From the IMG/VR virus record IMGVR_UViG_3300006099_000006, positions 22,393 to 86,392 of that record: DNA of 64,000 bases; one strand, 5' to 3'. Origin of the DNA: a virus. Taxonomy: Duplodnaviria; Heunggongvirae; Uroviricota; Caudoviricetes. This document shows positions 1 to 64,000 of this stretch, in pieces (the first letter of the stretch is position 1; every line of letters begins with the position of its first letter). The position numbers and the translations under genes were made by a program. The notes under the pieces are model-generated. The model had not been told where the DNA came from and did not search any database. It was given only the letters and a program-made list of their open reading frames with translations.

Positions 1-960
1 CGACGACGCTGGGACCGGAATGCGGACAACGGGAAAGGGAAATGGCGAGACATTAACGAACCCTTATTATGGCCGGACCAGTGCGTCCATCACGCGGTAT
101 TGCAGCCGATGATCCCGCACATCATGCGGAGCATGGATCGCTACTGTATCGCAAGCGTTCCCGGTCGGGGCAACTCCTATGGCGTGAAGACCATCAAGAA
201 GTGGATGAAGAATGATCCAGTCGGCACCCGGTACGCGCTGGAGTGCGACATCTATCACTGCTTCGAGGAGCTGGACCCGCCGCACGTCATCAATGCATTG
301 AAGCGGCTGTTCAAGGATCAGGAGACCCTCTGGCTGTGCGACGCCATGATGGAGTACGGCGTGCTGATCGGCGCGTTCTTCTCCGCCTGGTTCCTGCATC
401 TGACGCTTCAGCCGCTGGACCTGATGATCCACGACAAGAAGTACGGCGTGAGCCATTCCATCCGTCAGATGGACAACTTCACCATCTTCAGCTCCAACAA
501 GCGAAAGCTGAGGAAGCTGTTCGAGGACATAAACGCTTGGTTGGCGGAGATCGGATTGAAGCTGAAGGGAACGTGGCAGGTGTTCCGGGTCGGCTTCACT
601 CCCAAGGTGGAGAGGGAACACGCGCTTCTCACGGAGAAGCAACAGCGCCACCGCAGGCCGAGGATGCCGTCGGCTCTGGGCTACCGGTTTGGGCACGGCT
701 ATACCATTCTGCGAAAGCACAACCTGTTCCGACTGAAGCAGGGCCTGCACGCCTATTACTACCGACGAGATCGGAACCGGGTCATCTCGTTCAAGAGAGC
801 GTCCGGCCTGATCTCAAGATTGGGACAGCTCCGAAAATGCAATAGCCAGAAGATATTGGAGCGGTTCTATCAACCAAAGACGATGTTCGATTTGAAGAAG
901 GTCGTCCGAAGGGAATGCAGGAGGCTTCAAGCACTATACCCGCCCTATGTGGCGGCATAA
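1..960 (+). CDS. Reverse transcriptase-like protein, 3' portion. The frame is open to nt 1, so the 5' end lies outside the window.
   Basis: Frame 1 has no stop from nt 1 to 960. RT motif 2 is DIYHCFEELDPPHV. Motif 4 is IGAFFSAWFLHLTLQPLD (I-G, DGR-RT-like). The motif 5 position reads RQMDNF instead of YxDD. A basic thumb-like tail follows. Confidence 0.5.
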   Translation, partial: RRRWDRNADNGKGKWRDINEPLLWPDQCVHHAVLQPMIPHIMRSMDRYCIASVPGRGNSYGVKTIKKWMKNDPVGTRYALECDIYHCFEELDPPHVINALKRLFKDQETLWLCDAMMEYGVLIGAFFSAWFLHLTLQPLDLMIHDKKYGVSHSIRQMDNFTIFSSNKRKLRKLFEDINAWLAEIGLKLKGTWQVFRVGFTPKVEREHALLTEKQQRHRRPRMPSALGYRFGHGYTILRKHNLFRLKQGLHAYYYRRDRNRVISFKRASGLISRLGQLRKCNSQKILERFYQPKTMFDLKKVVRRECRRLQALYPPYVAA

Positions 961-972
961 AGGAGTGATACC

Positions 973-1338
973 ATGAAAGTACAGGGGATGGTCGATCCCG
1001 GCCGCTTTACCGTGGAGCAAATCCCCGGGACTGACAAGAGCCTCGTTCGGCTCTTTCAAAATGTGGTGCCTGTCCAGAAGGAGGACTTCAATGGGTTCGA
1101 GTATGACGAGTACCACGTCGAAGTCGAGACCTGGGACGGCGTCGCTCAGAACGTTCAGGACAACTATGAGGAGTTCCTGAAGAAGGGCATGGACAATGAG
1201 GTGGACCGGAGCAACGAGGCGCTGTTTCGGGCGCAGACGGCCACCGACACCGCCATTCAGGACATGGATGCCATGAACGTGGACCACGAATATCGGCTGA
1301 CCTTGCTGGAGCTGGGCCTGTCCGAGGATGATATTTGA
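973..1338 (+). CDS. hypothetical protein, 121 aa
   Basis: ORF with RBS AAGGAG 8 nt upstream of the ATG; acidic protein. Confidence 0.6.
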   Translation: MKVQGMVDPGRFTVEQIPGTDKSLVRLFQNVVPVQKEDFNGFEYDEYHVEVETWDGVAQNVQDNYEEFLKKGMDNEVDRSNEALFRAQTATDTAIQDMDAMNVDHEYRLTLLELGLSEDDI

Positions 1339-1356
1339 GGAAAGGAGGAGTAGACC

Positions 1357-1491
1357 ATGTTGTATCGTACTTTGAAGCGTATGATCGAGCGCGGCCAGAC
1401 CGAGGGTATTGAGAAGAGACTGGATGTCTTCTACGCCGCCGGCAAGCTCACCGACGACGAGTATTCCGAGCTGATTGGGATGCTGAAGTAA
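1357..1491 (+). CDS. hypothetical small protein, 44 aa
   Basis: GGAGGAG RBS then ATG. It lies below the ORF-track size cutoff and was found by hand. Confidence 0.4.
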   Translation: MLYRTLKRMIERGQTEGIEKRLDVFYAAGKLTDDEYSELIGMLK

Positions 1492-1522
1492 GCGGACCGC
1501 CGAAACAAAGAAGTAGCAGGAG

Positions 1523-1864
1523 GTGACAGATATGGACGGAGATTACATCTCTCGCCATGAGCACGAGGAGTTCCGCCGGAGTATGGAGGCCGAGAATCAG
1601 CGTTTAGAGGACGAGAACAAGCGCCAGAACCATCGGCTTGATGCTTTGGAGAGAACCATCGAGCAGGTTGCCGCGATCAGCACATCCGTGGAGAAGTTGG
1701 CTCTGAACATGGAGAACATGCTGAAGGAGCAGGTCTCCCAAGGGAAACGTCTGGAAACACTGGAGAGCCGCGACGGTGAGATGTGGCGAAAGGTGGTTGG
1801 CTATGTCATCACCACCATTATCGGCATCGTTGTCGGTTACTTTTTCAACCACCCCATCGGGTAA
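1523..1864 (+). CDS. XhlA-like protein, 113 aa, with coiled coil and C-terminal TM helix
   Basis: RBS GGAGGTGA. N-terminal coiled coil plus a single C-terminal TM helix, which is the architecture of phage XhlA haemolysin-like lysis accessory proteins. Confidence 0.5.
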   Translation: MTDMDGDYISRHEHEEFRRSMEAENQRLEDENKRQNHRLDALERTIEQVAAISTSVEKLALNMENMLKEQVSQGKRLETLESRDGEMWRKVVGYVITTIIGIVVGYFFNHPIG

Positions 1865-1879
1865 GCGGGAGGGCGGTAT

Positions 1880-2263
1880 ATGTTGCATATCAAAGCAAAG
1901 GAAGCTGCTTCTTCGGTAGAAGAGCGACCCGCTGATATTTTGGAGGGTTCGGACATGGACTACCATCCCGAAGAGGAACGCGAAGATCCTATTCCGCCCC
2001 CCTCCGAGCCGAAGAAAAAAGCGACTACCATGAAGATTATCGTGTGGGTCTGTCTGCTCAATGGCTTTGCCTGGGTGTGGTGCAGCTACATTTTGGCATG
2101 GCTTGGGAAAGAGCAGATCGCCGAGAGTCTTTCACAGGTGGCGCTCACTGAGATCATCGGCGTGGTGTTGGTGTATGCCATCAAGTCCGTCGTTGAGAAC
2201 CTCAGCAAAAACAACTCATGGCCGGATAAACACGGCTCTGACCCGCCCGACGGCGTCGGGTAA
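1880..2263 (+). CDS. membrane protein, 127 aa, 2 TM helices (holin-like)
   Basis: Acidic N-terminus, two hydrophobic helices, charged C-terminus. Confidence 0.45.
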
Positions 2264-2279
2264 TGAAAGGAGAAACATC

Positions 2280-2651
2280 ATGGAAAAGCTGAACACAATC
2301 CAAAAGCGCAATAACCTGAATACTGTTTACAGAGACGGAGAGGCTGGGCCTGGCGGGGCGCATCATGATTATGTCGTATCGTTTGGCAGCAGTCTGCCGG
2401 AGAGCGATGCGGATGGGCTGCATATCCGTTTCCAGTGTGGGCCGCGCAAGGACCCGGAAGCGCGGAAGGGTGTGTGCGGTGCGGACCTGCTGGAGATCGT
2501 GCGCGATCAGTTGCGGGCGTTCCAGGCCGGCCCGTTCTCCTGTCGGGAAAATGCCTGTGCCTTGACACATATCGAGGAAGCATTGATGTGGTTAAACCGT
2601 CGGGCCGAGGACAGGGCGGAGCGCAACGTATTGGGCATGACTGAGAAGTAA
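2280..2651 (+). CDS. hypothetical protein, 123 aa
   Basis: RBS GAAAGGAG then ATG at 2280. This is an internal start of track ORF 2061-2651, in the same frame. Confidence 0.5.
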
Positions 2652-2669
2652 TACAAGGAGGAATCGCGC

Positions 2670-2978
2670 ATGGAAAGTATTCTGAACTGGTCTGTGGTCA
2701 TCAGTATCGTCGGCGTTCTCGTGGTGCTGACCAACATCATCACCCAGGTTCTCAAGAAGGTTACCTGGGAGAAGCTTCCGACGAACATCCTGGTGGTCAT
2801 CATCTCGATGGTGCTGACCCTGGTGGCGTTCTTCGCCTACTGCCAGATCAAAGCGGTGGCCGTTGTGTGGTACATGGTCGTGGCGGCCGTCGTCCTGGGT
2901 TTTATGGTGGCGTATGCCGCTATGTTCGGATTCGACAAACTGAAAGAGGCCCTGACCCAGCTTGACGCGAGGAGGTAG
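2670..2978 (+). CDS. putative holin, 102 aa, 3 TM helices
   Basis: RBS AAGGAGG. Three predicted TM segments and a charged C-terminal tail. It sits in the lysis-like cluster. Confidence 0.5.
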   Translation: MESILNWSVVISIVGVLVVLTNIITQVLKKVTWEKLPTNILVVIISMVLTLVAFFAYCQIKAVAVVWYMVVAAVVLGFMVAYAAMFGFDKLKEALTQLDARR

Positions 2979-2981
2979 CCT

Positions 2982-3200
2982 ATGAACGAAAATCTCGGCA
3001 GCATCGAGCTCGTTGGTGTGGACAAGCAGTGCTACACAGATGGGAAGATGCGCTACAAACGCGAGTACCAGGGGCTCAGTCAGGACTTTGATAAGCTCCC
3101 CGTCAGCGACGATATGGCGGCCGGGAGTAGCTGTCTGTTCCTCGACAATGGCACTTACGCCCAGTATCATGCTGGGACGAAGAAGTGGTACCTGATTTAA
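2982..3200 (+). CDS. hypothetical small protein, 72 aa
   Basis: RBS GAGGAGG. Small protein in the tail-end/lysis region (XkdX-like position). Confidence 0.45.
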   Translation: MNENLGSIELVGVDKQCYTDGKMRYKREYQGLSQDFDKLPVSDDMAAGSSCLFLDNGTYAQYHAGTKKWYLI

Positions 3201-3213
3201 GGGAGGCGGTTGC

Positions 3214-3489
3214 ATGACAGGCGATCAGGCGTATGCCGTCCTGAAGGGACTTATCAAATCAACTCTTGCCGGAGCCGGCGCACTGAAAGGCGAGGATGGT
3301 AAGTCCGCTTATCAGATCGCTGTGGAGCTGGGCTTCGTCGGTACAGAGGAAGAGTGGATCGCCTCTCTTAAGGGAAAAGACGGCGGCCCCGCAGAGGGGA
3401 GCTATCTGAAAATCGAGGTCATGGATCGCGGTGAGTATGAGGCACTCCTCACCAAGGACCCGAATACCCTCTACATGCTTCGGGGCTAA
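3214..3489 (+). CDS. tail-fibre-motif protein, 91 aa. Contains a GKSAYQIAVELGFVGTEEEWIASLKGKDG collagen/tail-fibre C-terminal motif.
   Basis: The motif SAYxIAVxxGFxGTExEWxxSLKG recurs in phage tail fibre and BppU-like proteins. A strong terminator follows. Confidence 0.5.
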   Translation: MTGDQAYAVLKGLIKSTLAGAGALKGEDGKSAYQIAVELGFVGTEEEWIASLKGKDGGPAEGSYLKIEVMDRGEYEALLTKDPNTLYMLRG

Positions 3490-3520
3490 ATCGTTCAAAA
3501 TGGAGCAGTAAATGAAATAA

Positions 3521-3558
3521 CCCCGTGGGCCTTAGCCGGCCTGCGGGGCTTTCTTTCT
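3521..3558 (+). terminator. intrinsic terminator
   Basis: CCCCG...CGGGG stem with nested GGCC pairs, followed by TTTCTTTCT. Confidence 0.5.
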
Positions 3559-3605
3559 GTCCTGCGCACATTTTACATCCTCTGTTATGGAAAGGAGGAT
3601 GAATT

Positions 3606-3782
3606 ATGGCATTGAAACTTTATTTGATTGCCGGAATCATAGTCGAAGCTTTTATTCTCAAGGGATATGCTGAAGACGAGGTTCCCTATACAAAAGCTGA
3701 ACTATTTTTTGGCGGCATCATTGACATTCTAACATGGCCGATTGTTCTTCTGGTACACATCATTATTAACGGGGGTCGCTAA
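3606..3782 (+). CDS. small membrane protein, 58 aa
   Basis: RBS GGAAAGGAGG. AT-rich composition, unlike the neighbouring genes (moron-like). Confidence 0.4.
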   Translation: MALKLYLIAGIIVEAFILKGYAEDEVPYTKAELFFGGIIDILTWPIVLLVHIIINGGR

Positions 3783-4035
3783 TACAGCGGCTCCTTGCTT
3801 TGTGACTTGAAAAGAAAGAGACCGCTGGTGGCAGTCTCTTCTCAAACAATTTAGGCACTCCGTCTTTTCTTGGAAAGTTTATGCGATTTCTTTTTGCCTT
3901 TGGCGTAATTGAAATCAATGACTTTCATACAGGCCGCGCCAACACTCAAATATCGGAGCAGTGCCGCGTTTCATTTAACAAGATTTCCATTCCTACCGAT
4001 AACATGGAATACCTACTTCGGAAAGGAGAACTGTT

Positions 4036-4194
4036 ATGGGCATTGACAAAAAGCTGGTAAAGCTTTGGAAGGAGAAACGTGAGGACGTAGTCACCACGCT
4101 TAAGGTGTTGAGGGAACTCGACATCGTGAAGAAGGAAGATGTTGCGTTTCTGACGGAAAAACTGGACATCGCAGCCAGTGCAAACAACGAGTAA
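4036..4194 (+). CDS. hypothetical small protein, 52 aa
   Basis: RBS GAAAGGAGAA 6 nt upstream. AT-rich. Preferred over the antisense track ORFs 3946-4206 and 3993-4187. Confidence 0.4.
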   Translation: MGIDKKLVKLWKEKREDVVTTLKVLRELDIVKKEDVAFLTEKLDIAASANNE

Positions 4195-4543
4195 AACAGT
4201 ATACATTAAGGACGGAATTTCAAGTTGAGAGGGCTTAACGGCTCCTTTTTTCTTTTGTTCATTTGGGGGTTTTAAGAAGCAGAAAATAGTGTAGGAGGGC
4301 CGTTTACTTCTCGACTACTCCTACACCTTGACCGTTGAAGCCTTGAAAATACGGGACTTTGTGCTTCCATTATAGAAACACCCGCTTTCATTTACCACTC
4401 TCAACCGCTCTTAAACGCTACTATCCCAATGGTTTTAGCGGCAGTTAGAAGTGGAAAACTTTGTGGAGATGTAGATAACTTATCCATTATTTCTACACTG
4501 TTCCTATACCAATACTCCTATACCGCGAGAAAGGACAAACACA

Positions 4544-4723
4544 GTGAATAAAAATACAATCCTCTACCTCTGCGACGGTGAAGTTCCTACCTGCTGCAAG
4601 CCTGGCTCCTGCTACAAATATGGTGGTGAGTGCCGTCATACCACCGAAGAGACCCATGCCCTAAATCCGGAGCCTCGCAATCTTACTCCTGATGACCAGG
4701 GTAATCTCTGGGAGAGGGATTGA
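4544..4723 (+). CDS. Cys-rich small protein, 59 aa, GTG start
   Basis: RBS GAGAAAGGA. Motif C-x7-CC-x4-C-x7-C, probably zinc-binding. Confidence 0.35.
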   Translation: MNKNTILYLCDGEVPTCCKPGSCYKYGGECRHTTEETHALNPEPRNLTPDDQGNLWERD

Positions 4724-4758
4724 CCCAAAGAAAACGCCATTTCTAAAAGAGGGGAAAA

Positions 4759-4790
4759 GGATGAGACTGCCGCCAACAGTCTCATCCTTA
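4759..4790. terminator. intrinsic terminator (bidirectional candidate)
   Basis: Perfect 11-bp stem GGATGAGACTG / CAGTCTCATCC. Confidence 0.5.
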
Positions 4791-4795
4791 TATGT

Positions 4796-4972
4796 TTAAG
4801 CGTATTGGGCTATTAAGTCTATAACCCGGATGGATTTGCGTTGTTCGACGAACCGCTTACCTGTGTTCTTGTGAGATAAGAAACACAGGATTGCCGCATT
4901 TCCATACTGTCGATGGCCTTTTGAGTCGGGCCAGCCAAGTTTTCGGATTGTATTTACAAGATCCATACTCAT
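4796..4972 (-). CDS. hypothetical small protein, 58 aa, expressed from a sigma70-like promoter
   Basis: RBS GAGGAGG 8 nt upstream of the ATG on the - strand. This is a shorter version of track ORF 4796-5089, whose 5' extension overlaps the promoter. Confidence 0.4.
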   Translation of the reverse strand: MSMDLVNTIRKLGWPDSKGHRQYGNAAILCFLSHKNTGKRFVEQRKSIRVIDLIAQYA

Positions 4973-5060
4973 ATGCTTAAACACCTCCTCTCTTTTAGAA
5001 ATGGCGTTTTCTTCGATTCCCACCTCCAAGGCCTCCCAGAGTATTTTTCTCCTTCCGCAC

Positions 5061-5089
5061 ACTATAGCATGGGTCATTATCAAAGTCAA
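5061..5089 (-). promoter_or_regulatory. sigma70-like promoter TTGACT-N17-TATAGT reading leftward
   Basis: Seen directly: -35 at 5084-5089 and -10 at 5061-5066 on the - strand, with a 17-nt spacer. Confidence 0.45.
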
Positions 5090-5137
5090 TGCCGATACGC
5101 CTGGAAATGTTGTTAGAATTTTCGCCGATTATACACC

Positions 5138-6373
5138 CTATTTTATTTTTTCGATTTCCTGTTTCAACCACTCAAATTCGCGTTGGGTATAGACCTTTTC
5201 GGTGATGTCCGAAATCTTGTGACCGACCATGTACTTGATGGCGTACTCGTCTACGCCGGCTTTTTTGCAGGCTGTGACAAAGTGTTTTCTACCATCATGG
5301 GGACGATGCTCTGGATTTAGTTTCAGCTCATCCCGAACCATACCAAAACCTCTCTGGTATCGTGGGTAGGTCATCATCGTAGGCTTGCCACTTCTGCCAT
5401 CCGTGCAGTTGAAGAGATACTTACTGCCAAGTACGACAGCCTCTTTATATTTACGCTCGATGAGATGCCGTATCTTCGAGTGGATGGGAACGACCCGATC
5501 CATACCGGCATCAGTCTTGATACCGCCTTTGAACGTCCAGTTCTCAAGGTCGATATTCTCCAGCTCCAGCAAGCCGAGTTCTTGAGGGCGCCATCCCGAG
5601 TAGCATTGGATCAGCATGACATCTACAAATCGCTTGTCATCGACATGGAACCAGAGCTGTTCCATCTCTTCTTCGGTGAATGGGATGTGTTCCTGCTTCA
5701 CGGTCTGGATCTCTTTGATAGTTTCCTCGGTGAGATTGAACGTCCGAGAGTAGTTCCGATCGACCAACTCATACTCTAAAGCATAGTCCAGCATGAGATT
5801 GAAAAGAGATTTGATTTTGTTCTTCATGGATGCGCTGGGGCGCTGCTCTTTTCCTCTAACTTTGGCCGTACCCTCTTCCATACAGCCTTTCACATGACGG
5901 GCCCGGACATCCATCACCCGCATATCATAGACAGCCGAACAATAGGCCCAAGCCGATGTAACAGCTCGAATGCTGCCATCCGCTTTAAGGGTCTTGAAAT
6001 ACTCTTCTGACCATTTGTCGTAAAGCTCCCTAACTGTAATGGACGGCTCCAAATCATACGGATTTTTGTTGTACTCTACGAGAGCGGCGTAAGCGTCATT
6101 GTAAGTAGGGAAATAAGATTCCGGTTTCAGAGGCTTACAAATAGGCCGCCCTTCTGGGGTCTTTCCAACCGTAACCATCGCCCGAAAAGGGTTTCGGAGG
6201 TTACGGTTCTTTATTTCACTGATTTGACCAAAGCCATTGGGGAGGCGCCTTCGTTTGTTGCTCTTAACACGGGGTTTTCGTTTTACAGTGGGCTGCATCG
6301 GGTAGCCACAATGAGGGCAGGCCGTAGCCTTATCGCTAACTTGGAGTTCGCATTCAGGGCATTTTATTAACAT
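5138..6373 (-). CDS. int: tyrosine recombinase/integrase, 411 aa, with N-terminal zinc ribbon
   Basis: C-terminal catalytic region HRPHDGRKH...GHKISDITEKVYTQRE carries the R..H..R..Y signature. N-terminal motif CPECE-x11-CPHCG. Confidence 0.9.
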   Translation of the reverse strand: MLIKCPECELQVSDKATACPHCGYPMQPTVKRKPRVKSNKRRRLPNGFGQISEIKNRNLRNPFRAMVTVGKTPEGRPICKPLKPESYFPTYNDAYAALVEYNKNPYDLEPSITVRELYDKWSEEYFKTLKADGSIRAVTSAWAYCSAVYDMRVMDVRARHVKGCMEEGTAKVRGKEQRPSASMKNKIKSLFNLMLDYALEYELVDRNYSRTFNLTEETIKEIQTVKQEHIPFTEEEMEQLWFHVDDKRFVDVMLIQCYSGWRPQELGLLELENIDLENWTFKGGIKTDAGMDRVVPIHSKIRHLIERKYKEAVVLGSKYLFNCTDGRSGKPTMMTYPRYQRGFGMVRDELKLNPEHRPHDGRKHFVTACKKAGVDEYAIKYMVGHKISDITEKVYTQREFEWLKQEIEKIK

Positions 6374-6579
6374 GGCGGTTCCTCGTCTTTCTTTTCAAGA
6401 GTCTTAATCGGAAGCCTTTCGATCTTATCCACTATGCGTCCAAGTTTTTGAATGTTCCAGACAATCCCGGCAAATTTCAAAATGCCTATGACCTGCTGGT
6501 TTTTGTTATGCTCTTTTACACCCCCTTCTTCGGTATAGACCTTATGCAGAAAGTCTTTTGGGTTCACATGTTTCTTCAT
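6367..6579 (-). CDS. small protein, 70 aa, upstream of int (excisionase or regulator candidate)
   Basis: RBS AAAGGAG 8 nt upstream. Overlaps the int start by 7 nt. This is an internal start of track ORF 6367-6810. Confidence 0.45.
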   Translation of the reverse strand: MKKHVNPKDFLHKVYTEEGGVKEHNKNQQVIGILKFAGIVWNIQKLGRIVDKIERLPIKTLEKKDEEPPC

Positions 6580-6634
6580 CGAATAGCTCCTTTCGCAGGT
6601 TTGGCACCTCCTTTTATGAAGGAGGTTGACTACC

Positions 6635-6847
6635 ATGAAAATAGACAAAAAGTTAATGAACGAGGTTGAAGAGTTGTGGGTTGGCCACGAGGAGGCATTA
6701 ACGCACTTCGGACAAGTATGTGTCGCGGCAGCAAAAGCTGGGCACGATTGCAAAGTGCGAAGACATTTGCGTCTGGGTATGGTTGTAGCCACTGCGGCAA
6801 CTATCATCATTACATGCTGTTTAGATTTGATGAGCGAAACTTACTAA
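6635..6847 (+). CDS. hypothetical protein, 70 aa, divergent from the int operon
   Basis: RBS GAAGGAGG 9 nt upstream of the ATG. The track start at 6626 is a TTG. Confidence 0.45.
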   Translation: MKIDKKLMNEVEELWVGHEEALTHFGQVCVAAAKAGHDCKVRRHLRLGMVVATAATIIITCCLDLMSETY

Positions 6848-6954
6848 AACGGGAGAGGCTCGCGGAAACGCGGGCTCTTTCTTTTATTTTTCCCGTTTAT
6901 TTTGCTTTTCCCGCTATTTCCCTTTGTTTCGCCCTAATAATCATATATGATAGT

Positions 6955-6979
6955 GTAGGAATTGTCAAGTAATTCCTAC
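6955..6979. promoter_or_regulatory. perfect 9-bp inverted repeat GTAGGAATT-N7-AATTCCTAC (operator-like)
   Basis: Seen directly in the sequence, 60 bp upstream of gene 7036. Confidence 0.35.
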
Positions 6980-7035
6980 ATAACTTTTTAACTTAGATTA
7001 GGAAGCTCGTACCTTAGAACAGAAAGGAGTCATGT

Positions 7036-7407
7036 ATGATTGCCAAGAACGCGTCAGTCTGCCCCAAATGCGGAGGACATCTCAGATTCTTCGACACTGT
7101 GAAACGCATTGTACGGACAAAAGCTCGGGTGACAGAATGGATTGTAATACGCAGACTCCGGTGTACCATATGTGGTTCGTTACATAGGGAATTACCAGAG
7201 GAACTATTCCCTTACAAGCAGTACGAGGCCGAAGTCATTATCGGTGTATTGGAGGGCCTTATCACCTGCGAAACACTGGGGTTTGAGGACTATCCCTGTG
7301 AGATGACTATGGCCCGCTGGCTCGCTGAATTTACAGGTGCTGTTACGGAAAGGAGGTCGTACTATGAACGAGAAACGACTGATGGGCGAAATCGAGAAGC
7401 TGTGTAA
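7036..7407 (+). CDS. zinc-ribbon protein, 123 aa (DUF6431-like N-terminal CPxCGG...CxxCG)
   Basis: Two CxxC pairs; pattern resembles the DUF6431 family of Firmicutes. Confidence 0.5.
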   Translation: MIAKNASVCPKCGGHLRFFDTVKRIVRTKARVTEWIVIRRLRCTICGSLHRELPEELFPYKQYEAEVIIGVLEGLITCETLGFEDYPCEMTMARWLAEFTGAVTERRSYYERETTDGRNREAV

Positions 7408-7588
7408 AGACGGTCATACGGATGCGCTACTCTACCTGTGCCGGAACTATGGAGACGCGGCAATCGAAGGGTACAGACGTGGATACCGGAAAGCATTCTG
7501 GACAGGATTAGGCGTTTCCAGTCTGATCGTTACAGGTTGCATAGGAGCCATCGGGGTCATCATGAAACAGTACGGCAAGAGGAACTAA
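7364..7588 (+). CDS. small membrane protein, 74 aa
   Basis: RBS AAGGAGG. Overlaps the 3' end of the previous gene in another frame. C-terminal TM helix. Confidence 0.5.
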   Translation: MNEKRLMGEIEKLCKDGHTDALLYLCRNYGDAAIEGYRRGYRKAFWTGLGVSSLIVTGCIGAIGVIMKQYGKRN

Positions 7589-7664
7589 TCTAAGGAGGGA
7601 GCGGCTAAACGGCGGCTCTCTTCTTTTCGCCTATTTCGCAGGTCCTTTTACGGAGGTGACTGTT

Positions 7665-7946
7665 ATGGTAATCAGAAATAAAGAATACTACACTCAGTTT
7701 AACGAAGAGATGAAGCGAGACCATAGAGCTTTGGACTACCACATCCGACAGGCAGAGAACTACAAGCGTATCTACCAGCTCACAAAAGGGCGTTCGGGAG
7801 TATATGCCTTACTGAATAAATTTGCTAAGAGGATGAATCAGGTTCATTGTGATAAGGGAACTAAATTAGCGAAGCTGGACATGACGTGGTGCCTTTACGA
7901 AATGATGTACTTACAAAATTACATTCAGAAAGGAGAGGAGCCCTAA
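7665..7946 (+). CDS. array gene 1, hypothetical, 93 aa
   Basis: Preceded by CCTTTTACGGAGGTGA box. The stop codon lies in the loop of the terminator hairpin. Confidence 0.55.
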   Translation: MVIRNKEYYTQFNEEMKRDHRALDYHIRQAENYKRIYQLTKGRSGVYALLNKFAKRMNQVHCDKGTKLAKLDMTWCLYEMMYLQNYIQKGEEP

Positions 7947-8151
7947 CAGGGGCTCTTCCCTTTTGCGCGAATTTAACAACATCCTTTATGGAAAGGTGAA
8001 CATATGCGAGACGGTATGTTCTGAAAAAGGTGTTGCCCTTGAAGGTTTAGCTGACGGCTATCGAGGTACGGAGCAACTTAATGGTTAAACGGCGAGCCGC
8101 CTGTCTTTCTTTTGTTCTCGCAGATTCTGCAAATTCCTTTATGGAGAGGAA
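7942..8151 (+). repeat. 210-bp direct repeat, copy A (terminator hairpin plus two promoter-like boxes)
   Basis: Near-identical to 14590-14798. Confidence 0.7.
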
Positions 8152-8285
8152 ATAAGGGAAACTTTGAAAAGCCAAATTGTAAGACATGGTCGGCAGTTAC
8201 ATTCGCAAGGATGTGGCCCCAATTCATGCCCTCTTTTTTTTGTTTCCGCAGATTTTGCAAATCGTATTATGAGAAGGAGAGGAAA

Positions 8286-8470
8286 TCCGACGGGTTGTGA
8301 CCAAGCAACAAAATTGTTTGGTTTGGATGTTCGACTCATCCACGGCTCGTCTTTCTCTAAGAAAATGGATAGATGCGGGTGGAAATCCCGCGGTGAGACA
8401 CGAAGGCGTACCGCCAAGTAATAACTTAATAAAAGATGGTACCCACCGGGCAACGGTTTTCGTTGGGCCG
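8286..8470 (+). ncRNA. candidate non-coding transcript downstream of the box variant TTTTGCAAATCGTATTATGAGAAGGAG
   Basis: The same box variant drives the tRNA-like gene at 14951. There is no convincing CDS here; a CAACG-GTTTT-CGTTG hairpin and a T-run sit at 8448-8500. Confidence 0.2.
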
Positions 8471-8535
8471 ACCCTGAAGTCATTTTCTTTTTATTTTTCG
8501 CCAAATACTCAACGGCCTTTATGGAGGTGATTGAT

Positions 8536-8736
8536 ATGTTTTTGAACAAAGTTGAATCAATGAGTACAGTCACAAAGAAAGTCATTGACGATTTTAATCG
8601 AATGGATGATAAACAATTTATGGCAAAATATTTTTGCAGTAAGCTGACGTATGCAAAGCGAGTTGCGAAGTATGGTGATCCGTACATGAAAAGTCCACTC
8701 GCTAAAATCGGAAAATTTCTTAATAAAATATTCTGA
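8536..8736 (+). CDS. array gene 2, hypothetical, 66 aa, AT-rich
   Basis: CCTTTATGGAGGTGATTGAT then ATG. Confidence 0.5.
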   Translation: MFLNKVESMSTVTKKVIDDFNRMDDKQFMAKYFCSKLTYAKRVAKYGDPYMKSPLAKIGKFLNKIF

Positions 8737-8971
8737 GGTGAAATCTAAGGAGCATGAAATCACGGAGAAGGGGTGTGTTCGCAGCACCTCTTTTCTTTTC
8801 GCGATTTTTACAAATCGTATTATGGAGAGGAAAAAGAATACCATCGGGTATGAAAGTGAAGAGGCTAAACGTGTGAGTATAAAATCTTTGCGCACATTAG
8901 ATGTCTACACGGAAAGTCGTCTCTCTTTATTTTTCGCCAAATACTCAACGGCCTTTATGGAGGTGATACTT

Positions 8972-9166
8972 GTGGAGACCAAGAAAATTCTTAGCACGAT
9001 TGGAACGTTCGTTATTGTAGGGGCAGTATCAACAGCAGGAGCTGCATTATGGACGAACGTTTTAGATGACAAACTTAAATTGGTTAAAGCGAAGAAAACA
9101 CATTCCAAATCAGACAAAGTAATTGTTGTTGATTTCAAGAAAGCAAGGAGGGACATGAGCCGCTAA
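8972..9166 (+). CDS. array gene 3, 64 aa, membrane protein (GTG start)
   Basis: CCTTTATGGAGGTGATACTT then GTG; one TM helix. An alternative start is the ATG at 8957 inside the box. Confidence 0.45.
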   Translation: METKKILSTIGTFVIVGAVSTAGAALWTNVLDDKLKLVKAKKTHSKSDKVIVVDFKKARRDMSR

Positions 9167-9190
9167 CACAGCGGCTCTCTCTTTTATATT
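9158..9190 (+). terminator. intrinsic terminator GAGCCGC-TAACACA-GCGGCTC followed by a T-run
   Basis: The same stem and loop family recurs at 10205 and 14345. Confidence 0.6.
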
Positions 9191-9230
9191 TTCCGCATAA
9201 AACTCCACGTCCTTTATGGAGGTGAAAGTA

Positions 9231-9506
9231 ATGAGACAAGTCATTCTTTATGGAATTTCTGGAGCAAGTAGGGCCTATACAGTTCTGAATTACTTCTGTA
9301 TCTATGAGGAATTCGTATCGATCAGCACTATCTTAGGGGAAGCGAGGCGACTTCGGATGAGAAATCCGGATATCGAGCACGTTTACGCAATAGATAATCG
9401 ACACGGACTCCGTCGTGATTACAAGGAGAGCATGAAACGGAATAGTATTGAGAGCCATTACATTTTCAAGGATATTCTGGAAAGAGAAGGTATGCGAATT
9501 ATTTAA
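9231..9506 (+). CDS. array gene 4, hypothetical, 91 aa
   Basis: TTCCGCA-N-CCTTTATGGAGGTGAAAGTA then ATG. Confidence 0.55.
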   Translation: MRQVILYGISGASRAYTVLNYFCIYEEFVSISTILGEARRLRMRNPDIEHVYAIDNRHGLRRDYKESMKRNSIESHYIFKDILEREGMRII

Positions 9507-9607
9507 CTACCGAGGAGGGTCCCGGCAGGGACTTTTCCTCTTTCCGCAGGAATGGCAGTTTCCTTTATGAGAGGCTTAGGCTTCATCTGTTATAAGGAGT
9601 GGAAACT

Positions 9608-9769
9608 ATGTTTACAAAATTGGAAATGGTCGGAGCTATTGCTATCAGCCTGTTCGGCGGATTCGCCATCGGCTACAGCAAGGCAAGAGAAATCTGTTTG
9701 CAAGCAATCATCACCGCTACCGGAGAACAGAAGGAACCCGAGACAACCGAGAAGGAGGAGACGCCCTGA
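9608..9769 (+). CDS. array gene 5, small membrane protein, 53 aa
   Basis: RBS AAGGAGTGG. The stop TGA lies inside the terminator stem. Confidence 0.4.
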   Translation: MFTKLEMVGAIAISLFGGFAIGYSKAREICLQAIITATGEQKEPETTEKEETP

Positions 9770-9844
9770 ACAAGGGCTCTCCCTTTTTCGCACAAATCAC
9801 AGTGCCTTTTATGGAAGAATCCATATTTGAAAGGAGAAACAACA

Positions 9845-10186
9845 ATGAGCATGGAAAAGTTCAAAAGGTTTGTAGCTGACCACAAGAAGGAGTTGATTGC
9901 CACTACGGCGGTCGCCGGCGGAATTGTGTTGGTGATCCTCGGGTGTAAGCGCCACAGCGGGAAGATGGCCAAAGGTATATTCAGGAGGAAAGATATTTCG
10001 ATCCCGGATGGCCTCAAGGTCTGGGACACGTCCTACCTCTGGGTGGAGGGAAAGTACCTGAACGCAATCGTCAACCGTATTCCCGTAGACGACCTGGGTG
10101 AACTGGGCAAGCAGTACATCAAGCATGGGCTCGCACAGCCTGGCGACATTGCAAGCGTCGTTATTGGAGTCGAGTACAACAAGTGA
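9845..10186 (+). CDS. array gene 6, membrane-anchored protein, 113 aa
   Basis: Box followed by TATTTGAAAGGAGAAAC then ATG; N-terminal TM helix. Confidence 0.55.
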   Translation: MSMEKFKRFVADHKKELIATTAVAGGIVLVILGCKRHSGKMAKGIFRRKDISIPDGLKVWDTSYLWVEGKYLNAIVNRIPVDDLGELGKQYIKHGLAQPGDIASVVIGVEYNK

Positions 10187-10299
10187 TTCTACCAAAGGTG
10201 GAGGCCGCTAACACAGCGGCTTTTGCCTTTTCACCGAGGTTGTTTGTACTTCGGTGTGGTTGCTAACTTAGAATAGCCGTTGAAAGGAGGTAGTCGTTA

Positions 10300-10551
10300 A
10301 TGAGTGAACAAGAATTTCATCCGGGTTCCGTTCCGGTTGCAGTAGCGGCCAGAGTCTATGGAAAAGATGCGTCTTGGGTTCGAGCCGGCATTGTGTCAGG
10401 ATGGCTTCCGATTGGTAAGGCTACCCGAAACGGTAAACTGGTGACCAGCATCAACGAGATAGACAGCCGGTACGGACGTATCAACTTTTACATCTCGCCC
10501 AAACTCCTCTATGAGGAAACCGGATTTTTATGGAAAGGAGAAAAGCGATAA
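10300..10551 (+). CDS. putative DNA-binding protein, 83 aa (Xis/AlpA-like HTH)
   Basis: RBS GAAAGGAGG. VAARVYGKDASWVRAGI is helix-turn-helix-like. Confidence 0.5.
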   Translation: MSEQEFHPGSVPVAVAARVYGKDASWVRAGIVSGWLPIGKATRNGKLVTSINEIDSRYGRINFYISPKLLYEETGFLWKGEKR

Positions 10552-10552
10552 T

Positions 10553-10972
10553 ATGCCTACAAATGTACGACCCGAAGTATCTAAGAAGAATCCCTATTAC
10601 ATAGAGCGTGAGCGATACTACGAGCTGAAACACTTCTGCCGGCAGTATCCGATTTGGAAGAAAGCTCATGCGGCCCTTGATGGACTGAGCCGGCGACCCG
10701 CTGATTTGGAGCTGTTCAGCGAGACTGGAGAAACAAGTGATCCAACGTTCCGATGCGTAGCGGCCCGTGAACGCTACTCCAGATGGATGGGTATGGTTGA
10801 GCAGTGCGCTCGTGAAGCTGACCCCGAGCTCTACAAGTATCTCATGAGCTATGTCACGAAAGGAGATTGTTACAGCGTTCTCAAAATGCGCGACCATATC
10901 CCCTGCTGCAAGGATGTGTTCTATGAGACGGCCCGTAAGTTCTTTTGGCTCCTTAACAAAGTCCGAGACTGA
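10553..10972 (+). CDS. putative phage transcription regulator, 139 aa (sigma-70 region-4-like C-terminus)
   Basis: RBS AAAGGAGAAAAG. Contains NPYYIERERYYELKHFCRQYP and a C-terminal HTH-like segment. Low specificity. Confidence 0.45.
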   Translation: MPTNVRPEVSKKNPYYIERERYYELKHFCRQYPIWKKAHAALDGLSRRPADLELFSETGETSDPTFRCVAARERYSRWMGMVEQCAREADPELYKYLMSYVTKGDCYSVLKMRDHIPCCKDVFYETARKFFWLLNKVRD

Positions 10973-11040
10973 TTTGGCATCTTCCGCAGAAAATACATCC
11001 GCCTTTATGGAAGACCCAATATTAGAAAGGAGTTTGACTT

Positions 11041-11217
11041 ATGAACCGTCGTTTTAACTGGATGGACAAGCCTGTCACCTGGGGAGGTTACTTTAAGCTG
11101 TGCGGCATTTGCACTGTGGTCGGAACGGCCATCGCTGCGATTGAGCTCATCGTGTTTATGGAGCCCGCCTGGTGGAAGGCTACAAAGAACTTTGTGAGAA
11201 GACTGTTCGACAGATGA
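11041..11217 (+). CDS. array gene, small membrane protein, 58 aa
   Basis: Box followed by ATATTAGAAAGGAG then ATG. Confidence 0.45.
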   Translation: MNRRFNWMDKPVTWGGYFKLCGICTVVGTAIAAIELIVFMEPAWWKATKNFVRRLFDR

Positions 11218-11330
11218 ACTATCGGCATATAGGTCGGCCAAGAGGGAGGTTGTGGAAACACGGCCTCTTCTCTTTTTATATTTTTGCTCGCACAAATTGC
11301 AACGACCTTTATGGAAAGGAGGTTCGATTT

Positions 11331-11510
11331 ATGACTTACAAGCAAATCGAGGCCAGCAGAGAATTGCGACTTTGGATTGGACAGGTAATCGTGCCGGCTG
11401 TTAGTGTGACGGCAGTGGTACTTGCTAATCCTGACGTGAGAAATGCGGCTAAGCAAAAGCTGGATAGCATCAAGCAGAAGTTCCAGTCCAAAAAGATCAG
11501 GGTCGTGTAG
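11331..11510 (+). CDS. array gene, small membrane protein, 59 aa
   Basis: CCTTTATGGAAAGGAGG then ATG; the track end at 11510 matches. Confidence 0.5.
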   Translation: MTYKQIEASRELRLWIGQVIVPAVSVTAVVLANPDVRNAAKQKLDSIKQKFQSKKIRVV

Positions 11511-11625
11511 CAGCGACCCTTTCTTTTATATTTTCCGCATATAGGTGACTGTAATGTGTGGTAAATTGGTATTCTAAAAAATTCCCGGGTGGAAAATTCT
11601 GAAAAACAATTTTAGGAGGCATCCT

Positions 11626-11844
11626 ATGGAAATCGTAATCGCACTCGTAGCCGTCCTTATCGGCTTTATCATCGGTCGAGTCCTTCCCAGAGAGCGCCAC
11701 CTTGGCGATTTGCGGGTTGACAGGTCTGACCCGACTTGTGAGCCCTATCTTTTTCTTGAACTGGGTACGGATGTCCGTAACGTCATGAGTAAGCGGCACG
11801 TTACATTTCGCGTCAAAGTCGAAAACTTCCTGCCGCACGAATAA
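11626..11844 (+). CDS. hypothetical, 72 aa, N-terminal TM helix
   Basis: RBS TAGGAGG. Confidence 0.55.
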   Translation: MEIVIALVAVLIGFIIGRVLPRERHLGDLRVDRSDPTCEPYLFLELGTDVRNVMSKRHVTFRVKVENFLPHE

Positions 11845-11894
11845 CACCCGCTATTATGGAGCCCAACTCTAATATTTGAAAGGAGTAAAGCAAT

Positions 11895-12581
11895 ATGGCA
11901 GAGATCAAAAGTTTGTTGGACGGCGTGATCGAGCAGGAAATCCAAAACGTGGAGGCCCTGAGCTCTGGATCTGACGAGAAGTCGAAGGCGATCCAGAATC
12001 TCGCAACCCTGCACAAACTCCGTATCGAGGAGATCAAGGCCGAGACCGAGGCGGAAGAGAAGCGTGAACGCCGGGTTATGGACAGCGAGCAGCGTAAAGC
12101 GGAACTCGCTCTGAAAGAAAAGCAGGCTACCCAGCAGGAGACCCAGCATCAGGCTGAACTCTCTATCAAGGAGCGCCAGGTGGATAGTGCCGAGGCAGAA
12201 CGTAAGATGAAGGACGAACAGTTCAAAGCTGAACTCGCCCTGAAGAAGCGTCAAGCCGACGGCGACACCGCTGAGCACAAGTTGAAAGAGAAGCAGAGTG
12301 AGACTGAGTATAAGCACAAGGGTGCCGAGCTTGCTCTGAAGGAGCGGGAACTGGATAGCAAAGACGCTGACCGGACCCAGGAAGGAGAGCTTCAGAAGCG
12401 CCAGGCCAGGGATCAGATGATTGACCGGTGCGTGAGGACTGGTGTGGCGGTTGGAGAACTGGTGTTGCCGTTGGTGTTCTACGGCATCTGGATGAACAAA
12501 GGTTTCAAGTTCGAGGAAACCGGTTCGTTCACGTCGACCACATTCAAGAACTTGCTGAATCGCTTCAGACCCACGAAGTAA
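11895..12581 (+). CDS. coiled-coil repeat protein, 228 aa, with four KAELALKEKQ-type repeats and a C-terminal TM helix
   Basis: RBS GAAAGGAG. Internal ~19-aa repeats; C-terminal hydrophobic helix. Confidence 0.65.
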   Translation: MAEIKSLLDGVIEQEIQNVEALSSGSDEKSKAIQNLATLHKLRIEEIKAETEAEEKRERRVMDSEQRKAELALKEKQATQQETQHQAELSIKERQVDSAEAERKMKDEQFKAELALKKRQADGDTAEHKLKEKQSETEYKHKGAELALKERELDSKDADRTQEGELQKRQARDQMIDRCVRTGVAVGELVLPLVFYGIWMNKGFKFEETGSFTSTTFKNLLNRFRPTK

Positions 12582-12751
12582 AGGGTAAGGCTACAAAAGC
12601 GGAGAGGGCGCGGAGATTTCGCGCTCTTTTCGTTTTCGCCATTTCTACAGCGCTCTTTATGAGGAAGAAGAGCTCTTTTACCTCGACTATCGGTCGGAAG
12701 TGGAGTATAATACTGTACAACACTTCTGGACTACATCAGGAGGTAATGAAA

Positions 12752-13081
12752 GTGCGTAAAAAGGGTAAAGAGATCATTCGGCCGGAGGGAATTGAGATCA
12801 GCGAGTATCTCAATGACGGCTGGGGCATCTGCAACAACTGCGGGGCGCTGATGGATGAGGAAATCAGGAATAGAATTGGAGTATTCACCTGCCCAGCATG
12901 TGGCTGGGAGTGCGATGTTATGGATTATGAGTACGAGGAGGAAGACACTATGGAACTCGTACAGGATGAAAGAGGTGACAACTATCTGATTCCGAAAGGA
13001 GGTATGCCGCCCGCTGGGTGCAGAGCTTGTGGAGGTCCGTATCCCCACTGCAAAACATCTTGCAAGATGTATGACGACTAA
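12752..13081 (+). CDS. Cys-rich zinc-finger protein, 109 aa (GTG start; alternative ATG at 12746)
   Basis: Multiple CxxC pairs. The upstream promoter-like sequence TCGACT-N17-TATAAT contains a perfect -10 hexamer. Confidence 0.5.
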   Translation: MRKKGKEIIRPEGIEISEYLNDGWGICNNCGALMDEEIRNRIGVFTCPACGWECDVMDYEYEEEDTMELVQDERGDNYLIPKGGMPPAGCRACGGPYPHCKTSCKMYDD

Positions 13082-13175
13082 GCATTATCAAAATGGAGGA
13101 GAGCCCTGGAAAAGCCGGGGCTCTTTCTCTTTTGCGCAGGTAAAACAGCTCACTTTATGAAAGGGGTTGATATGC

Positions 13176-13322
13176 ATGAAGAAATTAAAAATTAGCTTTT
13201 GGACGCGCGTCGTTGTTTTAGGGTGCTTCATTAGCGATGTTGGTGATAGCATTGTTAATAAGGCACTCGATAGGCTAGACGACATCCAAAAAGCGGATTG
13301 GCTGCGTTTATACAACCGTTGA
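13176..13322 (+). CDS. small protein, 48 aa, AT-rich
   Basis: RBS AAAGGGG. Weak call. Confidence 0.3.
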   Translation: MKKLKISFWTRVVVLGCFISDVGDSIVNKALDRLDDIQKADWLRLYNR

Positions 13323-13386
13323 AAGATCGAGCCTGCGGAAACGTGGGCTCTTTCTCTTTTATTTCTGAACTTGTGAGGAAATCGTT

Positions 13387-13746
13387 ATGCGCTATCATTT
13401 CGAGAAGCCGGTTATATCGCTGTCAATGTACGGCAGGCGATACACTTGTAATCATCCGGTGTATGACAGCTGTACCTTGTTCGAGATTGACGAAAAGGGT
13501 TTAGCTGTGATACAGCAGAGATTCAACGCAAAGACAAAGAGTACGTCTTGGACGGAGGTCGATGCCTATTTAACTGACGTTTTATATTTGCATCCCAAGT
13601 TCAAGGAGTTCTTTGACAGTCGGGCCGGAGCTTGTACGGACGGTCTTTACCCCACTGTAACAATTCGACAAATCATGTGGGCGTTGAAGATGAAACCTTT
13701 GCCAAAGCAAAAGTGGGAGACCGTGTTCGACCGTTCGCCGATTTGA
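13387..13746 (+). CDS. hypothetical, 119 aa
   Basis: RBS GTGAGGAAA. Confidence 0.55.
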   Translation: MRYHFEKPVISLSMYGRRYTCNHPVYDSCTLFEIDEKGLAVIQQRFNAKTKSTSWTEVDAYLTDVLYLHPKFKEFFDSRAGACTDGLYPTVTIRQIMWALKMKPLPKQKWETVFDRSPI

Positions 13747-13772
13747 CAGAGCGGTTTATGGAGGTGATATTT

Positions 13773-14012
13773 GTGGCTAATAGAATCGTAAAGATTAAAG
13801 TCCGCATTGATTCGGAAAAATTAAGAAAAATATTTTGAGAGAAGTCATCGATACGAAAAGCGGACAAGCCCGGAGTTTGTTCAGAAAAAACCATAAGGAG
13901 AGGACTGGAAACCGGCTTGCTCACTGTCGATACCGTCGCTTATCTCGCCTATCATCTTGGGGTAAATCCGGAATCATTTGCGGACATTGACGGCTATTTT
14001 GTGGAGCTGTGA
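13773..14012 (+). pseudogene. XRE-family HTH reading frame interrupted by an in-frame TGA at 13836-13838
   Basis: Reading through the TGA gives ...LRKIF*EKSSIRKADKPGVCSEKTIRRGLETGLLTVDTVAYLAYHLGVNPESF. This has an HTH_XRE helix 2-3 signature. Upstream box: TTTATGGAGGTGA then GTG. Confidence 0.35.
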
Positions 14013-14118
14013 CATTACATCAACCATTGGGAAGGGCCTTGACGCGGGCTCTTCTTTATTTTACCGCCAATTCCACAGCTCCTATTATGGACCAATACCA
14101 TGAAAGGGGTTAAGGAGC

Positions 14119-14334
14119 ATGGATGAGATGAAAATTGAATCAAAATGGACGAGAGGAATTGCGTCGATCCTTATTGGAAAGGCCATGCGTAAAAAGTTGG
14201 GTTACGACGTTGACGTCCAACTCAACCATTTTCGCACAACCATTCTTGAGGAGAAGGCACATGTCCACTTGGACATTGATTTGGAACTCTCAAAAGAGGA
14301 ACTTGACAAACTGTTAAAGAGCATTGGTCTCTGA
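14119..14334 (+). CDS. hypothetical, 71 aa
   Basis: RBS AAGGAG. Confidence 0.55.
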   Translation: MDEMKIESKWTRGIASILIGKAMRKKLGYDVDVQLNHFRTTILEEKAHVHLDIDLELSKEELDKLLKSIGL

Positions 14335-14408
14335 GGTCGGAGCCGCGTAACAGCGGCTTTTGCCTTTGATCCGCAAGATATTCATGCCATATTATGGAGG
14401 TGATCGCT

Positions 14409-14735
14409 ATGAGATTTGACAGCAAAAAGGTATTCAAGTTTGCAGGAGAAGTTAGCGGTTGTGTCGTCATGGGAATTGTTTCAGCGGCAACGCAGACGCT
14501 TTGGTACAGAATCGCAGAACCCAAGATACTTAATGCTATGGACAAAAATGAGGCAAAGCGAAAGCGGCCAATAGGTTTTAGGGGGGGGCCTAACAGGGGC
14601 TCTTCCCTTTTGCGCGAATTTAACAACATCCTTTATGGAAAGGTGAACATATGCGAGACGGTATGTTCTGAAAAAGGTGTTGCCCTTGAAGGTTTAGCTG
14701 ACGGCTATCGAGGTACGGAGCAACTTAATGGTTAA
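14409..14735 (+). CDS. array gene, membrane protein. The C-terminus probably read-through caused by a G8 tract.
   Basis: Box TATTATGGAGGTGATCGCT then ATG. The frame runs through the non-coding repeat copy B. One extra G would restore a TAA at the position homologous to the stop of gene 7665. Confidence 0.4.
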   Translation: MRFDSKKVFKFAGEVSGCVVMGIVSAATQTLWYRIAEPKILNAMDKNEAKRKRPIGFRGGPNRGSSLLREFNNILYGKVNICETVCSEKGVALEGLADGYRGTEQLNG

Positions 14736-14798
14736 ACGGCGAGCCGCCTGTCTTTCTTTTGTTCTCGCAGATTCTGCAAATTCCTTTATGGAGAGGAA
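14590..14798 (+). repeat. 210-bp direct repeat, copy B
   Basis: Near-identical to 7942-8151. The hairpin stem GAGCCC is replaced by a G8 run at 14582-14589. Confidence 0.7.
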
Positions 14799-14950
14799 GA
14801 ACCTGAGAAGGATACGAAATGCGTCTTTAGGCCAACCGAGCGCCCTTGAAAAGGGACTGAGAAGTTACGAAATGCGCCCTAAAGCCAACCGAATGTTCAA
14901 CCTCTCTAATGTTTTCACCTTCCGCAGATTTTGCAAATCGTATTATGGAG

Positions 14951-15023
14951 AGGAAGTTAGCTCAGTTGGTAGAGCGACGGGTGAAATTCCCGTAGGTCAT
15001 CGGTTCGAGTCCGATACAGCCTC
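14951..15023 (+). tRNA. tRNA-like gene with a canonical D-arm and T-arm but a non-canonical anticodon loop and acceptor stem
   Basis: D-arm is TAGCTCAGTTGGTAGAGC and T-arm is ATCGGTTCGAGTCCGAT. The anticodon stem ACGGG/CCCGT carries loop TGAAATT, which lacks U33. The acceptor stem pairs at 5 of 7 positions. It is preceded by the TTTTGCAAATCGTATTATGGAGAGG box. Confidence 0.45.
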
Positions 15024-15050
15024 TCTAAATTTTTTTTGAGAAGGGATATA

Positions 15051-15263
15051 GTGAAACGAATTTTGAAAAATGAAATAGGCCGTTGTAAGTATTGCGGAAG
15101 TAGTGTCGTTATAAGTCCTTTTACTGTAGGACATGGCAAAAAACGACGTATTGCTTACGGAGGAGCATGTTGCAATAAATATTGCGGTCGTAGGACAGCC
15201 GGGGCATACACCAAAGAGAAAGCAATACCTCTTATTAAAAATTGGGGCATATTAGCAAATTAA
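15051..15263 (+). CDS. zinc-ribbon protein, 70 aa (GTG start)
   Basis: CKYCGS...ACCNKYCG; AT-rich. Confidence 0.4.
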   Translation: MKRILKNEIGRCKYCGSSVVISPFTVGHGKKRRIAYGGACCNKYCGRRTAGAYTKEKAIPLIKNWGILAN

Positions 15264-15283
15264 CCCGAAAGGAGTAATTCAAA

Positions 15284-15742
15284 ATGGAAGTCAAAATCGT
15301 AGGAGAAGTCAGATTCAAGAACCGAGTCCTCAAGGTGTATGGGGATCTGGATGCGCCTCTCTTCAAGGCTGCGGACGTCGCCGATCTGGTGGAGTACGGC
15401 GAGGGTAACGTCTGGAACCTTGTTCGCCTCTGCGAGGAGGACGAGCATATGCTCCTTCCGCTCGTAGTCGCTGGCCAGAAGCGGCAGGTAACCTTCATTA
15501 CCGAAACCGGCCTGTATAATGTCCTGTCCCAAAGCAGAAAGCCTCTCGCCAGGGCGTGGCGGCGCGTTATCCATGAGGAGCTTATCGCGCTCCGGAGGTC
15601 TCAGGGTAAGAACGTCTCTGAGAAGTTTGACGAGTGGGACCACATGGCCGACAACATCTACTTCGACGAGGAGCGGGGCTGTCTGATGCGCTCTGTGACC
15701 GTCCAGGGCGGTGATGTCGAGCAGGTGCCGTTCGAGCCCTGA
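15284..15742 (+). CDS. BRO-N domain protein (antirepressor-like), 152 aa
   Basis: FKAADVADLV....ITETGLYNVLSQSRKPLARAWRRVIHEEL matches the BRO-N pattern. Confidence 0.65.
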   Translation: MEVKIVGEVRFKNRVLKVYGDLDAPLFKAADVADLVEYGEGNVWNLVRLCEEDEHMLLPLVVAGQKRQVTFITETGLYNVLSQSRKPLARAWRRVIHEELIALRRSQGKNVSEKFDEWDHMADNIYFDEERGCLMRSVTVQGGDVEQVPFEP

Positions 15743-15753
15743 CTGATATTCTC

Positions 15754-16110
15754 ATGAAACCTGAAATCGGATACGACCGTATCGTGATAGGGTCTTACAT
15801 CAATGACCTTCTTGAAGGCGTTGAGTGGAACTTAAAACGTACGGCATTGCGGGACCCGTACTTCAACCAGTTAAGCGTCGAGAAGTTCACGCTTGAAACA
15901 CTTCTTCAGGAGCTCGGAGAACATGGCGAAATTTCGCCAACCGATTTGATAGAGCGGTTTGTGCAGAAAGCAAACAAGTGCGCTGTTGAAAATCAGGACA
16001 CCAACAGCAACTACACATTTTCGGTATCAAGGGACACAGCAATGTCCGTTCTTGACGGACTGTATTTTGGTTTCCTGGAAGGAGAAACGCGCAGTGGATT
16101 TGATCCATAA
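15754..16110 (+). CDS. hypothetical, 118 aa
   Basis: ORF with the start overlapping the previous stop. Confidence 0.5.
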   Translation: MKPEIGYDRIVIGSYINDLLEGVEWNLKRTALRDPYFNQLSVEKFTLETLLQELGEHGEISPTDLIERFVQKANKCAVENQDTNSNYTFSVSRDTAMSVLDGLYFGFLEGETRSGFDP

Positions 16111-16134
16111 AACTAAAAAGGAGGTATCCAAAAG

Positions 16135-16959
16135 GTGAAACCCAAGAAAAGTCTGGTAAACCGGGCGGGAAAAGCTTTGAAACGGGCGTCGCCAACCATA
16201 CTGAGTTGTCTCGGTGCTTTTGGTGTAGTGGCGACTGCGATCCTGGCAATCAAAGCAACGCCCAAAGCCCTTGAGTGCATCGAGGACGCAAAAGAAACAA
16301 AAAGCCCCGGAAATGGCGAAAACCTGACCCGATTGGAGACGATAGCGGCTTGCTGGCAATGCTACATCCCTGCCACAGTCACTGGAATCGCTACAATCGG
16401 GTGTATTTTCGGCGCAAATGTGCTGAATCGCCGTCAGCAGGCCTCTCTCACCAGCGCCTACGCCCTGCTCAACCGAACGTACCAGGACTATCAGAAGTCT
16501 GTGAAAAACGTATTCGGCGAGGAAGGACATCGGCGTGTTTTGGAGGACATGGCCATTGAGCGGGTCTCTGAAAATCACACGATTTATACTCAGGGATCGT
16601 TTGAATGCACCACGCTGGATTTCTGCGTCTCTGAGGAGGAGCATCTCTTCTACGACACCTACTCTGACCGGCAGTTCGCATCAACCATCGGAAAGGTTCT
16701 CCAGGCCGAGTATCATTTGAACAGGATGTTCGCCCTTAACGGTAATGCATCGCTCAATGACTTCTATAAGTACCTGGGCCTCGGCCCTGTTACGGACGGG
16801 GACGACATCGGATGGTGGGTCGACCCCAATGAAGAAATTTACTGGGTCGAGTTCAACCATTCCGTTGCCCACATCGACGATGGCCCCGAGCGGCCTCAGG
16901 TGGACTGCCTTATCATCGAATTTCCTCATCCTCCGTGTCCGGCTCCTCCCGATTGGTAA
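16135..16959 (+). CDS. membrane protein, paralog A, 274 aa (GTG start)
   Basis: RBS AAGGAGG. Basic N-terminus, a TM helix, then conserved ATPKAL and W.CY.PA.VTG motifs shared with 17539 and 19530. Confidence 0.65.
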   Translation: MKPKKSLVNRAGKALKRASPTILSCLGAFGVVATAILAIKATPKALECIEDAKETKSPGNGENLTRLETIAACWQCYIPATVTGIATIGCIFGANVLNRRQQASLTSAYALLNRTYQDYQKSVKNVFGEEGHRRVLEDMAIERVSENHTIYTQGSFECTTLDFCVSEEEHLFYDTYSDRQFASTIGKVLQAEYHLNRMFALNGNASLNDFYKYLGLGPVTDGDDIGWWVDPNEEIYWVEFNHSVAHIDDGPERPQVDCLIIEFPHPPCPAPPDW

Positions 16960-17004
16960 TCCGCAAAAATGACATCCTCTATTGTGGAAAGGAGGTAAGG
17001 CTTC

Positions 17005-17178
17005 ATGGATAAGAAAGCCATCTTTAGAGTAATGTCCATGATCGGAATGGTCCTTGGGGCGGCGGGAACGCTGCTGTCCAACTGGGCCGACGATCGTGAA
17101 CTCAACATGACGATTGACGAGAAGATCGATGAAAAGCTTGCCGCCCGTGAGAGCGAAGAAGAAAGTGAGGAGCCCTGA
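17005..17178 (+). CDS. small membrane protein, 57 aa, with acidic tail
   Basis: RBS GGAAAGGAGG. The stop lies in the loop of a GAGCCCTGACAGGGGCTC hairpin. Confidence 0.45.
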   Translation: MDKKAIFRVMSMIGMVLGAAGTLLSNWADDRELNMTIDEKIDEKLAARESEEESEEP

Positions 17179-17197
17179 CAGGGGCTCTTTGCTTTTG
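17170..17197 (+). terminator. terminator hairpin GAGCCC-TGACAG-GGGCTC
   Basis: The same module occurs at 7938 and (variant) 14582. Confidence 0.55.
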
Positions 17198-17215
17198 GAT
17201 GAGGAAGAACTGCAC

Positions 17216-17518
17216 ATGAACGAGCGGGCACTTGCGGCAATCGGTCAGGTTCTGGAAGGTTACACGGAGCCTCCCGGACTTGATTGGCCGAAACACGAAA
17301 AAGAAGAGGTCACATTTTCACACTGGGCGCTGGACGAAATCTTGCTCCTGGTGTGGGATCATCCGTGGACACTTGCATCTGAAACCATCGAAGCATTTGC
17401 CATGAAGCTGGAGGTCTTTGCGGCGACGGCCGTATCAGAAGACCAACGGCGGATATTTGCTGTCGCGGCCGAGACAGCTTGGGAGATGCTTGAAGAGGTT
17501 CAGTTGCTGGAATTTTAA
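17216..17518 (+). CDS. hypothetical, 100 aa
   Basis: Internal ATG of track ORF 17114-17518, located after the terminator. Confidence 0.5.
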   Translation: MNERALAAIGQVLEGYTEPPGLDWPKHEKEEVTFSHWALDEILLLVWDHPWTLASETIEAFAMKLEVFAATAVSEDQRRIFAVAAETAWEMLEEVQLLEF

Positions 17519-17538
17519 TGCTTGAAAGGAGAAGCAGC

Positions 17539-18300
17539 GTGAACAAGCAAACCATCGCCAAGGCGCTTAAGGATATTCCGAAGATCTTGAAACGGCATAG
17601 TCCTGAGCTCCTGACAGGCATCGGCATCGCCGGGATGATATTTACGACCATTTCGGCGGTGAAAGCCACCCCCAAAGCGCTTCAGCTCGTGGACGAACGG
17701 GAAATCAAGGAAGGAAAGCGCCTGACAAACTCCGAGATCGTCAAGACTACCTGGAAGTGCTACGTCCCCGCCGCCGTTACCGGGGTATGCTCTGTCGGGT
17801 GTCTGATCGGAGCAAGTTCTGTCAACGCGCGGCGCAATGCCGCCCTTGCCACGGCCTACACCATCTCTGAAACTGCTCTTAAGGAGTATAAAGAGAAAGC
17901 GGTCGAGGTCGTCGGCGAAAAGAAGGAACAGGCGATCCGGGATGCGGTCGCCAAGGAGAAGCTGGAAAAAGCGCATGTTAAAGAGCGGGAGTTCATCATC
18001 ACTGGGAAAGGTGAAACTCCCTGTTTTGACCCGCTTACCAATGCCTGCTTCAAGTCGGATATCGAGACCATCCGAAAAGCGGAAAACATCCTGAACAAAC
18101 GAATGCGGGATGAGATGCAGATCACGGTCAACGACTTCTTACAGGAGCTCGGCCTTGATCCTTGTGATGATGCCATCGGCGACAAGATGGGCTGGGACAT
18201 CGACAAGGGTTACATTGATCTGGACTTCAGCTCGCAGCTGGTCGATGGCATTCCCTATTTGGTCATCGGCCACCACAATCCGCCGAGATACCTCGGCTGA
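17539..18300 (+). CDS. membrane protein, paralog B, 253 aa (GTG start)
   Basis: RBS GAAAGGAGAAG then GTG. Same architecture as 16135 and 19530. Confidence 0.65.
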   Translation: MNKQTIAKALKDIPKILKRHSPELLTGIGIAGMIFTTISAVKATPKALQLVDEREIKEGKRLTNSEIVKTTWKCYVPAAVTGVCSVGCLIGASSVNARRNAALATAYTISETALKEYKEKAVEVVGEKKEQAIRDAVAKEKLEKAHVKEREFIITGKGETPCFDPLTNACFKSDIETIRKAENILNKRMRDEMQITVNDFLQELGLDPCDDAIGDKMGWDIDKGYIDLDFSSQLVDGIPYLVIGHHNPPRYLG

Positions 18301-18373
18301 CAGCATCCGCAAAAATAGCATTTCCTATTATGGAGAGATCCACATTACAATACTTTGATAAAGGAGAATCATC

Positions 18374-18667
18374 ATGGAAGAGAACACTGTGAAGACCAAT
18401 GAGATCGAGGAGTATGAGCAGCCTGAGACCGAGGTCGAGGAGGCCCTGGAGGAGAGCTCCGGCAGCGGCGCGTTCGTCGCGGGCATCGTCGGTGGCTTCT
18501 TGGCCTACGCCGCTATCGGCGGGGTGAAGAAGCTGGTGACGTTCGCCCAGATGAAGTGGGCCGAGCGGAAGCAGAAGGAGGCGGCCAAGACCGTGATCGA
18601 CGCCGAGTACACCGCGGTCGAGGAGGAGCAGGATGAGCCCGAGGAGGAAGCTCCTGAGGAGAAGTAA
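18374..18667 (+). CDS. acidic membrane protein, 97 aa
   Basis: RBS AAAGGAGAA. Confidence 0.55.
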   Translation: MEENTVKTNEIEEYEQPETEVEEALEESSGSGAFVAGIVGGFLAYAAIGGVKKLVTFAQMKWAERKQKEAAKTVIDAEYTAVEEEQDEPEEEAPEEK

Positions 18668-18757
18668 ACAGCGAGGATCGCCAAGGGGAGAGTACCTATG
18701 ACAGGTGCTTTCCCCTTTTCATTTCAACACCGCATTACGTTACAAGGAGGAACCACA

Positions 18758-19369
18758 ATGGCAGAGTACCCCGATAACTCTTATAGCGCACGGGAGCGCA
18801 AGCAGGACGGTTCCGGCCCTCCTGATAAGAAGCTGGAGAAGGTGGTAAGCGGCGGAACGAAGACCCGCAAAAAAAGTGAGGTCAAAAAGTTCGCCAACAT
18901 CTTCGTTCCGGAAGACACCGAGAATGTCAAGAGCTACATCGTAATGGACGTTATCGTCCCCGGCATCAAAAATGCGATCGCTGACGTTGTCAGCATTATG
19001 CTCTTTGGGGAATCCGGGCGTCTCGGTGGGCGAGGAGGCAAAGGCTCCCGTGTTTCGTACCAGAAGTATTACGACGACAGGCGTGATGACCGCCGAGACT
19101 ACGGGCGGCCGAGAGCTGCCGCTGGTTTCGAGTACGACGACATTATCTTCGAAACCCGTGGTGACGCCGATTTGGTCTTAGGTCAGCTTGAGGCGGCCAT
19201 TGACCAATATGGCATTGCGAGTGTCGCTGACCTGTACGACTTGGCCGGTATCACCTGCCGCAGCTATACGGCAAACAAATATGGCTGGACTGATATTCGG
19301 ACGGCCAAAGTAGTCCGCATCCGCGACGGCTACATTTTGCAGCTCCCGAGAACAGTTCAGATCAGCTGA
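18758..19369 (+). CDS. hypothetical, 203 aa (Arg/Asp-rich linker)
   Basis: RBS AAGGAGG then ATG at 18758, in the same frame as track ORF 18698. Confidence 0.6.
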   Translation: MAEYPDNSYSARERKQDGSGPPDKKLEKVVSGGTKTRKKSEVKKFANIFVPEDTENVKSYIVMDVIVPGIKNAIADVVSIMLFGESGRLGGRGGKGSRVSYQKYYDDRRDDRRDYGRPRAAAGFEYDDIIFETRGDADLVLGQLEAAIDQYGIASVADLYDLAGITCRSYTANKYGWTDIRTAKVVRIRDGYILQLPRTVQIS

Positions 19370-19381
19370 GGAGGGATCGCT

Positions 19382-19489
19382 ATGTGCGGATACCACACCT
19401 CGTTTGGATACAAAGGCCTGGTCAATGGCGAGTGGATGCTCTTCACTACCGAGGCCGAGTATCATGAGTATCTGCGTGAACTCAAGTAA
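19382..19489 (+). CDS. mini-protein, 35 aa
   Basis: RBS GAGGAGGG then ATG. Low confidence. Confidence 0.3.
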   Translation: MCGYHTSFGYKGLVNGEWMLFTTEAEYHEYLRELK

Positions 19490-19529
19490 ATCATCCAACA
19501 ACACAATCCGAAAGGAGTATATTTTAACC

Positions 19530-20492
19530 ATGAAAAAGAACGAGCTTATGAAGTCTGCGAGTCGGACTTTCAACAAGATCGGTTTCCAGATCCAGAAGAA
19601 GAGCCCTGAGCTCCTGGTTGCGGCCGGGATCGCCGGTATCGTCGTCAGCACCGTCATGGCGTGTAAGGCCACCATCAAGGCCTGCGAAGTTGCCGAGGAG
19701 GCCAAGGATACCATCGACGAGATCCACGAGATCGAGGAGAAGGGCGTCACCCGGGCCGGCAACACCTACTCCGCCGATGATGCCAAGAAGGATCTCACCA
19801 CCGCCTATCTCCAGACCGGCGTCAAGTACGTCAAGCTGTATGCCCCCGCTATCGTTGTGGGCGCGGCGTCTGTTTCCTGCATCCTGGTAAGCCACAAGAT
19901 GATGAAGCAGCGCATGGCTGCTGTTGCGGCGGCCCTCTCCGCCACGGACAAGGCCTTTAAGGACTACCGCGGCCGCGTTATGGAGCGTTTCGGCGAGCAG
20001 GTCGAGAAGGAGCTCCGCTACAACATCAAGGCCCAAGAGATCGAGCATACCGTTACCACCGAGAAGGGCAAGGAGAAGAAGATCAAAGAGGTGGCCGACG
20101 TGCCTGCGGTTGAGGGCTGGGACCCGTCTCAGTACAGCCCTTATGCGCGGAGATTTGACGAGACCAATCCGGCGTGGAACCGGGACCCCGAAATGACCCG
20201 CTATTATTTAAGGGCCCGCCAGTCCCAGGCCTGCGACATGCTTCGCTCCCGCGGCCATCTGTTCCTCAACGAGGTGTATGATATGCTGGGCTTCCCCCGC
20301 ACAAAGGCCGGTGCTGTTGTTGGGTGGCTGTACGATCCCAAGCGGCCTGAGCTGGGTGACTGCTATGTGGATTTCGGCATGTTCGAGATTCAGCAGGAAG
20401 ACGGTGTCGGCGGCTATGGCCAGTCCTTCATCCTTGACTTCAACGTCGTCGGCGATATTACGAACGACCTCGTCGACCATCAGTATGTTTGA
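19530..20492 (+). CDS. membrane protein, paralog C, 320 aa
   Basis: RBS GAAAGGAG; N-terminal segment SPELLVAAGIAGIVVSTVMACKAT. Confidence 0.65.
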   Translation: MKKNELMKSASRTFNKIGFQIQKKSPELLVAAGIAGIVVSTVMACKATIKACEVAEEAKDTIDEIHEIEEKGVTRAGNTYSADDAKKDLTTAYLQTGVKYVKLYAPAIVVGAASVSCILVSHKMMKQRMAAVAAALSATDKAFKDYRGRVMERFGEQVEKELRYNIKAQEIEHTVTTEKGKEKKIKEVADVPAVEGWDPSQYSPYARRFDETNPAWNRDPEMTRYYLRARQSQACDMLRSRGHLFLNEVYDMLGFPRTKAGAVVGWLYDPKRPELGDCYVDFGMFEIQQEDGVGGYGQSFILDFNVVGDITNDLVDHQYV

Positions 20493-20502
20493 GGTCGGGA
20501 CG

Positions 20503-21020
20503 ATGAAGAAAGTCGCATTGTTCCTGCTTGTCTTCATGCTGGTGGTCAATAATAACACGCCCCCCCCCCCGTTCCATCCATTGAACCTGTACCGGAATTG
20601 ACCGTGCAGGATCGTCACAACGATGATATTCCGTTCACCTACGAAGAGCAGGATTGCCTTTTAGCGGCTTGCGAAGAGTTTGATGTCCCCTATGCGTTGG
20701 CTTTGGGTCTCATTGAGAAAGAGACCAGGTTTCAAAACATTATCGGGGATGATGGCGCTTCTGCTGGCTATATGCAGATTCAGAAAAAATGGCATTGGGA
20801 GCGCATGGAGCGTCTCGGTGTGACAGATCTGATGGAGCCGAATGGAAATTTCAAAGTGGGGTGCGATTTTCTATCCGAGCTCCACGAAAAATATGGTGAT
20901 TGGGATTTGGCCTTGACTGTTTATAACATGGGCCATGACCCCGGATACATCACCAACTATGCCAAGGATGTCATGGAAAACTATGGCCATTGGCAAGAGT
21001 TGCTTCAAACCTACAAATAA
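20503..21020 (+). CDS. secreted lytic transglycosylase (SLT domain). The signal peptide and the catalytic domain are in different frames, split at a C11 tract.
   Basis: Signal peptide MKKVALFLLVFMLVV is in frame 1, up to 20601. The SLT domain, with E..ETRFQ...GASAGYMQI, is in frame 0, from 20556 to 21020. The junction is C11 at 20560-20570. A single -1 slip or one extra C would fuse them. Confidence 0.6.
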
Positions 21021-21037
21021 GAAAGGATGGGAACACC

Positions 21038-21136
21038 ATGAAAAAGTGTCTCAATAGCTTGCTTTCCTACACCCTGTCTGTCGTATCGGGCCTGTTCCTC
21101 GTCAGCGGCATCGCCGTTTTGTCGGCGGGGAGGTAA
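21038..21136 (+). CDS. mini membrane protein, 32 aa
   Basis: RBS AAGGATGG. Weak call. Confidence 0.3.
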   Translation: MKKCLNSLLSYTLSVVSGLFLVSGIAVLSAGR

Positions 21137-21142
21137 CCGGAG

Positions 21143-21292
21143 ATGGAGGGATTCGCAAATCTGGTGTCCATGATGGACTATGTAGTCGACACAAAGCGGA
21201 AACGCCATATCACCGGCGGGCTCCTGATTAGCATGGCCATGCTTTTCGGGGGCCTCGCCATTACGGTGATGAGTGCCAAAGAGGAGGACTGA
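21143..21292 (+). CDS. small membrane protein, 49 aa
   Basis: RBS GGGAGG. Confidence 0.4.
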   Translation: MEGFANLVSMMDYVVDTKRKRHITGGLLISMAMLFGGLAITVMSAKEED

Positions 21293-21295
21293 ACC

Positions 21296-21943
21296 ATGGG
21301 TAAACTCAGCACTGTAATCGCATTCGTCACGGGAGCCGCCGTCGGCGGAGTGAGCGTTTGGTACATAACCAAGGAACGGTACGCTCAGTTGGCCGAAGAG
21401 GAGATCAGATCCGTGAAAGAGGCCTACGCCAAAATGGAGAGCAAAAAGAAGAAAGCCGAGGAGGCCATGCGGAAGTACCAGGGAACGGATGATGAAGCTG
21501 TGCAGGAGGGGCCGACTCCTGCTGTCGCCGCCAAGGTTGCGGAGAAAGGTAGCATCGCCGAGTATGCCAAACGGGTTCAGGAAGGAGCCCCTATGGAATA
21601 CTCCAAGACCGTTGTTCCGCCTAAAGGTGAGACGGCCAGCGATCAGCGGCAAACTGGAACCCCCGGTGAGTTTCCCTACGTCATTTCGCCGGAGGATTTC
21701 AATGAGCTTGACGGCTACACCCCGGTCAGCCTGACCTACTTCGCCGATGGCGTTTTGGCTGACGAACATGGCGTAATCGTTGATGATGTGGAAGAGATTA
21801 TCGGCGATGGACTCAATCATTTCGGCGAGTGGGAAGACGATTCTGTCTTCGTTCGGAACGATGCCAAACGGTGCGACTATGAAATCCTGCGGGATGAGCG
21901 CACCTATGAGGAGTTCCGGAAAACTCTTCCCTCCAATATCTAA
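21296..21943 (+). CDS. membrane-anchored protein, 215 aa
   Basis: RBS AGAGGAGG; N-terminal TM helix. Confidence 0.6.
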   Translation: MGKLSTVIAFVTGAAVGGVSVWYITKERYAQLAEEEIRSVKEAYAKMESKKKKAEEAMRKYQGTDDEAVQEGPTPAVAAKVAEKGSIAEYAKRVQEGAPMEYSKTVVPPKGETASDQRQTGTPGEFPYVISPEDFNELDGYTPVSLTYFADGVLADEHGVIVDDVEEIIGDGLNHFGEWEDDSVFVRNDAKRCDYEILRDERTYEEFRKTLPSNI

Positions 21944-21959
21944 AAAGGAGGCTTAAGCT

Positions 21960-22520
21960 TTGACCAAGAACGAGCTTGTCGATCGATATTTCGATTGGAT
22001 GTACCAGCTCGTGGTCGACAACCGATACTCTAAGTCCTATCACAAGCTGTTCGCCAGGCTGCATGACACGGACTTCAAGTACACGATTCCGATGGACGGC
22101 AACCGGGCCGAAGACGGCATCGACCTCAGATATCGGTTCGGTCGCGAGCATTCTTTCCCCGACGCTATGGTTGCGTCATTTTTGGATGACCGCCCGTGCA
22201 GCGTTTTGGAGATGATGACCGCCCTTGCTATTCGCTGTGAAGAGCACATCATGGATGACCCCGACATCGGCAACCGAACTGGACAGTGGTTCTGGAATAT
22301 GCTGGTCAATCTCGGGCTCGGCTCCATGGATGACGCCAAATTCGACAGGTACTATGTGGACAGGACCCTTGAACGGCTCTTGGAGCGAGAGTACGGACGT
22401 AATGGCGAGGGCGGACTCTTCACCGTCAACAACGGCCGCGATATGCGGAAAACAGAAATCTGGTATCAGATGAACTATTACCTCAGTGAGGTTATTAGAG
22501 AAGGGAGCGTCAGCATTTAG
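21960..22520 (+). CDS. hypothetical, 186 aa (TTG start)
   Basis: RBS AAGGAGG. Confidence 0.55.
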   Translation: MTKNELVDRYFDWMYQLVVDNRYSKSYHKLFARLHDTDFKYTIPMDGNRAEDGIDLRYRFGREHSFPDAMVASFLDDRPCSVLEMMTALAIRCEEHIMDDPDIGNRTGQWFWNMLVNLGLGSMDDAKFDRYYVDRTLERLLEREYGRNGEGGLFTVNNGRDMRKTEIWYQMNYYLSEVIREGSVSI

Positions 22521-22521
22521 T

Positions 22522-22773
22522 ATGGCAAAAAAGAAAAATGTTCCGATGCCCATCAGATCGATGGGTGATCTGGTCGAGTTGGTCAATCACAACTGCGAAG
22601 TTTTTGACCGCCGGACCAAGAAGCTTGCTAAAAGCACCCGGAACCTCAAGGTTCTCTGTGTGGTCACTATCGGCTACGCCGTCTATACGGCAGTCAAGAG
22701 CCGGAATCAGGAGGAACAGATCTATCAGCTTTCTGTGAAGGTGAAGAAGCTGGAACGCGGTGAAGGAGAGTAA
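22522..22773 (+). CDS. small membrane/coiled-coil protein, 83 aa
   Basis: RBS GAAGGGAG. Confidence 0.5.
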   Translation: MAKKKNVPMPIRSMGDLVELVNHNCEVFDRRTKKLAKSTRNLKVLCVVTIGYAVYTAVKSRNQEEQIYQLSVKVKKLERGEGE

Positions 22774-22781
22774 GCGGCTCA

Positions 22782-25700
22782 ATGTTAGACTTCTTGATGA
22801 TTGCAACGCGCAGCGGTAAACGCGGTATCATCGAGATCTATCCCAAGTTTATCATCAAGAAAAGCAACGACCTCATGATAAGAGGCGGCGATTTCTATGC
22901 CATTTGGATTGAGGAACGGGGATTATGGTCGACTGATGAACAGGATGCGGTCGACTTGATCGACCGTGAACTGGACCGTTACGCCGAAGAAAACCGCAAG
23001 CGTTTTGATGACAACATTCGCGTTCTGCACATGTGGGACGCTGAGACCGGCATGATCGACACCTGGCATCGCTACTGCCAAAAGCAGATGAAAGACCAGT
23101 TCCATATGCTCGACGAGAAGTTGATCTTTGCCAACACCAAGACCGGTAAGCGAGACTATGCCAGCAAATCTCTGGATTATCCTTTGGAAAAAGGGGATAC
23201 GCCGGCGTGGGATCGTCTTATCGGTACTTTATATTCTCCCGAGGAGCGTCACAAGATTGAATGGTGCATCGGAGCCATCGTCACCGGAGATTCCAAACGA
23301 CTGCAAAAGTTTATGGTGTTTTACGGAGCGGTTGGGACGGGTAAGAGTACCATCATCAACGTGATACAGCAGCTCTTTGAGGGATACTACACCAGCTTTA
23401 ATGCCAAGGATCTCGGGTCTTCCAGTAATGCATTCGCACTGGAGGCATTCCGTTCCAATCCGTTGGTGGCGATTCAGCATGACGGCGATCTTTCACGCAT
23501 TGAGGATAACACCCGCATCAACAGCTTGGTGTCCCATGAGATGATGACCGTCAACGAGAAGTTCCGATCTGCTTACTCCAACCGGTTTAAGGCGTTCCTT
23601 ATCATGGGCACCAATAAGCCTGTGAAGATTACGGACGCTAAATCCGGTATTATCCGCAGACTGATTGATGTGTCGCCAACTGGCAACAAAGTGCCGCCCA
23701 ACGAGTATCGAACTCTCACCAAGCAAATTCCCTTCGAGCTCGGCGGCATCGCCTATCACTGCCAGGAAGTATATTTGGAAGATCCGGATTACTATGACGA
23801 TTACATCCCCATCTCAATGCTCGGGGCCTCAAACGACTTCTACAACTTTGTCGTGGATTCTTACCATGTGTTCAAGCGGGAGGACGGCGTTTCTCTGAAG
23901 TCTGCTTGGGAGATGTATAAGACCTATTGCGATGACGCGAAGGTTTTGTATCCCTTGTCCAGAATGATATTTAAGGAGGAGTTGCGAAACTACTTCCGGG
24001 AGTATGAGGAACGATTCAACATGGACGATGGAACTCGTGTGAGAAGCTACTATCACGGGTTTCGGACGGAGAAGTTTGAAGAACAGACCCCCGATGAAAA
24101 GGAGGAACCGAAGAAAAAGTCAACCCCGCAGCCTACGATTGCCTTTGCAGAGGGGCAGTCGTCCATTTTTGATGCCCAGTGTGCAAATTGTCCGGCGCAA
24201 TATGCGGGCGAAGAAGGCACACCGCAAAGGAAATGGGAGCGGGTTCGCTCTAAACTCTCCTCGTTGGACACTTCCCGGCTCCATTATGTGAAACTTCCGG
24301 AGAATCACATCGTCATCGACTTTGATATTCCGGATGAACAGGGTAATAAGTCCTTTGAGCGGAATTTGGTCGAGGCCAGTAAGTGGCCAGCGACCTATGC
24401 AGAGGTGAGTAAAAGCGGCTGCGGAATTCATCTGCACTACATCTATTCCGGAGATGCGACGAAGCTCAGCCGGATCTATGATGACCACATCGAGATCAAG
24501 GTCTTCACTGGCAACAGCTCACTGCGCCGGAAGCTTTCAAAATGCAACAACCTACCTATCGCTACGATAAGCTCTGGGTTACCGTTGAAAGGAGAAAACA
24601 GCGTGGTAAACACCAAAGTGGTTCAAAGCGAGAAAGGGCTTAGACTCCAGATCAAACGCAATCTCAACAAGGAGATCCATCCGGCTACTAAGCCCAGCAT
24701 CGACTTTATCCATAAAATTTTGACGGATGCGTATGAAAGCGGCATGACCTACGATGTGACCGACATGCGTAACGCCGTCCTGGCCTTTGCGGCCAACAGT
24801 ACCAACCAAGCGGAATACTGCATCAAGTTGGTGAACAAGATGCCGTTCAAATCCGCCGAAGACGGGTCGGCAGTGAAAAACGACGATGCGAAATTGGTGT
24901 TCTACGACGTGGAGGTATTCCCGAACCTCTTCCTGGTGAACTGGAAGATCGAGGGCCCCAACCAAACCGTCGTGAGGATGATTAACCCGAAGCCCCAGGA
25001 GATCGAGGAGCTGATGAAGTTCCGCCTCGTCGGGTTCAACTGCCGCCGGTACGACAATCATATCCTCTACGCCCGTCTGATGGGCTACACGGAGGAACAG
25101 CTGTACAATCTGTCCCAAAAGATCATCAGCAGTGAGAAGAAGGCCAAAAGTAACAACTGCTTCTTTGGGGAGGCGTATAACGTCTCTTATACGGACGTAT
25201 ACGACTTCTGCTCCAAAAAGCAAAGCCTGAAGAAGTGGGAAATCGAGCTTGGGCTTCACCATCAGGAGTTAGGGCTTCCCTGGGATCAGCCGGTTCCCGA
25301 ACACCTTTGGCAGAAGGTCGCGGAGTATTGCGACAACGATGTTATTGCAACTGAGGCCGTGTTCAATGCCCGCAAGGCCGACTTTGTTGCCCGTGAGATT
25401 CTGGCCGACGTGGCCGGCATGACGGTAAACGACACCACCAACACCTTGACCACCAAAATTATATTTGGCGGGAACAAGAAACCCCAGGATCAGTTCAACT
25501 ACCGCGATATGGGGGATACAACTCAGATTTACGATCCCGACCGGGATCTGCCGTTTGAGATGGGCCCGAAGGAATTCGACGAGTTCACAGCCTTTGACAA
25601 GAAGGGCCGTCCCATCTTCCCTGGGTACAAGTTCGAGAATGGGAAGTCCATCTATCGTGGCGAGGAAGTTGGCGAGGGCGGTTATGTCTACGCCGAGCCG

Positions 25701-26900
25701 GGAATGTACGGGAACATTGCTCTGCTGGACATCGCCAGTATGCATCCGTCGAGCATCATCGCGGAGATCCTGTTTGGACCCGAATACACGAAACGGTTCC
25801 AGGAGATCCGTGACGCTCGTGTGGCCATCAAACACAAAGACTTTGAGAAGGCCAAGAAGATGCTGAATGGCGCGTTGGCAAAGTACCTAACCGATGAGGG
25901 CGCTGCTGCCGACTTGGCACAGGCGCTGAAGATCGCCATCAACTCTGTGTATGGTCTGACTTCGGCCGGCTTTGACAACCCCTTCCGGGACAATCGGAAC
26001 AAAGACAATATTGTCGCCAAGCGCGGAGCCCTGTTCATGGTCAACCTCAAACACGAGGTTCAGAAACGGGGCTTTACTGTTGCCCATATCAAGACCGACT
26101 CCATCAAGATTCCCGATGCCACGCCGGAGATCATTAAGTTCGTCATGGACTACGGCGAGAAGTACGGCTACACCTTTGAACATGAGGCCACCTATGACCG
26201 GATGTGCCTTGTGAACAACGCGGTCTACATCGCCAAGTACAAGGACAGCAAGCACGCCGGTGAATGGACTGCCACGGGCACGCAGTTCCAGATCCCGTAT
26301 GTGTTCAAGAAACTGTTCAGCCACGAGGAGATCACTTTCGAGGACATGTGCGAGACCAAGTCTGTAACCAGTGCTCTTTATCTGGACATGAATGAAAATC
26401 TGCCCAATGTTTCCGAATACGAAAAAGAGTATAAGGAACTCGCCGGATATTTGTCCACAACTTCTGGAGATGGTGGTCAATATGTCAGATTCGATGAGCT
26501 TGAGAAGCTTATTGGGCGGGGGCATAACTATGTCTTCGTGGGAAAGGTTGGTCAGTTCTGTCCGATGAAACCGGGCCACAATGGCGGTCTGCTCTTAAGA
26601 GAGGTAACTGACAAGAAAACCGGCGCAAAGAGCTATGCCGCGGCCACGGGGGCCAAAGGGTATCGTTGGCTGGAATCCGAGATGGTCAAGCATCTGGAGA
26701 AGGAGGATGGCATCGACCGGAGCTACTACGACGCTATGGTTGATGAGGCGGTCCATGATATTTCTCAGTTCGGAGATTTTGAATGGTTCGTATCTGACGA
26801 TCCCTACGTCCAGCCCAACCCCTCGAACGATACCCCGCCTTGGGAGACGCCCGGTGAGCCTTGGCAGGGGGAAGCGGCTGTGGCTTTCGATGCGAGGTGA
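22782..26900 (+). CDS. tripartite replicase, 1372 aa: N-terminal SF3/P4-D5-type NTPase, central AEP PrimPol, C-terminal family-B DNA polymerase with 3'-5' exonuclease
   Basis: Walker A motif GAVGTGKST. PrimPol motifs VIDFDIPDE and SKSGCGIHLHYIY. Exo I FYDVEVFPN, Exo II GFNCRRYD, Exo III YCDNDV. PolB motif A DIASMHPS, motif B KIAINSVYG, motif C KTDS. Confidence 0.85.
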   Translation: MLDFLMIATRSGKRGIIEIYPKFIIKKSNDLMIRGGDFYAIWIEERGLWSTDEQDAVDLIDRELDRYAEENRKRFDDNIRVLHMWDAETGMIDTWHRYCQKQMKDQFHMLDEKLIFANTKTGKRDYASKSLDYPLEKGDTPAWDRLIGTLYSPEERHKIEWCIGAIVTGDSKRLQKFMVFYGAVGTGKSTIINVIQQLFEGYYTSFNAKDLGSSSNAFALEAFRSNPLVAIQHDGDLSRIEDNTRINSLVSHEMMTVNEKFRSAYSNRFKAFLIMGTNKPVKITDAKSGIIRRLIDVSPTGNKVPPNEYRTLTKQIPFELGGIAYHCQEVYLEDPDYYDDYIPISMLGASNDFYNFVVDSYHVFKREDGVSLKSAWEMYKTYCDDAKVLYPLSRMIFKEELRNYFREYEERFNMDDGTRVRSYYHGFRTEKFEEQTPDEKEEPKKKSTPQPTIAFAEGQSSIFDAQCANCPAQYAGEEGTPQRKWERVRSKLSSLDTSRLHYVKLPENHIVIDFDIPDEQGNKSFERNLVEASKWPATYAEVSKSGCGIHLHYIYSGDATKLSRIYDDHIEIKVFTGNSSLRRKLSKCNNLPIATISSGLPLKGENSVVNTKVVQSEKGLRLQIKRNLNKEIHPATKPSIDFIHKILTDAYESGMTYDVTDMRNAVLAFAANSTNQAEYCIKLVNKMPFKSAEDGSAVKNDDAKLVFYDVEVFPNLFLVNWKIEGPNQTVVRMINPKPQEIEELMKFRLVGFNCRRYDNHILYARLMGYTEEQLYNLSQKIISSEKKAKSNNCFFGEAYNVSYTDVYDFCSKKQSLKKWEIELGLHHQELGLPWDQPVPEHLWQKVAEYCDNDVIATEAVFNARKADFVAREILADVAGMTVNDTTNTLTTKIIFGGNKKPQDQFNYRDMGDTTQIYDPDRDLPFEMGPKEFDEFTAFDKKGRPIFPGYKFENGKSIYRGEEVGEGGYVYAEPGMYGNIALLDIASMHPSSIIAEILFGPEYTKRFQEIRDARVAIKHKDFEKAKKMLNGALAKYLTDEGAAADLAQALKIAINSVYGLTSAGFDNPFRDNRNKDNIVAKRGALFMVNLKHEVQKRGFTVAHIKTDSIKIPDATPEIIKFVMDYGEKYGYTFEHEATYDRMCLVNNAVYIAKYKDSKHAGEWTATGTQFQIPYVFKKLFSHEEITFEDMCETKSVTSALYLDMNENLPNVSEYEKEYKELAGYLSTTSGDGGQYVRFDELEKLIGRGHNYVFVGKVGQFCPMKPGHNGGLLLREVTDKKTGAKSYAAATGAKGYRWLESEMVKHLEKEDGIDRSYYDAMVDEAVHDISQFGDFEWFVSDDPYVQPNPSNDTPPWETPGEPWQGEAAVAFDAR

Positions 26901-26907
26901 AACAACG

Positions 26908-27294
26908 ATGGCTGATTTTACTCATTGTGATAGCGAATTTGTCGAAGTTGGTGAGGATCTTGATATGACGAACTTCGGTGCCGTAAAAACCTTGCCGCTC
27001 TCCCCCATCAAATATGTTCCTCCGGATATTACCCGAGAACTTTCTATGTTGGAGCAATATGCTCAGAAAGGAGAAAAGATGGTAAAAGTAGGAACGAAGG
27101 TTATCTTCAACGGCAGTAAAACCATCATCCTCTGGAGTGACGGCACAAAGACTATTGCCACCTGTGGCGAGGGCGATAGCTTTGATCCCTATACCGGCTT
27201 CTGTGCTGCCGTTGTGAAGCGGGTCTTTGGCTCTACTGGCACTGCAAAGCGTGCCTTGAAAAAGGCGAACAACGTGAAAGAAGAGGATGCCTAA
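26908..27294 (+). CDS. hypothetical, 128 aa
   Basis: RBS GAGGTGA. Confidence 0.6.
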   Translation: MADFTHCDSEFVEVGEDLDMTNFGAVKTLPLSPIKYVPPDITRELSMLEQYAQKGEKMVKVGTKVIFNGSKTIILWSDGTKTIATCGEGDSFDPYTGFCAAVVKRVFGSTGTAKRALKKANNVKEEDA

Positions 27295-27333
27295 CAGGTG
27301 TCCTCTTTTATATTTTTGAAAGGAGAAAAACTC

Positions 27334-27534
27334 ATGAGCAAGTTTGTTCAGTTCTTCGCGAAAGGCATCATCTACGACCGGGATAAGAAGGGCCGTCCCT
27401 GCGGCATCAAGGAGAGCCGCAAAAAAGGGGGCGTAACTCTCGGTAACGCCGACCTGATGGGCAAGGTGTTTATGCAGTGCCCGGATCTGCTTCCGTGCGA
27501 CTGGGTGGAGGTCGAAACCTGTCCCATCGGGTAA
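27334..27534 (+). CDS. small Cys-containing protein, 66 aa
   Basis: TATATTTTTGAAAGGAGAAAAACTC then ATG. Confidence 0.5.
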   Translation: MSKFVQFFAKGIIYDRDKKGRPCGIKESRKKGGVTLGNADLMGKVFMQCPDLLPCDWVEVETCPIG

Positions 27535-27581
27535 ACAATCACTTACCTGCCAATCCAACAAACAGAAAGGAGACCTGACTT

Positions 27582-28073
27582 ATGGCTAACCCCAGGGTCA
27601 CTGAAAACCTCAAAATCGAAAACGCTCACATCCTGTTCCGGAACTTCTCCGGCCGGGAGAGCAAGTACAACCGCGCCGGTCAGCGCAACTTCTGCGTCTA
27701 CATCGACGATCCGGCGGATGCACAGCGGCTCATCGATGACGGCTGGAACGTCCGTGTTCGGCCGCCGCGTGAGGAAGGGGACGAGCCGCGCTACTACATC
27801 CAGGTGGCCGTCAGCTTCAGCAACATCCCGCCCTCTGTCTATATGCTCACCAAGCGGAAGAGGGTGCAGCTGGACGAGGAGTCCATCGACGTCCTGGATA
27901 TCGCCGAGATCCGCAGCATCGATCTAACTATCCGTCCCTATAACTGGGTTATCCAGGAGGGTACCAAGAACGAGAAGAGCGGCGTCAAGGCCTACCTGCG
28001 TTCCATGTACGTCGTCATCGACGAGGATGAGTTCGCTGAGAAGTACGCTGGCGACGAGTATCCCCAGGAGTAA
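27582..28073 (+). CDS. hypothetical, 163 aa
   Basis: RBS GAAAGGAG. Confidence 0.6.
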   Translation: MANPRVTENLKIENAHILFRNFSGRESKYNRAGQRNFCVYIDDPADAQRLIDDGWNVRVRPPREEGDEPRYYIQVAVSFSNIPPSVYMLTKRKRVQLDEESIDVLDIAEIRSIDLTIRPYNWVIQEGTKNEKSGVKAYLRSMYVVIDEDEFAEKYAGDEYPQE

Positions 28074-28148
28074 GGCATGTGCAGGGGCGCTGGTTAGGAG
28101 GTGACTGGCGCTCCTGTTCTTTGCTTTGATATTTGAAAGGGGGAGGAT

Positions 28149-28520
28149 TTGGTGTCTATGGACTATTCCTACTACAACCAAGCCTTCGTTGATGGCTTGA
28201 AAGCATTTTTGGATTACACCGCTCCCGATTCATTACGCAATAATGTAAAAGAGGGGCTCGTTGTACGACGGCGTTTGCAAAAGCAAGATTTTGAAAAGCG
28301 CTGCATTCAAAGATGGGCTATATCTCAGTTGGCCGAGTCAATTATCAACAATCCGAGTGATCCCATTGAGGACACGACCTACAAACTGGCATTAAAGCTG
28401 CTAAGTTTTGCAGTTGACTCTACTAATCCAAATGTAAGGAACGTGTTTTCAATTGCTGCGGCTTTTATTGAAGACGAGGTCATAAATCCCTTCCGAGAAA
28501 AAGCCGGAATATACCCATAA
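28149..28520 (+). CDS. hypothetical, 123 aa (GTG start)
   Basis: RBS GGGGGAGGA. Confidence 0.5.
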   Translation: MVSMDYSYYNQAFVDGLKAFLDYTAPDSLRNNVKEGLVVRRRLQKQDFEKRCIQRWAISQLAESIINNPSDPIEDTTYKLALKLLSFAVDSTNPNVRNVFSIAAAFIEDEVINPFREKAGIYP

Positions 28521-28543
28521 CTGTTTTCGCAAAGGAGAAAAAG

Positions 28544-28864
28544 ATGCAAAATAAGAAATCTCCGCGAAATTCTGGCAAAGTAATCCTGAAAAAAGAGGAG
28601 TGCTATTGCAACCTTGCCGAGTTATATGACGCCATTGCGATAAAATTGGGCCACAACCCCGCATTGGTTGCTTATGACTGCCGCAAGATATGCGTGACAA
28701 CTCCTGTGATGGAGGAAGTATTTTCGTATTACAAAGCCAGATACCGCGTAACAAGGGCAGCATTTAATCAGCTTTGGCTCAATTTAGGCCCTAAAGCTAA
28801 TCTCGTCGGGAGTGACTATATCGCTCAAATTGAAAGCGGATTCTTTTTGGAGGTCAGGCCATGA
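28544..28864 (+). CDS. hypothetical, 106 aa
   Basis: RBS AAAGGAGAAAAAG. Confidence 0.55.
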   Translation: MQNKKSPRNSGKVILKKEECYCNLAELYDAIAIKLGHNPALVAYDCRKICVTTPVMEEVFSYYKARYRVTRAAFNQLWLNLGPKANLVGSDYIAQIESGFFLEVRP

Positions 28865-29334
28865 AAAAGTCTTTCTGGCGGCATTTTCGACTTCCAAGAA
28901 AACGTAAGCCAAAACCCGTAGAGTTGGTAGTTTACAAGCCGCCCCAAAAGCATATGACCGAGCCTGACCGTTGGATACCGCCGTTTGCGACCAAGAAAGA
29001 AGAACCCCTCAAGGTTGACAAACAGGATTTGATTGTTGTAAATGAATCGCCTGAGTTCGATCTTGGCAGAGTTACGGCGACAGTTGGTGTCCTGTTGCAG
29101 GCGAGAATGGACTACAACTTTCAAGCTTTCGTTGATGAATGCCTCGAACGCTACAAACACTCTGATTGGGGCGGTGTAAACGAAAAGGAAAGACGATTGA
29201 ACGACCTCAGGCTCTCAGCTCAGACAGGCGCCATTTATGGCATTTATACCTATCTTGGTTCCGGGGAACAAATCTGGATCGCCACTGATTTAGATCAAGG
29301 CATCACAAAGATTTGTCTGTCCGAAGAACGCTGA
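28861..29334 (+). CDS. hypothetical, 157 aa (basic N-terminus)
   Basis: ATGA overlap with the previous gene. Confidence 0.55.
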   Translation: MKKSFWRHFRLPRKRKPKPVELVVYKPPQKHMTEPDRWIPPFATKKEEPLKVDKQDLIVVNESPEFDLGRVTATVGVLLQARMDYNFQAFVDECLERYKHSDWGGVNEKERRLNDLRLSAQTGAIYGIYTYLGSGEQIWIATDLDQGITKICLSEER

Positions 29335-29347
29335 AAGAGGTGGTGTC

Positions 29348-30370
29348 ATGAGTTCATTCTGGCAAAAATCGCCTAAGAAAAGCAAGAAGAAAAAGCGAAA
29401 ACCAAAGGCTGCACCGCAAGAAAAAGCTTTACAGACGATTCCTAAAGCAAAGCCCACGCCTTGGGTTCCTCCGCATCCCATAATACCAAGCACCCCAACC
29501 ATTGAGGGTAGATTCATCGCAAAGCCCTCAGTAACCCATCAAGTGCCGACCATCCCGGAAGTCAAAGAGAAGATCCCGATTACAACTTCGCATCCTAAGC
29601 AGAAAAACATTCGTCGCAAAAGCGAACAAGTACGGAAAGATTTCCTGAAAACGTTTGAAGCTTTAACCCATCGTTGGCGCTCCTGGGATATTTGGACCGA
29701 TTTCGTCACCCTTGTCGCTTGCACTATCTCAAACTCGGTGGACAAGCTCCACTTTGAAGGGCGAGAAAAGACCTACCTTCGCATCATCAATAAGTACAAC
29801 AAGGAGGAGCGAGAGCTTTTTCCAAAGCTATTTGCCTATGTGGTCCTCGCATTGGAGGAGAATCCTGAGCAGGACTTCCTTGGTGATATTTACACGGAGC
29901 TTGGACTGAACAGTAAAGAACACAAGCAAATATTTACACCCTATCACATTTGTCAGTTGATGTGCGAGGTAACCTTTGGGAACCTTGCAGAAGAGGTTGA
30001 TAAAAAGGGCGTCGTTGAAATTCACGACTGCTGCTGTGGAGCTGGAGCGACCCTGATTGCAGCGGCAAACGTGGCGAAGTACAAGCTCACAAAAGCCGGC
30101 CTCAACTATCAGAATCATATTTTAATCACAGGCCAGGATATCGATTATCTCGTAACTATGATGTGCTACATTCAGCTCTCATTGCTCGGGATGGCTGGAT
30201 ATTTCAAAGTCGGTAATGCCCTAACCGATCCGATGACGGATAATGATAGTTTGGAAAACTATTGGTTCACACCGATGTACTTCTTCCCTGTTTGGCATTA
30301 TCGAAGAATCTGGCACAGTATCGGCGAACTCTTGGGAGGCGAACCAAATGCAGAAGTTCACGAAAATTGA
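29348..30370 (+). CDS. truncated N6-adenine methyltransferase-like protein, 340 aa. It has the FTP and motif-I regions but no NPP[FY] catalytic motif.
   Basis: QIFTPYHICQLMCEV is motif X. HDCCCGAGATL is motif I. GQDIDYLVTMMCYIQLSLLG...GNALTDP matches N6_Mtase up to the point where NPPF is expected. Lys-rich N-terminus. Confidence 0.6.
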   Translation: MSSFWQKSPKKSKKKKRKPKAAPQEKALQTIPKAKPTPWVPPHPIIPSTPTIEGRFIAKPSVTHQVPTIPEVKEKIPITTSHPKQKNIRRKSEQVRKDFLKTFEALTHRWRSWDIWTDFVTLVACTISNSVDKLHFEGREKTYLRIINKYNKEERELFPKLFAYVVLALEENPEQDFLGDIYTELGLNSKEHKQIFTPYHICQLMCEVTFGNLAEEVDKKGVVEIHDCCCGAGATLIAAANVAKYKLTKAGLNYQNHILITGQDIDYLVTMMCYIQLSLLGMAGYFKVGNALTDPMTDNDSLENYWFTPMYFFPVWHYRRIWHSIGELLGGEPNAEVHEN

Positions 30371-30551
30371 AATTTCCTGGATCATCATTGAGCTCGACAA
30401 GGCGGCTGCCGAATTGAACCGCCTCGCAAATGAGCCGAACGACAGAGATTTCTCCAAAATGTATCGGCTCCGTTCTGAGCAATATGCCGACATTTCTCGG
30501 CGTCTTCGCTTGGCTCTCAAAAAGGGCAGTAAGCGAATCGAAATCAAGTAA
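30348..30551 (+). CDS. hypothetical, 67 aa
   Basis: RBS GGGAGG; overlaps the 3' end of 29348-30370. Confidence 0.45.
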   Translation: MQKFTKIEISWIIIELDKAAAELNRLANEPNDRDFSKMYRLRSEQYADISRRLRLALKKGSKRIEIK

Positions 30552-30611
30552 GTCACAGAATCGAGCAGCTAATCATGGCTGCTTATATTTTTGAAAGGAG
30601 AAAAATGAACA

Positions 30612-31126
30612 ATGAGCACTAATCATAAGCCTTCCCTTGAGGTCATCGAGCAGGGGTTGAAGGACGAGAGCTGGCGTGTGCGGGCTGCGGCCATGAACGC
30701 CTGCCAGGGCCGGGAGGTGCCCTTGAGGTCATCGAGCGGTGGTTGAAGGACGAGAGCTGGCGTGTGCGGGCTGCGGCCATGAACGCCTGCAAAGCCAACA
30801 ACATCCCCGTTCCGGTTATCCGGACGATTGAGCCGCCCGAACTGGTCTATAAGAAGTGCGTAGGCGGCATCATCGTTGTCGCTTCCATCCCCAAGGACGC
30901 ACAGATCCGCGGCAACTTCAACCACAAGTGCCGCGCCAGCAAGGCCGTTATCAAGGAGATCATCGGCGACCTCTGTGGGGAGCAGGTCGGTATTTCCAAG
31001 TATGACCTGAGAACCCTCTACTACGCCGGCGACGAGGTTGAGATCGACAACTTCGACTACAGCAATGAGGAGTGCTCCACCGGCTTCCACTTCTTCTGCA
31101 CAATCGAAGAAGCCCGGCGATACTAA
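30612..31126 (+). pseudogene. HEAT/PBS-lyase-repeat protein gene disrupted by an 86-bp tandem duplication
   Basis: ATG at 30612 in frame 0 reaches a stop at 30744-30746. The downstream part, 30743-31126, is in frame 2. Removing one 86-bp unit gives a continuous ORF of about 142 aa. Confidence 0.5.
30634..30805 (+). repeat. 2 x 86-bp tandem direct repeat
   Basis: Seen directly. Units 30634-30719 and 30720-30805 share a 71-bp core with 2 mismatches. Confidence 0.75.
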
Positions 31127-31144
31127 GCACTGGAGGGGATTAAT

Positions 31145-31596
31145 ATTTTAAGTCAGGCACTATTCTCTACGGGAAAGAATGATTGGGCAACGCCACAGGA
31201 GCTCTTTGATGAGCTTGATGCTGAGTTCCATTTCACGCTCGATCCCTGCGCTACTCCGGAAACGGCTAAGTGCGCTAAATTCTACACGGAAGAAGACAAC
31301 GGACTTGCCCAGGATTGGACTGGAGAGACGGTGTTCTGCAATCCTCCCTACTCTGACCAGCAACAGACCGAATGGGTCAAAAAGTGCTATGAACATGGAG
31401 TTCGGGGGGGGGGTAGCAGTTATGCTGATTCCGGCCAGAACCGATACGAAGCGTTTCCACGAGTACATTTATGGGAACGCGGAAATACGGTTTATCAAAG
31501 GCCGGTTGAAATTTGGCGGGTGTGAAAACTCTGCACCCTTCCCCTCCATGATTGTTGTATTCGGAAAAGAACCTGCTGAAAGGAGGCCGCGGCCAA
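31145..31596 (+). CDS. dam: phage Dam-type N6-adenine DNA methyltransferase (PF05869-like), frameshifted at a G10 tract. The C-terminal half continues in frame into the helicase ORF.
   Basis: N-terminal half in frame 2 reads WATPQELFDELDAEFHFTLDPCA...FCNPPYS. C-terminal half in frame 0 reads VAVMLIPARTDTKRFHEY...IRFIKGRLKF...APFPSMIVVF. The junction is G10 at 31404-31413. The start codon is uncertain; no ATG is available in frame 2. Confidence 0.6.
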
Positions 31597-32837
31597 TGGG
31601 ACGCATAAATCTCCGTGATTATCAGCTCGATGCTATCAAGCGGATGAAAAATGGCTGCATCCTATGTGGCGGCGTCGGAAGCGGCAAATCACGCACATCT
31701 CTCGCATACTACTACAAACTACAAGGCGGCGATCTTCTCACTCCAGACGAGGTCGCCATGAAGAACCCGAAAGACCTATACATCATTACTACCGCCCGGA
31801 AACGGGATACCTGCGAGTGGGAGGGGGAACTGGCTCCGTTCCTCCTCTCTACTCATAAGGACAGCAACTACTACAAGAATACTGTGGTTGTGGATTCCTG
31901 GAACAACATCGGAAAGTATACGGAAGTTAAAAACGCCTTCTTTATATTTGACGAGCAGCGGGTGGTTGGCTATGGAGCCTGGACAAAAGCATTTCTCAAA
32001 ATCGCCGAGGCAAATAATTGGATTTTGCTGTCGGCAACACCTGGAGACACATGGCAGGACTACATTCCTGTCTTCATTGCCAATGGGTTTTACCGCAACA
32101 AGACAGACTTTGTTGACCAGCATGTGAACTATGACTGGCGGGCAAAGTATCCCAAAATTGACAGCTATCGCAACACAGGCCGCCTGATCCGGTTACGCAA
32201 CAACATTCTTGTGACCATGGACTTCGAGCGGCATACGGTATCTCGCCATGAGGACATCCCGGTTCCGTATGATATTTCCAAGTATAAGGACATTATGCGA
32301 AATCGCTGGAATCCATGGGAGGACAAGCCGATCGAAACGGCTTCGGAACTGTGTCTGGCTTTGCGTCGGACGGTTAATTCAGATGTATCCAGGGAAGTCG
32401 CAGTGCTGGAGCTTATGGAAGACCATCCCAAGGCCATCATCTTCTACAGCTTTGACTATGAGCTGGATATTCTTCGCTCTCTCGGATATCCGGAGGGAAC
32501 AGAAATTGCAGAATGGAATGGCCATAAGCACCAAGAGATTCCGACAGGGGACAAGTGGGTCTATCTGGTTCAGTATACGGCCGGTTGCGAAGGCTGGAAC
32601 TGCATCACCACGGACACTATTATATTCTTCTCCCAGCAGTATTCCTACAAGGTGGCGACGCAGGCGGCCGGACGGATTGACCGGCTTACCACGCCGTACA
32701 AGGATCTGCACTACTACCATCTGAAGAGCTTCTCCGGGATTGACCTCGCTATCAGTAAGGCTATCAAGCAGAAGAAGAATTTCAACGAGGGCAAGTTTGT
32801 TGGCTGGGCCACCAAGCCAATGCCGAAAGCCGCATAA
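31596..32837 (+). CDS. SNF2/DEAD-like superfamily-2 helicase, 413 aa
   Basis: RBS GAAAGGAGG. Q-motif LRDYQLDAI. Walker A CGGVGSGKS. Motif II FDEQ. Motif III LSATP. Motif VI QAAGRIDR. Confidence 0.75.
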   Translation: MGRINLRDYQLDAIKRMKNGCILCGGVGSGKSRTSLAYYYKLQGGDLLTPDEVAMKNPKDLYIITTARKRDTCEWEGELAPFLLSTHKDSNYYKNTVVVDSWNNIGKYTEVKNAFFIFDEQRVVGYGAWTKAFLKIAEANNWILLSATPGDTWQDYIPVFIANGFYRNKTDFVDQHVNYDWRAKYPKIDSYRNTGRLIRLRNNILVTMDFERHTVSRHEDIPVPYDISKYKDIMRNRWNPWEDKPIETASELCLALRRTVNSDVSREVAVLELMEDHPKAIIFYSFDYELDILRSLGYPEGTEIAEWNGHKHQEIPTGDKWVYLVQYTAGCEGWNCITTDTIIFFSQQYSYKVATQAAGRIDRLTTPYKDLHYYHLKSFSGIDLAISKAIKQKKNFNEGKFVGWATKPMPKAA

Positions 32838-32911
32838 TTTGCAAGTCCTATTACGGAGGAGATGCTACATAGCGTCTTCTTTTATATTTTTATGAAAGGA
32901 GGCGTACTGCC

Positions 32912-34213
32912 TTGCAACAAAAGTCTGACCTCGAAGTTAAAGCATTCTTTGAGACTTTGTCCAACACTGCGTCCATCAAGGCAAAAAAGCAGCTCCTCGC
33001 TGAGAAGCGAGATGACCGAAACGTCAAGAAGTTTCTGGACTATCTGCTGAACCCCTTCTTCGTCACTGGGATTTCTGAGAAGAAAATCGGCAGGCCGGTG
33101 GTGAAAGAGCCAACTATCTCCTTCAGCTCATTCCATGACCTGATGCCCTACATCCGGGAAAATCACACCGGTGCGGACGAGGTGTTGGCAAATGTTCAGA
33201 CTTTTCTGGTTGGAGTGGACGACATTGCTTTGCGGCTCTTTTACATCGGCATCATCACAAAATCCATCCGTATTGGCTGCGATGTCAAGACTGTAAATGA
33301 GGGGCTCGGCTTTGAGCTCATTCCTCAGTGGGAAGTACAGCAGGCCTATCAGATTGGCAAACTGAAAATGAACGAGAACGAGTGGTTCAGTTTAAGCCAA
33401 AAGCTTAATGGCGTTCGCGGCACTTACTTCGATGGGAAACTCATCAGCCGGCAGGGCAAAGAGTTTAATGGTTTGGAGCACATCTTGGCCGACATTCAAA
33501 AACTTATCCCGGACTGTGAGGACTGGGTGCTTGATGGGGAGCTGATCCGAAAGAACATCGACCATGTTTCTGACAATGAGAACTTCCGGCTGACGGCCGG
33601 GATCATCAATCAAGATGATGGCGATAAGAGTTTGATCCAAATGGTGATCTTTGATATTTTGCCGAAGACCGAATTCCTTTGCGGCGAAAGCAAGCTGAGA
33701 TATCGGGATCGCCTGGAGCACCTGAGAAAGCTGGAACGGCTAATCCAGAGGTTGAGTCTGTCAAGCCTTTCGATAGTTGACATCCTTTACACTGGCAGGG
33801 ACGTGTCCATGATTAAGCCCTGCCTGAATCGGATGGTCTGTGAAGGCAAGGAGGGCCTCATACTGAACCGTAACTCCAAATACTTCAGGAGGCGGCATAA
33901 CGGAATCCTGAAAGTGAAGCAGTTCTACACGGTGGACTTGGAGATTGTAGATCTCGAAGAAGGAACCGGACGGCTGAGCGGAACCTTGGGAGCGTTTGTT
34001 GTTCGTTACAAAGGGAATTTCCTTCGGGTTGGCTCCGGGATGACGGACGAACAGCGCAACACATTCTGGAACGAGGGGATCGCTTTGATCGGCCGGGTTA
34101 TTGAGGTCAAGTACAAGGAGGAGAGCTATGATAGGCAGACGGGGCTTCCCAGCCTTCAGTTCCCGATTTTCATCCAACTTCGTGAGCTCGGTAAGCAGGA
34201 AAGCTATGACTGA
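32912..34213 (+). CDS. ATP-dependent DNA ligase-like protein, 433 aa (TTG start)
   Basis: Motif I KLNGVRG. Motif III VLDGELI. Motif IIIa MVIFDIL. Motif V EGLILNR. An OB-fold C-terminus is present. Confidence 0.7.
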   Translation: MQQKSDLEVKAFFETLSNTASIKAKKQLLAEKRDDRNVKKFLDYLLNPFFVTGISEKKIGRPVVKEPTISFSSFHDLMPYIRENHTGADEVLANVQTFLVGVDDIALRLFYIGIITKSIRIGCDVKTVNEGLGFELIPQWEVQQAYQIGKLKMNENEWFSLSQKLNGVRGTYFDGKLISRQGKEFNGLEHILADIQKLIPDCEDWVLDGELIRKNIDHVSDNENFRLTAGIINQDDGDKSLIQMVIFDILPKTEFLCGESKLRYRDRLEHLRKLERLIQRLSLSSLSIVDILYTGRDVSMIKPCLNRMVCEGKEGLILNRNSKYFRRRHNGILKVKQFYTVDLEIVDLEEGTGRLSGTLGAFVVRYKGNFLRVGSGMTDEQRNTFWNEGIALIGRVIEVKYKEESYDRQTGLPSLQFPIFIQLRELGKQESYD

Positions 34214-34234
34214 TATTTTGAAAGGACTGCAAAA

Positions 34235-34723
34235 ATGAGCTGTTGGACTTATGTAACTGGCGTCATCGAAGTCGATACTTGTGGCCGAAGTGATGCCGAG
34301 GCTATGTATCTCGCCCAGACAGTTGTCAACCATCTTCCACGCATCAGCGGATCTGAAAGGAATGTGGAGTATTACCTGTCTCGGCCAAGCGGGTACTGCG
34401 TATCGTCTAATGTCGATGAGTTTGACCAACCCAGCAATCTCTATGATGACAGACATTTTCGTATGTTTACAACGCAGGATAGAATTCTGATTACGATTCA
34501 TGGAAATCTCAGGGATCGTATGTTCAAACAAACCCTGTGTGAAACCACAAAAATGCTGGCAAGGCTCTCATCCAGACTATGGGTCTTGAACTGCCTTGTC
34601 CGGGTTAAGTCGGACATGGGCAAAACATTTATATTTGACAACCCGGAATGGGTTCGACACCGTGAAATTACGGATTGGGCTCCAAGACTTCTCTGGAAAT
34701 TCAATGAAAGTGAGGAAAACTGA
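34235..34723 (+). CDS. hypothetical, 162 aa
   Basis: RBS GAAAGGA. Confidence 0.55.
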   Translation: MSCWTYVTGVIEVDTCGRSDAEAMYLAQTVVNHLPRISGSERNVEYYLSRPSGYCVSSNVDEFDQPSNLYDDRHFRMFTTQDRILITIHGNLRDRMFKQTLCETTKMLARLSSRLWVLNCLVRVKSDMGKTFIFDNPEWVRHREITDWAPRLLWKFNESEEN

Positions 34724-34726
34724 ATA

Positions 34727-35350
34727 ATGGAGGAACAGGAAAAGACCTCTTTGAGTGAAAATGTCCGAATTCAGCAATTCCGAAAACTGATGGACCCCGC
34801 ATGGCATCTGTTTCCGGCATATCTCATTAACGATCTGAAAGCCAACGGCTTCTTCATCGCTCCGGCCAGTACCAAGTATCATGGAGCCTTTGAGGGCGGC
34901 CTGTTCGAGCACAGTCGGAATGTGACCCAGGTGCTTATCACCCTCACGGCGGACAACGGGCTGGTATGGCAGCGGCCCGAGTCTCCGTATATTATCGGGA
35001 TGTTCCATGACCTGTGCAAGATTGACCTCTACCGGCATCCATACTCAGAGGTGGTTCTGCACACTTGGGACGCCAATGGTCACGAGACTATCCGCGAGAA
35101 GGATACGACTAAGTGGGAACATAACCCTGATATTCTGCTTAAGGGGCATGGCGATAAGTCCGTGATGCTGCTGTCTCAGTATTTGCAGCTCACATTAGAG
35201 GAGATCCTGTGCATCCGCTATCACAGGGGAGCCTTTGTCGATCAGAAAGAGTGGAACGACTATACTCGGGCTATCCACAGATTCGACACTGTCCTTTGGA
35301 CGCATCACGCTGACATGATAGCCTCACATATCCTTGAGGATGTGAGGTGA
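34727..35350 (+). CDS. HD-domain metal-dependent phosphohydrolase, 207 aa
   Basis: The segments KYHGAFEGGLFEHS and GMFHDLCK give an H...HD...D pattern. Confidence 0.6.
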   Translation: MEEQEKTSLSENVRIQQFRKLMDPAWHLFPAYLINDLKANGFFIAPASTKYHGAFEGGLFEHSRNVTQVLITLTADNGLVWQRPESPYIIGMFHDLCKIDLYRHPYSEVVLHTWDANGHETIREKDTTKWEHNPDILLKGHGDKSVMLLSQYLQLTLEEILCIRYHRGAFVDQKEWNDYTRAIHRFDTVLWTHHADMIASHILEDVR

Positions 35351-35359
35351 AGAGAAGGC

Positions 35360-35698
35360 ATGAGAGCAAGCTATTGCTTACCATCCGGAAACTACAATAT
35401 TGTCCTCTCCAATGAAGAATTGCGTGAGCTTCTTGAGCGGGGACATGTGACTGCTCGTATGTCTCGAACTCCTTGCACAACAAGCAGAGCCATCTTTAAT
35501 GATGAAAAGGGTAAAATGGAGATTCATGACAAGAAACACATTGATAACTGCTTGTTTTTTCACGCTAAGGAACCTGTCGCTGATATCGAAGCGGGCGACC
35601 ACTATGTACAGTTCTTGTGTATCAACATTGAGAAACAGGAGGATAATAATGGCCCAGAAAAGAATTCGGATGGTACGGACGGACAGCCTGAATTGTAA
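35360..35698 (+). CDS. hypothetical, 112 aa
   Basis: ORF with a weak RBS. Confidence 0.45.
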   Translation: MRASYCLPSGNYNIVLSNEELRELLERGHVTARMSRTPCTTSRAIFNDEKGKMEIHDKKHIDNCLFFHAKEPVADIEAGDHYVQFLCINIEKQEDNNGPEKNSDGTDGQPEL

Positions 35699-35834
35699 AG
35701 TCCGACTCCTCTATGACGATGGCAGCCAGGGCGAGCTTGACATGACAAAGGCTAAGGCTTCTATGCTTGACGCCACAGTCTTGGTTGGGTTGACCCTCAA
35801 GCAGGCCAAAATGCGGCTCGGCATCAAAAGTTGA
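35649..35834 (+). CDS. hypothetical, 61 aa
   Basis: RBS CAGGAGGA then ATG; in frame with track ORF 35499. Confidence 0.4.
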   Translation: MAQKRIRMVRTDSLNCKVRLLYDDGSQGELDMTKAKASMLDATVLVGLTLKQAKMRLGIKS

Positions 35835-35881
35835 CAGCATGGCCTAAACATTATATTCTGTTGAGGCAGGAGGTGAAAAAA

Positions 35882-36673
35882 ATGTTAGGTGCAATAATCG
35901 GCGACATTGTTGGTTCCAGGTTCGAGCGAAAGAATTACAAAGCCACGGATTTTGAGCTCTTCACAGATGACTGTCATTTTACCGACGACACGGTTATGAC
36001 CGTCGCAGTTGCCAAAGCACTTCTGGAAAGCGATGGCGATTGGGATGCACTGGATGCGAATGCTGTGAAGTACATGCAGAAGTTTGGAAAGAGATATCCG
36101 AACTGTGGGTATGGTCAGATGTTCTGGCTGTGGCTCCATAAAAGAAACCCCAAACCATACAATAGTCTCGGGAACGGCTCGGCCATGCGGGTAAGTCCGG
36201 TTGCCTATGCTGCTGAGACAATGCAGCAATGCCTCGATTTTTCAGCCGCTGTTACCAATGTCACCCATAATCACCCCCAAGGGGGACTGGGTGCTCAGGC
36301 TGCGGCAGCTGCTACATGGGCAGCACTTCACGGCTGGAAAAAGCAAAAGATTAAGGAGCTAATCCAAGATCAGTTTTATGACCTGAACTTCACAATTGAT
36401 GAAATTCGGCCATACTATCGGTTCGACGCCACCTGCCCGGGGAGCGTCCCCCAAGCAATCAAAGCTTTCTTGGAATCTAAGGGATTTGAAGATGCAATAC
36501 GGCTCGCTGTTTCTATTGGAGGTGATAGTGACACGATTGCCGCGATTACCGGCGGAATTGCCGGAGCTTACTATGGAATCCCGGACGATCTGATCGTTAA
36601 AGCCATGGAGTATCTTCCCGAGGATTTGAGCAATGTCGTAGCAGAATTCGGGCGGACATACTGCCTGAAATAA
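35882..36673 (+). CDS. ADP-ribosylglycohydrolase (ARH/DraG family), 263 aa
   Basis: N-terminal GAIIGDIVGS and C-terminal GGDSDTIAAITGGIAGAYYG are both hallmarks of the family. Confidence 0.75.
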   Translation: MLGAIIGDIVGSRFERKNYKATDFELFTDDCHFTDDTVMTVAVAKALLESDGDWDALDANAVKYMQKFGKRYPNCGYGQMFWLWLHKRNPKPYNSLGNGSAMRVSPVAYAAETMQQCLDFSAAVTNVTHNHPQGGLGAQAAAAATWAALHGWKKQKIKELIQDQFYDLNFTIDEIRPYYRFDATCPGSVPQAIKAFLESKGFEDAIRLAVSIGGDSDTIAAITGGIAGAYYGIPDDLIVKAMEYLPEDLSNVVAEFGRTYCLK

Positions 36674-36732
36674 ATTGACGAGGACTTCTCAGTTGAGAGG
36701 CCCTCGTTTTATATTTGAAAGGAGAAAAAGCA

Positions 36733-38775
36733 ATGTTTACCGATTTCAAAAAGGCGATCCAGAACCATTTTGCTCAGATGAGCGAAACTGCCGACCATGT
36801 CTACGAGGTGGAAGTGGACAAGGACGAATTGTGGAACCTGTATCTGGACAGCTTCCCGGCCGGAACCAATGAGATCTATCGGGAGCGCCGCGAGTATGAT
36901 TGCAGCTGCTGCCGACAGTTCATCCGGGCCATCGGCAATATGGTGTTCATCAAGGATGCCGTTGTCCATACCATCTGGGAGCTCACCGATCTCGGCACCA
37001 CGTTCCAGCCCGTTGCCGATGCATTGGACGTCTACATCAAGGCCCACGCGGTTGCGGACATTTATATTTCCAAGTTCGCAAAGATCGGCACTGACAAGAA
37101 CCACGAACAGCTCCCGAATGGCCGAGTGAAGACTTGGGAGCATTTCTATCTGGAGCTCCCCGCCAAGTTCGTCGATAAGAGCCAGCGTTCCATCGGCGAT
37201 CTCAAAGGACCCTACCGCGACACCAAGAACGTCTTCAAGCGTTCTCTGGAAGAGATTACGGACGACGCCGTCGATACCGTACTGGAGCTGATCGGCCAAA
37301 AGTCCCTGTATAAGGGCGAGGAATGGCAGCACGCTTTGGAGGAGTTCAAGAAATACAAGGCCATGTATGCTGCCACGGCGGAAGAGCTCCGTGACAACTT
37401 CGCCTGGGAGCAGTCCATGAACGCCGGGATGGCTGTTGGTCGCATCCGTAACCACAGCATGGGCACTCTCCTGGTCAACATCAGCGAGGGGATGGAACTG
37501 GATGAGGCCGTTCGCAAATACGAGGCTATCGTGGCCCCGACGAACTACAAGCGGCCCAAGGCGATTTATACGAAGAAAATGCTGGAGAATGCGAAGCAGA
37601 CAATTTCCGACCTTGGATATTTGCCTTCCCTGGGCCGGCGCTTTGCCACTCTGGACGATATTACGGTGAACAATATTCTGTTTGCCAACCGCAATGCGGC
37701 ACAGCGCATTCAGACTGGGACTGATATTTTCAGCGAAATGGAGCGGGGCATCGCTCTTGACCCGAAGAAGTTCTCTCGGGTGCAGGAGATTTCGATTGAG
37801 GACTTCGTCAAGAATGTCCTCCCGACGGCCACTTCTGTGGAAGCCTTGCTGGAAAACCGGCACGCGGCCAATATGGTCTCGCTGATTGCGCCCACGGAGA
37901 AAGACAGTAAAACCATGTTCAAGTGGGCCAATGGTTTCAGCTGGGCGTATTCCGGCAACATCACCGACAGCGACATCCGCGAAAATGTGAAGATGGCCGG
38001 CGGTAAGGTGGATGGTGTTCTTCGTTTCTCCATTCAGTGGAACGACGAGGATTATTGTCCGAACGACTACGACGCCCATTGCAGGCTTCCCGATGGCCGG
38101 GAGATTTTCTTCAGTGAACGGCGAGATCGAGTGACACTCGGAGAGCTGGACATTGATATTATTAACCCGCAGAGAGGCATTCCCGCCGTTGAAAACATCG
38201 TATGGCCTTCCATGACCAACATGAAGAAAGGCACTTACCTGATGTACGTCCACTGCTACACCAACAGCGGCGGCCGGAGCGGCTTTAAGGCCGAAGTGGA
38301 GTTCGATGGAACGATCCACTCTTTCGAGTACAAGAAGGAGCTCCGGAGAGGCGAGGTTATTAAAGTCGCAGCGGTCACCTATGACCCGGCCACCGGCTTC
38401 TCCATCCAGGATCTGATTCCTTCTTCTGTATCAGCCCGGGATATTTGGGGCCTCAAGAGCAACCAGTTCATTCCGGTATCTGTCGTCATGTACTCCCCCA
38501 ACTATTGGGACGAGCAGAACGGCATCGGGCACAGGCACTACTTCTTCATGCTTAAGAATTGCGTCAACCCCGAGCGGCCCAACGGCTTCTATAACGAGTT
38601 CCTGAAGCCGGAGCTGGAGCAGCATCGTCGTGTCTTTGAGGCTCTTGGAAGCAAGGCGGCGGTTCAGGACGTGGAGGATCAGCTCTCTGGGCTGGGCTTC
38701 TCCGCTACGAAGCGGAACAATCTGCTGGTCAAGGTGAAAGGCGCCACCGAGCGCATTCTCAAAATCACATTTTAA
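36733..38775 (+). CDS. large hypothetical protein, 680 aa, immediately downstream of ARH
   Basis: TATATTTGAAAGGAGAAAAAGCA then ATG. No family recognised by eye. Confidence 0.65.
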   Translation: MFTDFKKAIQNHFAQMSETADHVYEVEVDKDELWNLYLDSFPAGTNEIYRERREYDCSCCRQFIRAIGNMVFIKDAVVHTIWELTDLGTTFQPVADALDVYIKAHAVADIYISKFAKIGTDKNHEQLPNGRVKTWEHFYLELPAKFVDKSQRSIGDLKGPYRDTKNVFKRSLEEITDDAVDTVLELIGQKSLYKGEEWQHALEEFKKYKAMYAATAEELRDNFAWEQSMNAGMAVGRIRNHSMGTLLVNISEGMELDEAVRKYEAIVAPTNYKRPKAIYTKKMLENAKQTISDLGYLPSLGRRFATLDDITVNNILFANRNAAQRIQTGTDIFSEMERGIALDPKKFSRVQEISIEDFVKNVLPTATSVEALLENRHAANMVSLIAPTEKDSKTMFKWANGFSWAYSGNITDSDIRENVKMAGGKVDGVLRFSIQWNDEDYCPNDYDAHCRLPDGREIFFSERRDRVTLGELDIDIINPQRGIPAVENIVWPSMTNMKKGTYLMYVHCYTNSGGRSGFKAEVEFDGTIHSFEYKKELRRGEVIKVAAVTYDPATGFSIQDLIPSSVSARDIWGLKSNQFIPVSVVMYSPNYWDEQNGIGHRHYFFMLKNCVNPERPNGFYNEFLKPELEQHRRVFEALGSKAAVQDVEDQLSGLGFSATKRNNLLVKVKGATERILKITF

Positions 38776-38789
38776 GGAGGACGTGTAAA

Positions 38790-39176
38790 ATGGAAGCTAA
38801 CAAAATGTTTGAGGTTGCGGTTCGCAACAAGTTCCGGTATCCCTACAAGGGCGTCATCGCCACCGAGGACCTCTGGGATCTGTCTGTCCAGCAGTTGGAC
38901 GGCATCTTCAAGACGCTTAAGTCCCAGGAGAAGAAGGCGCAGGAGGAGAGCCTTCTGGATACCCGCACTCCGGAGGACGAGATCCTGACGGCTAAGATCG
39001 AGATCATCAAGCACATCGTCAACACCAAGCTGGAGGAGGCCCAGAAGGCTGAGCACGCCAAGGAGCTTCGTGACCAGAAGCAGAAGATTCTCAACATCCT
39101 CGCCGACAAGCAGGATGAGGACCTGCGCAGCAAATCTCCCGAAGAGCTCAAGGCCATGCTGGAGCAGCTCGGCTAA
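38790..39176 (+). CDS. hypothetical coiled-coil protein, 128 aa
   Basis: RBS AAGGAGG. Confidence 0.6.
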   Translation: MEANKMFEVAVRNKFRYPYKGVIATEDLWDLSVQQLDGIFKTLKSQEKKAQEESLLDTRTPEDEILTAKIEIIKHIVNTKLEEAQKAEHAKELRDQKQKILNILADKQDEDLRSKSPEELKAMLEQLG

Positions 39177-39251
39177 CACCGCCGATTATAGGAGGGCCTG
39201 CGAAAACGTGGGCTCTCCTAAATTATATTTTTGGAAAAGGAGAAAAGTTCC

Positions 39252-39548
39252 ATGCTCGATATTAAAGGATTGGACAAAGCTGAGGTTTTGAAAGCTTTGT
39301 ATGATAGCTCCCATGTTCAGGGAATGGGTTTCCTTCAGACTGCTCCGGAAGGAACAGTTACTGTACAGCACTGCCGCGAGCTGCTTAAGCATGGCACCTA
39401 CTTCGACTACTTGTACGGACGGATTCTCAAGGTTGACCTCTCCGGCGATGAGTTCGACGAGCGGCTCTATGAGCGTGATAATGGCCGTGATTCGGCTGCG
39501 ATGGCAATGATTCCTTTGTGGGGCAAGCGGAAGGAGAATGCCAAATGA
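39252..39548 (+). CDS. hypothetical, 98 aa
   Basis: RBS AAAGGAGAAAAG. Confidence 0.55.
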   Translation: MLDIKGLDKAEVLKALYDSSHVQGMGFLQTAPEGTVTVQHCRELLKHGTYFDYLYGRILKVDLSGDEFDERLYERDNGRDSAAMAMIPLWGKRKENAK

Positions 39549-40411
39549 ACATTTTGGTAGGAGGACGCCAGCAGGGAAAGACAACGCGTTTGATTCAAAT
39601 GTCAGCGGCCGGGAAAGGCACTATTGTGACTCCGACGGAGCAGAGCGCAAAGTGCATCAAGGATCAGGCCAAGGCGATGAAGCTGGATATTCCGGAACCT
39701 ATTGGTTGGAGATCATTTGTCCGCTCCAACATTGGGCGAAGCGGGCCCTATCTTCTCGATGAGCTTGGCGGGGTTCTCACGGGCCTCAGCATCAAAACGG
39801 CCACTCTCGATGATGGATGCATTATTGAGAATCTGTCCGGAAGCCCGCTTCACTACGGCGATGAGCTGACTGAAAAGATCCGGAAAAACACGAAGGACTT
39901 TAGCAAGCTTTCCGACTTTGACAAGTTTGTCCTCGATAACGGGTATCGGTATGAAACTCGGGAGGCACTGCAAGCTGGATATGACCGGCACTGGAAAGCG
40001 GCCCATGATATTTTAGTGACCATGGAGGAGTTCCTCGCTGAGGCTGAAAAGAAACCGAGTGATCCGGCCGCCGATACATATGAGGCCCTTGCTGGCCTGG
40101 TTGAAGCAAAGAAGCTCCGTCCCGGAGAAGTTTTCGGTTATGCGCACTTACACTGGTGTCTCGATGCTCCGGAGGCGATTGTCGCCTGGCAAACCGGACG
40201 AGACAAATGGACTGTGAACAACTGCGATACCGAAATAACCGAAGAGGCTGCACGCATTAAAGTCTGTGAGGAGTGGGGCTTCGAGACGGGCCGTCTTCAT
40301 ATTATCGGCACTCCCTACTATGATGCAACCGATTACCAGTTCATTCGCTTCAACTGCGCCCATATGGCTTGGCTCTGGCAGAACGGCAACCTACTCCAGG
40401 TGTATTGCTAA
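39545..40411 (+). CDS. P-loop NTPase or kinase-like protein, 288 aa
   Basis: Walker A NILVGGRQQGKTT; Walker B LLDELG. Confidence 0.6.
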   Translation: MNILVGGRQQGKTTRLIQMSAAGKGTIVTPTEQSAKCIKDQAKAMKLDIPEPIGWRSFVRSNIGRSGPYLLDELGGVLTGLSIKTATLDDGCIIENLSGSPLHYGDELTEKIRKNTKDFSKLSDFDKFVLDNGYRYETREALQAGYDRHWKAAHDILVTMEEFLAEAEKKPSDPAADTYEALAGLVEAKKLRPGEVFGYAHLHWCLDAPEAIVAWQTGRDKWTVNNCDTEITEEAARIKVCEEWGFETGRLHIIGTPYYDATDYQFIRFNCAHMAWLWQNGNLLQVYC

Positions 40412-40424
40412 GGAGGGCATAACA

Positions 40425-40715
40425 TTGTTCGGATGGAAAAAGGCCTCTGAAAGCAAAAGTGTTCAGAAATTCGTTGATATTTTGTATCAATTTGAACGAG
40501 AGAACCCCGATGAGCTGTTTCCGCCAGAGACAAATCCGCAGTTAGTCGTAGACTGCCTTTGCGATGTATTTCTGGGTACAGATTGGCAAATTGCCATGCC
40601 GGTTAATATGAAGCAGGCCAACACTATCATTCTCGATAAAATTCTCCGGATGCACAGCAAAGAGTTCCGAAAACTGGTAAAAGAGAAACAGAAGGAGTGG
40701 AAAGCTTCACAATGA
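40425..40715 (+). CDS. hypothetical, 96 aa (TTG start)
   Basis: RBS TAAGGAGGG 7 nt upstream of the TTG. Confidence 0.4.
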   Translation: MFGWKKASESKSVQKFVDILYQFERENPDELFPPETNPQLVVDCLCDVFLGTDWQIAMPVNMKQANTIILDKILRMHSKEFRKLVKEKQKEWKASQ

Positions 40716-40858
40716 AATACTTCCTCCTCATTATTGGGATTATCGTTCTGACTCTGAACGCATGGTTTATGAAGAAAGAATACGATAAGCAAACCTGGTG
40801 GGGGGGGGTTGTCTACTGGGGATTTTGGACACTCATAATATTCATGGCTCTTCGCTGA
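40712..40858 (+). CDS. small membrane protein, 48 aa, containing an in-frame G9 tract
   Basis: ATGA overlap with the previous gene. The G9 run at 40800-40808 encodes WWGG. Confidence 0.4.
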   Translation: MKYFLLIIGIIVLTLNAWFMKKEYDKQTWWGGVVYWGFWTLIIFMALR

Positions 40859-40882
40859 GCCCCAAAAAAAGGAGAAAAATCT

Positions 40883-41932
40883 ATGGAACTGAAACAATTC
40901 TGCAAGGAAAACAACATTCCGCTGGAAAAGCTGGGTGACATCGGTGAGGTGAGCGACGGCTTTCACACCTTCAACTCCCTCTACCACCAGCGGCTGATTC
41001 TGTCTGCCGTCCTGGTCAACGCCTTCCCGCATCTAGCTTGGAAGTCCCACAAGCACCATGATGGTGAGCCCCCGTTCGGTGGCGGCTGGTTTATCGTCGG
41101 TATCAATGCGCCGGAGGGCCAGTACACCTACCACTACGAGGACAAGAACTGGGATATTTTCCGCTGCGAGGAGCTGGAGAAGGCTCCCAAGTTTGATGGG
41201 CATACAGATAAGGATGTCGAGCGGTTACTGTCCCTGGTACCCGATCCCGAAAAGGATACGATGTCCAGCTGGGCCCACCATGAAGTCGAACTGGCTATTC
41301 AGGCCGAGAAGGAAGCCTGCAAGGGTACGGATGACTGGAAGTACGGGGCCGGCTGTTACGAGAGTGCACTGCGGGCTTTCCAGTGTCTCGCCCGTGACAA
41401 CGATGATGATATCAGCATCCAGATGACCAAGAGCATTCTCAACCGTCTGGTTGATGGTCGGACGCTTACTCCCATTGAGGACACGCCCGATATTTGGTCT
41501 GATATTTCGGAGGTCTTCTCCAAGGGGGAGAAGAGCAAGCAATACCAGTGTAAGCGGATGTCCTCTCTGTTCAAGAAGATTGCCGAAGACGGCACCGTAT
41601 CCTTCAGTGACACCAATCGCGTCTCCTGCGTCAACATTGAGAACCCCGATGCATCTTTCATCAAAGGCTTTGCTACCCGGATGATCGAAAGCATCTTCCC
41701 CATCAAGATGCCGTATCTCCCTTCCGGCAAGAAGTTCAAAGTCGTGCAGGATGAGTTCCTGGTCGATCCCAAGAACGGCGACTACGACACTGTCGGTTAT
41801 CTCCATATCCTGACGCCGGATGGTAAGAAGGTGGAACTGAACCGCTTCTTCAAGGAAGTTGACGGTCAGATGGTTCAGATCGAGAAGGCCGAGTTCGATG
41901 AGCGGAAGACAAAGAAGGTGGATAAAAAATGA
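40883..41932 (+). CDS. hypothetical, 349 aa
   Basis: RBS AAAAAGGAGAAAAA. Confidence 0.6.
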   Translation: MELKQFCKENNIPLEKLGDIGEVSDGFHTFNSLYHQRLILSAVLVNAFPHLAWKSHKHHDGEPPFGGGWFIVGINAPEGQYTYHYEDKNWDIFRCEELEKAPKFDGHTDKDVERLLSLVPDPEKDTMSSWAHHEVELAIQAEKEACKGTDDWKYGAGCYESALRAFQCLARDNDDDISIQMTKSILNRLVDGRTLTPIEDTPDIWSDISEVFSKGEKSKQYQCKRMSSLFKKIAEDGTVSFSDTNRVSCVNIENPDASFIKGFATRMIESIFPIKMPYLPSGKKFKVVQDEFLVDPKNGDYDTVGYLHILTPDGKKVELNRFFKEVDGQMVQIEKAEFDERKTKKVDKK

Positions 41933-42282
41933 AGGTGTTGGACAGCGAAAAGACTATCACTCTTCTGGAAAAAGCGAAAAAACTTCTCCCAGGGAGTAAT
42001 GGCATACTTCCTCAGAAATACCTTTCCAAAGATAGTATGGATACAATTATTCAAGGTCTACGCGCGAATACCGTGAACCTTGATATTTTGGTCAACATGA
42101 TTGGCTTGGCAGGTAAAAAGAAAGATTCCGATACCCTTCTGACTGGTTTTGACCACACGCATGGCGACATTGCCGTTCTTATCATCGGGCGCAAAGAAGC
42201 CAATGGCAAAGTCCAAATCATCAATCAGTTCCAAGGCAAGGAGGCCGAGGAGTTGTATGAAAGGTTGGTGGAGAAGAAATGA
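41929..42282 (+). CDS. hypothetical, 117 aa. The C-terminal GKEAEELYERL motif is shared with 55042-55245.
   Basis: ATGA overlap with the previous gene. Confidence 0.55.
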   Translation: MKVLDSEKTITLLEKAKKLLPGSNGILPQKYLSKDSMDTIIQGLRANTVNLDILVNMIGLAGKKKDSDTLLTGFDHTHGDIAVLIIGRKEANGKVQIINQFQGKEAEELYERLVEKK

Positions 42283-42458
42283 GCTTTATTGACCGTGAGA
42301 AGCTCATTCAAGAGGCCGAGACATGCCGTGAAACGACAGATGCATTTGTGTCTCTTATTCAAAGCCAACCGAATGTCGCAATCCATATCAACTTGAATGA
42401 CGCAGTAAAGTTCAAGCTTACCGACTACGGAAAAAGATATTTTCTATCATCGGTTTGA
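42279..42458 (+). CDS. hypothetical, 59 aa. Possibly the 5' part of a gene that would extend to 42639 if an A5 tract at 42431-42435 is one A too long.
   Basis: ATGA overlap. The frame 42409-42639 is open but lacks a start codon. Confidence 0.3.
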   Translation: MSFIDREKLIQEAETCRETTDAFVSLIQSQPNVAIHINLNDAVKFKLTDYGKRYFLSSV

Positions 42459-42643
42459 CAAAGTCAATGCAAAAATTCGCAAACGTGGCGGTAAACTCAT
42501 CGAGCCGGATATGCCAAAGGTCGATTCGGATGGCTATACCTGTATGCAACTCTGGCAGTTTATGGAACTATTTGGGCCTCGCACTGGTATGGCGATGAAA
42601 AACTACATCGAATCTCTTGAAATCGTTTACGGAGGTTGAGCCA

Positions 42644-43005
42644 ATGATATTTACAAGTTACTTCGCTAAGCTGAGTAAACTTCCTTCGGATGTTGTCCTA
42701 TCTCTATCTGTGGCAAAGCGCCTGACTGGTACACGGGGTTACAGTATAAAAAGCTGGCCCCGAAGTACCAGTTTTTCATGGAGTGGAAACGGACGCATGA
42801 CAACGCTTACTATATCGAGCACTTCGAGCGGGAAGTGTTGGACAAGTTGGATGCTAATACGGTGTTTGCGGAACTTTCCGCACTGTCTGGCGGTCAAACC
42901 TTTGCTCTGATCTGCTACGAACGGCCAAACGACTTCTGTCACCGGCATCTCGTGGCTGAATGGTTCTGTAAGAACGGCTACCGCTGCGAAGAAATTGATA
43001 TTTGA
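42644..43005 (+). pseudogene. DUF488-family gene with an internal frameshift near 42690
   Basis: N-terminus MIFTSYFAKLSKLPSDVV is in frame 2. The remainder, PISICGKAPDWYTGLQYKKLAPKY...LICYERPNDFCHRHLVAEWF, is in frame 1. A single-nt indel in the stretch GTTGTCCTATC would join them. Confidence 0.5.
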
Positions 43006-43019
43006 AAAGGAGAAAAAAC

Positions 43020-43910
43020 ATGGACCTTAAAAGATTCGACAGCAGTGAAGGCAATGTTTGTAAGTATGTCTTCACGAAAGCTGACATGGTTGCCGAAGCG
43101 GTTCTGTACCGCTACGAGGACTTCTACCAGCGCACAGTCATTTGCTGCTCCACCATGAGCGGCTGTCCGGTCGGATGCAAGTTCTGTGGCACCGGAAACA
43201 AGTTTGTGCGGAACCTGACCTCTGCCGAGATCGTTGAGCAGATTCAGGCGGTGCTTCGGGATAAGAGCATTGAGGATGTGGATAAGGTTGGTAAACGATT
43301 CCAGATCATGTTCATGAGCATGGGTGAACCGCTCTTGAACTGGGATCAGGTAGAGAGCGCAATCAATACGCTCCATGACCTCTATCCGAATGCGGAGCTT
43401 TTATTGTCCACCATCGCTCCCAACAACCATGACGCGTGGGATCGGCTGATTCAGCTCTCCAAGAAAATTCCCAAGGTTGGGTTGCAGTTTTCTATTCATA
43501 AGTCCACCGATGCCGTCCGTGATATTCTGATTCCTTACAAGGAGAAGCTGCCCCTCAAGGAAATCCGGGACATCGGCATTGTTTGGTGGCGAGAGACCGG
43601 CAGACATCCCTATCTGAACTACTGTATCGACGGCACCAACAATACGGCTGAAGACGCTGAGCGGCTGATGGCTCTCTTCTCTCCGGTCGTGTTCAATTTC
43701 ACTTTCAGCGTCGTATGCTCCGCAAATGAGAGCATGAAAGACGCCGGCTTCCGTGAATTGGATACGGTGCGACTTTTTGAGCAAAAGTTTGGCTCTAACG
43801 GCTACAACACCCGGATATTTAATCCGGATGGCCAAGACGACATCGGCGGAGGTTGTGGTCAACTCTGGTACGTTCAGAAATGGATGAAAGAAAGGAGTGC
43901 TTCCAAGTGA
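43020..43910 (+). CDS. RlmN/Cfr-family radical SAM methyltransferase-like protein, 296 aa. It lacks the N-terminal accessory domain.
   Basis: The CCSTMSGCPVGCKFCGTG segment carries the CxxxCxxC motif. NLTSAEIVEQI...FMSMGEPLLNWDQV follows. The C-terminal GGGCGQLW carries the conserved methyl-carrying Cys, as in the RlmN motif AACGQL. Confidence 0.7.
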   Translation: MDLKRFDSSEGNVCKYVFTKADMVAEAVLYRYEDFYQRTVICCSTMSGCPVGCKFCGTGNKFVRNLTSAEIVEQIQAVLRDKSIEDVDKVGKRFQIMFMSMGEPLLNWDQVESAINTLHDLYPNAELLLSTIAPNNHDAWDRLIQLSKKIPKVGLQFSIHKSTDAVRDILIPYKEKLPLKEIRDIGIVWWRETGRHPYLNYCIDGTNNTAEDAERLMALFSPVVFNFTFSVVCSANESMKDAGFRELDTVRLFEQKFGSNGYNTRIFNPDGQDDIGGGCGQLWYVQKWMKERSASK

Positions 43911-44164
43911 ATAAAAAACTGCTTGCGGCCATCCTCGCTCTGGGGATGGCTCTTTCTCTGGCTGGGTGCGGAAACCGCCAGATGATTGACCTCACCTACA
44001 CCTACAAGTACGCCATCATCAGCCTGCCCAACGGGGAAATCGTCGAGGGCAAGGTTGATTCCTGGAAGGACTTTGAGGATGGAGACCAGCTCCAGATCAC
44101 CGTTGACGGTGTGACCTATCTTGTCCATGCTACGGACGCCGTCTTGATAACGGAGGAGAGGTAA
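43907..44164 (+). CDS. lipoprotein, 85 aa (GTG start)
   Basis: RBS AAAGGAG; lipobox LSLAGC. Confidence 0.55.
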   Translation: MNKKLLAAILALGMALSLAGCGNRQMIDLTYTYKYAIISLPNGEIVEGKVDSWKDFEDGDQLQITVDGVTYLVHATDAVLITEER

Positions 44165-44166
44165 CT

Positions 44167-44436
44167 ATGAACATGACCATCGAATGGGGTACCAGACTCT
44201 GTACTGTTAAAGGCGAGTCTGGATATTTTCACACCTGGGAGCACTACTCAAAGCCACTCTCGGCAAGTCCACTCGTTGGCGGAGAACCTGCTGGAGTGTT
44301 TAGCCAGGTCTTCGGAATCGTGGAGTTCAAGGATGGCATCCGGCGAGTAGACCCGACTACCATCGTATTCTGTGATGAAGAAAACGCGGCGCTCAAAGTA
44401 TTTGAAGAAAAGGAGAAAACGCATGATTCTGATTGA
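44167..44436 (+). CDS. hypothetical, 89 aa
   Basis: RBS GAGGAGAGG. Confidence 0.55.
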   Translation: MNMTIEWGTRLCTVKGESGYFHTWEHYSKPLSASPLVGGEPAGVFSQVFGIVEFKDGIRRVDPTTIVFCDEENAALKVFEEKEKTHDSD

Positions 44437-45385
44437 GAATGCCCAGATCATGGGCTTGGAACCCACTATCCGCGGAATGCGGAATCCGATGAACAGCTGG
44501 GCCAAGAGCGACAGCGGGCCTTGCCTTACTCACGGTCCTGACCACTGCAAGGACTGCCCTTACCCCGAAGGGTCTTGCTCTGCTAATGTAGAGGATCTCA
44601 GCAATTATATTATCATCGGCCCCAACGACCTTGACCTGATGCTGCGGCTGGCCAGGGCCGGCTCGGTGGACGGCAAGTTCCGCCGGATGATTGTGGTGTA
44701 CGTCGATATCACCGCTCCGCTCTACTGGTGGAAGGAGTTCGATACCTATAAAGTGGGTACGGTCGCCAACTCCTGCTCTACCATGCACAAGATTCACGCC
44801 AAGGAGTTCACGCTGGAGGATTTCAGCCATGAGCATCTTGTAAAGCGTTCCTTACGAAAACTCACAGAAAAAATCGAAGAATTAAACTTCTGGCGGAACA
44901 TTTACTTAAATGGTGGGGAAGTTGATAACGAAGATGGAACAATCCGGATATTCGCGCCCAAGGAAAAAGACGCTTGGTGGCAAATGATTCAGCTCCTCCC
45001 CTCCAGCTACAACCAGAAGCGGACGGTCATGCTGAACTACGAGGTCCTGTCCAACATCTACCAGCACCGGCGTAACCACAAGCTGGACGAGTGGCGGGAG
45101 CTCTGCAAGTGGATCGAGGAGCTGCCGTACAGCGAGGTCATCACCTGCAATGTCATTGAAGGTAAAAAGGCCGCGTTGAAAACCTTTGTCGATGACACTG
45201 ACGCAACGCCTGTTCACGGCGGTGCTTTTGACAAGCCGACTGATGCTGAGAAAAAAGAAATTCAGGAACTCAAAGCAGCCATTAACAAACTGCGGGAGCA
45301 GAAATGGAGTGAAGAGCAAATAACGAAGTTGCTCCAGAGGGCGGCCGATCCTGCCAACCCTAATGGAATAGACCATGAAGGATAA
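44423..45385 (+). CDS. hypothetical, 320 aa, with weak ThyX-like resemblance (ITAP...W region) but no RHR...S..R signature
   Basis: RBS AAAAGGAGAAAACGC. Confidence 0.5.
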   Translation: MILIENAQIMGLEPTIRGMRNPMNSWAKSDSGPCLTHGPDHCKDCPYPEGSCSANVEDLSNYIIIGPNDLDLMLRLARAGSVDGKFRRMIVVYVDITAPLYWWKEFDTYKVGTVANSCSTMHKIHAKEFTLEDFSHEHLVKRSLRKLTEKIEELNFWRNIYLNGGEVDNEDGTIRIFAPKEKDAWWQMIQLLPSSYNQKRTVMLNYEVLSNIYQHRRNHKLDEWRELCKWIEELPYSEVITCNVIEGKKAALKTFVDDTDATPVHGGAFDKPTDAEKKEIQELKAAINKLREQKWSEEQITKLLQRAADPANPNGIDHEG

Positions 45386-45920
45386 GTCTGGTAAAAAGAT
45401 ATTCGGACTCCCCAGGCCATGGAAGCCGATTCCTCTGCCTCCGACACCAATGTTGCCCCGACTCCCGCCACTGGTGTCATCGAAACCAGCTCCGGTTAGG
45501 GGCGATCATCCCCGTGAAGTATTCGAGCCAATCCTCTCAAGAACCATAGAGATGGACAAGTTTGCGGCGGAGGTCATACTTCGATATCGCGACCTTGACG
45601 GAGAATATGAAATCAGAACCTGCCCCGGTGATATTTACAAAATCGTAAACGTGTTCATGGACTATGCCAGATTGCTGGAGCTTGTCAATGACGAGTGGGA
45701 TTTAGATCCTTATCGTTGCGCCGTCAACGAAGTAACCGCTGATAAACTGAGGTCTATTGCCAAAAAGTATCAGGAGGCTATCGACTACGACTATGAGGCG
45801 GCAATGGCAAAGTGCGAAGCAAAACGGAAGAAACAGCATACGGACGATGACGTCGGCGGTGATGCTTTGGAGCTGGCCATGAAACGCGGAAAGCGATCAC
45901 CCAAGAAAAAGGAGAAGTAA
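45375..45920 (+). CDS. hypothetical, 181 aa (Pro-rich N-terminus)
   Basis: ATGA overlap with the previous gene. Confidence 0.55.
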   Translation: MKDKSGKKIFGLPRPWKPIPLPPTPMLPRLPPLVSSKPAPVRGDHPREVFEPILSRTIEMDKFAAEVILRYRDLDGEYEIRTCPGDIYKIVNVFMDYARLLELVNDEWDLDPYRCAVNEVTADKLRSIAKKYQEAIDYDYEAAMAKCEAKRKKQHTDDDVGGDALELAMKRGKRSPKKKEK

Positions 45921-45923
45921 GTC

Positions 45924-46130
45924 ATGGACAAATTCATTATGACGATAGCTGTCATTTTGCTGGTGCACTTATGCGTCTATGCGATTGTCAATCGTATCTG
46001 TAAGTGTATCGAGCACCACACAGAGTATATGTATCGCTCTTTGGCTGATGTCCAGTGGAGACAAGATCATAGGCTGATAAACCCGGGAGTTGACCACAAA
46101 GGTAAGGAGGATGGAAGTTTTTATGTGTAG
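45924..46130 (+). CDS. small membrane protein, 68 aa
   Basis: RBS AAAAAGGAGAAG. Confidence 0.5.
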   Translation: MDKFIMTIAVILLVHLCVYAIVNRICKCIEHHTEYMYRSLADVQWRQDHRLINPGVDHKGKEDGSFYV

Positions 46131-46410
46131 CGGTGTAAAAGAAACTCAATGCACTCACTGTAACCATCTCCAGGTCTGTTCCTTCAAAGTGCAGTTTCTT
46201 GCGGCCCAAAAGGCGGTTGACGAGGTTACGGTCGGCACCGGGGATCGTTCCTTCATCAATCTCCGTGATATTTCGTGGATTCACCCTGTCAGCCTGGAGT
46301 GCTCCTATTTCTCGGGAAAGGCGACAACCATGAGAAATGCTGCCCAAAGTGCAGCTCTGATGGCAACGCCGGCCTCGGCGGTAGGATTCATGGAGGACCC
46401 GATTCCCTAA
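46123..46410 (+). CDS. hypothetical Cys-rich protein, about 95 aa (start ambiguous: 46111 or 46123)
   Basis: RBS AAGGAGG. Confidence 0.4.
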   Translation: MCSGVKETQCTHCNHLQVCSFKVQFLAAQKAVDEVTVGTGDRSFINLRDISWIHPVSLECSYFSGKATTMRNAAQSAALMATPASAVGFMEDPIP

Positions 46411-46550
46411 TTGATATTTCTTTGGCTCCATGTTACAATGACCTTATACACATTCAAGGAGGTGTTAAGGTCATAGCCGGGGAAATCAAAAGCGGAGCTC
46501 AGTCTTCTGCGCAGAAAAAGCAACCCCCTTTATGGAAGGAGGTGAATGAC

Positions 46551-46715
46551 ATGAGCGACAAGGAACAACTAACCATGCTGATCGACATCTACACCGATTT
46601 GCAGCGGATCAAATCTGCGGACGATCGCGAAAAAGAGATCGACTACCAGATTAAAGCGGCGAAGGCGAAGTTGGAGGCATTTGGTATTGTGACTGAAAAC
46701 CTGGACATTCACTGA
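46551..46715 (+). CDS. hypothetical, 54 aa
   Basis: CCTTTATGGAAGGAGGTGAATGAC then ATG. This box is of the same type as those in the 7.6-15 kb array. Confidence 0.45.
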   Translation: MSDKEQLTMLIDIYTDLQRIKSADDREKEIDYQIKAAKAKLEAFGIVTENLDIH

Positions 46716-46794
46716 TTCCAAACCGGGAGAGGGCCTACGGAAACGTGGGCTCTCTTCTTTTATATTTCAAAAAAAAAACGGAGGTACATCAAAA

Positions 46795-47001
46795 ATGCGT
46801 AAGATTCTCAGGAACATGGCGAAGGCCAAGATGAAGGAGATGGGCTACTCCAAGGTCAACAAGCGGATGGATCGGGGCCGCTGGCGCGAGATCGTCGGCG
46901 CCTATCCGGTGAACCTCATTACCGGTGAGAAGATGTCCATGAACTTCCGCGGCCGGAAGAAGAACAAACCCGGCTCCTACAATTCCCTCTTCGCATACTG
47001 A
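46795..47001 (+). CDS. hypothetical basic protein, 68 aa
   Basis: RBS ACGGAGG. Confidence 0.5.
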   Translation: MRKILRNMAKAKMKEMGYSKVNKRMDRGRWREIVGAYPVNLITGEKMSMNFRGRKKNKPGSYNSLFAY

Positions 47002-47201
47002 TGGAAAACGCTTTTCAAGCGGCAAAAAGCGAAATCGTATGGGTTCGGGGCTGCAACTCCGATGGAGCCCTGCGCTACGTCATCACCAGCAGCAAAACGC
47101 GAGATCGCTACTTCCTCTACGCCCTTGAAAGAGGTAAGTGGGAGAAGACAGCCAAAGCCCGGTCCCCGATTGCTTTCGAGGGCCGGGTCAAATTATATTA
47201 G
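47001..47201 (+). CDS. hypothetical, 66 aa
   Basis: Start overlaps the previous stop. Confidence 0.5.
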   Translation: MENAFQAAKSEIVWVRGCNSDGALRYVITSSKTRDRYFLYALERGKWEKTAKARSPIAFEGRVKLY

Positions 47202-47213
47202 GAGGAATGCAGC

Positions 47214-47594
47214 ATGACCAAAGAAGAGCAGGTCATTGAGACCATCAGAAAAGGGCCCGGAATGAGTCCGAACGAGTATCAGCGGCTGGCGCTCCGGACG
47301 GCATCCGAGGAATCCATGAAAGATCCTCTCCTGAACGGCCTGCTGGGCCTCGGAGGTGAAACTGGCGAGTGCCAGGATCTTTACAAGAAGCACCGCTTCC
47401 AGGGCCACGAACTCGACAAGGCTAAGATGGCCAAGGAGCTGGGCGACGTGTCCTGGTATTTAGCGCTCACGGCCTATGCCGTTGGCTACAATCTGGAGGA
47501 CATTTTCAAGATGAACATCGAGAAGCTCCGAGCCAGGTATCCGGATGGCTTCGATGCTGACCACAGCCTTCACCGGCAGCCCGGGGATGTGTAG
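47214..47594 (+). CDS. mazG: MazG-like nucleotide pyrophosphohydrolase, 126 aa
   Basis: EYQRLALRT...LGLGGETGE...ELGDVSWYLALTA matches the MazG pattern. Confidence 0.7.
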   Translation: MTKEEQVIETIRKGPGMSPNEYQRLALRTASEESMKDPLLNGLLGLGGETGECQDLYKKHRFQGHELDKAKMAKELGDVSWYLALTAYAVGYNLEDIFKMNIEKLRARYPDGFDADHSLHRQPGDV

Positions 47595-47606
47595 GAATTC
47601 ACTTTT

Positions 47607-47981
47607 ATGAAAATAATCGAGTTCCTCAAAGCCGTTCAAAAAATTTCACTATCTAAAAGAGTCCCACCCATTAGTGATGAAACTCTGGAAGATTTAATTA
47701 ACCAGATAAACATGACGAAAGAAGACGAACGCTATAACCCATATCCAATTCTCGGAACCAAGCCTCAACAGTATATCCCTTTGGGCTTGCTCCTGATTCA
47801 TGAAGGGCAGGCATGGAAAAACCATGGACAGTCGCTTAACCAACTGGCAAGTCGAGGAGGTCTTAGTTGGGCGGAAGCGCTCGCTATTATAGAAGGTAAA
47901 GGGTGGCGAGACGCAGAACATGATGAAAATGCTGCTGAAATCATCGTTAAGAAAAAGGTATCCCACTACATGAAAGGCTGA
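47607..47981 (+). CDS. hypothetical, 124 aa, AT-rich
   Basis: ORF. Confidence 0.55.
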   Translation: MKIIEFLKAVQKISLSKRVPPISDETLEDLINQINMTKEDERYNPYPILGTKPQQYIPLGLLLIHEGQAWKNHGQSLNQLASRGGLSWAEALAIIEGKGWRDAEHDENAAEIIVKKKVSHYMKG

Positions 47982-47987
47982 TATGCA

Positions 47988-48143
47988 ATGGAGTACCACG
48001 AACAGTTCGTTGAGTTCGACCAATACTGCAAAACCTGCCAGCACGAGAAGCTTGCGGAATCGCACTCGCCCTGTGACGAGTGCCTGGAGCACCCGGTAAA
48101 CTGGGAAACCAACAAGCCGTATTGCTACAAACCAATTTCTTAG
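47988..48143 (+). CDS. zinc-finger mini-protein, 51 aa
   Basis: CKTCQHE...CDEC...CYKP. Weak RBS. Coordinates accurate to plus or minus 1 nt. Confidence 0.3.
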   Translation: MEYHEQFVEFDQYCKTCQHEKLAESHSPCDECLEHPVNWETNKPYCYKPIS

Positions 48144-48160
48144 GAAAGAAGAGTTGACCT

Positions 48161-48280
48161 ATGCTGGAGAAACCCGAAATCATGGTGTCGTGCGAGGACC
48201 CCAATACCACCTATCTCTGCTACCGCGACATGCGCTTCATCTTCCGGGATGGCGAGTACGCCGGCTGGTATCGGCCGTAA
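48161..48280 (+). CDS. mini-protein, 39 aa
   Basis: RBS AGGAAAGAAGAG. Ends immediately before a terminator hairpin. Confidence 0.3.
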   Translation: MLEKPEIMVSCEDPNTTYLCYRDMRFIFRDGEYAGWYRP

Positions 48281-48333
48281 ATCAGCAAAAAAAAAAGAGA
48301 GCCTGTAAAGATGCAGACTCTCTTTGGTCCTTT

Positions 48334-48616
48334 ATGAGGCCACTGTGTCGAAACGTTAAGTTCAATTTGGCTGGTGACTGACTGAAGCCGAGGATACGCT
48401 TTTCAAATGGAATTCACCATAAGACAGGTCTGTATCCCGGTTATATTTTGCATTGGCGTAAACAGTTACGCAATAACACATCCCGATCACGAGAATCGCG
48501 GTGACGGCAATCATGGGATTCCCGAGGTCAAGGGTTGATTGTTGGGTAACAGGAACTGCTGAGGCATTAGTCATGGTCGAAAACCTCCTTATCAGGCTTC
48601 GACACAATGGCCTCAT
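48334..48616. repeat. segment of about 280 bp flanked by 19-bp inverted repeats ATGAGGCCAYTGTGTCGAA, with 1 mismatch between the arms
   Basis: Seen directly: left arm 48334-48352 and right arm 48598-48616. Confidence 0.55.
48362..48574 (-). CDS. small membrane protein, 70 aa, on the minus strand inside the inverted-repeat-flanked segment
   Basis: RBS GGAGG 8 nt upstream of the ATG on the - strand; one TM helix. Confidence 0.5.
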   Translation of the reverse strand: MTNASAVPVTQQSTLDLGNPMIAVTAILVIGMCYCVTVYANAKYNRDTDLSYGEFHLKSVSSASVSHQPN

Positions 48617-48664
48617 TTATATTACCATGAACCTTTTGAATTTACAAGAGAGGCGTTGTCATTT

Positions 48665-48988
48665 ATGAATGAAAAAGTTATGCGGCACAAGGAGCTCTGT
48701 GACGGGCTGAACACCTTGTACGCTCGCAAGAACCACGACTACGGCGACAGCTTCCACCAGACATTTGTCGAGGAGGGGCTGGCTATGGCCCGCATCCGGC
48801 TGGGGGACAAGTTCTCCCGCTTTAAGACTCTGTCCCGCATCTCCCCCACCGATAGCGCTCAGCAGCAGGTTACTGATGAGTCCATCCGGGACACGCTCCT
48901 CGACCTCGCCAACTATGCCATTATGACCGTTCTGGAGCTGGATCAGGCGGAGGCCGAGCGGGCTGATCCTTACAGCGGGGAGGATTAA
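48665..48988 (+). CDS. hypothetical, 107 aa (DUF1599-like pattern Y..KN.DYGDSF)
   Basis: ATG at 48665 within track ORF 48656. Confidence 0.55.
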   Translation: MNEKVMRHKELCDGLNTLYARKNHDYGDSFHQTFVEEGLAMARIRLGDKFSRFKTLSRISPTDSAQQQVTDESIRDTLLDLANYAIMTVLELDQAEAERADPYSGED

Positions 48989-48989
48989 A

Positions 48990-49139
48990 ATGTGTTCACT
49001 CATTTCGGTTGTCCTCGTTCTCATCGGAGTCTACTCTGAAAGAGTGGATGTACTTTTCGTGGCGGCTCTATTCGCGTTCATTTCAAACGTGGATATTCAC
49101 ATCAACATAAACAAGGATGGTTACAACAATGCTGACTAA
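48990..49139 (+). CDS. small membrane protein, 49 aa
   Basis: ATG directly after the previous stop; overlaps the next gene. Confidence 0.3.
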   Translation: MCSLISVVLVLIGVYSERVDVLFVAALFAFISNVDIHININKDGYNNAD

Positions 49140-49416
49140 ACTTCAGGAGCGCTGGTACTTCCTTCTCATTCTAATGGACGCGGCTGGTATGGCCTGGGCT
49201 CGGACGAGACGGACACTCTGCGACCTGCTGGATATTCTCGTCGCACTGGTCGGGCTTTTGCTCGACACTGAAACACTGAGGAACAAGTTCTACGCCATTC
49301 TGCTCATCGCCTGTACCCTACCGGTCATGTTCCTGGACGGCGATGCTACGGCCACGGTTTTCATGGCGATGATTGCGGTTCCCATGTTCTTCGCAAAAGA
49401 AAACTGGATTTATTAG
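49129..49416 (+). CDS. membrane protein, 95 aa
   Basis: RBS AAGGATGG. Confidence 0.5.
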   Translation: MLTKLQERWYFLLILMDAAGMAWARTRRTLCDLLDILVALVGLLLDTETLRNKFYAILLIACTLPVMFLDGDATATVFMAMIAVPMFFAKENWIY

Positions 49417-49432
49417 AAAGGATCTGTGAAAC

Positions 49433-49759
49433 ATGAAAGACACCATCAGAAACATTCTCCTCGCTCTGCTCGCCGTCATCATCGTGGTGGGCGGGACTTA
49501 CACCGCTATCCAGTGGGACGCCATCGTCGGCAAGTGGGAGACGGAGGCGGAGCGGGAGGTCTTCAAGCAGACGACTGCCTACTCTGAGGCCGCCGCGTCA
49601 TTTCTCGCCGACAGCTACAAGCAGTACAACGATGCGGAGAACGATGCCGACAAGAGCACCATTATGGAGTACGTCATCATGCGGTATCCCAACCTCGATA
49701 CGGACTCCATTGACAACGACACCCTGCGCCGGTTCTACAACCAGTGCCTTAACCATTAA
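49433..49759 (+). CDS. membrane-anchored protein, 108 aa
   Basis: RBS GAAAGGA. Confidence 0.6.
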   Translation: MKDTIRNILLALLAVIIVVGGTYTAIQWDAIVGKWETEAEREVFKQTTAYSEAAASFLADSYKQYNDAENDADKSTIMEYVIMRYPNLDTDSIDNDTLRRFYNQCLNH

Positions 49760-49780
49760 AAAAAAACGGAGGAAACAAAA

Positions 49781-50311
49781 ATGAAGAAAGCTATGAAGAT
49801 CGCGGCCCTGTTCCTGTGCGCTGTCATGATGACCTGCTTGATGGCGGGATGCGACGAGACTACTCGGATGAAGGAAGAGAATTACACCGAAAACACCAAG
49901 ACGCAGATATTGGATATGTATGGGCTCCCTGAAGTGACCAATTTCTTTGAGTATTCCCAGCTCAAGGAAATTTACGAACTTCGGGATAACCCCAACTTGA
50001 TCTGCTACTGGTACACAAAGAATGATATGTCCGGCAAGTGGATTTACCAGGGCACCTGTGTTGGATATGGTATCCCCTATGGGGCGAGCATCACAAACCC
50101 TGAGCAGCGTGTATATAGCGGTCTTACGCTGCCTCTTGCGGAACCGAACGGGCTGTACACAAACGGCCTTTCCACTTCCGCAACCTGGATTCTGACTACG
50201 GACGCTAAGGGCAACATTACTCCTACTTACGTTGAAAGTGAAATTACTATCAGTCAGACCAAGATGGAGGCCCGGCTCTGCGAGGACTGGTCGATTCCGT
50301 CCGACTATTAA
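49781..50311 (+). CDS. lipoprotein, 176 aa
   Basis: RBS ACGGAGG; lipobox LMAGC. Confidence 0.65.
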   Translation: MKKAMKIAALFLCAVMMTCLMAGCDETTRMKEENYTENTKTQILDMYGLPEVTNFFEYSQLKEIYELRDNPNLICYWYTKNDMSGKWIYQGTCVGYGIPYGASITNPEQRVYSGLTLPLAEPNGLYTNGLSTSATWILTTDAKGNITPTYVESEITISQTKMEARLCEDWSIPSDY

Positions 50312-50408
50312 CGCATACAGAAGCTTACGGGTGGCGGTGTTCCTACACAGGGATGCCGCCGCTCTTGTTTTTATTCCAAAATTATATTTTTCAAAGAGGT
50401 ATTGCTAC

Positions 50409-52643
50409 ATGACCATCATCAAACGAAATGGCACTGAGGTCGTCTTCGAGGCAGAAAAAATCGCTAATGCGGTTACGAAGGCAAACAACAGTGTTCCCGA
50501 GGTCTGCCGCATGACGGCTGCGCAGATTCAGGAAATCACGGAGGCTGTTACCAAAACCTGCGAGAGCATGGGACACGCTCCGGCGGTCGAGGAGATCCAG
50601 GACTTGGTTGAGCGTCAGATCATGGCCCAGGGAGCATTTGATGTGGCAAAAAGCTACATCACCTATCGCTACACACGTTCTCTTGTCCGCCGCTCCAATA
50701 CGACCGACCAAAAAATTCTCAGCCTGATTGAGTGCTGCAACGAGGAGATCAAGCAGGAGAATTCCAACAAGAATCCTGTTGTGAACTCCACGCAGCGGGA
50801 TTACATGGCCGGCGAGGTCTCTCGGGATATTACTGAGCGGCTTCTGCTCCCGCCTGATATTGTGGAGGCCCATAAGGAAGGCATCATCCATTTCCATGAC
50901 TCCGACTACTTCGCTCAGCATATGCACAACTGCGACCTGGTCAACCTGGAGGATATGCTTCAGAATGGCACCGTCATCAGCGGTACCCTGATTGAGCGGC
51001 CTCACAGTTTCTCCACGGCCTGCAATATCGCCACGCAGATCATTGCCCAGGTGGCTTCCAATCAGTACGGCGGACAGTCCATCTCTCTGACGCATCTGGC
51101 TCCCTTCGTGGATATTTCCAGGAAGAAAATCCGGAAACAGGTCGAGAAGGAGTTCCAGTACATCTATACCCACGCCTGCGGCGCTCCCTTTACCGATCCC
51201 GACATGAAAAGCTTCAATGAGCTCTTGGATGAGATCACGGAGCAGCGTGTCCGGGATGAGATCAAGCGTGGGGTGCAAACTATCCAGTACCAGATTCTCA
51301 CCCTGCTGACCACCAACGGCCAAACGCCTTTCGTGACCGTCTACATGTACCTGAATGAGGCCCGTTCTGAGCAGGAGAAAAAAGACCTCGCCGTCATCAT
51401 TCAGGAGACATTGGAGCAGCGGTATCAGGGCGTGAAAAATGAGTGTGGTGTATGGGTGACTCCGGCTTTCCCGAAACTTATTTATGTCCTGGAGGAGGAC
51501 AATATCAAGGAGGGGACGCCGTTTTGGTATCTGACGCAACTGGCGGCAAAGTGTACTGCCCGGAGGTTGGTACCGGATTATATTTCCGAGAAGAAGATGC
51601 TGGAACTGAAAGGCGACGTCTACACATGCATGGGGTGCCGCTCGTTCCTGACGCCTGACCGCTTCACTGATGCTGGCGTCGGCAACATCGCCAATGCGAA
51701 AAACTACGTTCCCGGCCAGCATAAATACTATGGAAGGTTCAATCAGGGCGTAGTCACCATCAATCTACCGGATGTGGCTCTTTCCTCTGGCGGCGACAAG
51801 GACAAGTTCTGGGATATTCTCGATGAACGGCTGGAGCTGTGCCATCGAGCGCTTCTGTGCCGGCACGAACGCCTGAAAGGAACTATTTCGGACGTGTCCC
51901 CTATTCTGTGGCAGTACGGCGCTCTGGCCCGGCTGAAAAAGGGCGAAGTCATCGACAAGCTCCTGTTCGATGGATATTCTACCATCTCTCTTGGCTACGC
52001 CGGCCTCTATGAGTGCGTGAAGTACATGACCGGTAAGAGCCACACTGATCCGGGGGCCAAACCCTTTGCCATTGATGTTATGAACCGCCTCAATGATACC
52101 TGTAAGGCCTGGAAAGCGGCCAGTAACGTCGATTTCAGTCTGTATGGCACTCCACTGGAGTCTACCACCTACAAGTTCGCCAAGGCCCTTCAGCGGCGGT
52201 TTGGGATCATTCCTGGCGTAACTGACAGGAATTATATTACCAACAGCTACCACGTCCATGTGACGGAGCAGATCGACGCCTTCGAGAAACTGCGGTTTGA
52301 ATCCGAGTTCCAGGCCCTGTCCCCTGGCGGAGCCATCAGTTATGTCGAGGTTCCTAATATGCAGAACAATCTGACGGCTGTGCTGCGTGTCATCCAGTTC
52401 ATCTATGACAACATCATCTATGCCGAGCTGAATACCAAGAGCGACTACTGCCAGGTGTGCGGCTGGGATGGCGAGATTCAGATTGTGGAGGAAGACGGAA
52501 AGCTCCTGTGGAAGTGCCCTCAGTGCGGCAACATGGATCAGACAAAAATGAACGTGGCTCGGCGCACCTGCGGCTACATTGGGAGCCAGTTCTGGAACCA
52601 GGGACGGACGCAGGAGATCCGGGATCGGGTGCTGCATCTGTAA
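50409..52643 (+). CDS. nrdD: anaerobic ribonucleoside-triphosphate reductase (class III RNR)
   Basis: ATP-cone N-terminus. C-terminal Zn ribbon C..C...CPQCG. Glycyl-radical motif RRTCGYIG. Confidence 0.9.
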   Translation: MTIIKRNGTEVVFEAEKIANAVTKANNSVPEVCRMTAAQIQEITEAVTKTCESMGHAPAVEEIQDLVERQIMAQGAFDVAKSYITYRYTRSLVRRSNTTDQKILSLIECCNEEIKQENSNKNPVVNSTQRDYMAGEVSRDITERLLLPPDIVEAHKEGIIHFHDSDYFAQHMHNCDLVNLEDMLQNGTVISGTLIERPHSFSTACNIATQIIAQVASNQYGGQSISLTHLAPFVDISRKKIRKQVEKEFQYIYTHACGAPFTDPDMKSFNELLDEITEQRVRDEIKRGVQTIQYQILTLLTTNGQTPFVTVYMYLNEARSEQEKKDLAVIIQETLEQRYQGVKNECGVWVTPAFPKLIYVLEEDNIKEGTPFWYLTQLAAKCTARRLVPDYISEKKMLELKGDVYTCMGCRSFLTPDRFTDAGVGNIANAKNYVPGQHKYYGRFNQGVVTINLPDVALSSGGDKDKFWDILDERLELCHRALLCRHERLKGTISDVSPILWQYGALARLKKGEVIDKLLFDGYSTISLGYAGLYECVKYMTGKSHTDPGAKPFAIDVMNRLNDTCKAWKAASNVDFSLYGTPLESTTYKFAKALQRRFGIIPGVTDRNYITNSYHVHVTEQIDAFEKLRFESEFQALSPGGAISYVEVPNMQNNLTAVLRVIQFIYDNIIYAELNTKSDYCQVCGWDGEIQIVEEDGKLLWKCPQCGNMDQTKMNVARRTCGYIGSQFWNQGRTQEIRDRVLHL

Positions 52644-52658
52644 AGGAGAAACAAAAAA

Positions 52659-53504
52659 ATGAGTGCAATTATTATGGACGGTGCGTCTCTTGCTAAACGG
52701 ATAAAAACAGACATCCGGGAACGAATGAACGATCATCTTTATATTCCTGAATTGGCAATCATCAGAACAAGAAACGATACGGCTTCCCGGGTTTATGTCG
52801 GTGGTAAAATCAAAGACTGTGGAGAATGCGGGTTCCGAAGTCGCGAGTTTGTCTTTTCGGATGATATTTCGGAGGACGAGCTCATTAAGAAGGTAGAGTT
52901 TTTGAATCGGCGAAAAAATGTGCACGGCATTATCGTACAGCTTCCGCTTCCTGCTGAAATCAATAAACATCGAGTTATTAGCCGAATCGATCCAAAGAAA
53001 GATGTTGATTGCCTTCATCCGCTCAATGTAGCGAGCAACGTCGTACATCAAGGCCGAGGATTTACGCCATGCACTCCAACTGGCATTATGAGACTACTCC
53101 GGGAGTACCGTATTGATCCTGCTGGAAAGCGGGCGGTCGTTATCGGTCGATCCGATATTGTTGGCGTTCCGATGGCTTGTATGCTTCAACACTCCAACGC
53201 TACTGTTACGATCTGCCACTCTCACACAGTCGATCTTCCCGAAATTACACGCCAAGCTGACATTCTGGTATCCGCAACCGGAAAACGTGGAATCATCACC
53301 GCTAATATGGTGAAACCCGGAGCGGTAGTTATCGACGTTGGAATTACCAGAGGGCAAGATGAAAAGCTTCATGGTGATGTTGATTTCAATCAGGTAAAGG
53401 AAACCGCTGCTTATATTACACCGGTGCCAGGCGGCGTTGGTCCTATGACCAGAGCGATGCTCATGTACAACCTCTGGAAAGCATATCGTGATCGACTGTT
53501 CTAA
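52659..53504 (+). CDS. folD: bifunctional methylene-THF dehydrogenase/methenyl-THF cyclohydrolase
   Basis: IIVQLPLP, CTPTGI, VVIGRSDIVGVPMA and YITPVPGGVGPMT are all FolD signatures. Confidence 0.9.
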   Translation: MSAIIMDGASLAKRIKTDIRERMNDHLYIPELAIIRTRNDTASRVYVGGKIKDCGECGFRSREFVFSDDISEDELIKKVEFLNRRKNVHGIIVQLPLPAEINKHRVISRIDPKKDVDCLHPLNVASNVVHQGRGFTPCTPTGIMRLLREYRIDPAGKRAVVIGRSDIVGVPMACMLQHSNATVTICHSHTVDLPEITRQADILVSATGKRGIITANMVKPGAVVIDVGITRGQDEKLHGDVDFNQVKETAAYITPVPGGVGPMTRAMLMYNLWKAYRDRLF

Positions 53505-53516
53505 GGAGATTTCGCC

Positions 53517-54047
53517 ATGAACTACTCACTTATACGAAACTGTGACATCGCTAATGGCCCGGGCGTCAGGGTTTCCCTGTTCGTCTCGGGCTGTACCCAT
53601 CATTGCCCAGGTTGCTTTCAGCCGGAGGCATGGAATTTCAACTATGGTGAACGGTTTACGGACGAGACCATATGGAGGATTCTTCATCTATTGGAGCCGA
53701 ATTATATTGACGGCCTGACTATCCTTGGCGGAGAGCCTTTGGATTTGTGGAACATAGATGATGTGTGGTCACTGCTTGATGCGGTTAGACGACTTGGTCC
53801 TCCGGAAAAAACGGTCTGGCTCTACACTGGTTCAATTTATGAGTATCTTCAAATGAGGCCACAGCGATACGGACGGCTGACAAAAGCGATACTCGACAAA
53901 GTTGATATTCTGGTGGATGGCCCGTTCATCGAAGCGAAAAAAGACCTACGGCTAAGATTCCGTGGCTCCTCTAATCAACGACTCATCGACCTGAGAAAAA
54001 CGGAAGAGGCTGGAGAGATTGTTCTCTGGAAAGGAGAAGAGATGTGA
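53517..54047 (+). CDS. nrdG: anaerobic RNR activating protein (radical SAM)
   Basis: GCTHHCPGC (CxxxCxxC) and the GGEPL motif. Confidence 0.85.
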   Translation: MNYSLIRNCDIANGPGVRVSLFVSGCTHHCPGCFQPEAWNFNYGERFTDETIWRILHLLEPNYIDGLTILGGEPLDLWNIDDVWSLLDAVRRLGPPEKTVWLYTGSIYEYLQMRPQRYGRLTKAILDKVDILVDGPFIEAKKDLRLRFRGSSNQRLIDLRKTEEAGEIVLWKGEEM

Positions 54048-54400
54048 AAAAATTCAAGGGCCATATCAATATTGGCAAACGGATCACTATCTATGGCAAT
54101 AACGCCATGCACTACGCGATCCATATCTGGACCAAACGCTTTGGTTATATTTGTTTTCACCCAACTGTCGGTCGCTGGAAGTGGTACTTTTATCTCTCGC
54201 CGAATGCAACTCCTTGGGCAGCAACCTATGCAAAAGGTCCTGGGTTGAGAGTAAGCGATAAAAATTTGGCTCCTGTTCGCAAGACTCTCTTCGGTCACAA
54301 CTTCGATGCTGAGAAGAACGGAGATGCTCTTTACGAGCTGAACAATACTTACTCAGGAGCCTGCACTTTCTTCGATGAGCAGCTTAGAAGAAAGGGGTAA
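54044..54400 (+). CDS. hypothetical, 118 aa (GTG start)
   Basis: Overlaps the stop of nrdG. Confidence 0.5.
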   Translation: MKKFKGHINIGKRITIYGNNAMHYAIHIWTKRFGYICFHPTVGRWKWYFYLSPNATPWAATYAKGPGLRVSDKNLAPVRKTLFGHNFDAEKNGDALYELNNTYSGACTFFDEQLRRKG

Positions 54401-54404
54401 GACG

Positions 54405-54632
54405 ATGCTCGACAAATTCGGAAAACTGGTTCGGGACATTCGCATCACTCGGAGCCTGCTGCTCTACGACATGGCGAAGACACTGAGTATTTCACCAGCA
54501 GAACTTTCAGCTATTGAGTGCGGAAAAAAGCCGGTTCCGGACTGGTTTATTTCTGCACTTGAAAAGCACTACGGCATCGGCGACACCTGTGCTCACATGT
54601 TGTCCGTCTTTGTTAAGAACCGAGGTGATTGA
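54405..54632 (+). CDS. HTH (XRE-like) DNA-binding protein, 75 aa
   Basis: RBS AAAGGGG; LLLYDMAKTLSISPAELSAIECGKK. Confidence 0.55.
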   Translation: MLDKFGKLVRDIRITRSLLLYDMAKTLSISPAELSAIECGKKPVPDWFISALEKHYGIGDTCAHMLSVFVKNRGD

Positions 54633-54635
54633 TAT

Positions 54636-54833
54636 TTGGCCGCGAAAGATAGAAAAAACTCGGAGGGTTATTCTGATCCGACTGTTTACGCAGCCATGAA
54701 AAAGATTACCCAGGAAGAGGATCGTTTCCGGAAACTGCGCAAGGCCATCTTGAGTATTTGTGATGTGGCGGGCTTCGAGATTCGGGGCCCGCTCGTCCTT
54801 ATCGACAAGAAGACCGGAAAGATTTGGAGGTAA
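54636..54833 (+). CDS. hypothetical, 65 aa (TTG start)
   Basis: RBS GAGGTGATTGATA. Confidence 0.4.
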   Translation: MAAKDRKNSEGYSDPTVYAAMKKITQEEDRFRKLRKAILSICDVAGFEIRGPLVLIDKKTGKIWR

Positions 54834-54835
54834 CT

Positions 54836-55045
54836 ATGCCTGAAAAAGAAAAAGGTGTCAGGAAATTTGGTATCAAGCACGACAGAGCTTGGTCCTGGCA
54901 TATCGGTTTCTGTCTTTGTACAGAACCTAAATCCAGAACGACAGGTAAGCGGGATATTTATTTGCTTATTTGTCTTGGAACACACGACTTCAGCATCGGT
55001 ATGATGACTTGGTATGACGAAAGCGAGGGGCGAGAAAACGGATGA
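54836..55045 (+). CDS. hypothetical, 69 aa
   Basis: RBS TGGAGG. Confidence 0.5.
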   Translation: MPEKEKGVRKFGIKHDRAWSWHIGFCLCTEPKSRTTGKRDIYLLICLGTHDFSIGMMTWYDESEGRENG

Positions 55046-55245
55046 GCATCCCCAAAGGGTCCACAATCAGCGAGAGATACAGCATCGGGGTTGATATTTC
55101 CGACGACAAAGATCTTTCAGTCATCATGGTCAGTCGCATCGACGGTCAAAAAATGACCATTGTCAATGTCTTTACCGGTGCTGAAGCCGAGGAGATGTAT
55201 GAACGGCTGACCAATCAGAAAGTAGGGGTGATCCGGGATGGATAA
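55042..55245 (+). CDS. hypothetical, 67 aa. The C-terminal GAEAEEMYERL motif is shared with 41929-42282.
   Basis: ATGA overlap with the previous gene. Confidence 0.5.
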   Translation: MSIPKGSTISERYSIGVDISDDKDLSVIMVSRIDGQKMTIVNVFTGAEAEEMYERLTNQKVGVIRDG

Positions 55246-55555
55246 TTGGTTCCTCCCAGAAGAACTTGTTGACCTGATCCGGCAGAAAGCAGATGAGCTC
55301 ATGGTAGAGTTTACTGCTCTTGCTGACGCGGTAAGCAGGGCACTTGGCGTCGCTGGCTGTTCCATTCAGGAGGCCGCAGAAGCCTTTGAAAAGCTCTTCA
55401 AACAGGCAGAGGAGCAGAGTATTGCGAGTGTCGGTACATCTCCGAAGAAATATGGAATGTCGCTCCGTAAACGCCGCCAACGTGAAACCGCCATGCACTA
55501 CAATTATATTCCGAAGCCGATTAGAAACCAGCCTTATCAGAGGCGGTCATACTAA
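55238..55555 (+). CDS. hypothetical, 105 aa
   Basis: Overlapping start. Confidence 0.5.
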   Translation: MDNWFLPEELVDLIRQKADELMVEFTALADAVSRALGVAGCSIQEAAEAFEKLFKQAEEQSIASVGTSPKKYGMSLRKRRQRETAMHYNYIPKPIRNQPYQRRSY

Positions 55556-55592
55556 AAAATCAAACCACACTACATTAAAAGGAGTAAAGAAA

Positions 55593-56534
55593 ATGATTAT
55601 TCTGCTTGTTATTCTTTCGATCATCGCTATCGCTGGGTTCGCCATCACCACCGCTCTGCGCAAAGGGTTTGATCCCAAGGACGAATACGATAAGGACCGG
55701 TTGAAGATTCTCGGCATCATCCGGGGTGCGGTCATCGGCGGCTGCGTCGCTATTTTCGCTATTGCGATGCTGGTCTGCGGAATCAAGATCATGGACCAAA
55801 CCGAGATCGGAATCGTGAAGACATTCGGCAAAGTTGACCACACTATTTCCGGAGGTCTGAACTTCGTAAATCCGATTTCCGATACGGTGGAGGTCATGGA
55901 TCTGCGGGTACACGTCAACGAGGCCTCCTTTGCGAGCTATACCAAGGATGCTCAGCCTTTGACAGCCGCAATCGAGTATCAGTATGAGCCCATCGCCGCT
56001 CAGGCCATGCAAATCGTTTCCCAGTACGGCTCCTATGAGATCTTGGAAACCAAACTCCAGGCCGCCGTTGAGGAGCGTGCCAAAATCGTGTTTGCACGTT
56101 ATGGCGCTATGACACTGCTGGAGAACCGCGCTACCCTTTCCGCCCAGGTGCAGGAGGAAGTTAAGGAGTTGGAGGAACTGTTTCCCGTCAACTTTACGCA
56201 GGTCGTTGTGAAAGACATCGACTTCTCCGACGCTTTCGAGCAAGCCGTCGAGGCCAAAATGCAGGCAGAACAGAATGCGCTCCGGGCTGAAAATGAGAAG
56301 CAGGAAGCCATTACCAGGGCCGAGCAGGAGCGTGAGGTTGCCCGCGTTGAGGCGGAGGCTACCGTCCTGGCCGCTGAGGGTGAAGCCCGTGCGCTGGAGA
56401 TCACTCGGGAGGCCCTTGAAAATATGCCTGATACCTGGATCGCTCAGCAGTATCTGGAGAAGTGGGATGGTAAGCTGCCTCAGCTCATTACTGGCGATAA
56501 CTCCGGTGTGATGCTGACACCCAATCTTGAGTGA
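55593..56534 (+). CDS. SPFH/band-7 (prohibitin-HflC-like) membrane protein, 313 aa
   Basis: Two N-terminal TM helices. GIVKTFGKV...MDLR is the SPFH core. The C-terminal coiled coil is rich in AEQ/AER. Confidence 0.75.
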   Translation: MIILLVILSIIAIAGFAITTALRKGFDPKDEYDKDRLKILGIIRGAVIGGCVAIFAIAMLVCGIKIMDQTEIGIVKTFGKVDHTISGGLNFVNPISDTVEVMDLRVHVNEASFASYTKDAQPLTAAIEYQYEPIAAQAMQIVSQYGSYEILETKLQAAVEERAKIVFARYGAMTLLENRATLSAQVQEEVKELEELFPVNFTQVVVKDIDFSDAFEQAVEAKMQAEQNALRAENEKQEAITRAEQEREVARVEAEATVLAAEGEARALEITREALENMPDTWIAQQYLEKWDGKLPQLITGDNSGVMLTPNLE

Positions 56535-56549
56535 TGAGGTGAGGGTGAA

Positions 56550-56669
56550 GTGAACATTCTCGTCAAGCTGATTATATTCCTGATCCGCCTGAATTGGCTT
56601 CTGAACAAGGACTGCAAAATCAGACCGCCTTTTAAGTTCCTGGATATTCACGCAGGAGGTAGGCAATGA
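56550..56669 (+). CDS. hydrophobic mini-protein, 39 aa (GTG start)
   Basis: RBS GAGGTGAGGGTGAA. Weak call. Confidence 0.25.
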   Translation: MNILVKLIIFLIRLNWLLNKDCKIRPPFKFLDIHAGGRQ

Positions 56670-56959
56670 AAAAATATTTTCTTGTCTTTTTGATCGTGCT
56701 TCTCTGTTTAAGCCTTTGCGCCTGTGACGTAACGATCCCAGCGGAGTTAAGTGAAAACAGCGAAGACTTTATCGGTTTCTCCACCATTCCCAACAAAAAC
56801 AATCTTTACTATGATGTAGACACAAAAATTGTTTACATTATTTTCAAAGAGCGTAAAGGATATGGCGGATACGGATTCATGTCTCCCTATTATGCTCCCA
56901 ACGGATTTCCGTATCAGTATGATGCAAATAATCGTGTTCTAATCGAAACCATTCCTTAA
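56666..56959 (+). CDS. lipoprotein, 97 aa
   Basis: RBS GCAGGAGG; lipobox LSLCAC. Confidence 0.6.
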   Translation: MKKYFLVFLIVLLCLSLCACDVTIPAELSENSEDFIGFSTIPNKNNLYYDVDTKIVYIIFKERKGYGGYGFMSPYYAPNGFPYQYDANNRVLIETIP

Positions 56960-56974
56960 ATATGGGGGAGGGCT

Positions 56975-57337
56975 ATGATGGGTTTATCAAAGTTAGCCGC
57001 CAAGTGTCAGGTGTGTCCGTTCGTGGACGCCTGCGACCATAAGTGCATGGAGGCCCTTGGATATTTACCACTCCCGGAACCGACCACTCAGCCCACTGAA
57101 ACGGGATACCGGAGTGTTGAGAACTTCTGGAACAATCCTAAAATCCTGATTGGTTCGAGGCCGGACTCCGAAGTTCTGGTGAGGACAGGTGGTGAAATCG
57201 ACATCGATGTTGAAGGACTGGTACGGACGATTTCCAGGGAGCTTCGACTTCCCGAGCGGGTGTTGGCCGGAGCTCTTACATCGGCCGAGAATGAGAAGCA
57301 ATGGCAAACATTCTTAGAAATCAACGGAATGAGGTGA
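56975..57337 (+). CDS. hypothetical, 120 aa
   Basis: RBS GGGGGAGGG. Confidence 0.55.
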   Translation: MMGLSKLAAKCQVCPFVDACDHKCMEALGYLPLPEPTTQPTETGYRSVENFWNNPKILIGSRPDSEVLVRTGGEIDIDVEGLVRTISRELRLPERVLAGALTSAENEKQWQTFLEINGMR

Positions 57338-57483
57338 GAAAATGCGGAATCTGAAGTGAGTTTAGAAGTACGATTTGGCCCGGTTCGGTCTATCTTAGAA
57401 TAGAAAAACCGTCTAACTTGGATTAGAATTCGGGCCATTTCCGTACTCGACCTACCACTATCATTTGTAGTTACAGGTCAAAT

Positions 57484-57750
57484 TTCTGCCCACTTTTATC
57501 AGAAAAAACGGGCTTCTGCCCACTTTTGGTTTTGGGTATGGACGCTTTTACGCTTTCGGACTCTTATTTTTGCCCATTTTTATGGTCATTTGCCCACTTT
57601 CTGCCCATTTATTTTTGAAAAGTGGGCACGCTGAAACTGTTGCGACACAAGGGCTTGCGGGTTTTCTGCCCACTTTCCCACTTTTTCTTTACACTTAAAT
57701 GCAAAAAAAAAGAAAGAAAAATATATAAAGTGGAAAATAAAAGTGGGTTT
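57484..57750. repeat. iteron array: at least 7 direct copies of TGCCCACTTT(T) and at least 2 inverted copies of AAAGTGGGCA
   Basis: Seen directly in the sequence. Confidence 0.65.
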
Positions 57751-57846
57751 TTGGCCAGAAGATAGTTGCAGGTCTGCTTTCAGGTAAAAATTTCATCAAT
57801 ACGACTTCTCCCCCTTTCTTTTCTTTTTGAGGTGTGGTATACTGAC

Positions 57847-57955
57847 TTTGCGACACAACTCTATATTTTTAAGTAGCTACGAGGAAATACCTTGGCAAAA
57901 GGTGTTCCCTCTCTTTCCTCATACATATCGTAGCTACTGAGGGTTGTGTCGCAGC
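57847..57955. promoter_or_regulatory. nested imperfect hairpin of about 110 nt. Outer arms TTTGCGACACAAC/GTTGTGTCGCAGC; inner arms AGTAGCTACG/CGTAGCTACT and GAGGAAA/TTTCCTC.
   Basis: Seen directly. It is followed by an ATAGAGAGA...TCTCTCTAT hairpin and an AGGTGCG...CGCACCTTTTT terminator. Confidence 0.5.
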
Positions 57956-58039
57956 AATAGAGAGAAACACTTTTGCAGGTGCGTCTCTCTATTGTGGGGC
58001 GCACCTTTTTATTTTGTCCGGATTTTGGAGGGAAAGTTT

Positions 58040-59086
58040 ATGGGTATAGAGCTGGATATTTTGCGTGGATGCGAGATTGCGCCTATCGACGAAGCCGTTG
58101 ATCTGGGCAACAATCAAAAGTTCAAAAAACTTGAGCTGACGCAAGGGCAGAAAATCCAGATGAGCGCCCTGATGAACCAACTGCCCGCTTTAGCTGGGAT
58201 GGATATTCTGTCAAAGACCATGATGATTACTTTTCCTGAGGGTGTCCAAGGCGTTTTGATGCAGCTGAAGAATGGTGGCTTTACTACGACGCTAAAAAAC
58301 GTGGATACCGGAAAAATTGCCGGAACCGCTTGGCTGGAATCTGCCGCTCCGCAAGCAGCCTGTCTCGGTGCGTTCACTGCGATGTCGATTGCCTCCGGTC
58401 AATACTTTCTGGCACAAATCAATAACAGTCTTGCTCAGATTTCGTCGGGGCTTGATAAAATCCTTGAGTTCCTTTATGGTGACAAACGAGCGGAGCTTCT
58501 GTCTGAGGTCAGTTTCATCCGTTTCGCCTATGAAAACTACAAGTCTGTCATGGAGCATAGCGAGCAAAGAGTTGCAACACTTATTAGCTTGCAGAATGCA
58601 AAAAAAGTCGCCATGAAGGACATCGAGTTCTATCTATCCGATTTGAGTTCCATCATGAACGACAAAAAGGGCAATGACATCTCAGTAATAGTTTCAAAGA
58701 TGGTCCGCACTAAGGACTGTCTCGACCTGTCGCTTCAGCTTTATACCATGAGTAATCTTCTGGAAGTCTACTATTCCGAGAACTACGACCCAAATTATAT
58801 TTCCTTTGTACAGTCAGAGGCTTCGGTTTACATCGGTAAATGCGAAAAACGGCTGTTGAATTGTTTCGGTCAGCTCCAGCATCTTCTCGCTGAGACTAAG
58901 GATGGCTTCATTAAGAAAACCAATAAGGAAGAATACATCCGGCAAGTTGACGCCATCGTGGCTGAGCTGGAAGCAAGCAGTGTATCTCCGCTCCAGACCA
59001 CACTACAGTCGGCTTTGAGCGAAACGACGAAAGAAAAGCAATACTATCTGAACCGCGAAGGAGAGGTTTACCTAAAAGTATCATGA
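58040..59086 (+). CDS. hypothetical, 348 aa, AT-rich cargo-like gene
   Basis: RBS GGAGGG then ATG at 58040, within track ORF 57944. Confidence 0.6.
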   Translation: MGIELDILRGCEIAPIDEAVDLGNNQKFKKLELTQGQKIQMSALMNQLPALAGMDILSKTMMITFPEGVQGVLMQLKNGGFTTTLKNVDTGKIAGTAWLESAAPQAACLGAFTAMSIASGQYFLAQINNSLAQISSGLDKILEFLYGDKRAELLSEVSFIRFAYENYKSVMEHSEQRVATLISLQNAKKVAMKDIEFYLSDLSSIMNDKKGNDISVIVSKMVRTKDCLDLSLQLYTMSNLLEVYYSENYDPNYISFVQSEASVYIGKCEKRLLNCFGQLQHLLAETKDGFIKKTNKEEYIRQVDAIVAELEASSVSPLQTTLQSALSETTKEKQYYLNREGEVYLKVS

Positions 59087-59102
59087 AAGGATCTGAACGC
59101 CT

Positions 59103-59927
59103 ATGAAAAAACTCGTCTCACTTTTGCTTGTCATGGGCATTATATTTTCGATGTCGGCCTGCGGCCAGAAAAGCGACCCTCTGACTTTGGAAACTGAACC
59201 TGAACAAATGAAGTTTGCTGAATTTCAATGGCCTGACACCGACATCGCCAAACTGATGCCTGTTCCAAAGTCGACCATTGGTAACATCAACTGGAGTCAT
59301 GATTATGGCTTCGTGATTTATGTCGCCGAAACACCACTGAATGACTATGCGGCCTATGTGAAAGAGTGCGAAGCTCTTGGGTTTACATTGGAATGCCGGA
59401 AAGGTGATAATTACTTCTACGCCGACAATCCAGATGGTTACCATGTCGCTCTTAATTATCAAGAAGGCGATGTCATGTTCGTTCGTATTGATGAACCTAA
59501 AGACGAACCTGTGAGTGAACCGCCGGCTGAGCAAACTCCAGCGGAAACGGATACGTCGAATGGAGCTCTATCTGAATCGCCGGAAGAAAAACCGATTGAA
59601 ACTACACCACCCGAGGAAACGACCGCCGAACCTGAGCAGCCCAAGGAATCAGATGAACCGAAGGATGACTATTCAGATTCCACTCACCGGAGTCAGGCTG
59701 TCCAAGCATTCCAGAATTACGGGGATTATATTTGTCCGTATGGAATTGAATATCATTGGTTCCATCAGAATGTCTCCGAGTACGAGGGCAACGGTGTTTG
59801 GCATTTCAAAGTCGGCGTCACGATCACAAATCAGTTCGACGCGGAGCGAGAGGCCGTTGCGGAAGGCCGTGTCAGCTTTATAGAAGAGTCCGTTACAGAG
59901 TTCGAGCTGCTGGACGACTGGGACTGA
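59103..59927 (+). CDS. lipoprotein, 274 aa, with a Pro/Glu-rich linker
   Basis: Lipobox SMSAC. Confidence 0.65.
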   Translation: MKKLVSLLLVMGIIFSMSACGQKSDPLTLETEPEQMKFAEFQWPDTDIAKLMPVPKSTIGNINWSHDYGFVIYVAETPLNDYAAYVKECEALGFTLECRKGDNYFYADNPDGYHVALNYQEGDVMFVRIDEPKDEPVSEPPAEQTPAETDTSNGALSESPEEKPIETTPPEETTAEPEQPKESDEPKDDYSDSTHRSQAVQAFQNYGDYICPYGIEYHWFHQNVSEYEGNGVWHFKVGVTITNQFDAEREAVAEGRVSFIEESVTEFELLDDWD

Positions 59928-59955
59928 GTCTAATATTAACAACATTATATTTTCT

Positions 59956-59989
59956 GAGCAGAGATGTCTTAGCTGGCATCTCTGTTTTT
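59956..59989 (+). terminator. intrinsic terminator CAGAGATG...CATCTCTG followed by T8
   Basis: Seen directly. Confidence 0.6.
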
Positions 59990-60102
59990 TTTCGGCTCTT
60001 TTTGGCTTCCGCCAAAAAAACAGACTCTTTTATGGAGAGAAGAGGGAATGTGTCGCACAATTCCTGTTTTTTCTATTATTTCTGTCGAAAGGAGGCCTTT
60101 TT

Positions 60103-60420
60103 ATGGCCAGGAGTTCCCGCCTGGAGAGCGGTTTTCAGGATCGGCTTATCAAGAAGCTGGAAAATCTCTTTCCCGGCTGCATGGTTTTCAAGATGGAACG
60201 GCCCCAGGGCATCCCTGACCTGCTTGTCCTGTACGGAAAGAAGTGGGCCTCCCTGGAATGCAAGAGATCTGCGGGCGCGAAGAGACAGCCGAATCAAGAA
60301 TACTATGTCGAGAAGATGAACGGGATGTCTTTCTCTCGTTTTGTCTCTCCCGAAAACAAGGAGGATGTGCTTGATGAGCTCCGGCAGATTTTTGCGGAAG
60401 AGGAGGGCGATGACCTGTGA
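60103..60420 (+). CDS. VRR-NUC domain nuclease, 105 aa
   Basis: GFQDRLIKKL...GIPDLLVLYGKKWASLECKR...QPNQEYYVEKMNGM is a PD-(D/E)xK VRR-NUC pattern. Confidence 0.6.
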   Translation: MARSSRLESGFQDRLIKKLENLFPGCMVFKMERPQGIPDLLVLYGKKWASLECKRSAGAKRQPNQEYYVEKMNGMSFSRFVSPENKEDVLDELRQIFAEEEGDDL

Positions 60421-60980
60421 CGTTCAGCTTTAATCAGCACAAGAATCTGGAAGGCCAGCACGCTTTCCTCGGCGCAAGCAATTATCACTGGATCAATTAT
60501 AGCGAGGACAAGGTCGAGGAGACCTACTCCAAGTGGAGGGCGACCCAGAAGGGCACCCAGCTCCACGCCTTCGCCGCCGATTGCATCCGCCTCGGGCAGA
60601 AACTGCCCAGAACACAGCAGACCCTGAATATGTACGTCAACGATGCCATCGGGTTCAAGATGACGCCGGAGCAGGTTTTGTACTATTCCCCCAACTGCTT
60701 CGGCACCGCTGACGCAATTATATTTAGGAATAACTTTCTCCGGATTCACGATTTGAAAACCGGAGAGACGCCGGCCAAGATGGAGCAGTTGATGATCTAT
60801 GCGGCGCTTTTCTGCCTGGAGTACGGCGTCAAACCCAGCGAGATCAGGACGGAGCTTCGCATTTATCAGAATGACGAAGTCCTCTGTCACAACGCGACGG
60901 TGGAAGACATCTTCCCCATCATAGACCGGATCATCACCTTTGATAAGATTTTGAACCGGATGAGAGAACAGGAGGGGTAA
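60417..60980 (+). CDS. putative PD-(D/E)xK-type nuclease, 187 aa (GTG start)
   Basis: GTADAIIFRNNFLRIHDLKTGE carries a D...D-x-K arrangement. Confidence 0.45.
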   Translation: MTFSFNQHKNLEGQHAFLGASNYHWINYSEDKVEETYSKWRATQKGTQLHAFAADCIRLGQKLPRTQQTLNMYVNDAIGFKMTPEQVLYYSPNCFGTADAIIFRNNFLRIHDLKTGETPAKMEQLMIYAALFCLEYGVKPSEIRTELRIYQNDEVLCHNATVEDIFPIIDRIITFDKILNRMREQEG

Positions 60981-60983
60981 AGC

Positions 60984-63695
60984 ATGGATCTAATTCAGGA
61001 CGACATCCTGATGCACTATGGCGTCAAGCGGCGTTCGGGGCGCTATCCGTGGGGTTCCGGCGAAAACCCCTACCAGCACGGCGGGGACTTCCTCAGCCGG
61101 GTCGAGGAGCTTCAGTCTCAGGGAAAGAGTGAGAAGGAGATCGCCGACGAGCTCAAGATGTCAACCACGGATCTGCGGATGCAGGTTCGGGTGGCGAAGC
61201 ATGAGCGGCGCATGGTCCTGGCCGACAGGGCGAAGTCTTTGCGGGAAGAGGGCAAGACTCTGGACGAGATCGCCAAGATTATGGGTTACAATAACGATTC
61301 TTCGGTTCGGGCCCTTCTCAACGAGAACACCGCCTCCAACAAGAACAAGGCCTGGCAGACTGCGGAGCGGTTGAAGCAGGAGCTTGCGACGAAAGGTGCC
61401 CTTGACGTGGGAACCGGAGCCGAGCGGGAGCTTGGAGTTTCCAGTGGCGTCCTTCAGGAGGCGCTCTTCATTCTGGAGACTGAGGGTTATAACCGGTTTG
61501 GCGTTGGCGTTCCCCAGGTCAACAACCCGAAGCAGCGCACCATTACGCCTGTTATATCCGTTCCCGACATCGACCAGCGGCAGGTCTATCAGGACCTCGC
61601 TTTGGTCAAGGCGGTGGGTGAATATCACAGCACTGATGGCGGCGAATCCTGGGACAAGCGGGAATATCCGTCCAGCATCAGCTCTGGCCGGGTGAAGATC
61701 CGTTATGGGGATGAGGGCGGTTCCGCGAAAGACGGTGTTATCGAGATCCGTCGCGGCGTCGCCGACCTGGATTTGGGTGCGTCCCACTATGCACAGGTCC
61801 GTATCATGGTGGACGGAACCCATTACCTCAAAGGGATGGCCATGTATTCTGATGACATTCCCGATGGGGTAGACATTATATTTAACACCAACAAGCATTC
61901 CGGCACGCCCAAGTTGGACGTCCTGAAGAAAATCCAGGATGACCCGGACAACCCCTTTGGGGCCTTCATCAAGGCGAATGGGCAGAGCTACTACCCCGAC
62001 CCCAATGGCAAATACATCGACCCCGTCACCGGGGAAAGGCGTTCGTTGTCGGCGATCAACAAATTAAAAGAAGAAGGCGACTGGGATAAGATGAGTAAAA
62101 ACTTGTCTTCCCAGTTTCTTTCTAAGCAGCCCATCAAGCTGATCCAGACCCAGTTGGATTTGACCTACGCCGACGCAGAGGATGAGTTCGCCGAGATCTG
62201 CGCCCTGACCAATCCCACGGTCAAGAAGAAGCTGTTGATGGACTTCGCCGACGAGTGCGATTCTGCCGTCGTTCACCTGAAAGCCGCGGCCCTTCCCCGC
62301 CAGAGCACCCAAGTTATATTGCCGCTCACGGCGATGAAGGAGACCGAGATCTACGCCCCCAACTACAGGGACGGCGAAAAGGTGGCTTTGGTTCGATACC
62401 CCCATGGCGGGACGTTTGAGATCCCCATTCTGACCGTCAACAACAAAAACAAGGCGGCCATCGCAATTATGGGCAAGAATGCCCGGGATGCTGTCGGTAT
62501 CAACGCCAAAGTGGCTGAGCGGCTCTCCGGAGCCGACTTCGACGGCGACCAGGTCGTGGTCATTCCTACCGGTGGGAGGGTGAACATCAAATCGACCCCC
62601 GCCCTTGACGCATTGAAAACTTTTGACGCTAAAGTTGAATACTCAACCGAAGGGAAGACCGGTATCCGGCTCCTCTCGAAAGAGGCTACCCAGATCGAGA
62701 TGGGAAAGATCTCTAACCTCATCACCGATATGACGTTGAAGGGGGCCCCCGATGGCGACATTATCAAGGCCGTCAAGCATAGCATGGTGGTTATCGACGC
62801 CGCCAAGCACAAGCTGGACTACAAGCGGTCGGAGCAGGAGAACGACATCGCCACCCTGCGGAAGAAGTGGCAGGGCTATGTGGACGAGACTGGCAAGGTC
62901 AGGGGCGGTGCTTCTACCCTGCTGTCCCGCCGTAAGCAGGATGTGGAGGTTCCCGAACGCCAGGGCAGCGGCCGTATCGACAAGCAGACCGGCAAGGTGG
63001 TCTACAAGGAGTCTGGCCGTACTTACCTCGACGCGAAGGGACGGGAAGTTCAGGCCACAACCAAAATCAAACTACTGGACGCCACCGACGACATTCGGAC
63101 ATTGTCTTCTGGCACCTTGGTCGAGGACACTTATGCCGACTACGCCAACAAGATGAAGGTGCTTGCCAACAGGGCTCGGCTTGAGTACGTTGCGACGCCG
63201 ACTTTGGCCCGTTCCGCCAGCGCCGCTAAAACCTATCAGCCGGAAGTTGATCGTCTGACTGCCGCGCTTCGGGCCGCGCAGCTCAACGCTCCTCGTGAGC
63301 GGGAAGCCCAGCGGATCGCCAATGCTCGCGTCAGGGCGAAGATCGACGCCAATAATGTCACCGACAAAGACGAAATTTCTAAAATTCGTCGGGCCGCAAT
63401 CAGCGACGCTCGTGTTGAGACCGGCGCAAGCGGCAAAGGAACTCGAATTACGATCAGCGACGGCGAATGGGAAGCGATTCAGGCTGGCGCGATTTCTGAC
63501 ACAACGCTGAAAGAGATTCTGCGCTATGCCGACCCCGACATCGTTCGGGAACGTGCTACGCCGAGAGCTCAAACCGAGATTTCCGATGCTCGGAAAAACA
63601 GGATCAGAGCAATGGCTGGTTCCTACACGAACGTCGAGATCGCGGAAGCGTTGGGTCTTTCGCCTTCTGCTGTGTCGAGAATCCTCAATGAATGA
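60984..63695 (+). CDS. large multidomain protein, 903 aa, with a C-terminal sigma-70 region-4/LuxR-like HTH
   Basis: C-terminal TNVEIAEALGLSPSAVSRILNE; N-terminal GYPWGSGENP. No NTPase motif found. Confidence 0.7.
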   Translation: MDLIQDDILMHYGVKRRSGRYPWGSGENPYQHGGDFLSRVEELQSQGKSEKEIADELKMSTTDLRMQVRVAKHERRMVLADRAKSLREEGKTLDEIAKIMGYNNDSSVRALLNENTASNKNKAWQTAERLKQELATKGALDVGTGAERELGVSSGVLQEALFILETEGYNRFGVGVPQVNNPKQRTITPVISVPDIDQRQVYQDLALVKAVGEYHSTDGGESWDKREYPSSISSGRVKIRYGDEGGSAKDGVIEIRRGVADLDLGASHYAQVRIMVDGTHYLKGMAMYSDDIPDGVDIIFNTNKHSGTPKLDVLKKIQDDPDNPFGAFIKANGQSYYPDPNGKYIDPVTGERRSLSAINKLKEEGDWDKMSKNLSSQFLSKQPIKLIQTQLDLTYADAEDEFAEICALTNPTVKKKLLMDFADECDSAVVHLKAAALPRQSTQVILPLTAMKETEIYAPNYRDGEKVALVRYPHGGTFEIPILTVNNKNKAAIAIMGKNARDAVGINAKVAERLSGADFDGDQVVVIPTGGRVNIKSTPALDALKTFDAKVEYSTEGKTGIRLLSKEATQIEMGKISNLITDMTLKGAPDGDIIKAVKHSMVVIDAAKHKLDYKRSEQENDIATLRKKWQGYVDETGKVRGGASTLLSRRKQDVEVPERQGSGRIDKQTGKVVYKESGRTYLDAKGREVQATTKIKLLDATDDIRTLSSGTLVEDTYADYANKMKVLANRARLEYVATPTLARSASAAKTYQPEVDRLTAALRAAQLNAPREREAQRIANARVRAKIDANNVTDKDEISKIRRAAISDARVETGASGKGTRITISDGEWEAIQAGAISDTTLKEILRYADPDIVRERATPRAQTEISDARKNRIRAMAGSYTNVEIAEALGLSPSAVSRILNE

Positions 63696-63711
63696 AAGGA
63701 AGTGAGAGCAA

Positions 63712-63975
63712 ATGGCTCGGTGTGCACTGACCACAATCGATAATCCCTTCGACCCCTTTACCCAATTCGAGGCATGGTACCAGTACGACGAGGGAAAGGG
63801 TTATCATTCCTGCGCCTATCTGGCGCGTATCGCTCACACTTCCGATCAGCTCTCCGGCGCTGAGAACGAGCAGGAGGTCGAGCGGGCCATCGACGACATC
63901 ATCAAGTACAATCCCCTGGGTATCTACAAGAAGGTTAAGACTTCTGCGGAACCTGGGCCTGCGGTGAGCGCCTGA
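63712..63975 (+). CDS. hypothetical, 87 aa
   Basis: RBS GGAAGTGAGAG. Confidence 0.55.
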   Translation: MARCALTTIDNPFDPFTQFEAWYQYDEGKGYHSCAYLARIAHTSDQLSGAENEQEVERAIDDIIKYNPLGIYKKVKTSAEPGPAVSA

Positions 63976-64000
63976 TTGGCGGTTGCTGCCCTGGTGAAAG

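Follow-up and report, generated by a model that had tools for sequence, protein, structure and literature searches.

The 64-kb stretch of phage DNA analysed here, which we call the window, carries at positions 43020..43910 (+) a gene for a 296-aa protein in which, very probably, the catalytic core of a class A radical SAM methylase of the RlmN/Cfr type is complete and which belongs to a separate, strongly conserved clade of phage, mobile and accessory enzymes. Relatives of this short protein (the rSAM protein hereafter) recur inside NAD+ salvage operons, and our preferred, though tentative, reading is that it is a cysteine-mediated C-methylase of an adenine nucleotide of the NAD/ADP-ribose type; gene neighbourhoods and a NUDIX fusion are what point to such a substrate rather than to rRNA or tRNA. 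Of the best known members of the superfamily, RlmN, as far as is known near-universal in bacteria, is a dual-specificity radical SAM methyltransferase that forms m2A2503 in 23S rRNA and m2A37 in tRNA, while Cfr is a 23S rRNA m8A2503 methyltransferase that gives PhLOPSA resistance. We know of no class A radical SAM methylase with a non-RNA substrate.

The rSAM gene runs from an ATG at 43020 to a TGA at 43908-43910, with a Shine-Dalgarno sequence, AAAGGAG (43007..43013, +), 7 nt 5' of the start codon. A program-made list of open reading frames opens the frame at a TTG at 43002, yielding a 302-aa form; since homologues are 292-298 aa long and span 96-98 % of that form, the ATG is favoured. All four motifs that had drawn a sequence-only reading to this gene (CPVGCKFC, NLTSAEIVEQI, GEPLL and CGQL) are found in it, and its description there as short and phage-borne holds as well, given its length, the integrase, replication genes and PHROG families of the window, and relatives on 298 IMG/VR viral contigs. 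The element, a phage or prophage of large size, has genes for an integrase, a DNA polymerase-primase, a ligase, NrdD and a YonO-like RNAP, along with many PHROG families; a megablast search with positions 38-50 kb of the window gave no match among deposited phages.

The protein consists of a beta-extension, a radical SAM core and a C-terminal cysteine loop, and the landmarks of catalysis are all in place. The [4Fe-4S] motif CPVGCKFC, C49-x3-C53-x2-C56, is encoded at 43164..43187 (+), as read from the motif and the alignment, and is followed by the R64-NLTSAEIVEQI motif and by M101-G-E-P (43320..43331, +), the SAM-binding 'GGE'-type motif seen as MGEPLL and located by alignment and hhalign. The codon at 43143..43145 (+) specifies Cys42, the equivalent of the resolving cysteine Cys118 of Escherichia coli RlmN and Cys105 of Cfr, and G276-GGCGQL (43845..43865, +) holds Cys279, the equivalent of the methyl carriers Cys355 of RlmN and Cys338 of Cfr; MAFFT and hhalign alike pair Cys279 and Cys42 with RlmN C355 and C118, and both mechanistic cysteines are kept in >90 % of the phage/mobile clade. 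Sequence searches matched the protein to Pfam Radical_SAM (PF04055, E = 2.8e-8), to the NCBIfam models for RlmN (TIGR00048, E = 6.7e-32) and Cfr (E = 1e-22 to 2e-24), and, in the PDB, to RlmN 6fz6 (E = 1.6e-21) and Cfr 9p0p (E = 6e-18). When a confident AF2 model (pLDDT 84, pTM 0.85) was searched with Foldseek, only RlmN and Cfr reached E <= 3e-13, the next structure being MiaB at 2e-4. Membership of the RlmN/Cfr superfamily, as the earlier reading had proposed, is thereby borne out, RlmN and Cfr being the sole strong relatives in both sequence and fold.

Superfamily membership does not extend to identity with either enzyme. Scores fall far below the cut-offs of every specific model: 110.8 bits against 290 for the RlmN equivalog TIGR00048, 69.2 against 633 for PRK11194, and, for the Cfr models NF000424, TIGR04432 and PRK14453, 86.6 against 530, 79.5 against 550 and 80.6 against 468 bits, respectively. 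Identity to RlmN and Cfr references is 24-29 %, compared with 48-53 % to homologues from cultured phages. In a neighbour-joining tree, 100/100 bootstraps place the rSAM clade apart from a grouping of canonical RlmN with Cfr, Cfr(C) and Cfr(D). Within that grouping the Cfr references form a single branch (100/100) nested with canonical RlmN, away from the clade of the query. Phylogenetic placement, suggested earlier as the check on this gene, thus put it neither within the RlmN housekeeping clade nor in some other radical SAM subfamily, but in a third, separate clade; as judged from these alignments and trees, the protein is orthologous to neither RlmN nor Cfr. The N-terminus differs too. Only 48 residues lie ahead of the cluster, where the references have 98-124 (109-124 in two RlmN references), and the hhalign match begins at RlmN residue 81 and covers RlmN 81-372 only; the HhH2 N-terminal domain, with which RlmN and Cfr hold on to RNA, is missing.

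That domain anchors Cfr to the H90-H92 junction of rRNA (PMC13001441), and the contact residues of the same published cryo-EM complex were mapped onto the rSAM protein by alignment (PMC13001441). The N-domain contacts of Cfr are wholly absent, and most of the Cfr residues in contact with A2503, U2504 and helix 90 that RlmN also keeps are replaced. Of the 26 non-cysteine Cfr contact positions about four are retained or similar, namely Y32 (Cfr Y97), G194 (as in many RlmN), R195 and Y198, while Cfr S103, S151, S153, R184, R185, S187, N288, R327, S328 and F330 are not conserved in the query. Numbered from E. coli RlmN to the query, and with MAFFT and hhalign in agreement, the swaps conserved in the clade are T116 to V40, N172 to Q95, R206 to A125, R207 to E/Q/A126, T209 to L128, N307 to T228, R344 to F267 and R347 to D/A270; the RNA-backbone contacts common to RlmN and Cfr (R206, R207, T209, T116, N307 and R344) have thus become conserved non-basic residues. 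Along with this loss of RNA-binding features goes a median pI of 6.0 versus 8.5. Four basic residues common to RlmN, Cfr and the rSAM protein persist (R38, R64, R167 and R195), and R265 might stand in for RlmN R344. For the beta-3 region, the register of a pairwise HMMER alignment was dropped in favour of that of MAFFT, which hhalign and the strand positions of the AF2 model support.

The genes around relatives of the rSAM gene point to a different setting. A survey of 142 loci, collapsed into 96 locus groups (53 viral, 43 genome) with NAD genes scored within 6-8 kb, found that NAD-metabolism genes make up 8 of the 12 neighbour families present in at least 5 groups: NAMPT (20 groups), PncA-like (13), NrtR (10), NMNAT-Nudix (7), NMNAT (6), NadE (6 + 6) and Prs (5). 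Such genes lie near the rSAM gene in 24 of the 96 groups (11 of 53 viral, 13 of 43 genome), among them groups with close relatives of the query (65-72 % identity), and in 23 of these 24 they are of at least two kinds and the operon encloses the rSAM gene, as in NAMPT-PncA-rSAM-NadE-NMNAT..NrtR, PncA-rSAM-NadE or NadA-rSAM-ADP-ribosylglycohydrolase. Their share of neighbours is 12.6 % at rank 1 and 0.7 % at rank >=7, a difference of about 18-fold; the published base rate of the NAD+ reconstitution pathway NARP2 in phages is about 1 %. A narrow NadV HMM had matched only 1 of 61 genome loci, and looser clustering showed it to be too narrow. In one member of the clade of the query, P0127, the rSAM part is fused to a NUDIX domain that is active-looking by sequence, its Nudix box being intact. 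The active-site signature is identical whether or not a member is NAD-embedded, and the query has it too. NAD+ salvage operons with an rSAM gene occur in phages, CPR bacteria, archaea and Bacillota.

The window itself has no NAD-salvage gene anywhere in its 64 kb. Directly upstream of the rSAM gene is a DUF488-N3a gene (42644..43005, +; stop at 43003-43005), frameshifted near 42690; relatives L001-L004 and L098 have an unbroken copy of 118 aa, and the gene is a conserved neighbour only in a close subgroup of gut-Bacillota phages. Two to three genes upstream, and syntenic in relatives, lies a gene for a protein combining WDGH with Tad3, a type I Thoeris inhibitor (40883..41932, +); Tad3 counters TIR/NAD-based defence (Thoeris). 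One relative has an ADP-ribosylglycohydrolase in the corresponding neighbourhood, which together with Tad3 speaks for the NAD link. Downstream, a small predicted lipoprotein with a signal peptide and a LAGC lipobox (43907..44164, +) starts at a GTG that overlaps the rSAM stop codon (GTGA), which suggests translational coupling of the two genes; the lipoprotein is not conserved among the loci of relatives. It is followed by a gene for a phrog_6721 protein of unassigned function (44423..45385, +), conserved in about 5 locus groups and 57 % identical to the product of positions 6099-6893 of L001; a ThyX-like assignment for it was discarded, as it had no Pfam or PDB sequence match. No fixed general partner emerged, the commonest neighbour under strict clustering occurring in just 8 of 55 groups, and DUF488-N3a, phrog_6721 and YAcAr, being confined to the close gut-Bacillota subgroup, were rejected in that role, as was the unconserved lipoprotein.

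The family as a whole is mobile and sparse. It was found in 124 of 185,579 species genomes, and its cultured carriers are phages of Salmonella, Vibrio, Stenotrophomonas and Aeromonas, with orthologues such as gp133 of Salmonella phage Arash and P0168 of Vibrio phage 496E54-1. Automatic annotation has given some members, that of Stenotrophomonas phage ANB28 for one, the label 'ribosomal RNA large subunit methyltransferase N'. PADLOC defence-system models gave no match to the rSAM protein, and no published description of the family was found in the literature on phage RlmN/Cfr-like proteins, NAD-linked radical SAM enzymes, DUF488, Tad3 and Salmonella phage Arash.

In the mechanism that we propose, a first SAM would methylate Cys279, as in RlmN and Cfr, and a second would be cleaved to a 5'-deoxyadenosyl radical that takes a hydrogen from the S-methyl group; the S-CH2 radical so formed would add to an electron-poor sp2 carbon, be it adenine C2 or C8 or one in a similar N-heteroaromatic ring, and Cys42 would resolve the crosslink to give a C-methyl product. 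The substrate would be a free adenine dinucleotide of the NAD+/ADP-ribose family, not canonically bound A2503 of 23S rRNA or A37 of tRNA. The enzyme would assist NAD+ salvage and, in phages, help to counter NAD-targeting immunity (Thoeris and other NADase systems), the methylated nucleotide being possibly one that immune NADases or TIR cyclases use poorly. Somewhat more doubtful is the full form of this proposal, according to which the family would represent the first class A radical SAM methylase acting on a small molecule, modifying the adenine (C2/C8), or perhaps the pyridinium ring, in NAD+, NaAD or ADP-ribose, and a fifth component of NAD+ salvage that makes, for example, a pool or signal precursor unusable by NADases or TIR cyclases. 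Several observations weigh against an NAD-type substrate: besides the window, 72 of the 96 groups have no NAD gene within 6-8 kb; four basic residues persist, with R265 as a possible replacement for R344; a slow enzyme that spends two SAM per turnover would be metabolically awkward if used stoichiometrically on an abundant metabolite; and adjacency may in part reflect shared ancestry or a shared location in a 'counter-defence island'.

The contexts of some relatives speak instead for RNA, and an RNA adenine C-methyltransferase, though somewhat less likely, is a serious alternative. Such an enzyme would act on host or phage tRNA (at an A37-like position), 23S rRNA or another RNA, with another recognition mode or a partner in place of HhH2, and would tune translation or shield RNA from defence nucleases. 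Every characterised homologue methylates RNA, the nearest folds are those of RlmN bound to tRNA (5hr7) and of Cfr, and the catalytic cysteines are retained together with R38, R64, R167 and R195. In 14 of 55 groups tRNA genes lie no more than 8 kb away, a weak sign in favour; the rSAM gene of phage ANB28 lies within a tRNA cluster, in L042 a Pnkp-like kinase/HD phosphatase and an RNA ligase stand on either side of it, and 6 groups have Rnl1 close by, all of which counts against NAD as well as for RNA; very high conservation over hosts of different domains would also suit a universal RNA target. Yet the RNA-anchoring HhH2 domain is lost, at least seven RNA-backbone or base contacts common to RlmN and Cfr have turned hydrophobic or acidic, and the pI is acidic. 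The neighbouring tRNAs, moreover, are those for Leu, Ser, Thr, Ile, Met and Cys, presumably outside the known m2A37 set, and it is NAD genes rather than RNA genes that dominate the neighbourhoods, with a NUDIX fusion besides.

It is improbable that the target is an adenine (deoxy)nucleotide (dATP, ATP, dAMP) or DNA, for instance in the making of a restriction-resistant phage genome. In the window and close relatives the rSAM gene does sit in a replication/nucleotide module (NrdD, ligase, dUTPase/DCD, MazG, FolD), the lost RNA-specific contacts fit a mononucleotide substrate, and P0203, from another short-form clade, is fused to an HD/HD_assoc dNTP-triphosphohydrolase-like domain; but P0203 belongs to a different clade with RlmN-like residues (RVTIST and SRG motifs), the neighbours that recur across the family are those of NAD salvage, not of dNTP or DNA modification, no DNA glycosylase, transferase or polymerase is a conserved partner, and a methyl group at adenine C2 or C8 would perturb base pairing. 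Hardly tenable, finally, is a Cfr- or RlmN-type 23S rRNA A2503 methyltransferase, whether a mobile PhLOPSA determinant or a duplicate of the host housekeeping function, since against superfamily membership, the conserved cysteine pair and two Cfr-like aromatics (Y32 for Cfr Y97, Y/F198 for Cfr Y252) stand scores 4-7-fold under the Cfr and RlmN cut-offs, a position outside both clades, the missing anchor to the H90-H92 junction with most A2503/U2504/H90 contacts lost, plasmids that hold only true cfr/rlmN, and the presence of the family in lytic phages that infect many kinds of host. The plasmid matches were to true cfr and rlmN only, at <=32 % identity and mostly with partial coverage, with no member of the family among them, which indicates that it does not travel with resistance genes on plasmids. 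A functional equivalence to RlmN or Cfr, raised by the sequence-only reading, therefore finds no support in the sub-cut-off scores, the 100/100 split and the replaced contact residues, and a mobile Cfr-type resistance role appears unlikely from the third clade, those residues, the NAD-type neighbourhoods and the NUDIX fusion.

If the NAD link is functional, the 'methylene transfer' chemistry of RlmN and Cfr would extend from RNA to nucleotide cofactors, the salvage operons of phages and of cellular carriers (CPR bacteria, archaea, Bacillota) would contain an unrecognised enzymatic step, and the conflict of phages and bacteria over NAD+ would have a new move. There is a practical side as well: resistance-gene screens could flag members of the family as Cfr-like, and without experimental proof these belong neither among the rRNA methyltransferases nor among the mobile linezolid/phenicol resistance genes.

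Set beside known systems, the rSAM protein shares with RlmN the CX3CX2C and GEP motifs, the beta-extension, the C-terminal CGQL loop, the equivalents of C118 and C355, R114, the RNLT motif and R241-like residues, as well as the fold (5hr7, 3rfa and 6fz6 among the structures; Foldseek E = 5e-15 to 2e-13, TMq 0.72-0.75). It differs from RlmN in having no HhH2 domain, in its 24 % identity, separate clade, acidic pI and replaced RNA contacts, and in its family's sparse, mobile occurrence in NAD operons, not in housekeeping contexts. With Cfr, Cfr(C) and Cfr(D) it has in common the superfamily, the predicted mechanism, 27-28 % identity and aromatics at Cfr Y97 and Y252, whereas it lacks HhH2 and most Cfr-RNA contacts, stands outside the Cfr clade and scores 80-87 bits where 468-550 are required. 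Phage NAD+ reconstitution is the third comparison: NARP2 consists of NadV and NatV, and NARP1 has an added Macro phosphatase (bioRxiv 10.64898/2026.01.28.702374). A radical SAM enzyme in NARP-type pathways is the subject of no report in the searchable literature, and the window, which differs from these systems in its lack of NAD-salvage genes, is one where the role of the rSAM protein is predicted from the neighbourhoods of its relatives. Those relatives are embedded in NadV/NatV/Prs or PncA/NAMPT/NMNAT/NadE operons, and the extra genes attached to NARP1 operons (bioRxiv 10.64898/2026.01.28.702374) offer a parallel to this embedding.

The open reading frame of the radical SAM (rSAM) gene exists exactly where the sequence-only reading placed it, on the plus strand at 43020-43910 (ATG at 43020, TGA stop at 43908-43910, 296 aa), with AAAGGAG 7 nt upstream of the ATG and the upstream gene's stop codon at 43003-43005; homologue lengths of 292-298 aa confirm this start. 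Every motif quoted by that reading is also present (C49-PVG-C53-KF-C56, RNLTSAEIVEQI, MGEPLL and GGGCGQL). Radical_SAM is the sole Pfam match, and among NCBIfam models RlmN TIGR00048 ranks first (E = 6.7e-32), ahead of RlmN/RNA-methyltransferase and Cfr models, all with scores far under the curated cut-offs (110.8 vs 290 for RlmN, 80-87 vs 468-550 for Cfr) and with matches starting at model position ~66-94. Significant sequence matches among solved structures are limited to RlmN and Cfr, and the confident AF2 model (pLDDT 84, pTM 0.85) matches only RlmN-type (6fz6, 5hr7) and Cfr (9p0p) structures at E <= 3e-13, the next fold being MiaB (E = 2e-4). The five cysteines on which the mechanism of E. 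coli RlmN depends (C118, C125, C129, C132, C355) each have an aligned counterpart in the phage protein (C42, C49, C53, C56, C279), so that nothing of the catalytic apparatus of a class A radical SAM methylase is missing. Assignment to RlmN/Cfr holds for catalytic core, fold and cysteines but not for the enzymes proper, from which domain content, tree position, contact residues and pI separate it: these data show an intact RlmN/Cfr-type core in a distinct mobile clade. No PADLOC defence-system model matches the protein.

The family is large, comprising hundreds of ~295-aa metagenome proteins, with relatives on 298 IMG/VR viral contigs, mostly of 60-430 kb. Full-length homologues with 46-59 % identity occur in Salmonella phage Arash, Stenotrophomonas phages ANB28 and BUCTxx99, Xanthomonas phage JGB6, Aeromonas phage Ahp1, several Vibrio phages and a 462-kb huge phage. 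The gene is present in only 124 of 185,579 species-representative genomes, scattered among Bacillota, Pseudomonadota, Actinomycetota, Bacteroidota, Saccharibacteria and archaea, and a plasmid search returned true cfr and rlmN genes only. We found no description of the family in the literature, and members in the database records seen bear generic or automatic names. GenBank labels the ANB28 orthologue (5986-6945) 'ribosomal RNA large subunit methyltransferase N' and the same region of JGB6 and BUCTxx99 'prohibitin family protein'; both look like automatic mislabels.

A survey of gene neighbours ties the clade statistically to genes of NAD+ salvage. Among 142 loci, pooled into 96 groups at 80 % identity that are not fully phylogenetically independent, and with ORFs from a simple greedy caller, NAD-metabolism genes account for eight of the 12 neighbour families present in at least five groups: NAMPT/NAPRTase (20 groups, median distance <1 kb from the rSAM gene), PncA-like isochorismatase (13), NrtR (10), NMNAT-Nudix (7), NMNAT (6), NadE (6 + 6) and Prs-like (5). 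NAD genes occur in 24 of the 96 groups, at least two kinds in 23 of these, and the rSAM gene usually lies within the operon (NAMPT-PncA-rSAM-NadE-NMNAT..NrtR, PncA-rSAM-NadE, PncA-rSAM-NrtR, rSAM-NatV-NadV, Prs-NadV-rSAM, NadA-rSAM-ADP-ribosylglycohydrolase). Gene rank from the rSAM gene served as an internal control: NAD genes make up 12.6 % of genes in rank 1, then 9.1 % (rank 2), 7.5 % (rank 3), ~2 % (ranks 4-6) and 0.7 % from rank 7 onwards. The association holds in the viral set (11/53) and in the genome set (13/43, often MAG contigs that could be mis-binned phages), at loci with ordinary cellular neighbours and in relatives 65-72 % identical to the window's protein, and the groups concerned are spread over the family tree. 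By comparison, canonical NAD salvage (NARP2) is reported for ~1 % of phages (bioRxiv 10.64898/2026.01.28.702374). An active-site signature (Y30, Y32, R38, V40, Q95, M97, A125, L128, Q156, T228, R265, F267) is identical in NAD-embedded and all other groups, the window's protein included, so that the family looks functionally uniform and the evidence from NAD context can be carried over to the window's gene. One NAD operon (locus L105) has a second, 233-aa Radical_SAM-like gene at 8824-9522 (weak match, E = 1.8e-5), in the order PncA-NAMPT-rSAM-NadE-[233-aa gene]-NMNAT..NrtR.

The window itself, a large phage or prophage, has no NAD-salvage genes. It encodes an integrase (5138-6373, minus strand), a fused primase-DNA polymerase of 1372 aa (22782-26900, plus; phrog_4210), a helicase/methylase, an ATP-dependent ligase, NrdD, a YonO-like single-subunit RNA polymerase of 903 aa (60984-63695, plus; phrog_4291, annotated 'RNA-dependent RNA polymerase') and many PHROG-only families; the two polymerases point to a large phage, SPbeta-like or similar, that carries its own machinery for transcription and replication. 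Around the integrase, GC content is 0.52-0.56 over 1-4 kb and drops to 0.43-0.46 over 4-10 kb, a possible prophage edge or attachment region. At 14950-15025 (plus) ARAGORN predicts a tRNA-Phe whose anticodon, AAA, is unusual; this prediction overlaps an ORF (14728-15039) and could be spurious.

The closest genome locus (92 % protein identity) lies in an Oscillospiraceae genome from a gut catalogue. Window and close relatives share the order WDGH-Tad3, small ORFs, DUF488-N3a, rSAM, small ORF, phrog_6721, YAcAr, dUTPase or MazG, a synteny not kept family-wide. The 349-aa WDGH-Tad3 protein (40883-41932, plus) matches WDGH (E = 3e-39) and the type I Thoeris inhibitor Tad3 (E = 1e-23), which blocks the NAD-processing TIR protein of Thoeris; its gene is syntenic in relatives, one locus (L025) has a Tad3 protein directly 3' of the rSAM gene, and a relative has an ADP-ribosylglycohydrolase at the corresponding position. 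Directly upstream of the rSAM gene, the DUF488-N3a gene (42644-43005, plus) is broken by a frameshift near 42690 (residues 1-18 in one frame, 16-117 in another) that may reflect a sequencing error, decay into a pseudogene or programmed frameshifting; four relatives (L001-L004) and the 92 %-identical locus have the gene as one uninterrupted ORF of 118 aa, and its C-terminal part in the window weakly matches the PADLOC candidate families PDC-M19A and PDC-M45C. Downstream, a small predicted lipoprotein (VNKKLLAAILALGMALSLAGC...; 43907-44164, plus) has a GTG start overlapping the rSAM stop (GTGA) and its own ribosome-binding site, GAAAGGAG; relatives have an unrelated 74-aa ORF in its place. The phrog_6721 gene (44423-45385, plus; E = 2e-82), whose product has no Pfam or PDB sequence match, is conserved in the close gut-phage subgroup as the second gene 3' of rSAM; in relatives, a YAcAr (SLOG-type) gene comes next.

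Short RlmN-like cores also occur in fusions: with a NUDIX domain, Nudix box intact, in a single ORF of the query clade (P0127); with DUF7448 in a 420-aa protein 76 % identical to the window's (P0081); with an HD/HD_assoc dNTP-triphosphohydrolase-like domain in a 759-aa protein of a different short clade with RlmN-like residues (P0203); and, at 1720-3357 of locus L116, with a 248-aa C-terminal region that has a Rossmann-methyltransferase-like VVEIAPGF motif and no Pfam match. By the standard two-cysteine methylene-transfer mechanism, the enzyme would methylate an sp2 carbon in an adenine-type ring. We tentatively regard an NAD+/ADP-ribose-type dinucleotide as the most likely substrate class; the enzyme would then assist NAD+ salvage and, in phages, counter-defence. 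An RNA target recognised by a new mode is a serious rival, only a little less likely, favoured by homology, by tRNA genes close to rSAM in 14 of 55 groups and by RNA-repair genes among the neighbours. Modification of dATP or a DNA precursor is a minor and improbable rival.

Methylation of A2503 in the manner of Cfr or RlmN, or a resistance role, as the sequence-only reading proposed, is very improbable. The protein is neither RlmN nor Cfr. A neighbour-joining tree (102 sequences, 277 columns; all our trees are distance-based) was computed with RlmN of E. coli and of Oscillospiraceae, with Cfr, Cfr(C) and Cfr(D), and with representatives drawn from a library of 1.8 billion proteins; 100/100 bootstraps set the query clade apart from canonical RlmN+Cfr. 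The RlmN/Cfr references are 24-29 % identical to the protein, and cultured-phage proteins 48-53 %. The N-terminal HhH2 domain is missing, with 48 residues before the cluster vs 98-124 in reference proteins, and a profile-profile alignment (hhalign) places the entire protein on RlmN residues 81-372 (probability 100 %, E = 2e-74). When the reported contacts of Cfr with A2503, U2504 and helix 90 (PMC13001441) were transferred onto the alignment, positions conserved in both Cfr and RlmN proved changed in the phage clade (E. coli RlmN numbering first: T116 to V40, N172 to Q95, V174 to M97, R206 to A125, R207 to E/Q/A126, T209 to L128, A231 to Q156, N307 to T228, R344 to F267, R347 to D/A270), the substitutes being mostly non-basic and conserved within the clade. 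MAFFT and hhalign give the identical register; a different HMMER pairwise register for the beta-3 region conflicts with the AF2 strand positions. Median pI is 6.0 in clade members, which are acidic, vs 8.5 in canonical enzymes. The clade is thus shown to lack the RNA anchor and to have a remodelled substrate surface. Compared with known systems, the protein resembles RlmN in fold and in all five mechanistic cysteines but is without its HhH2 domain, and it resembles Cfr in fold, whereas the Cfr contacts to rRNA are largely replaced in its clade.
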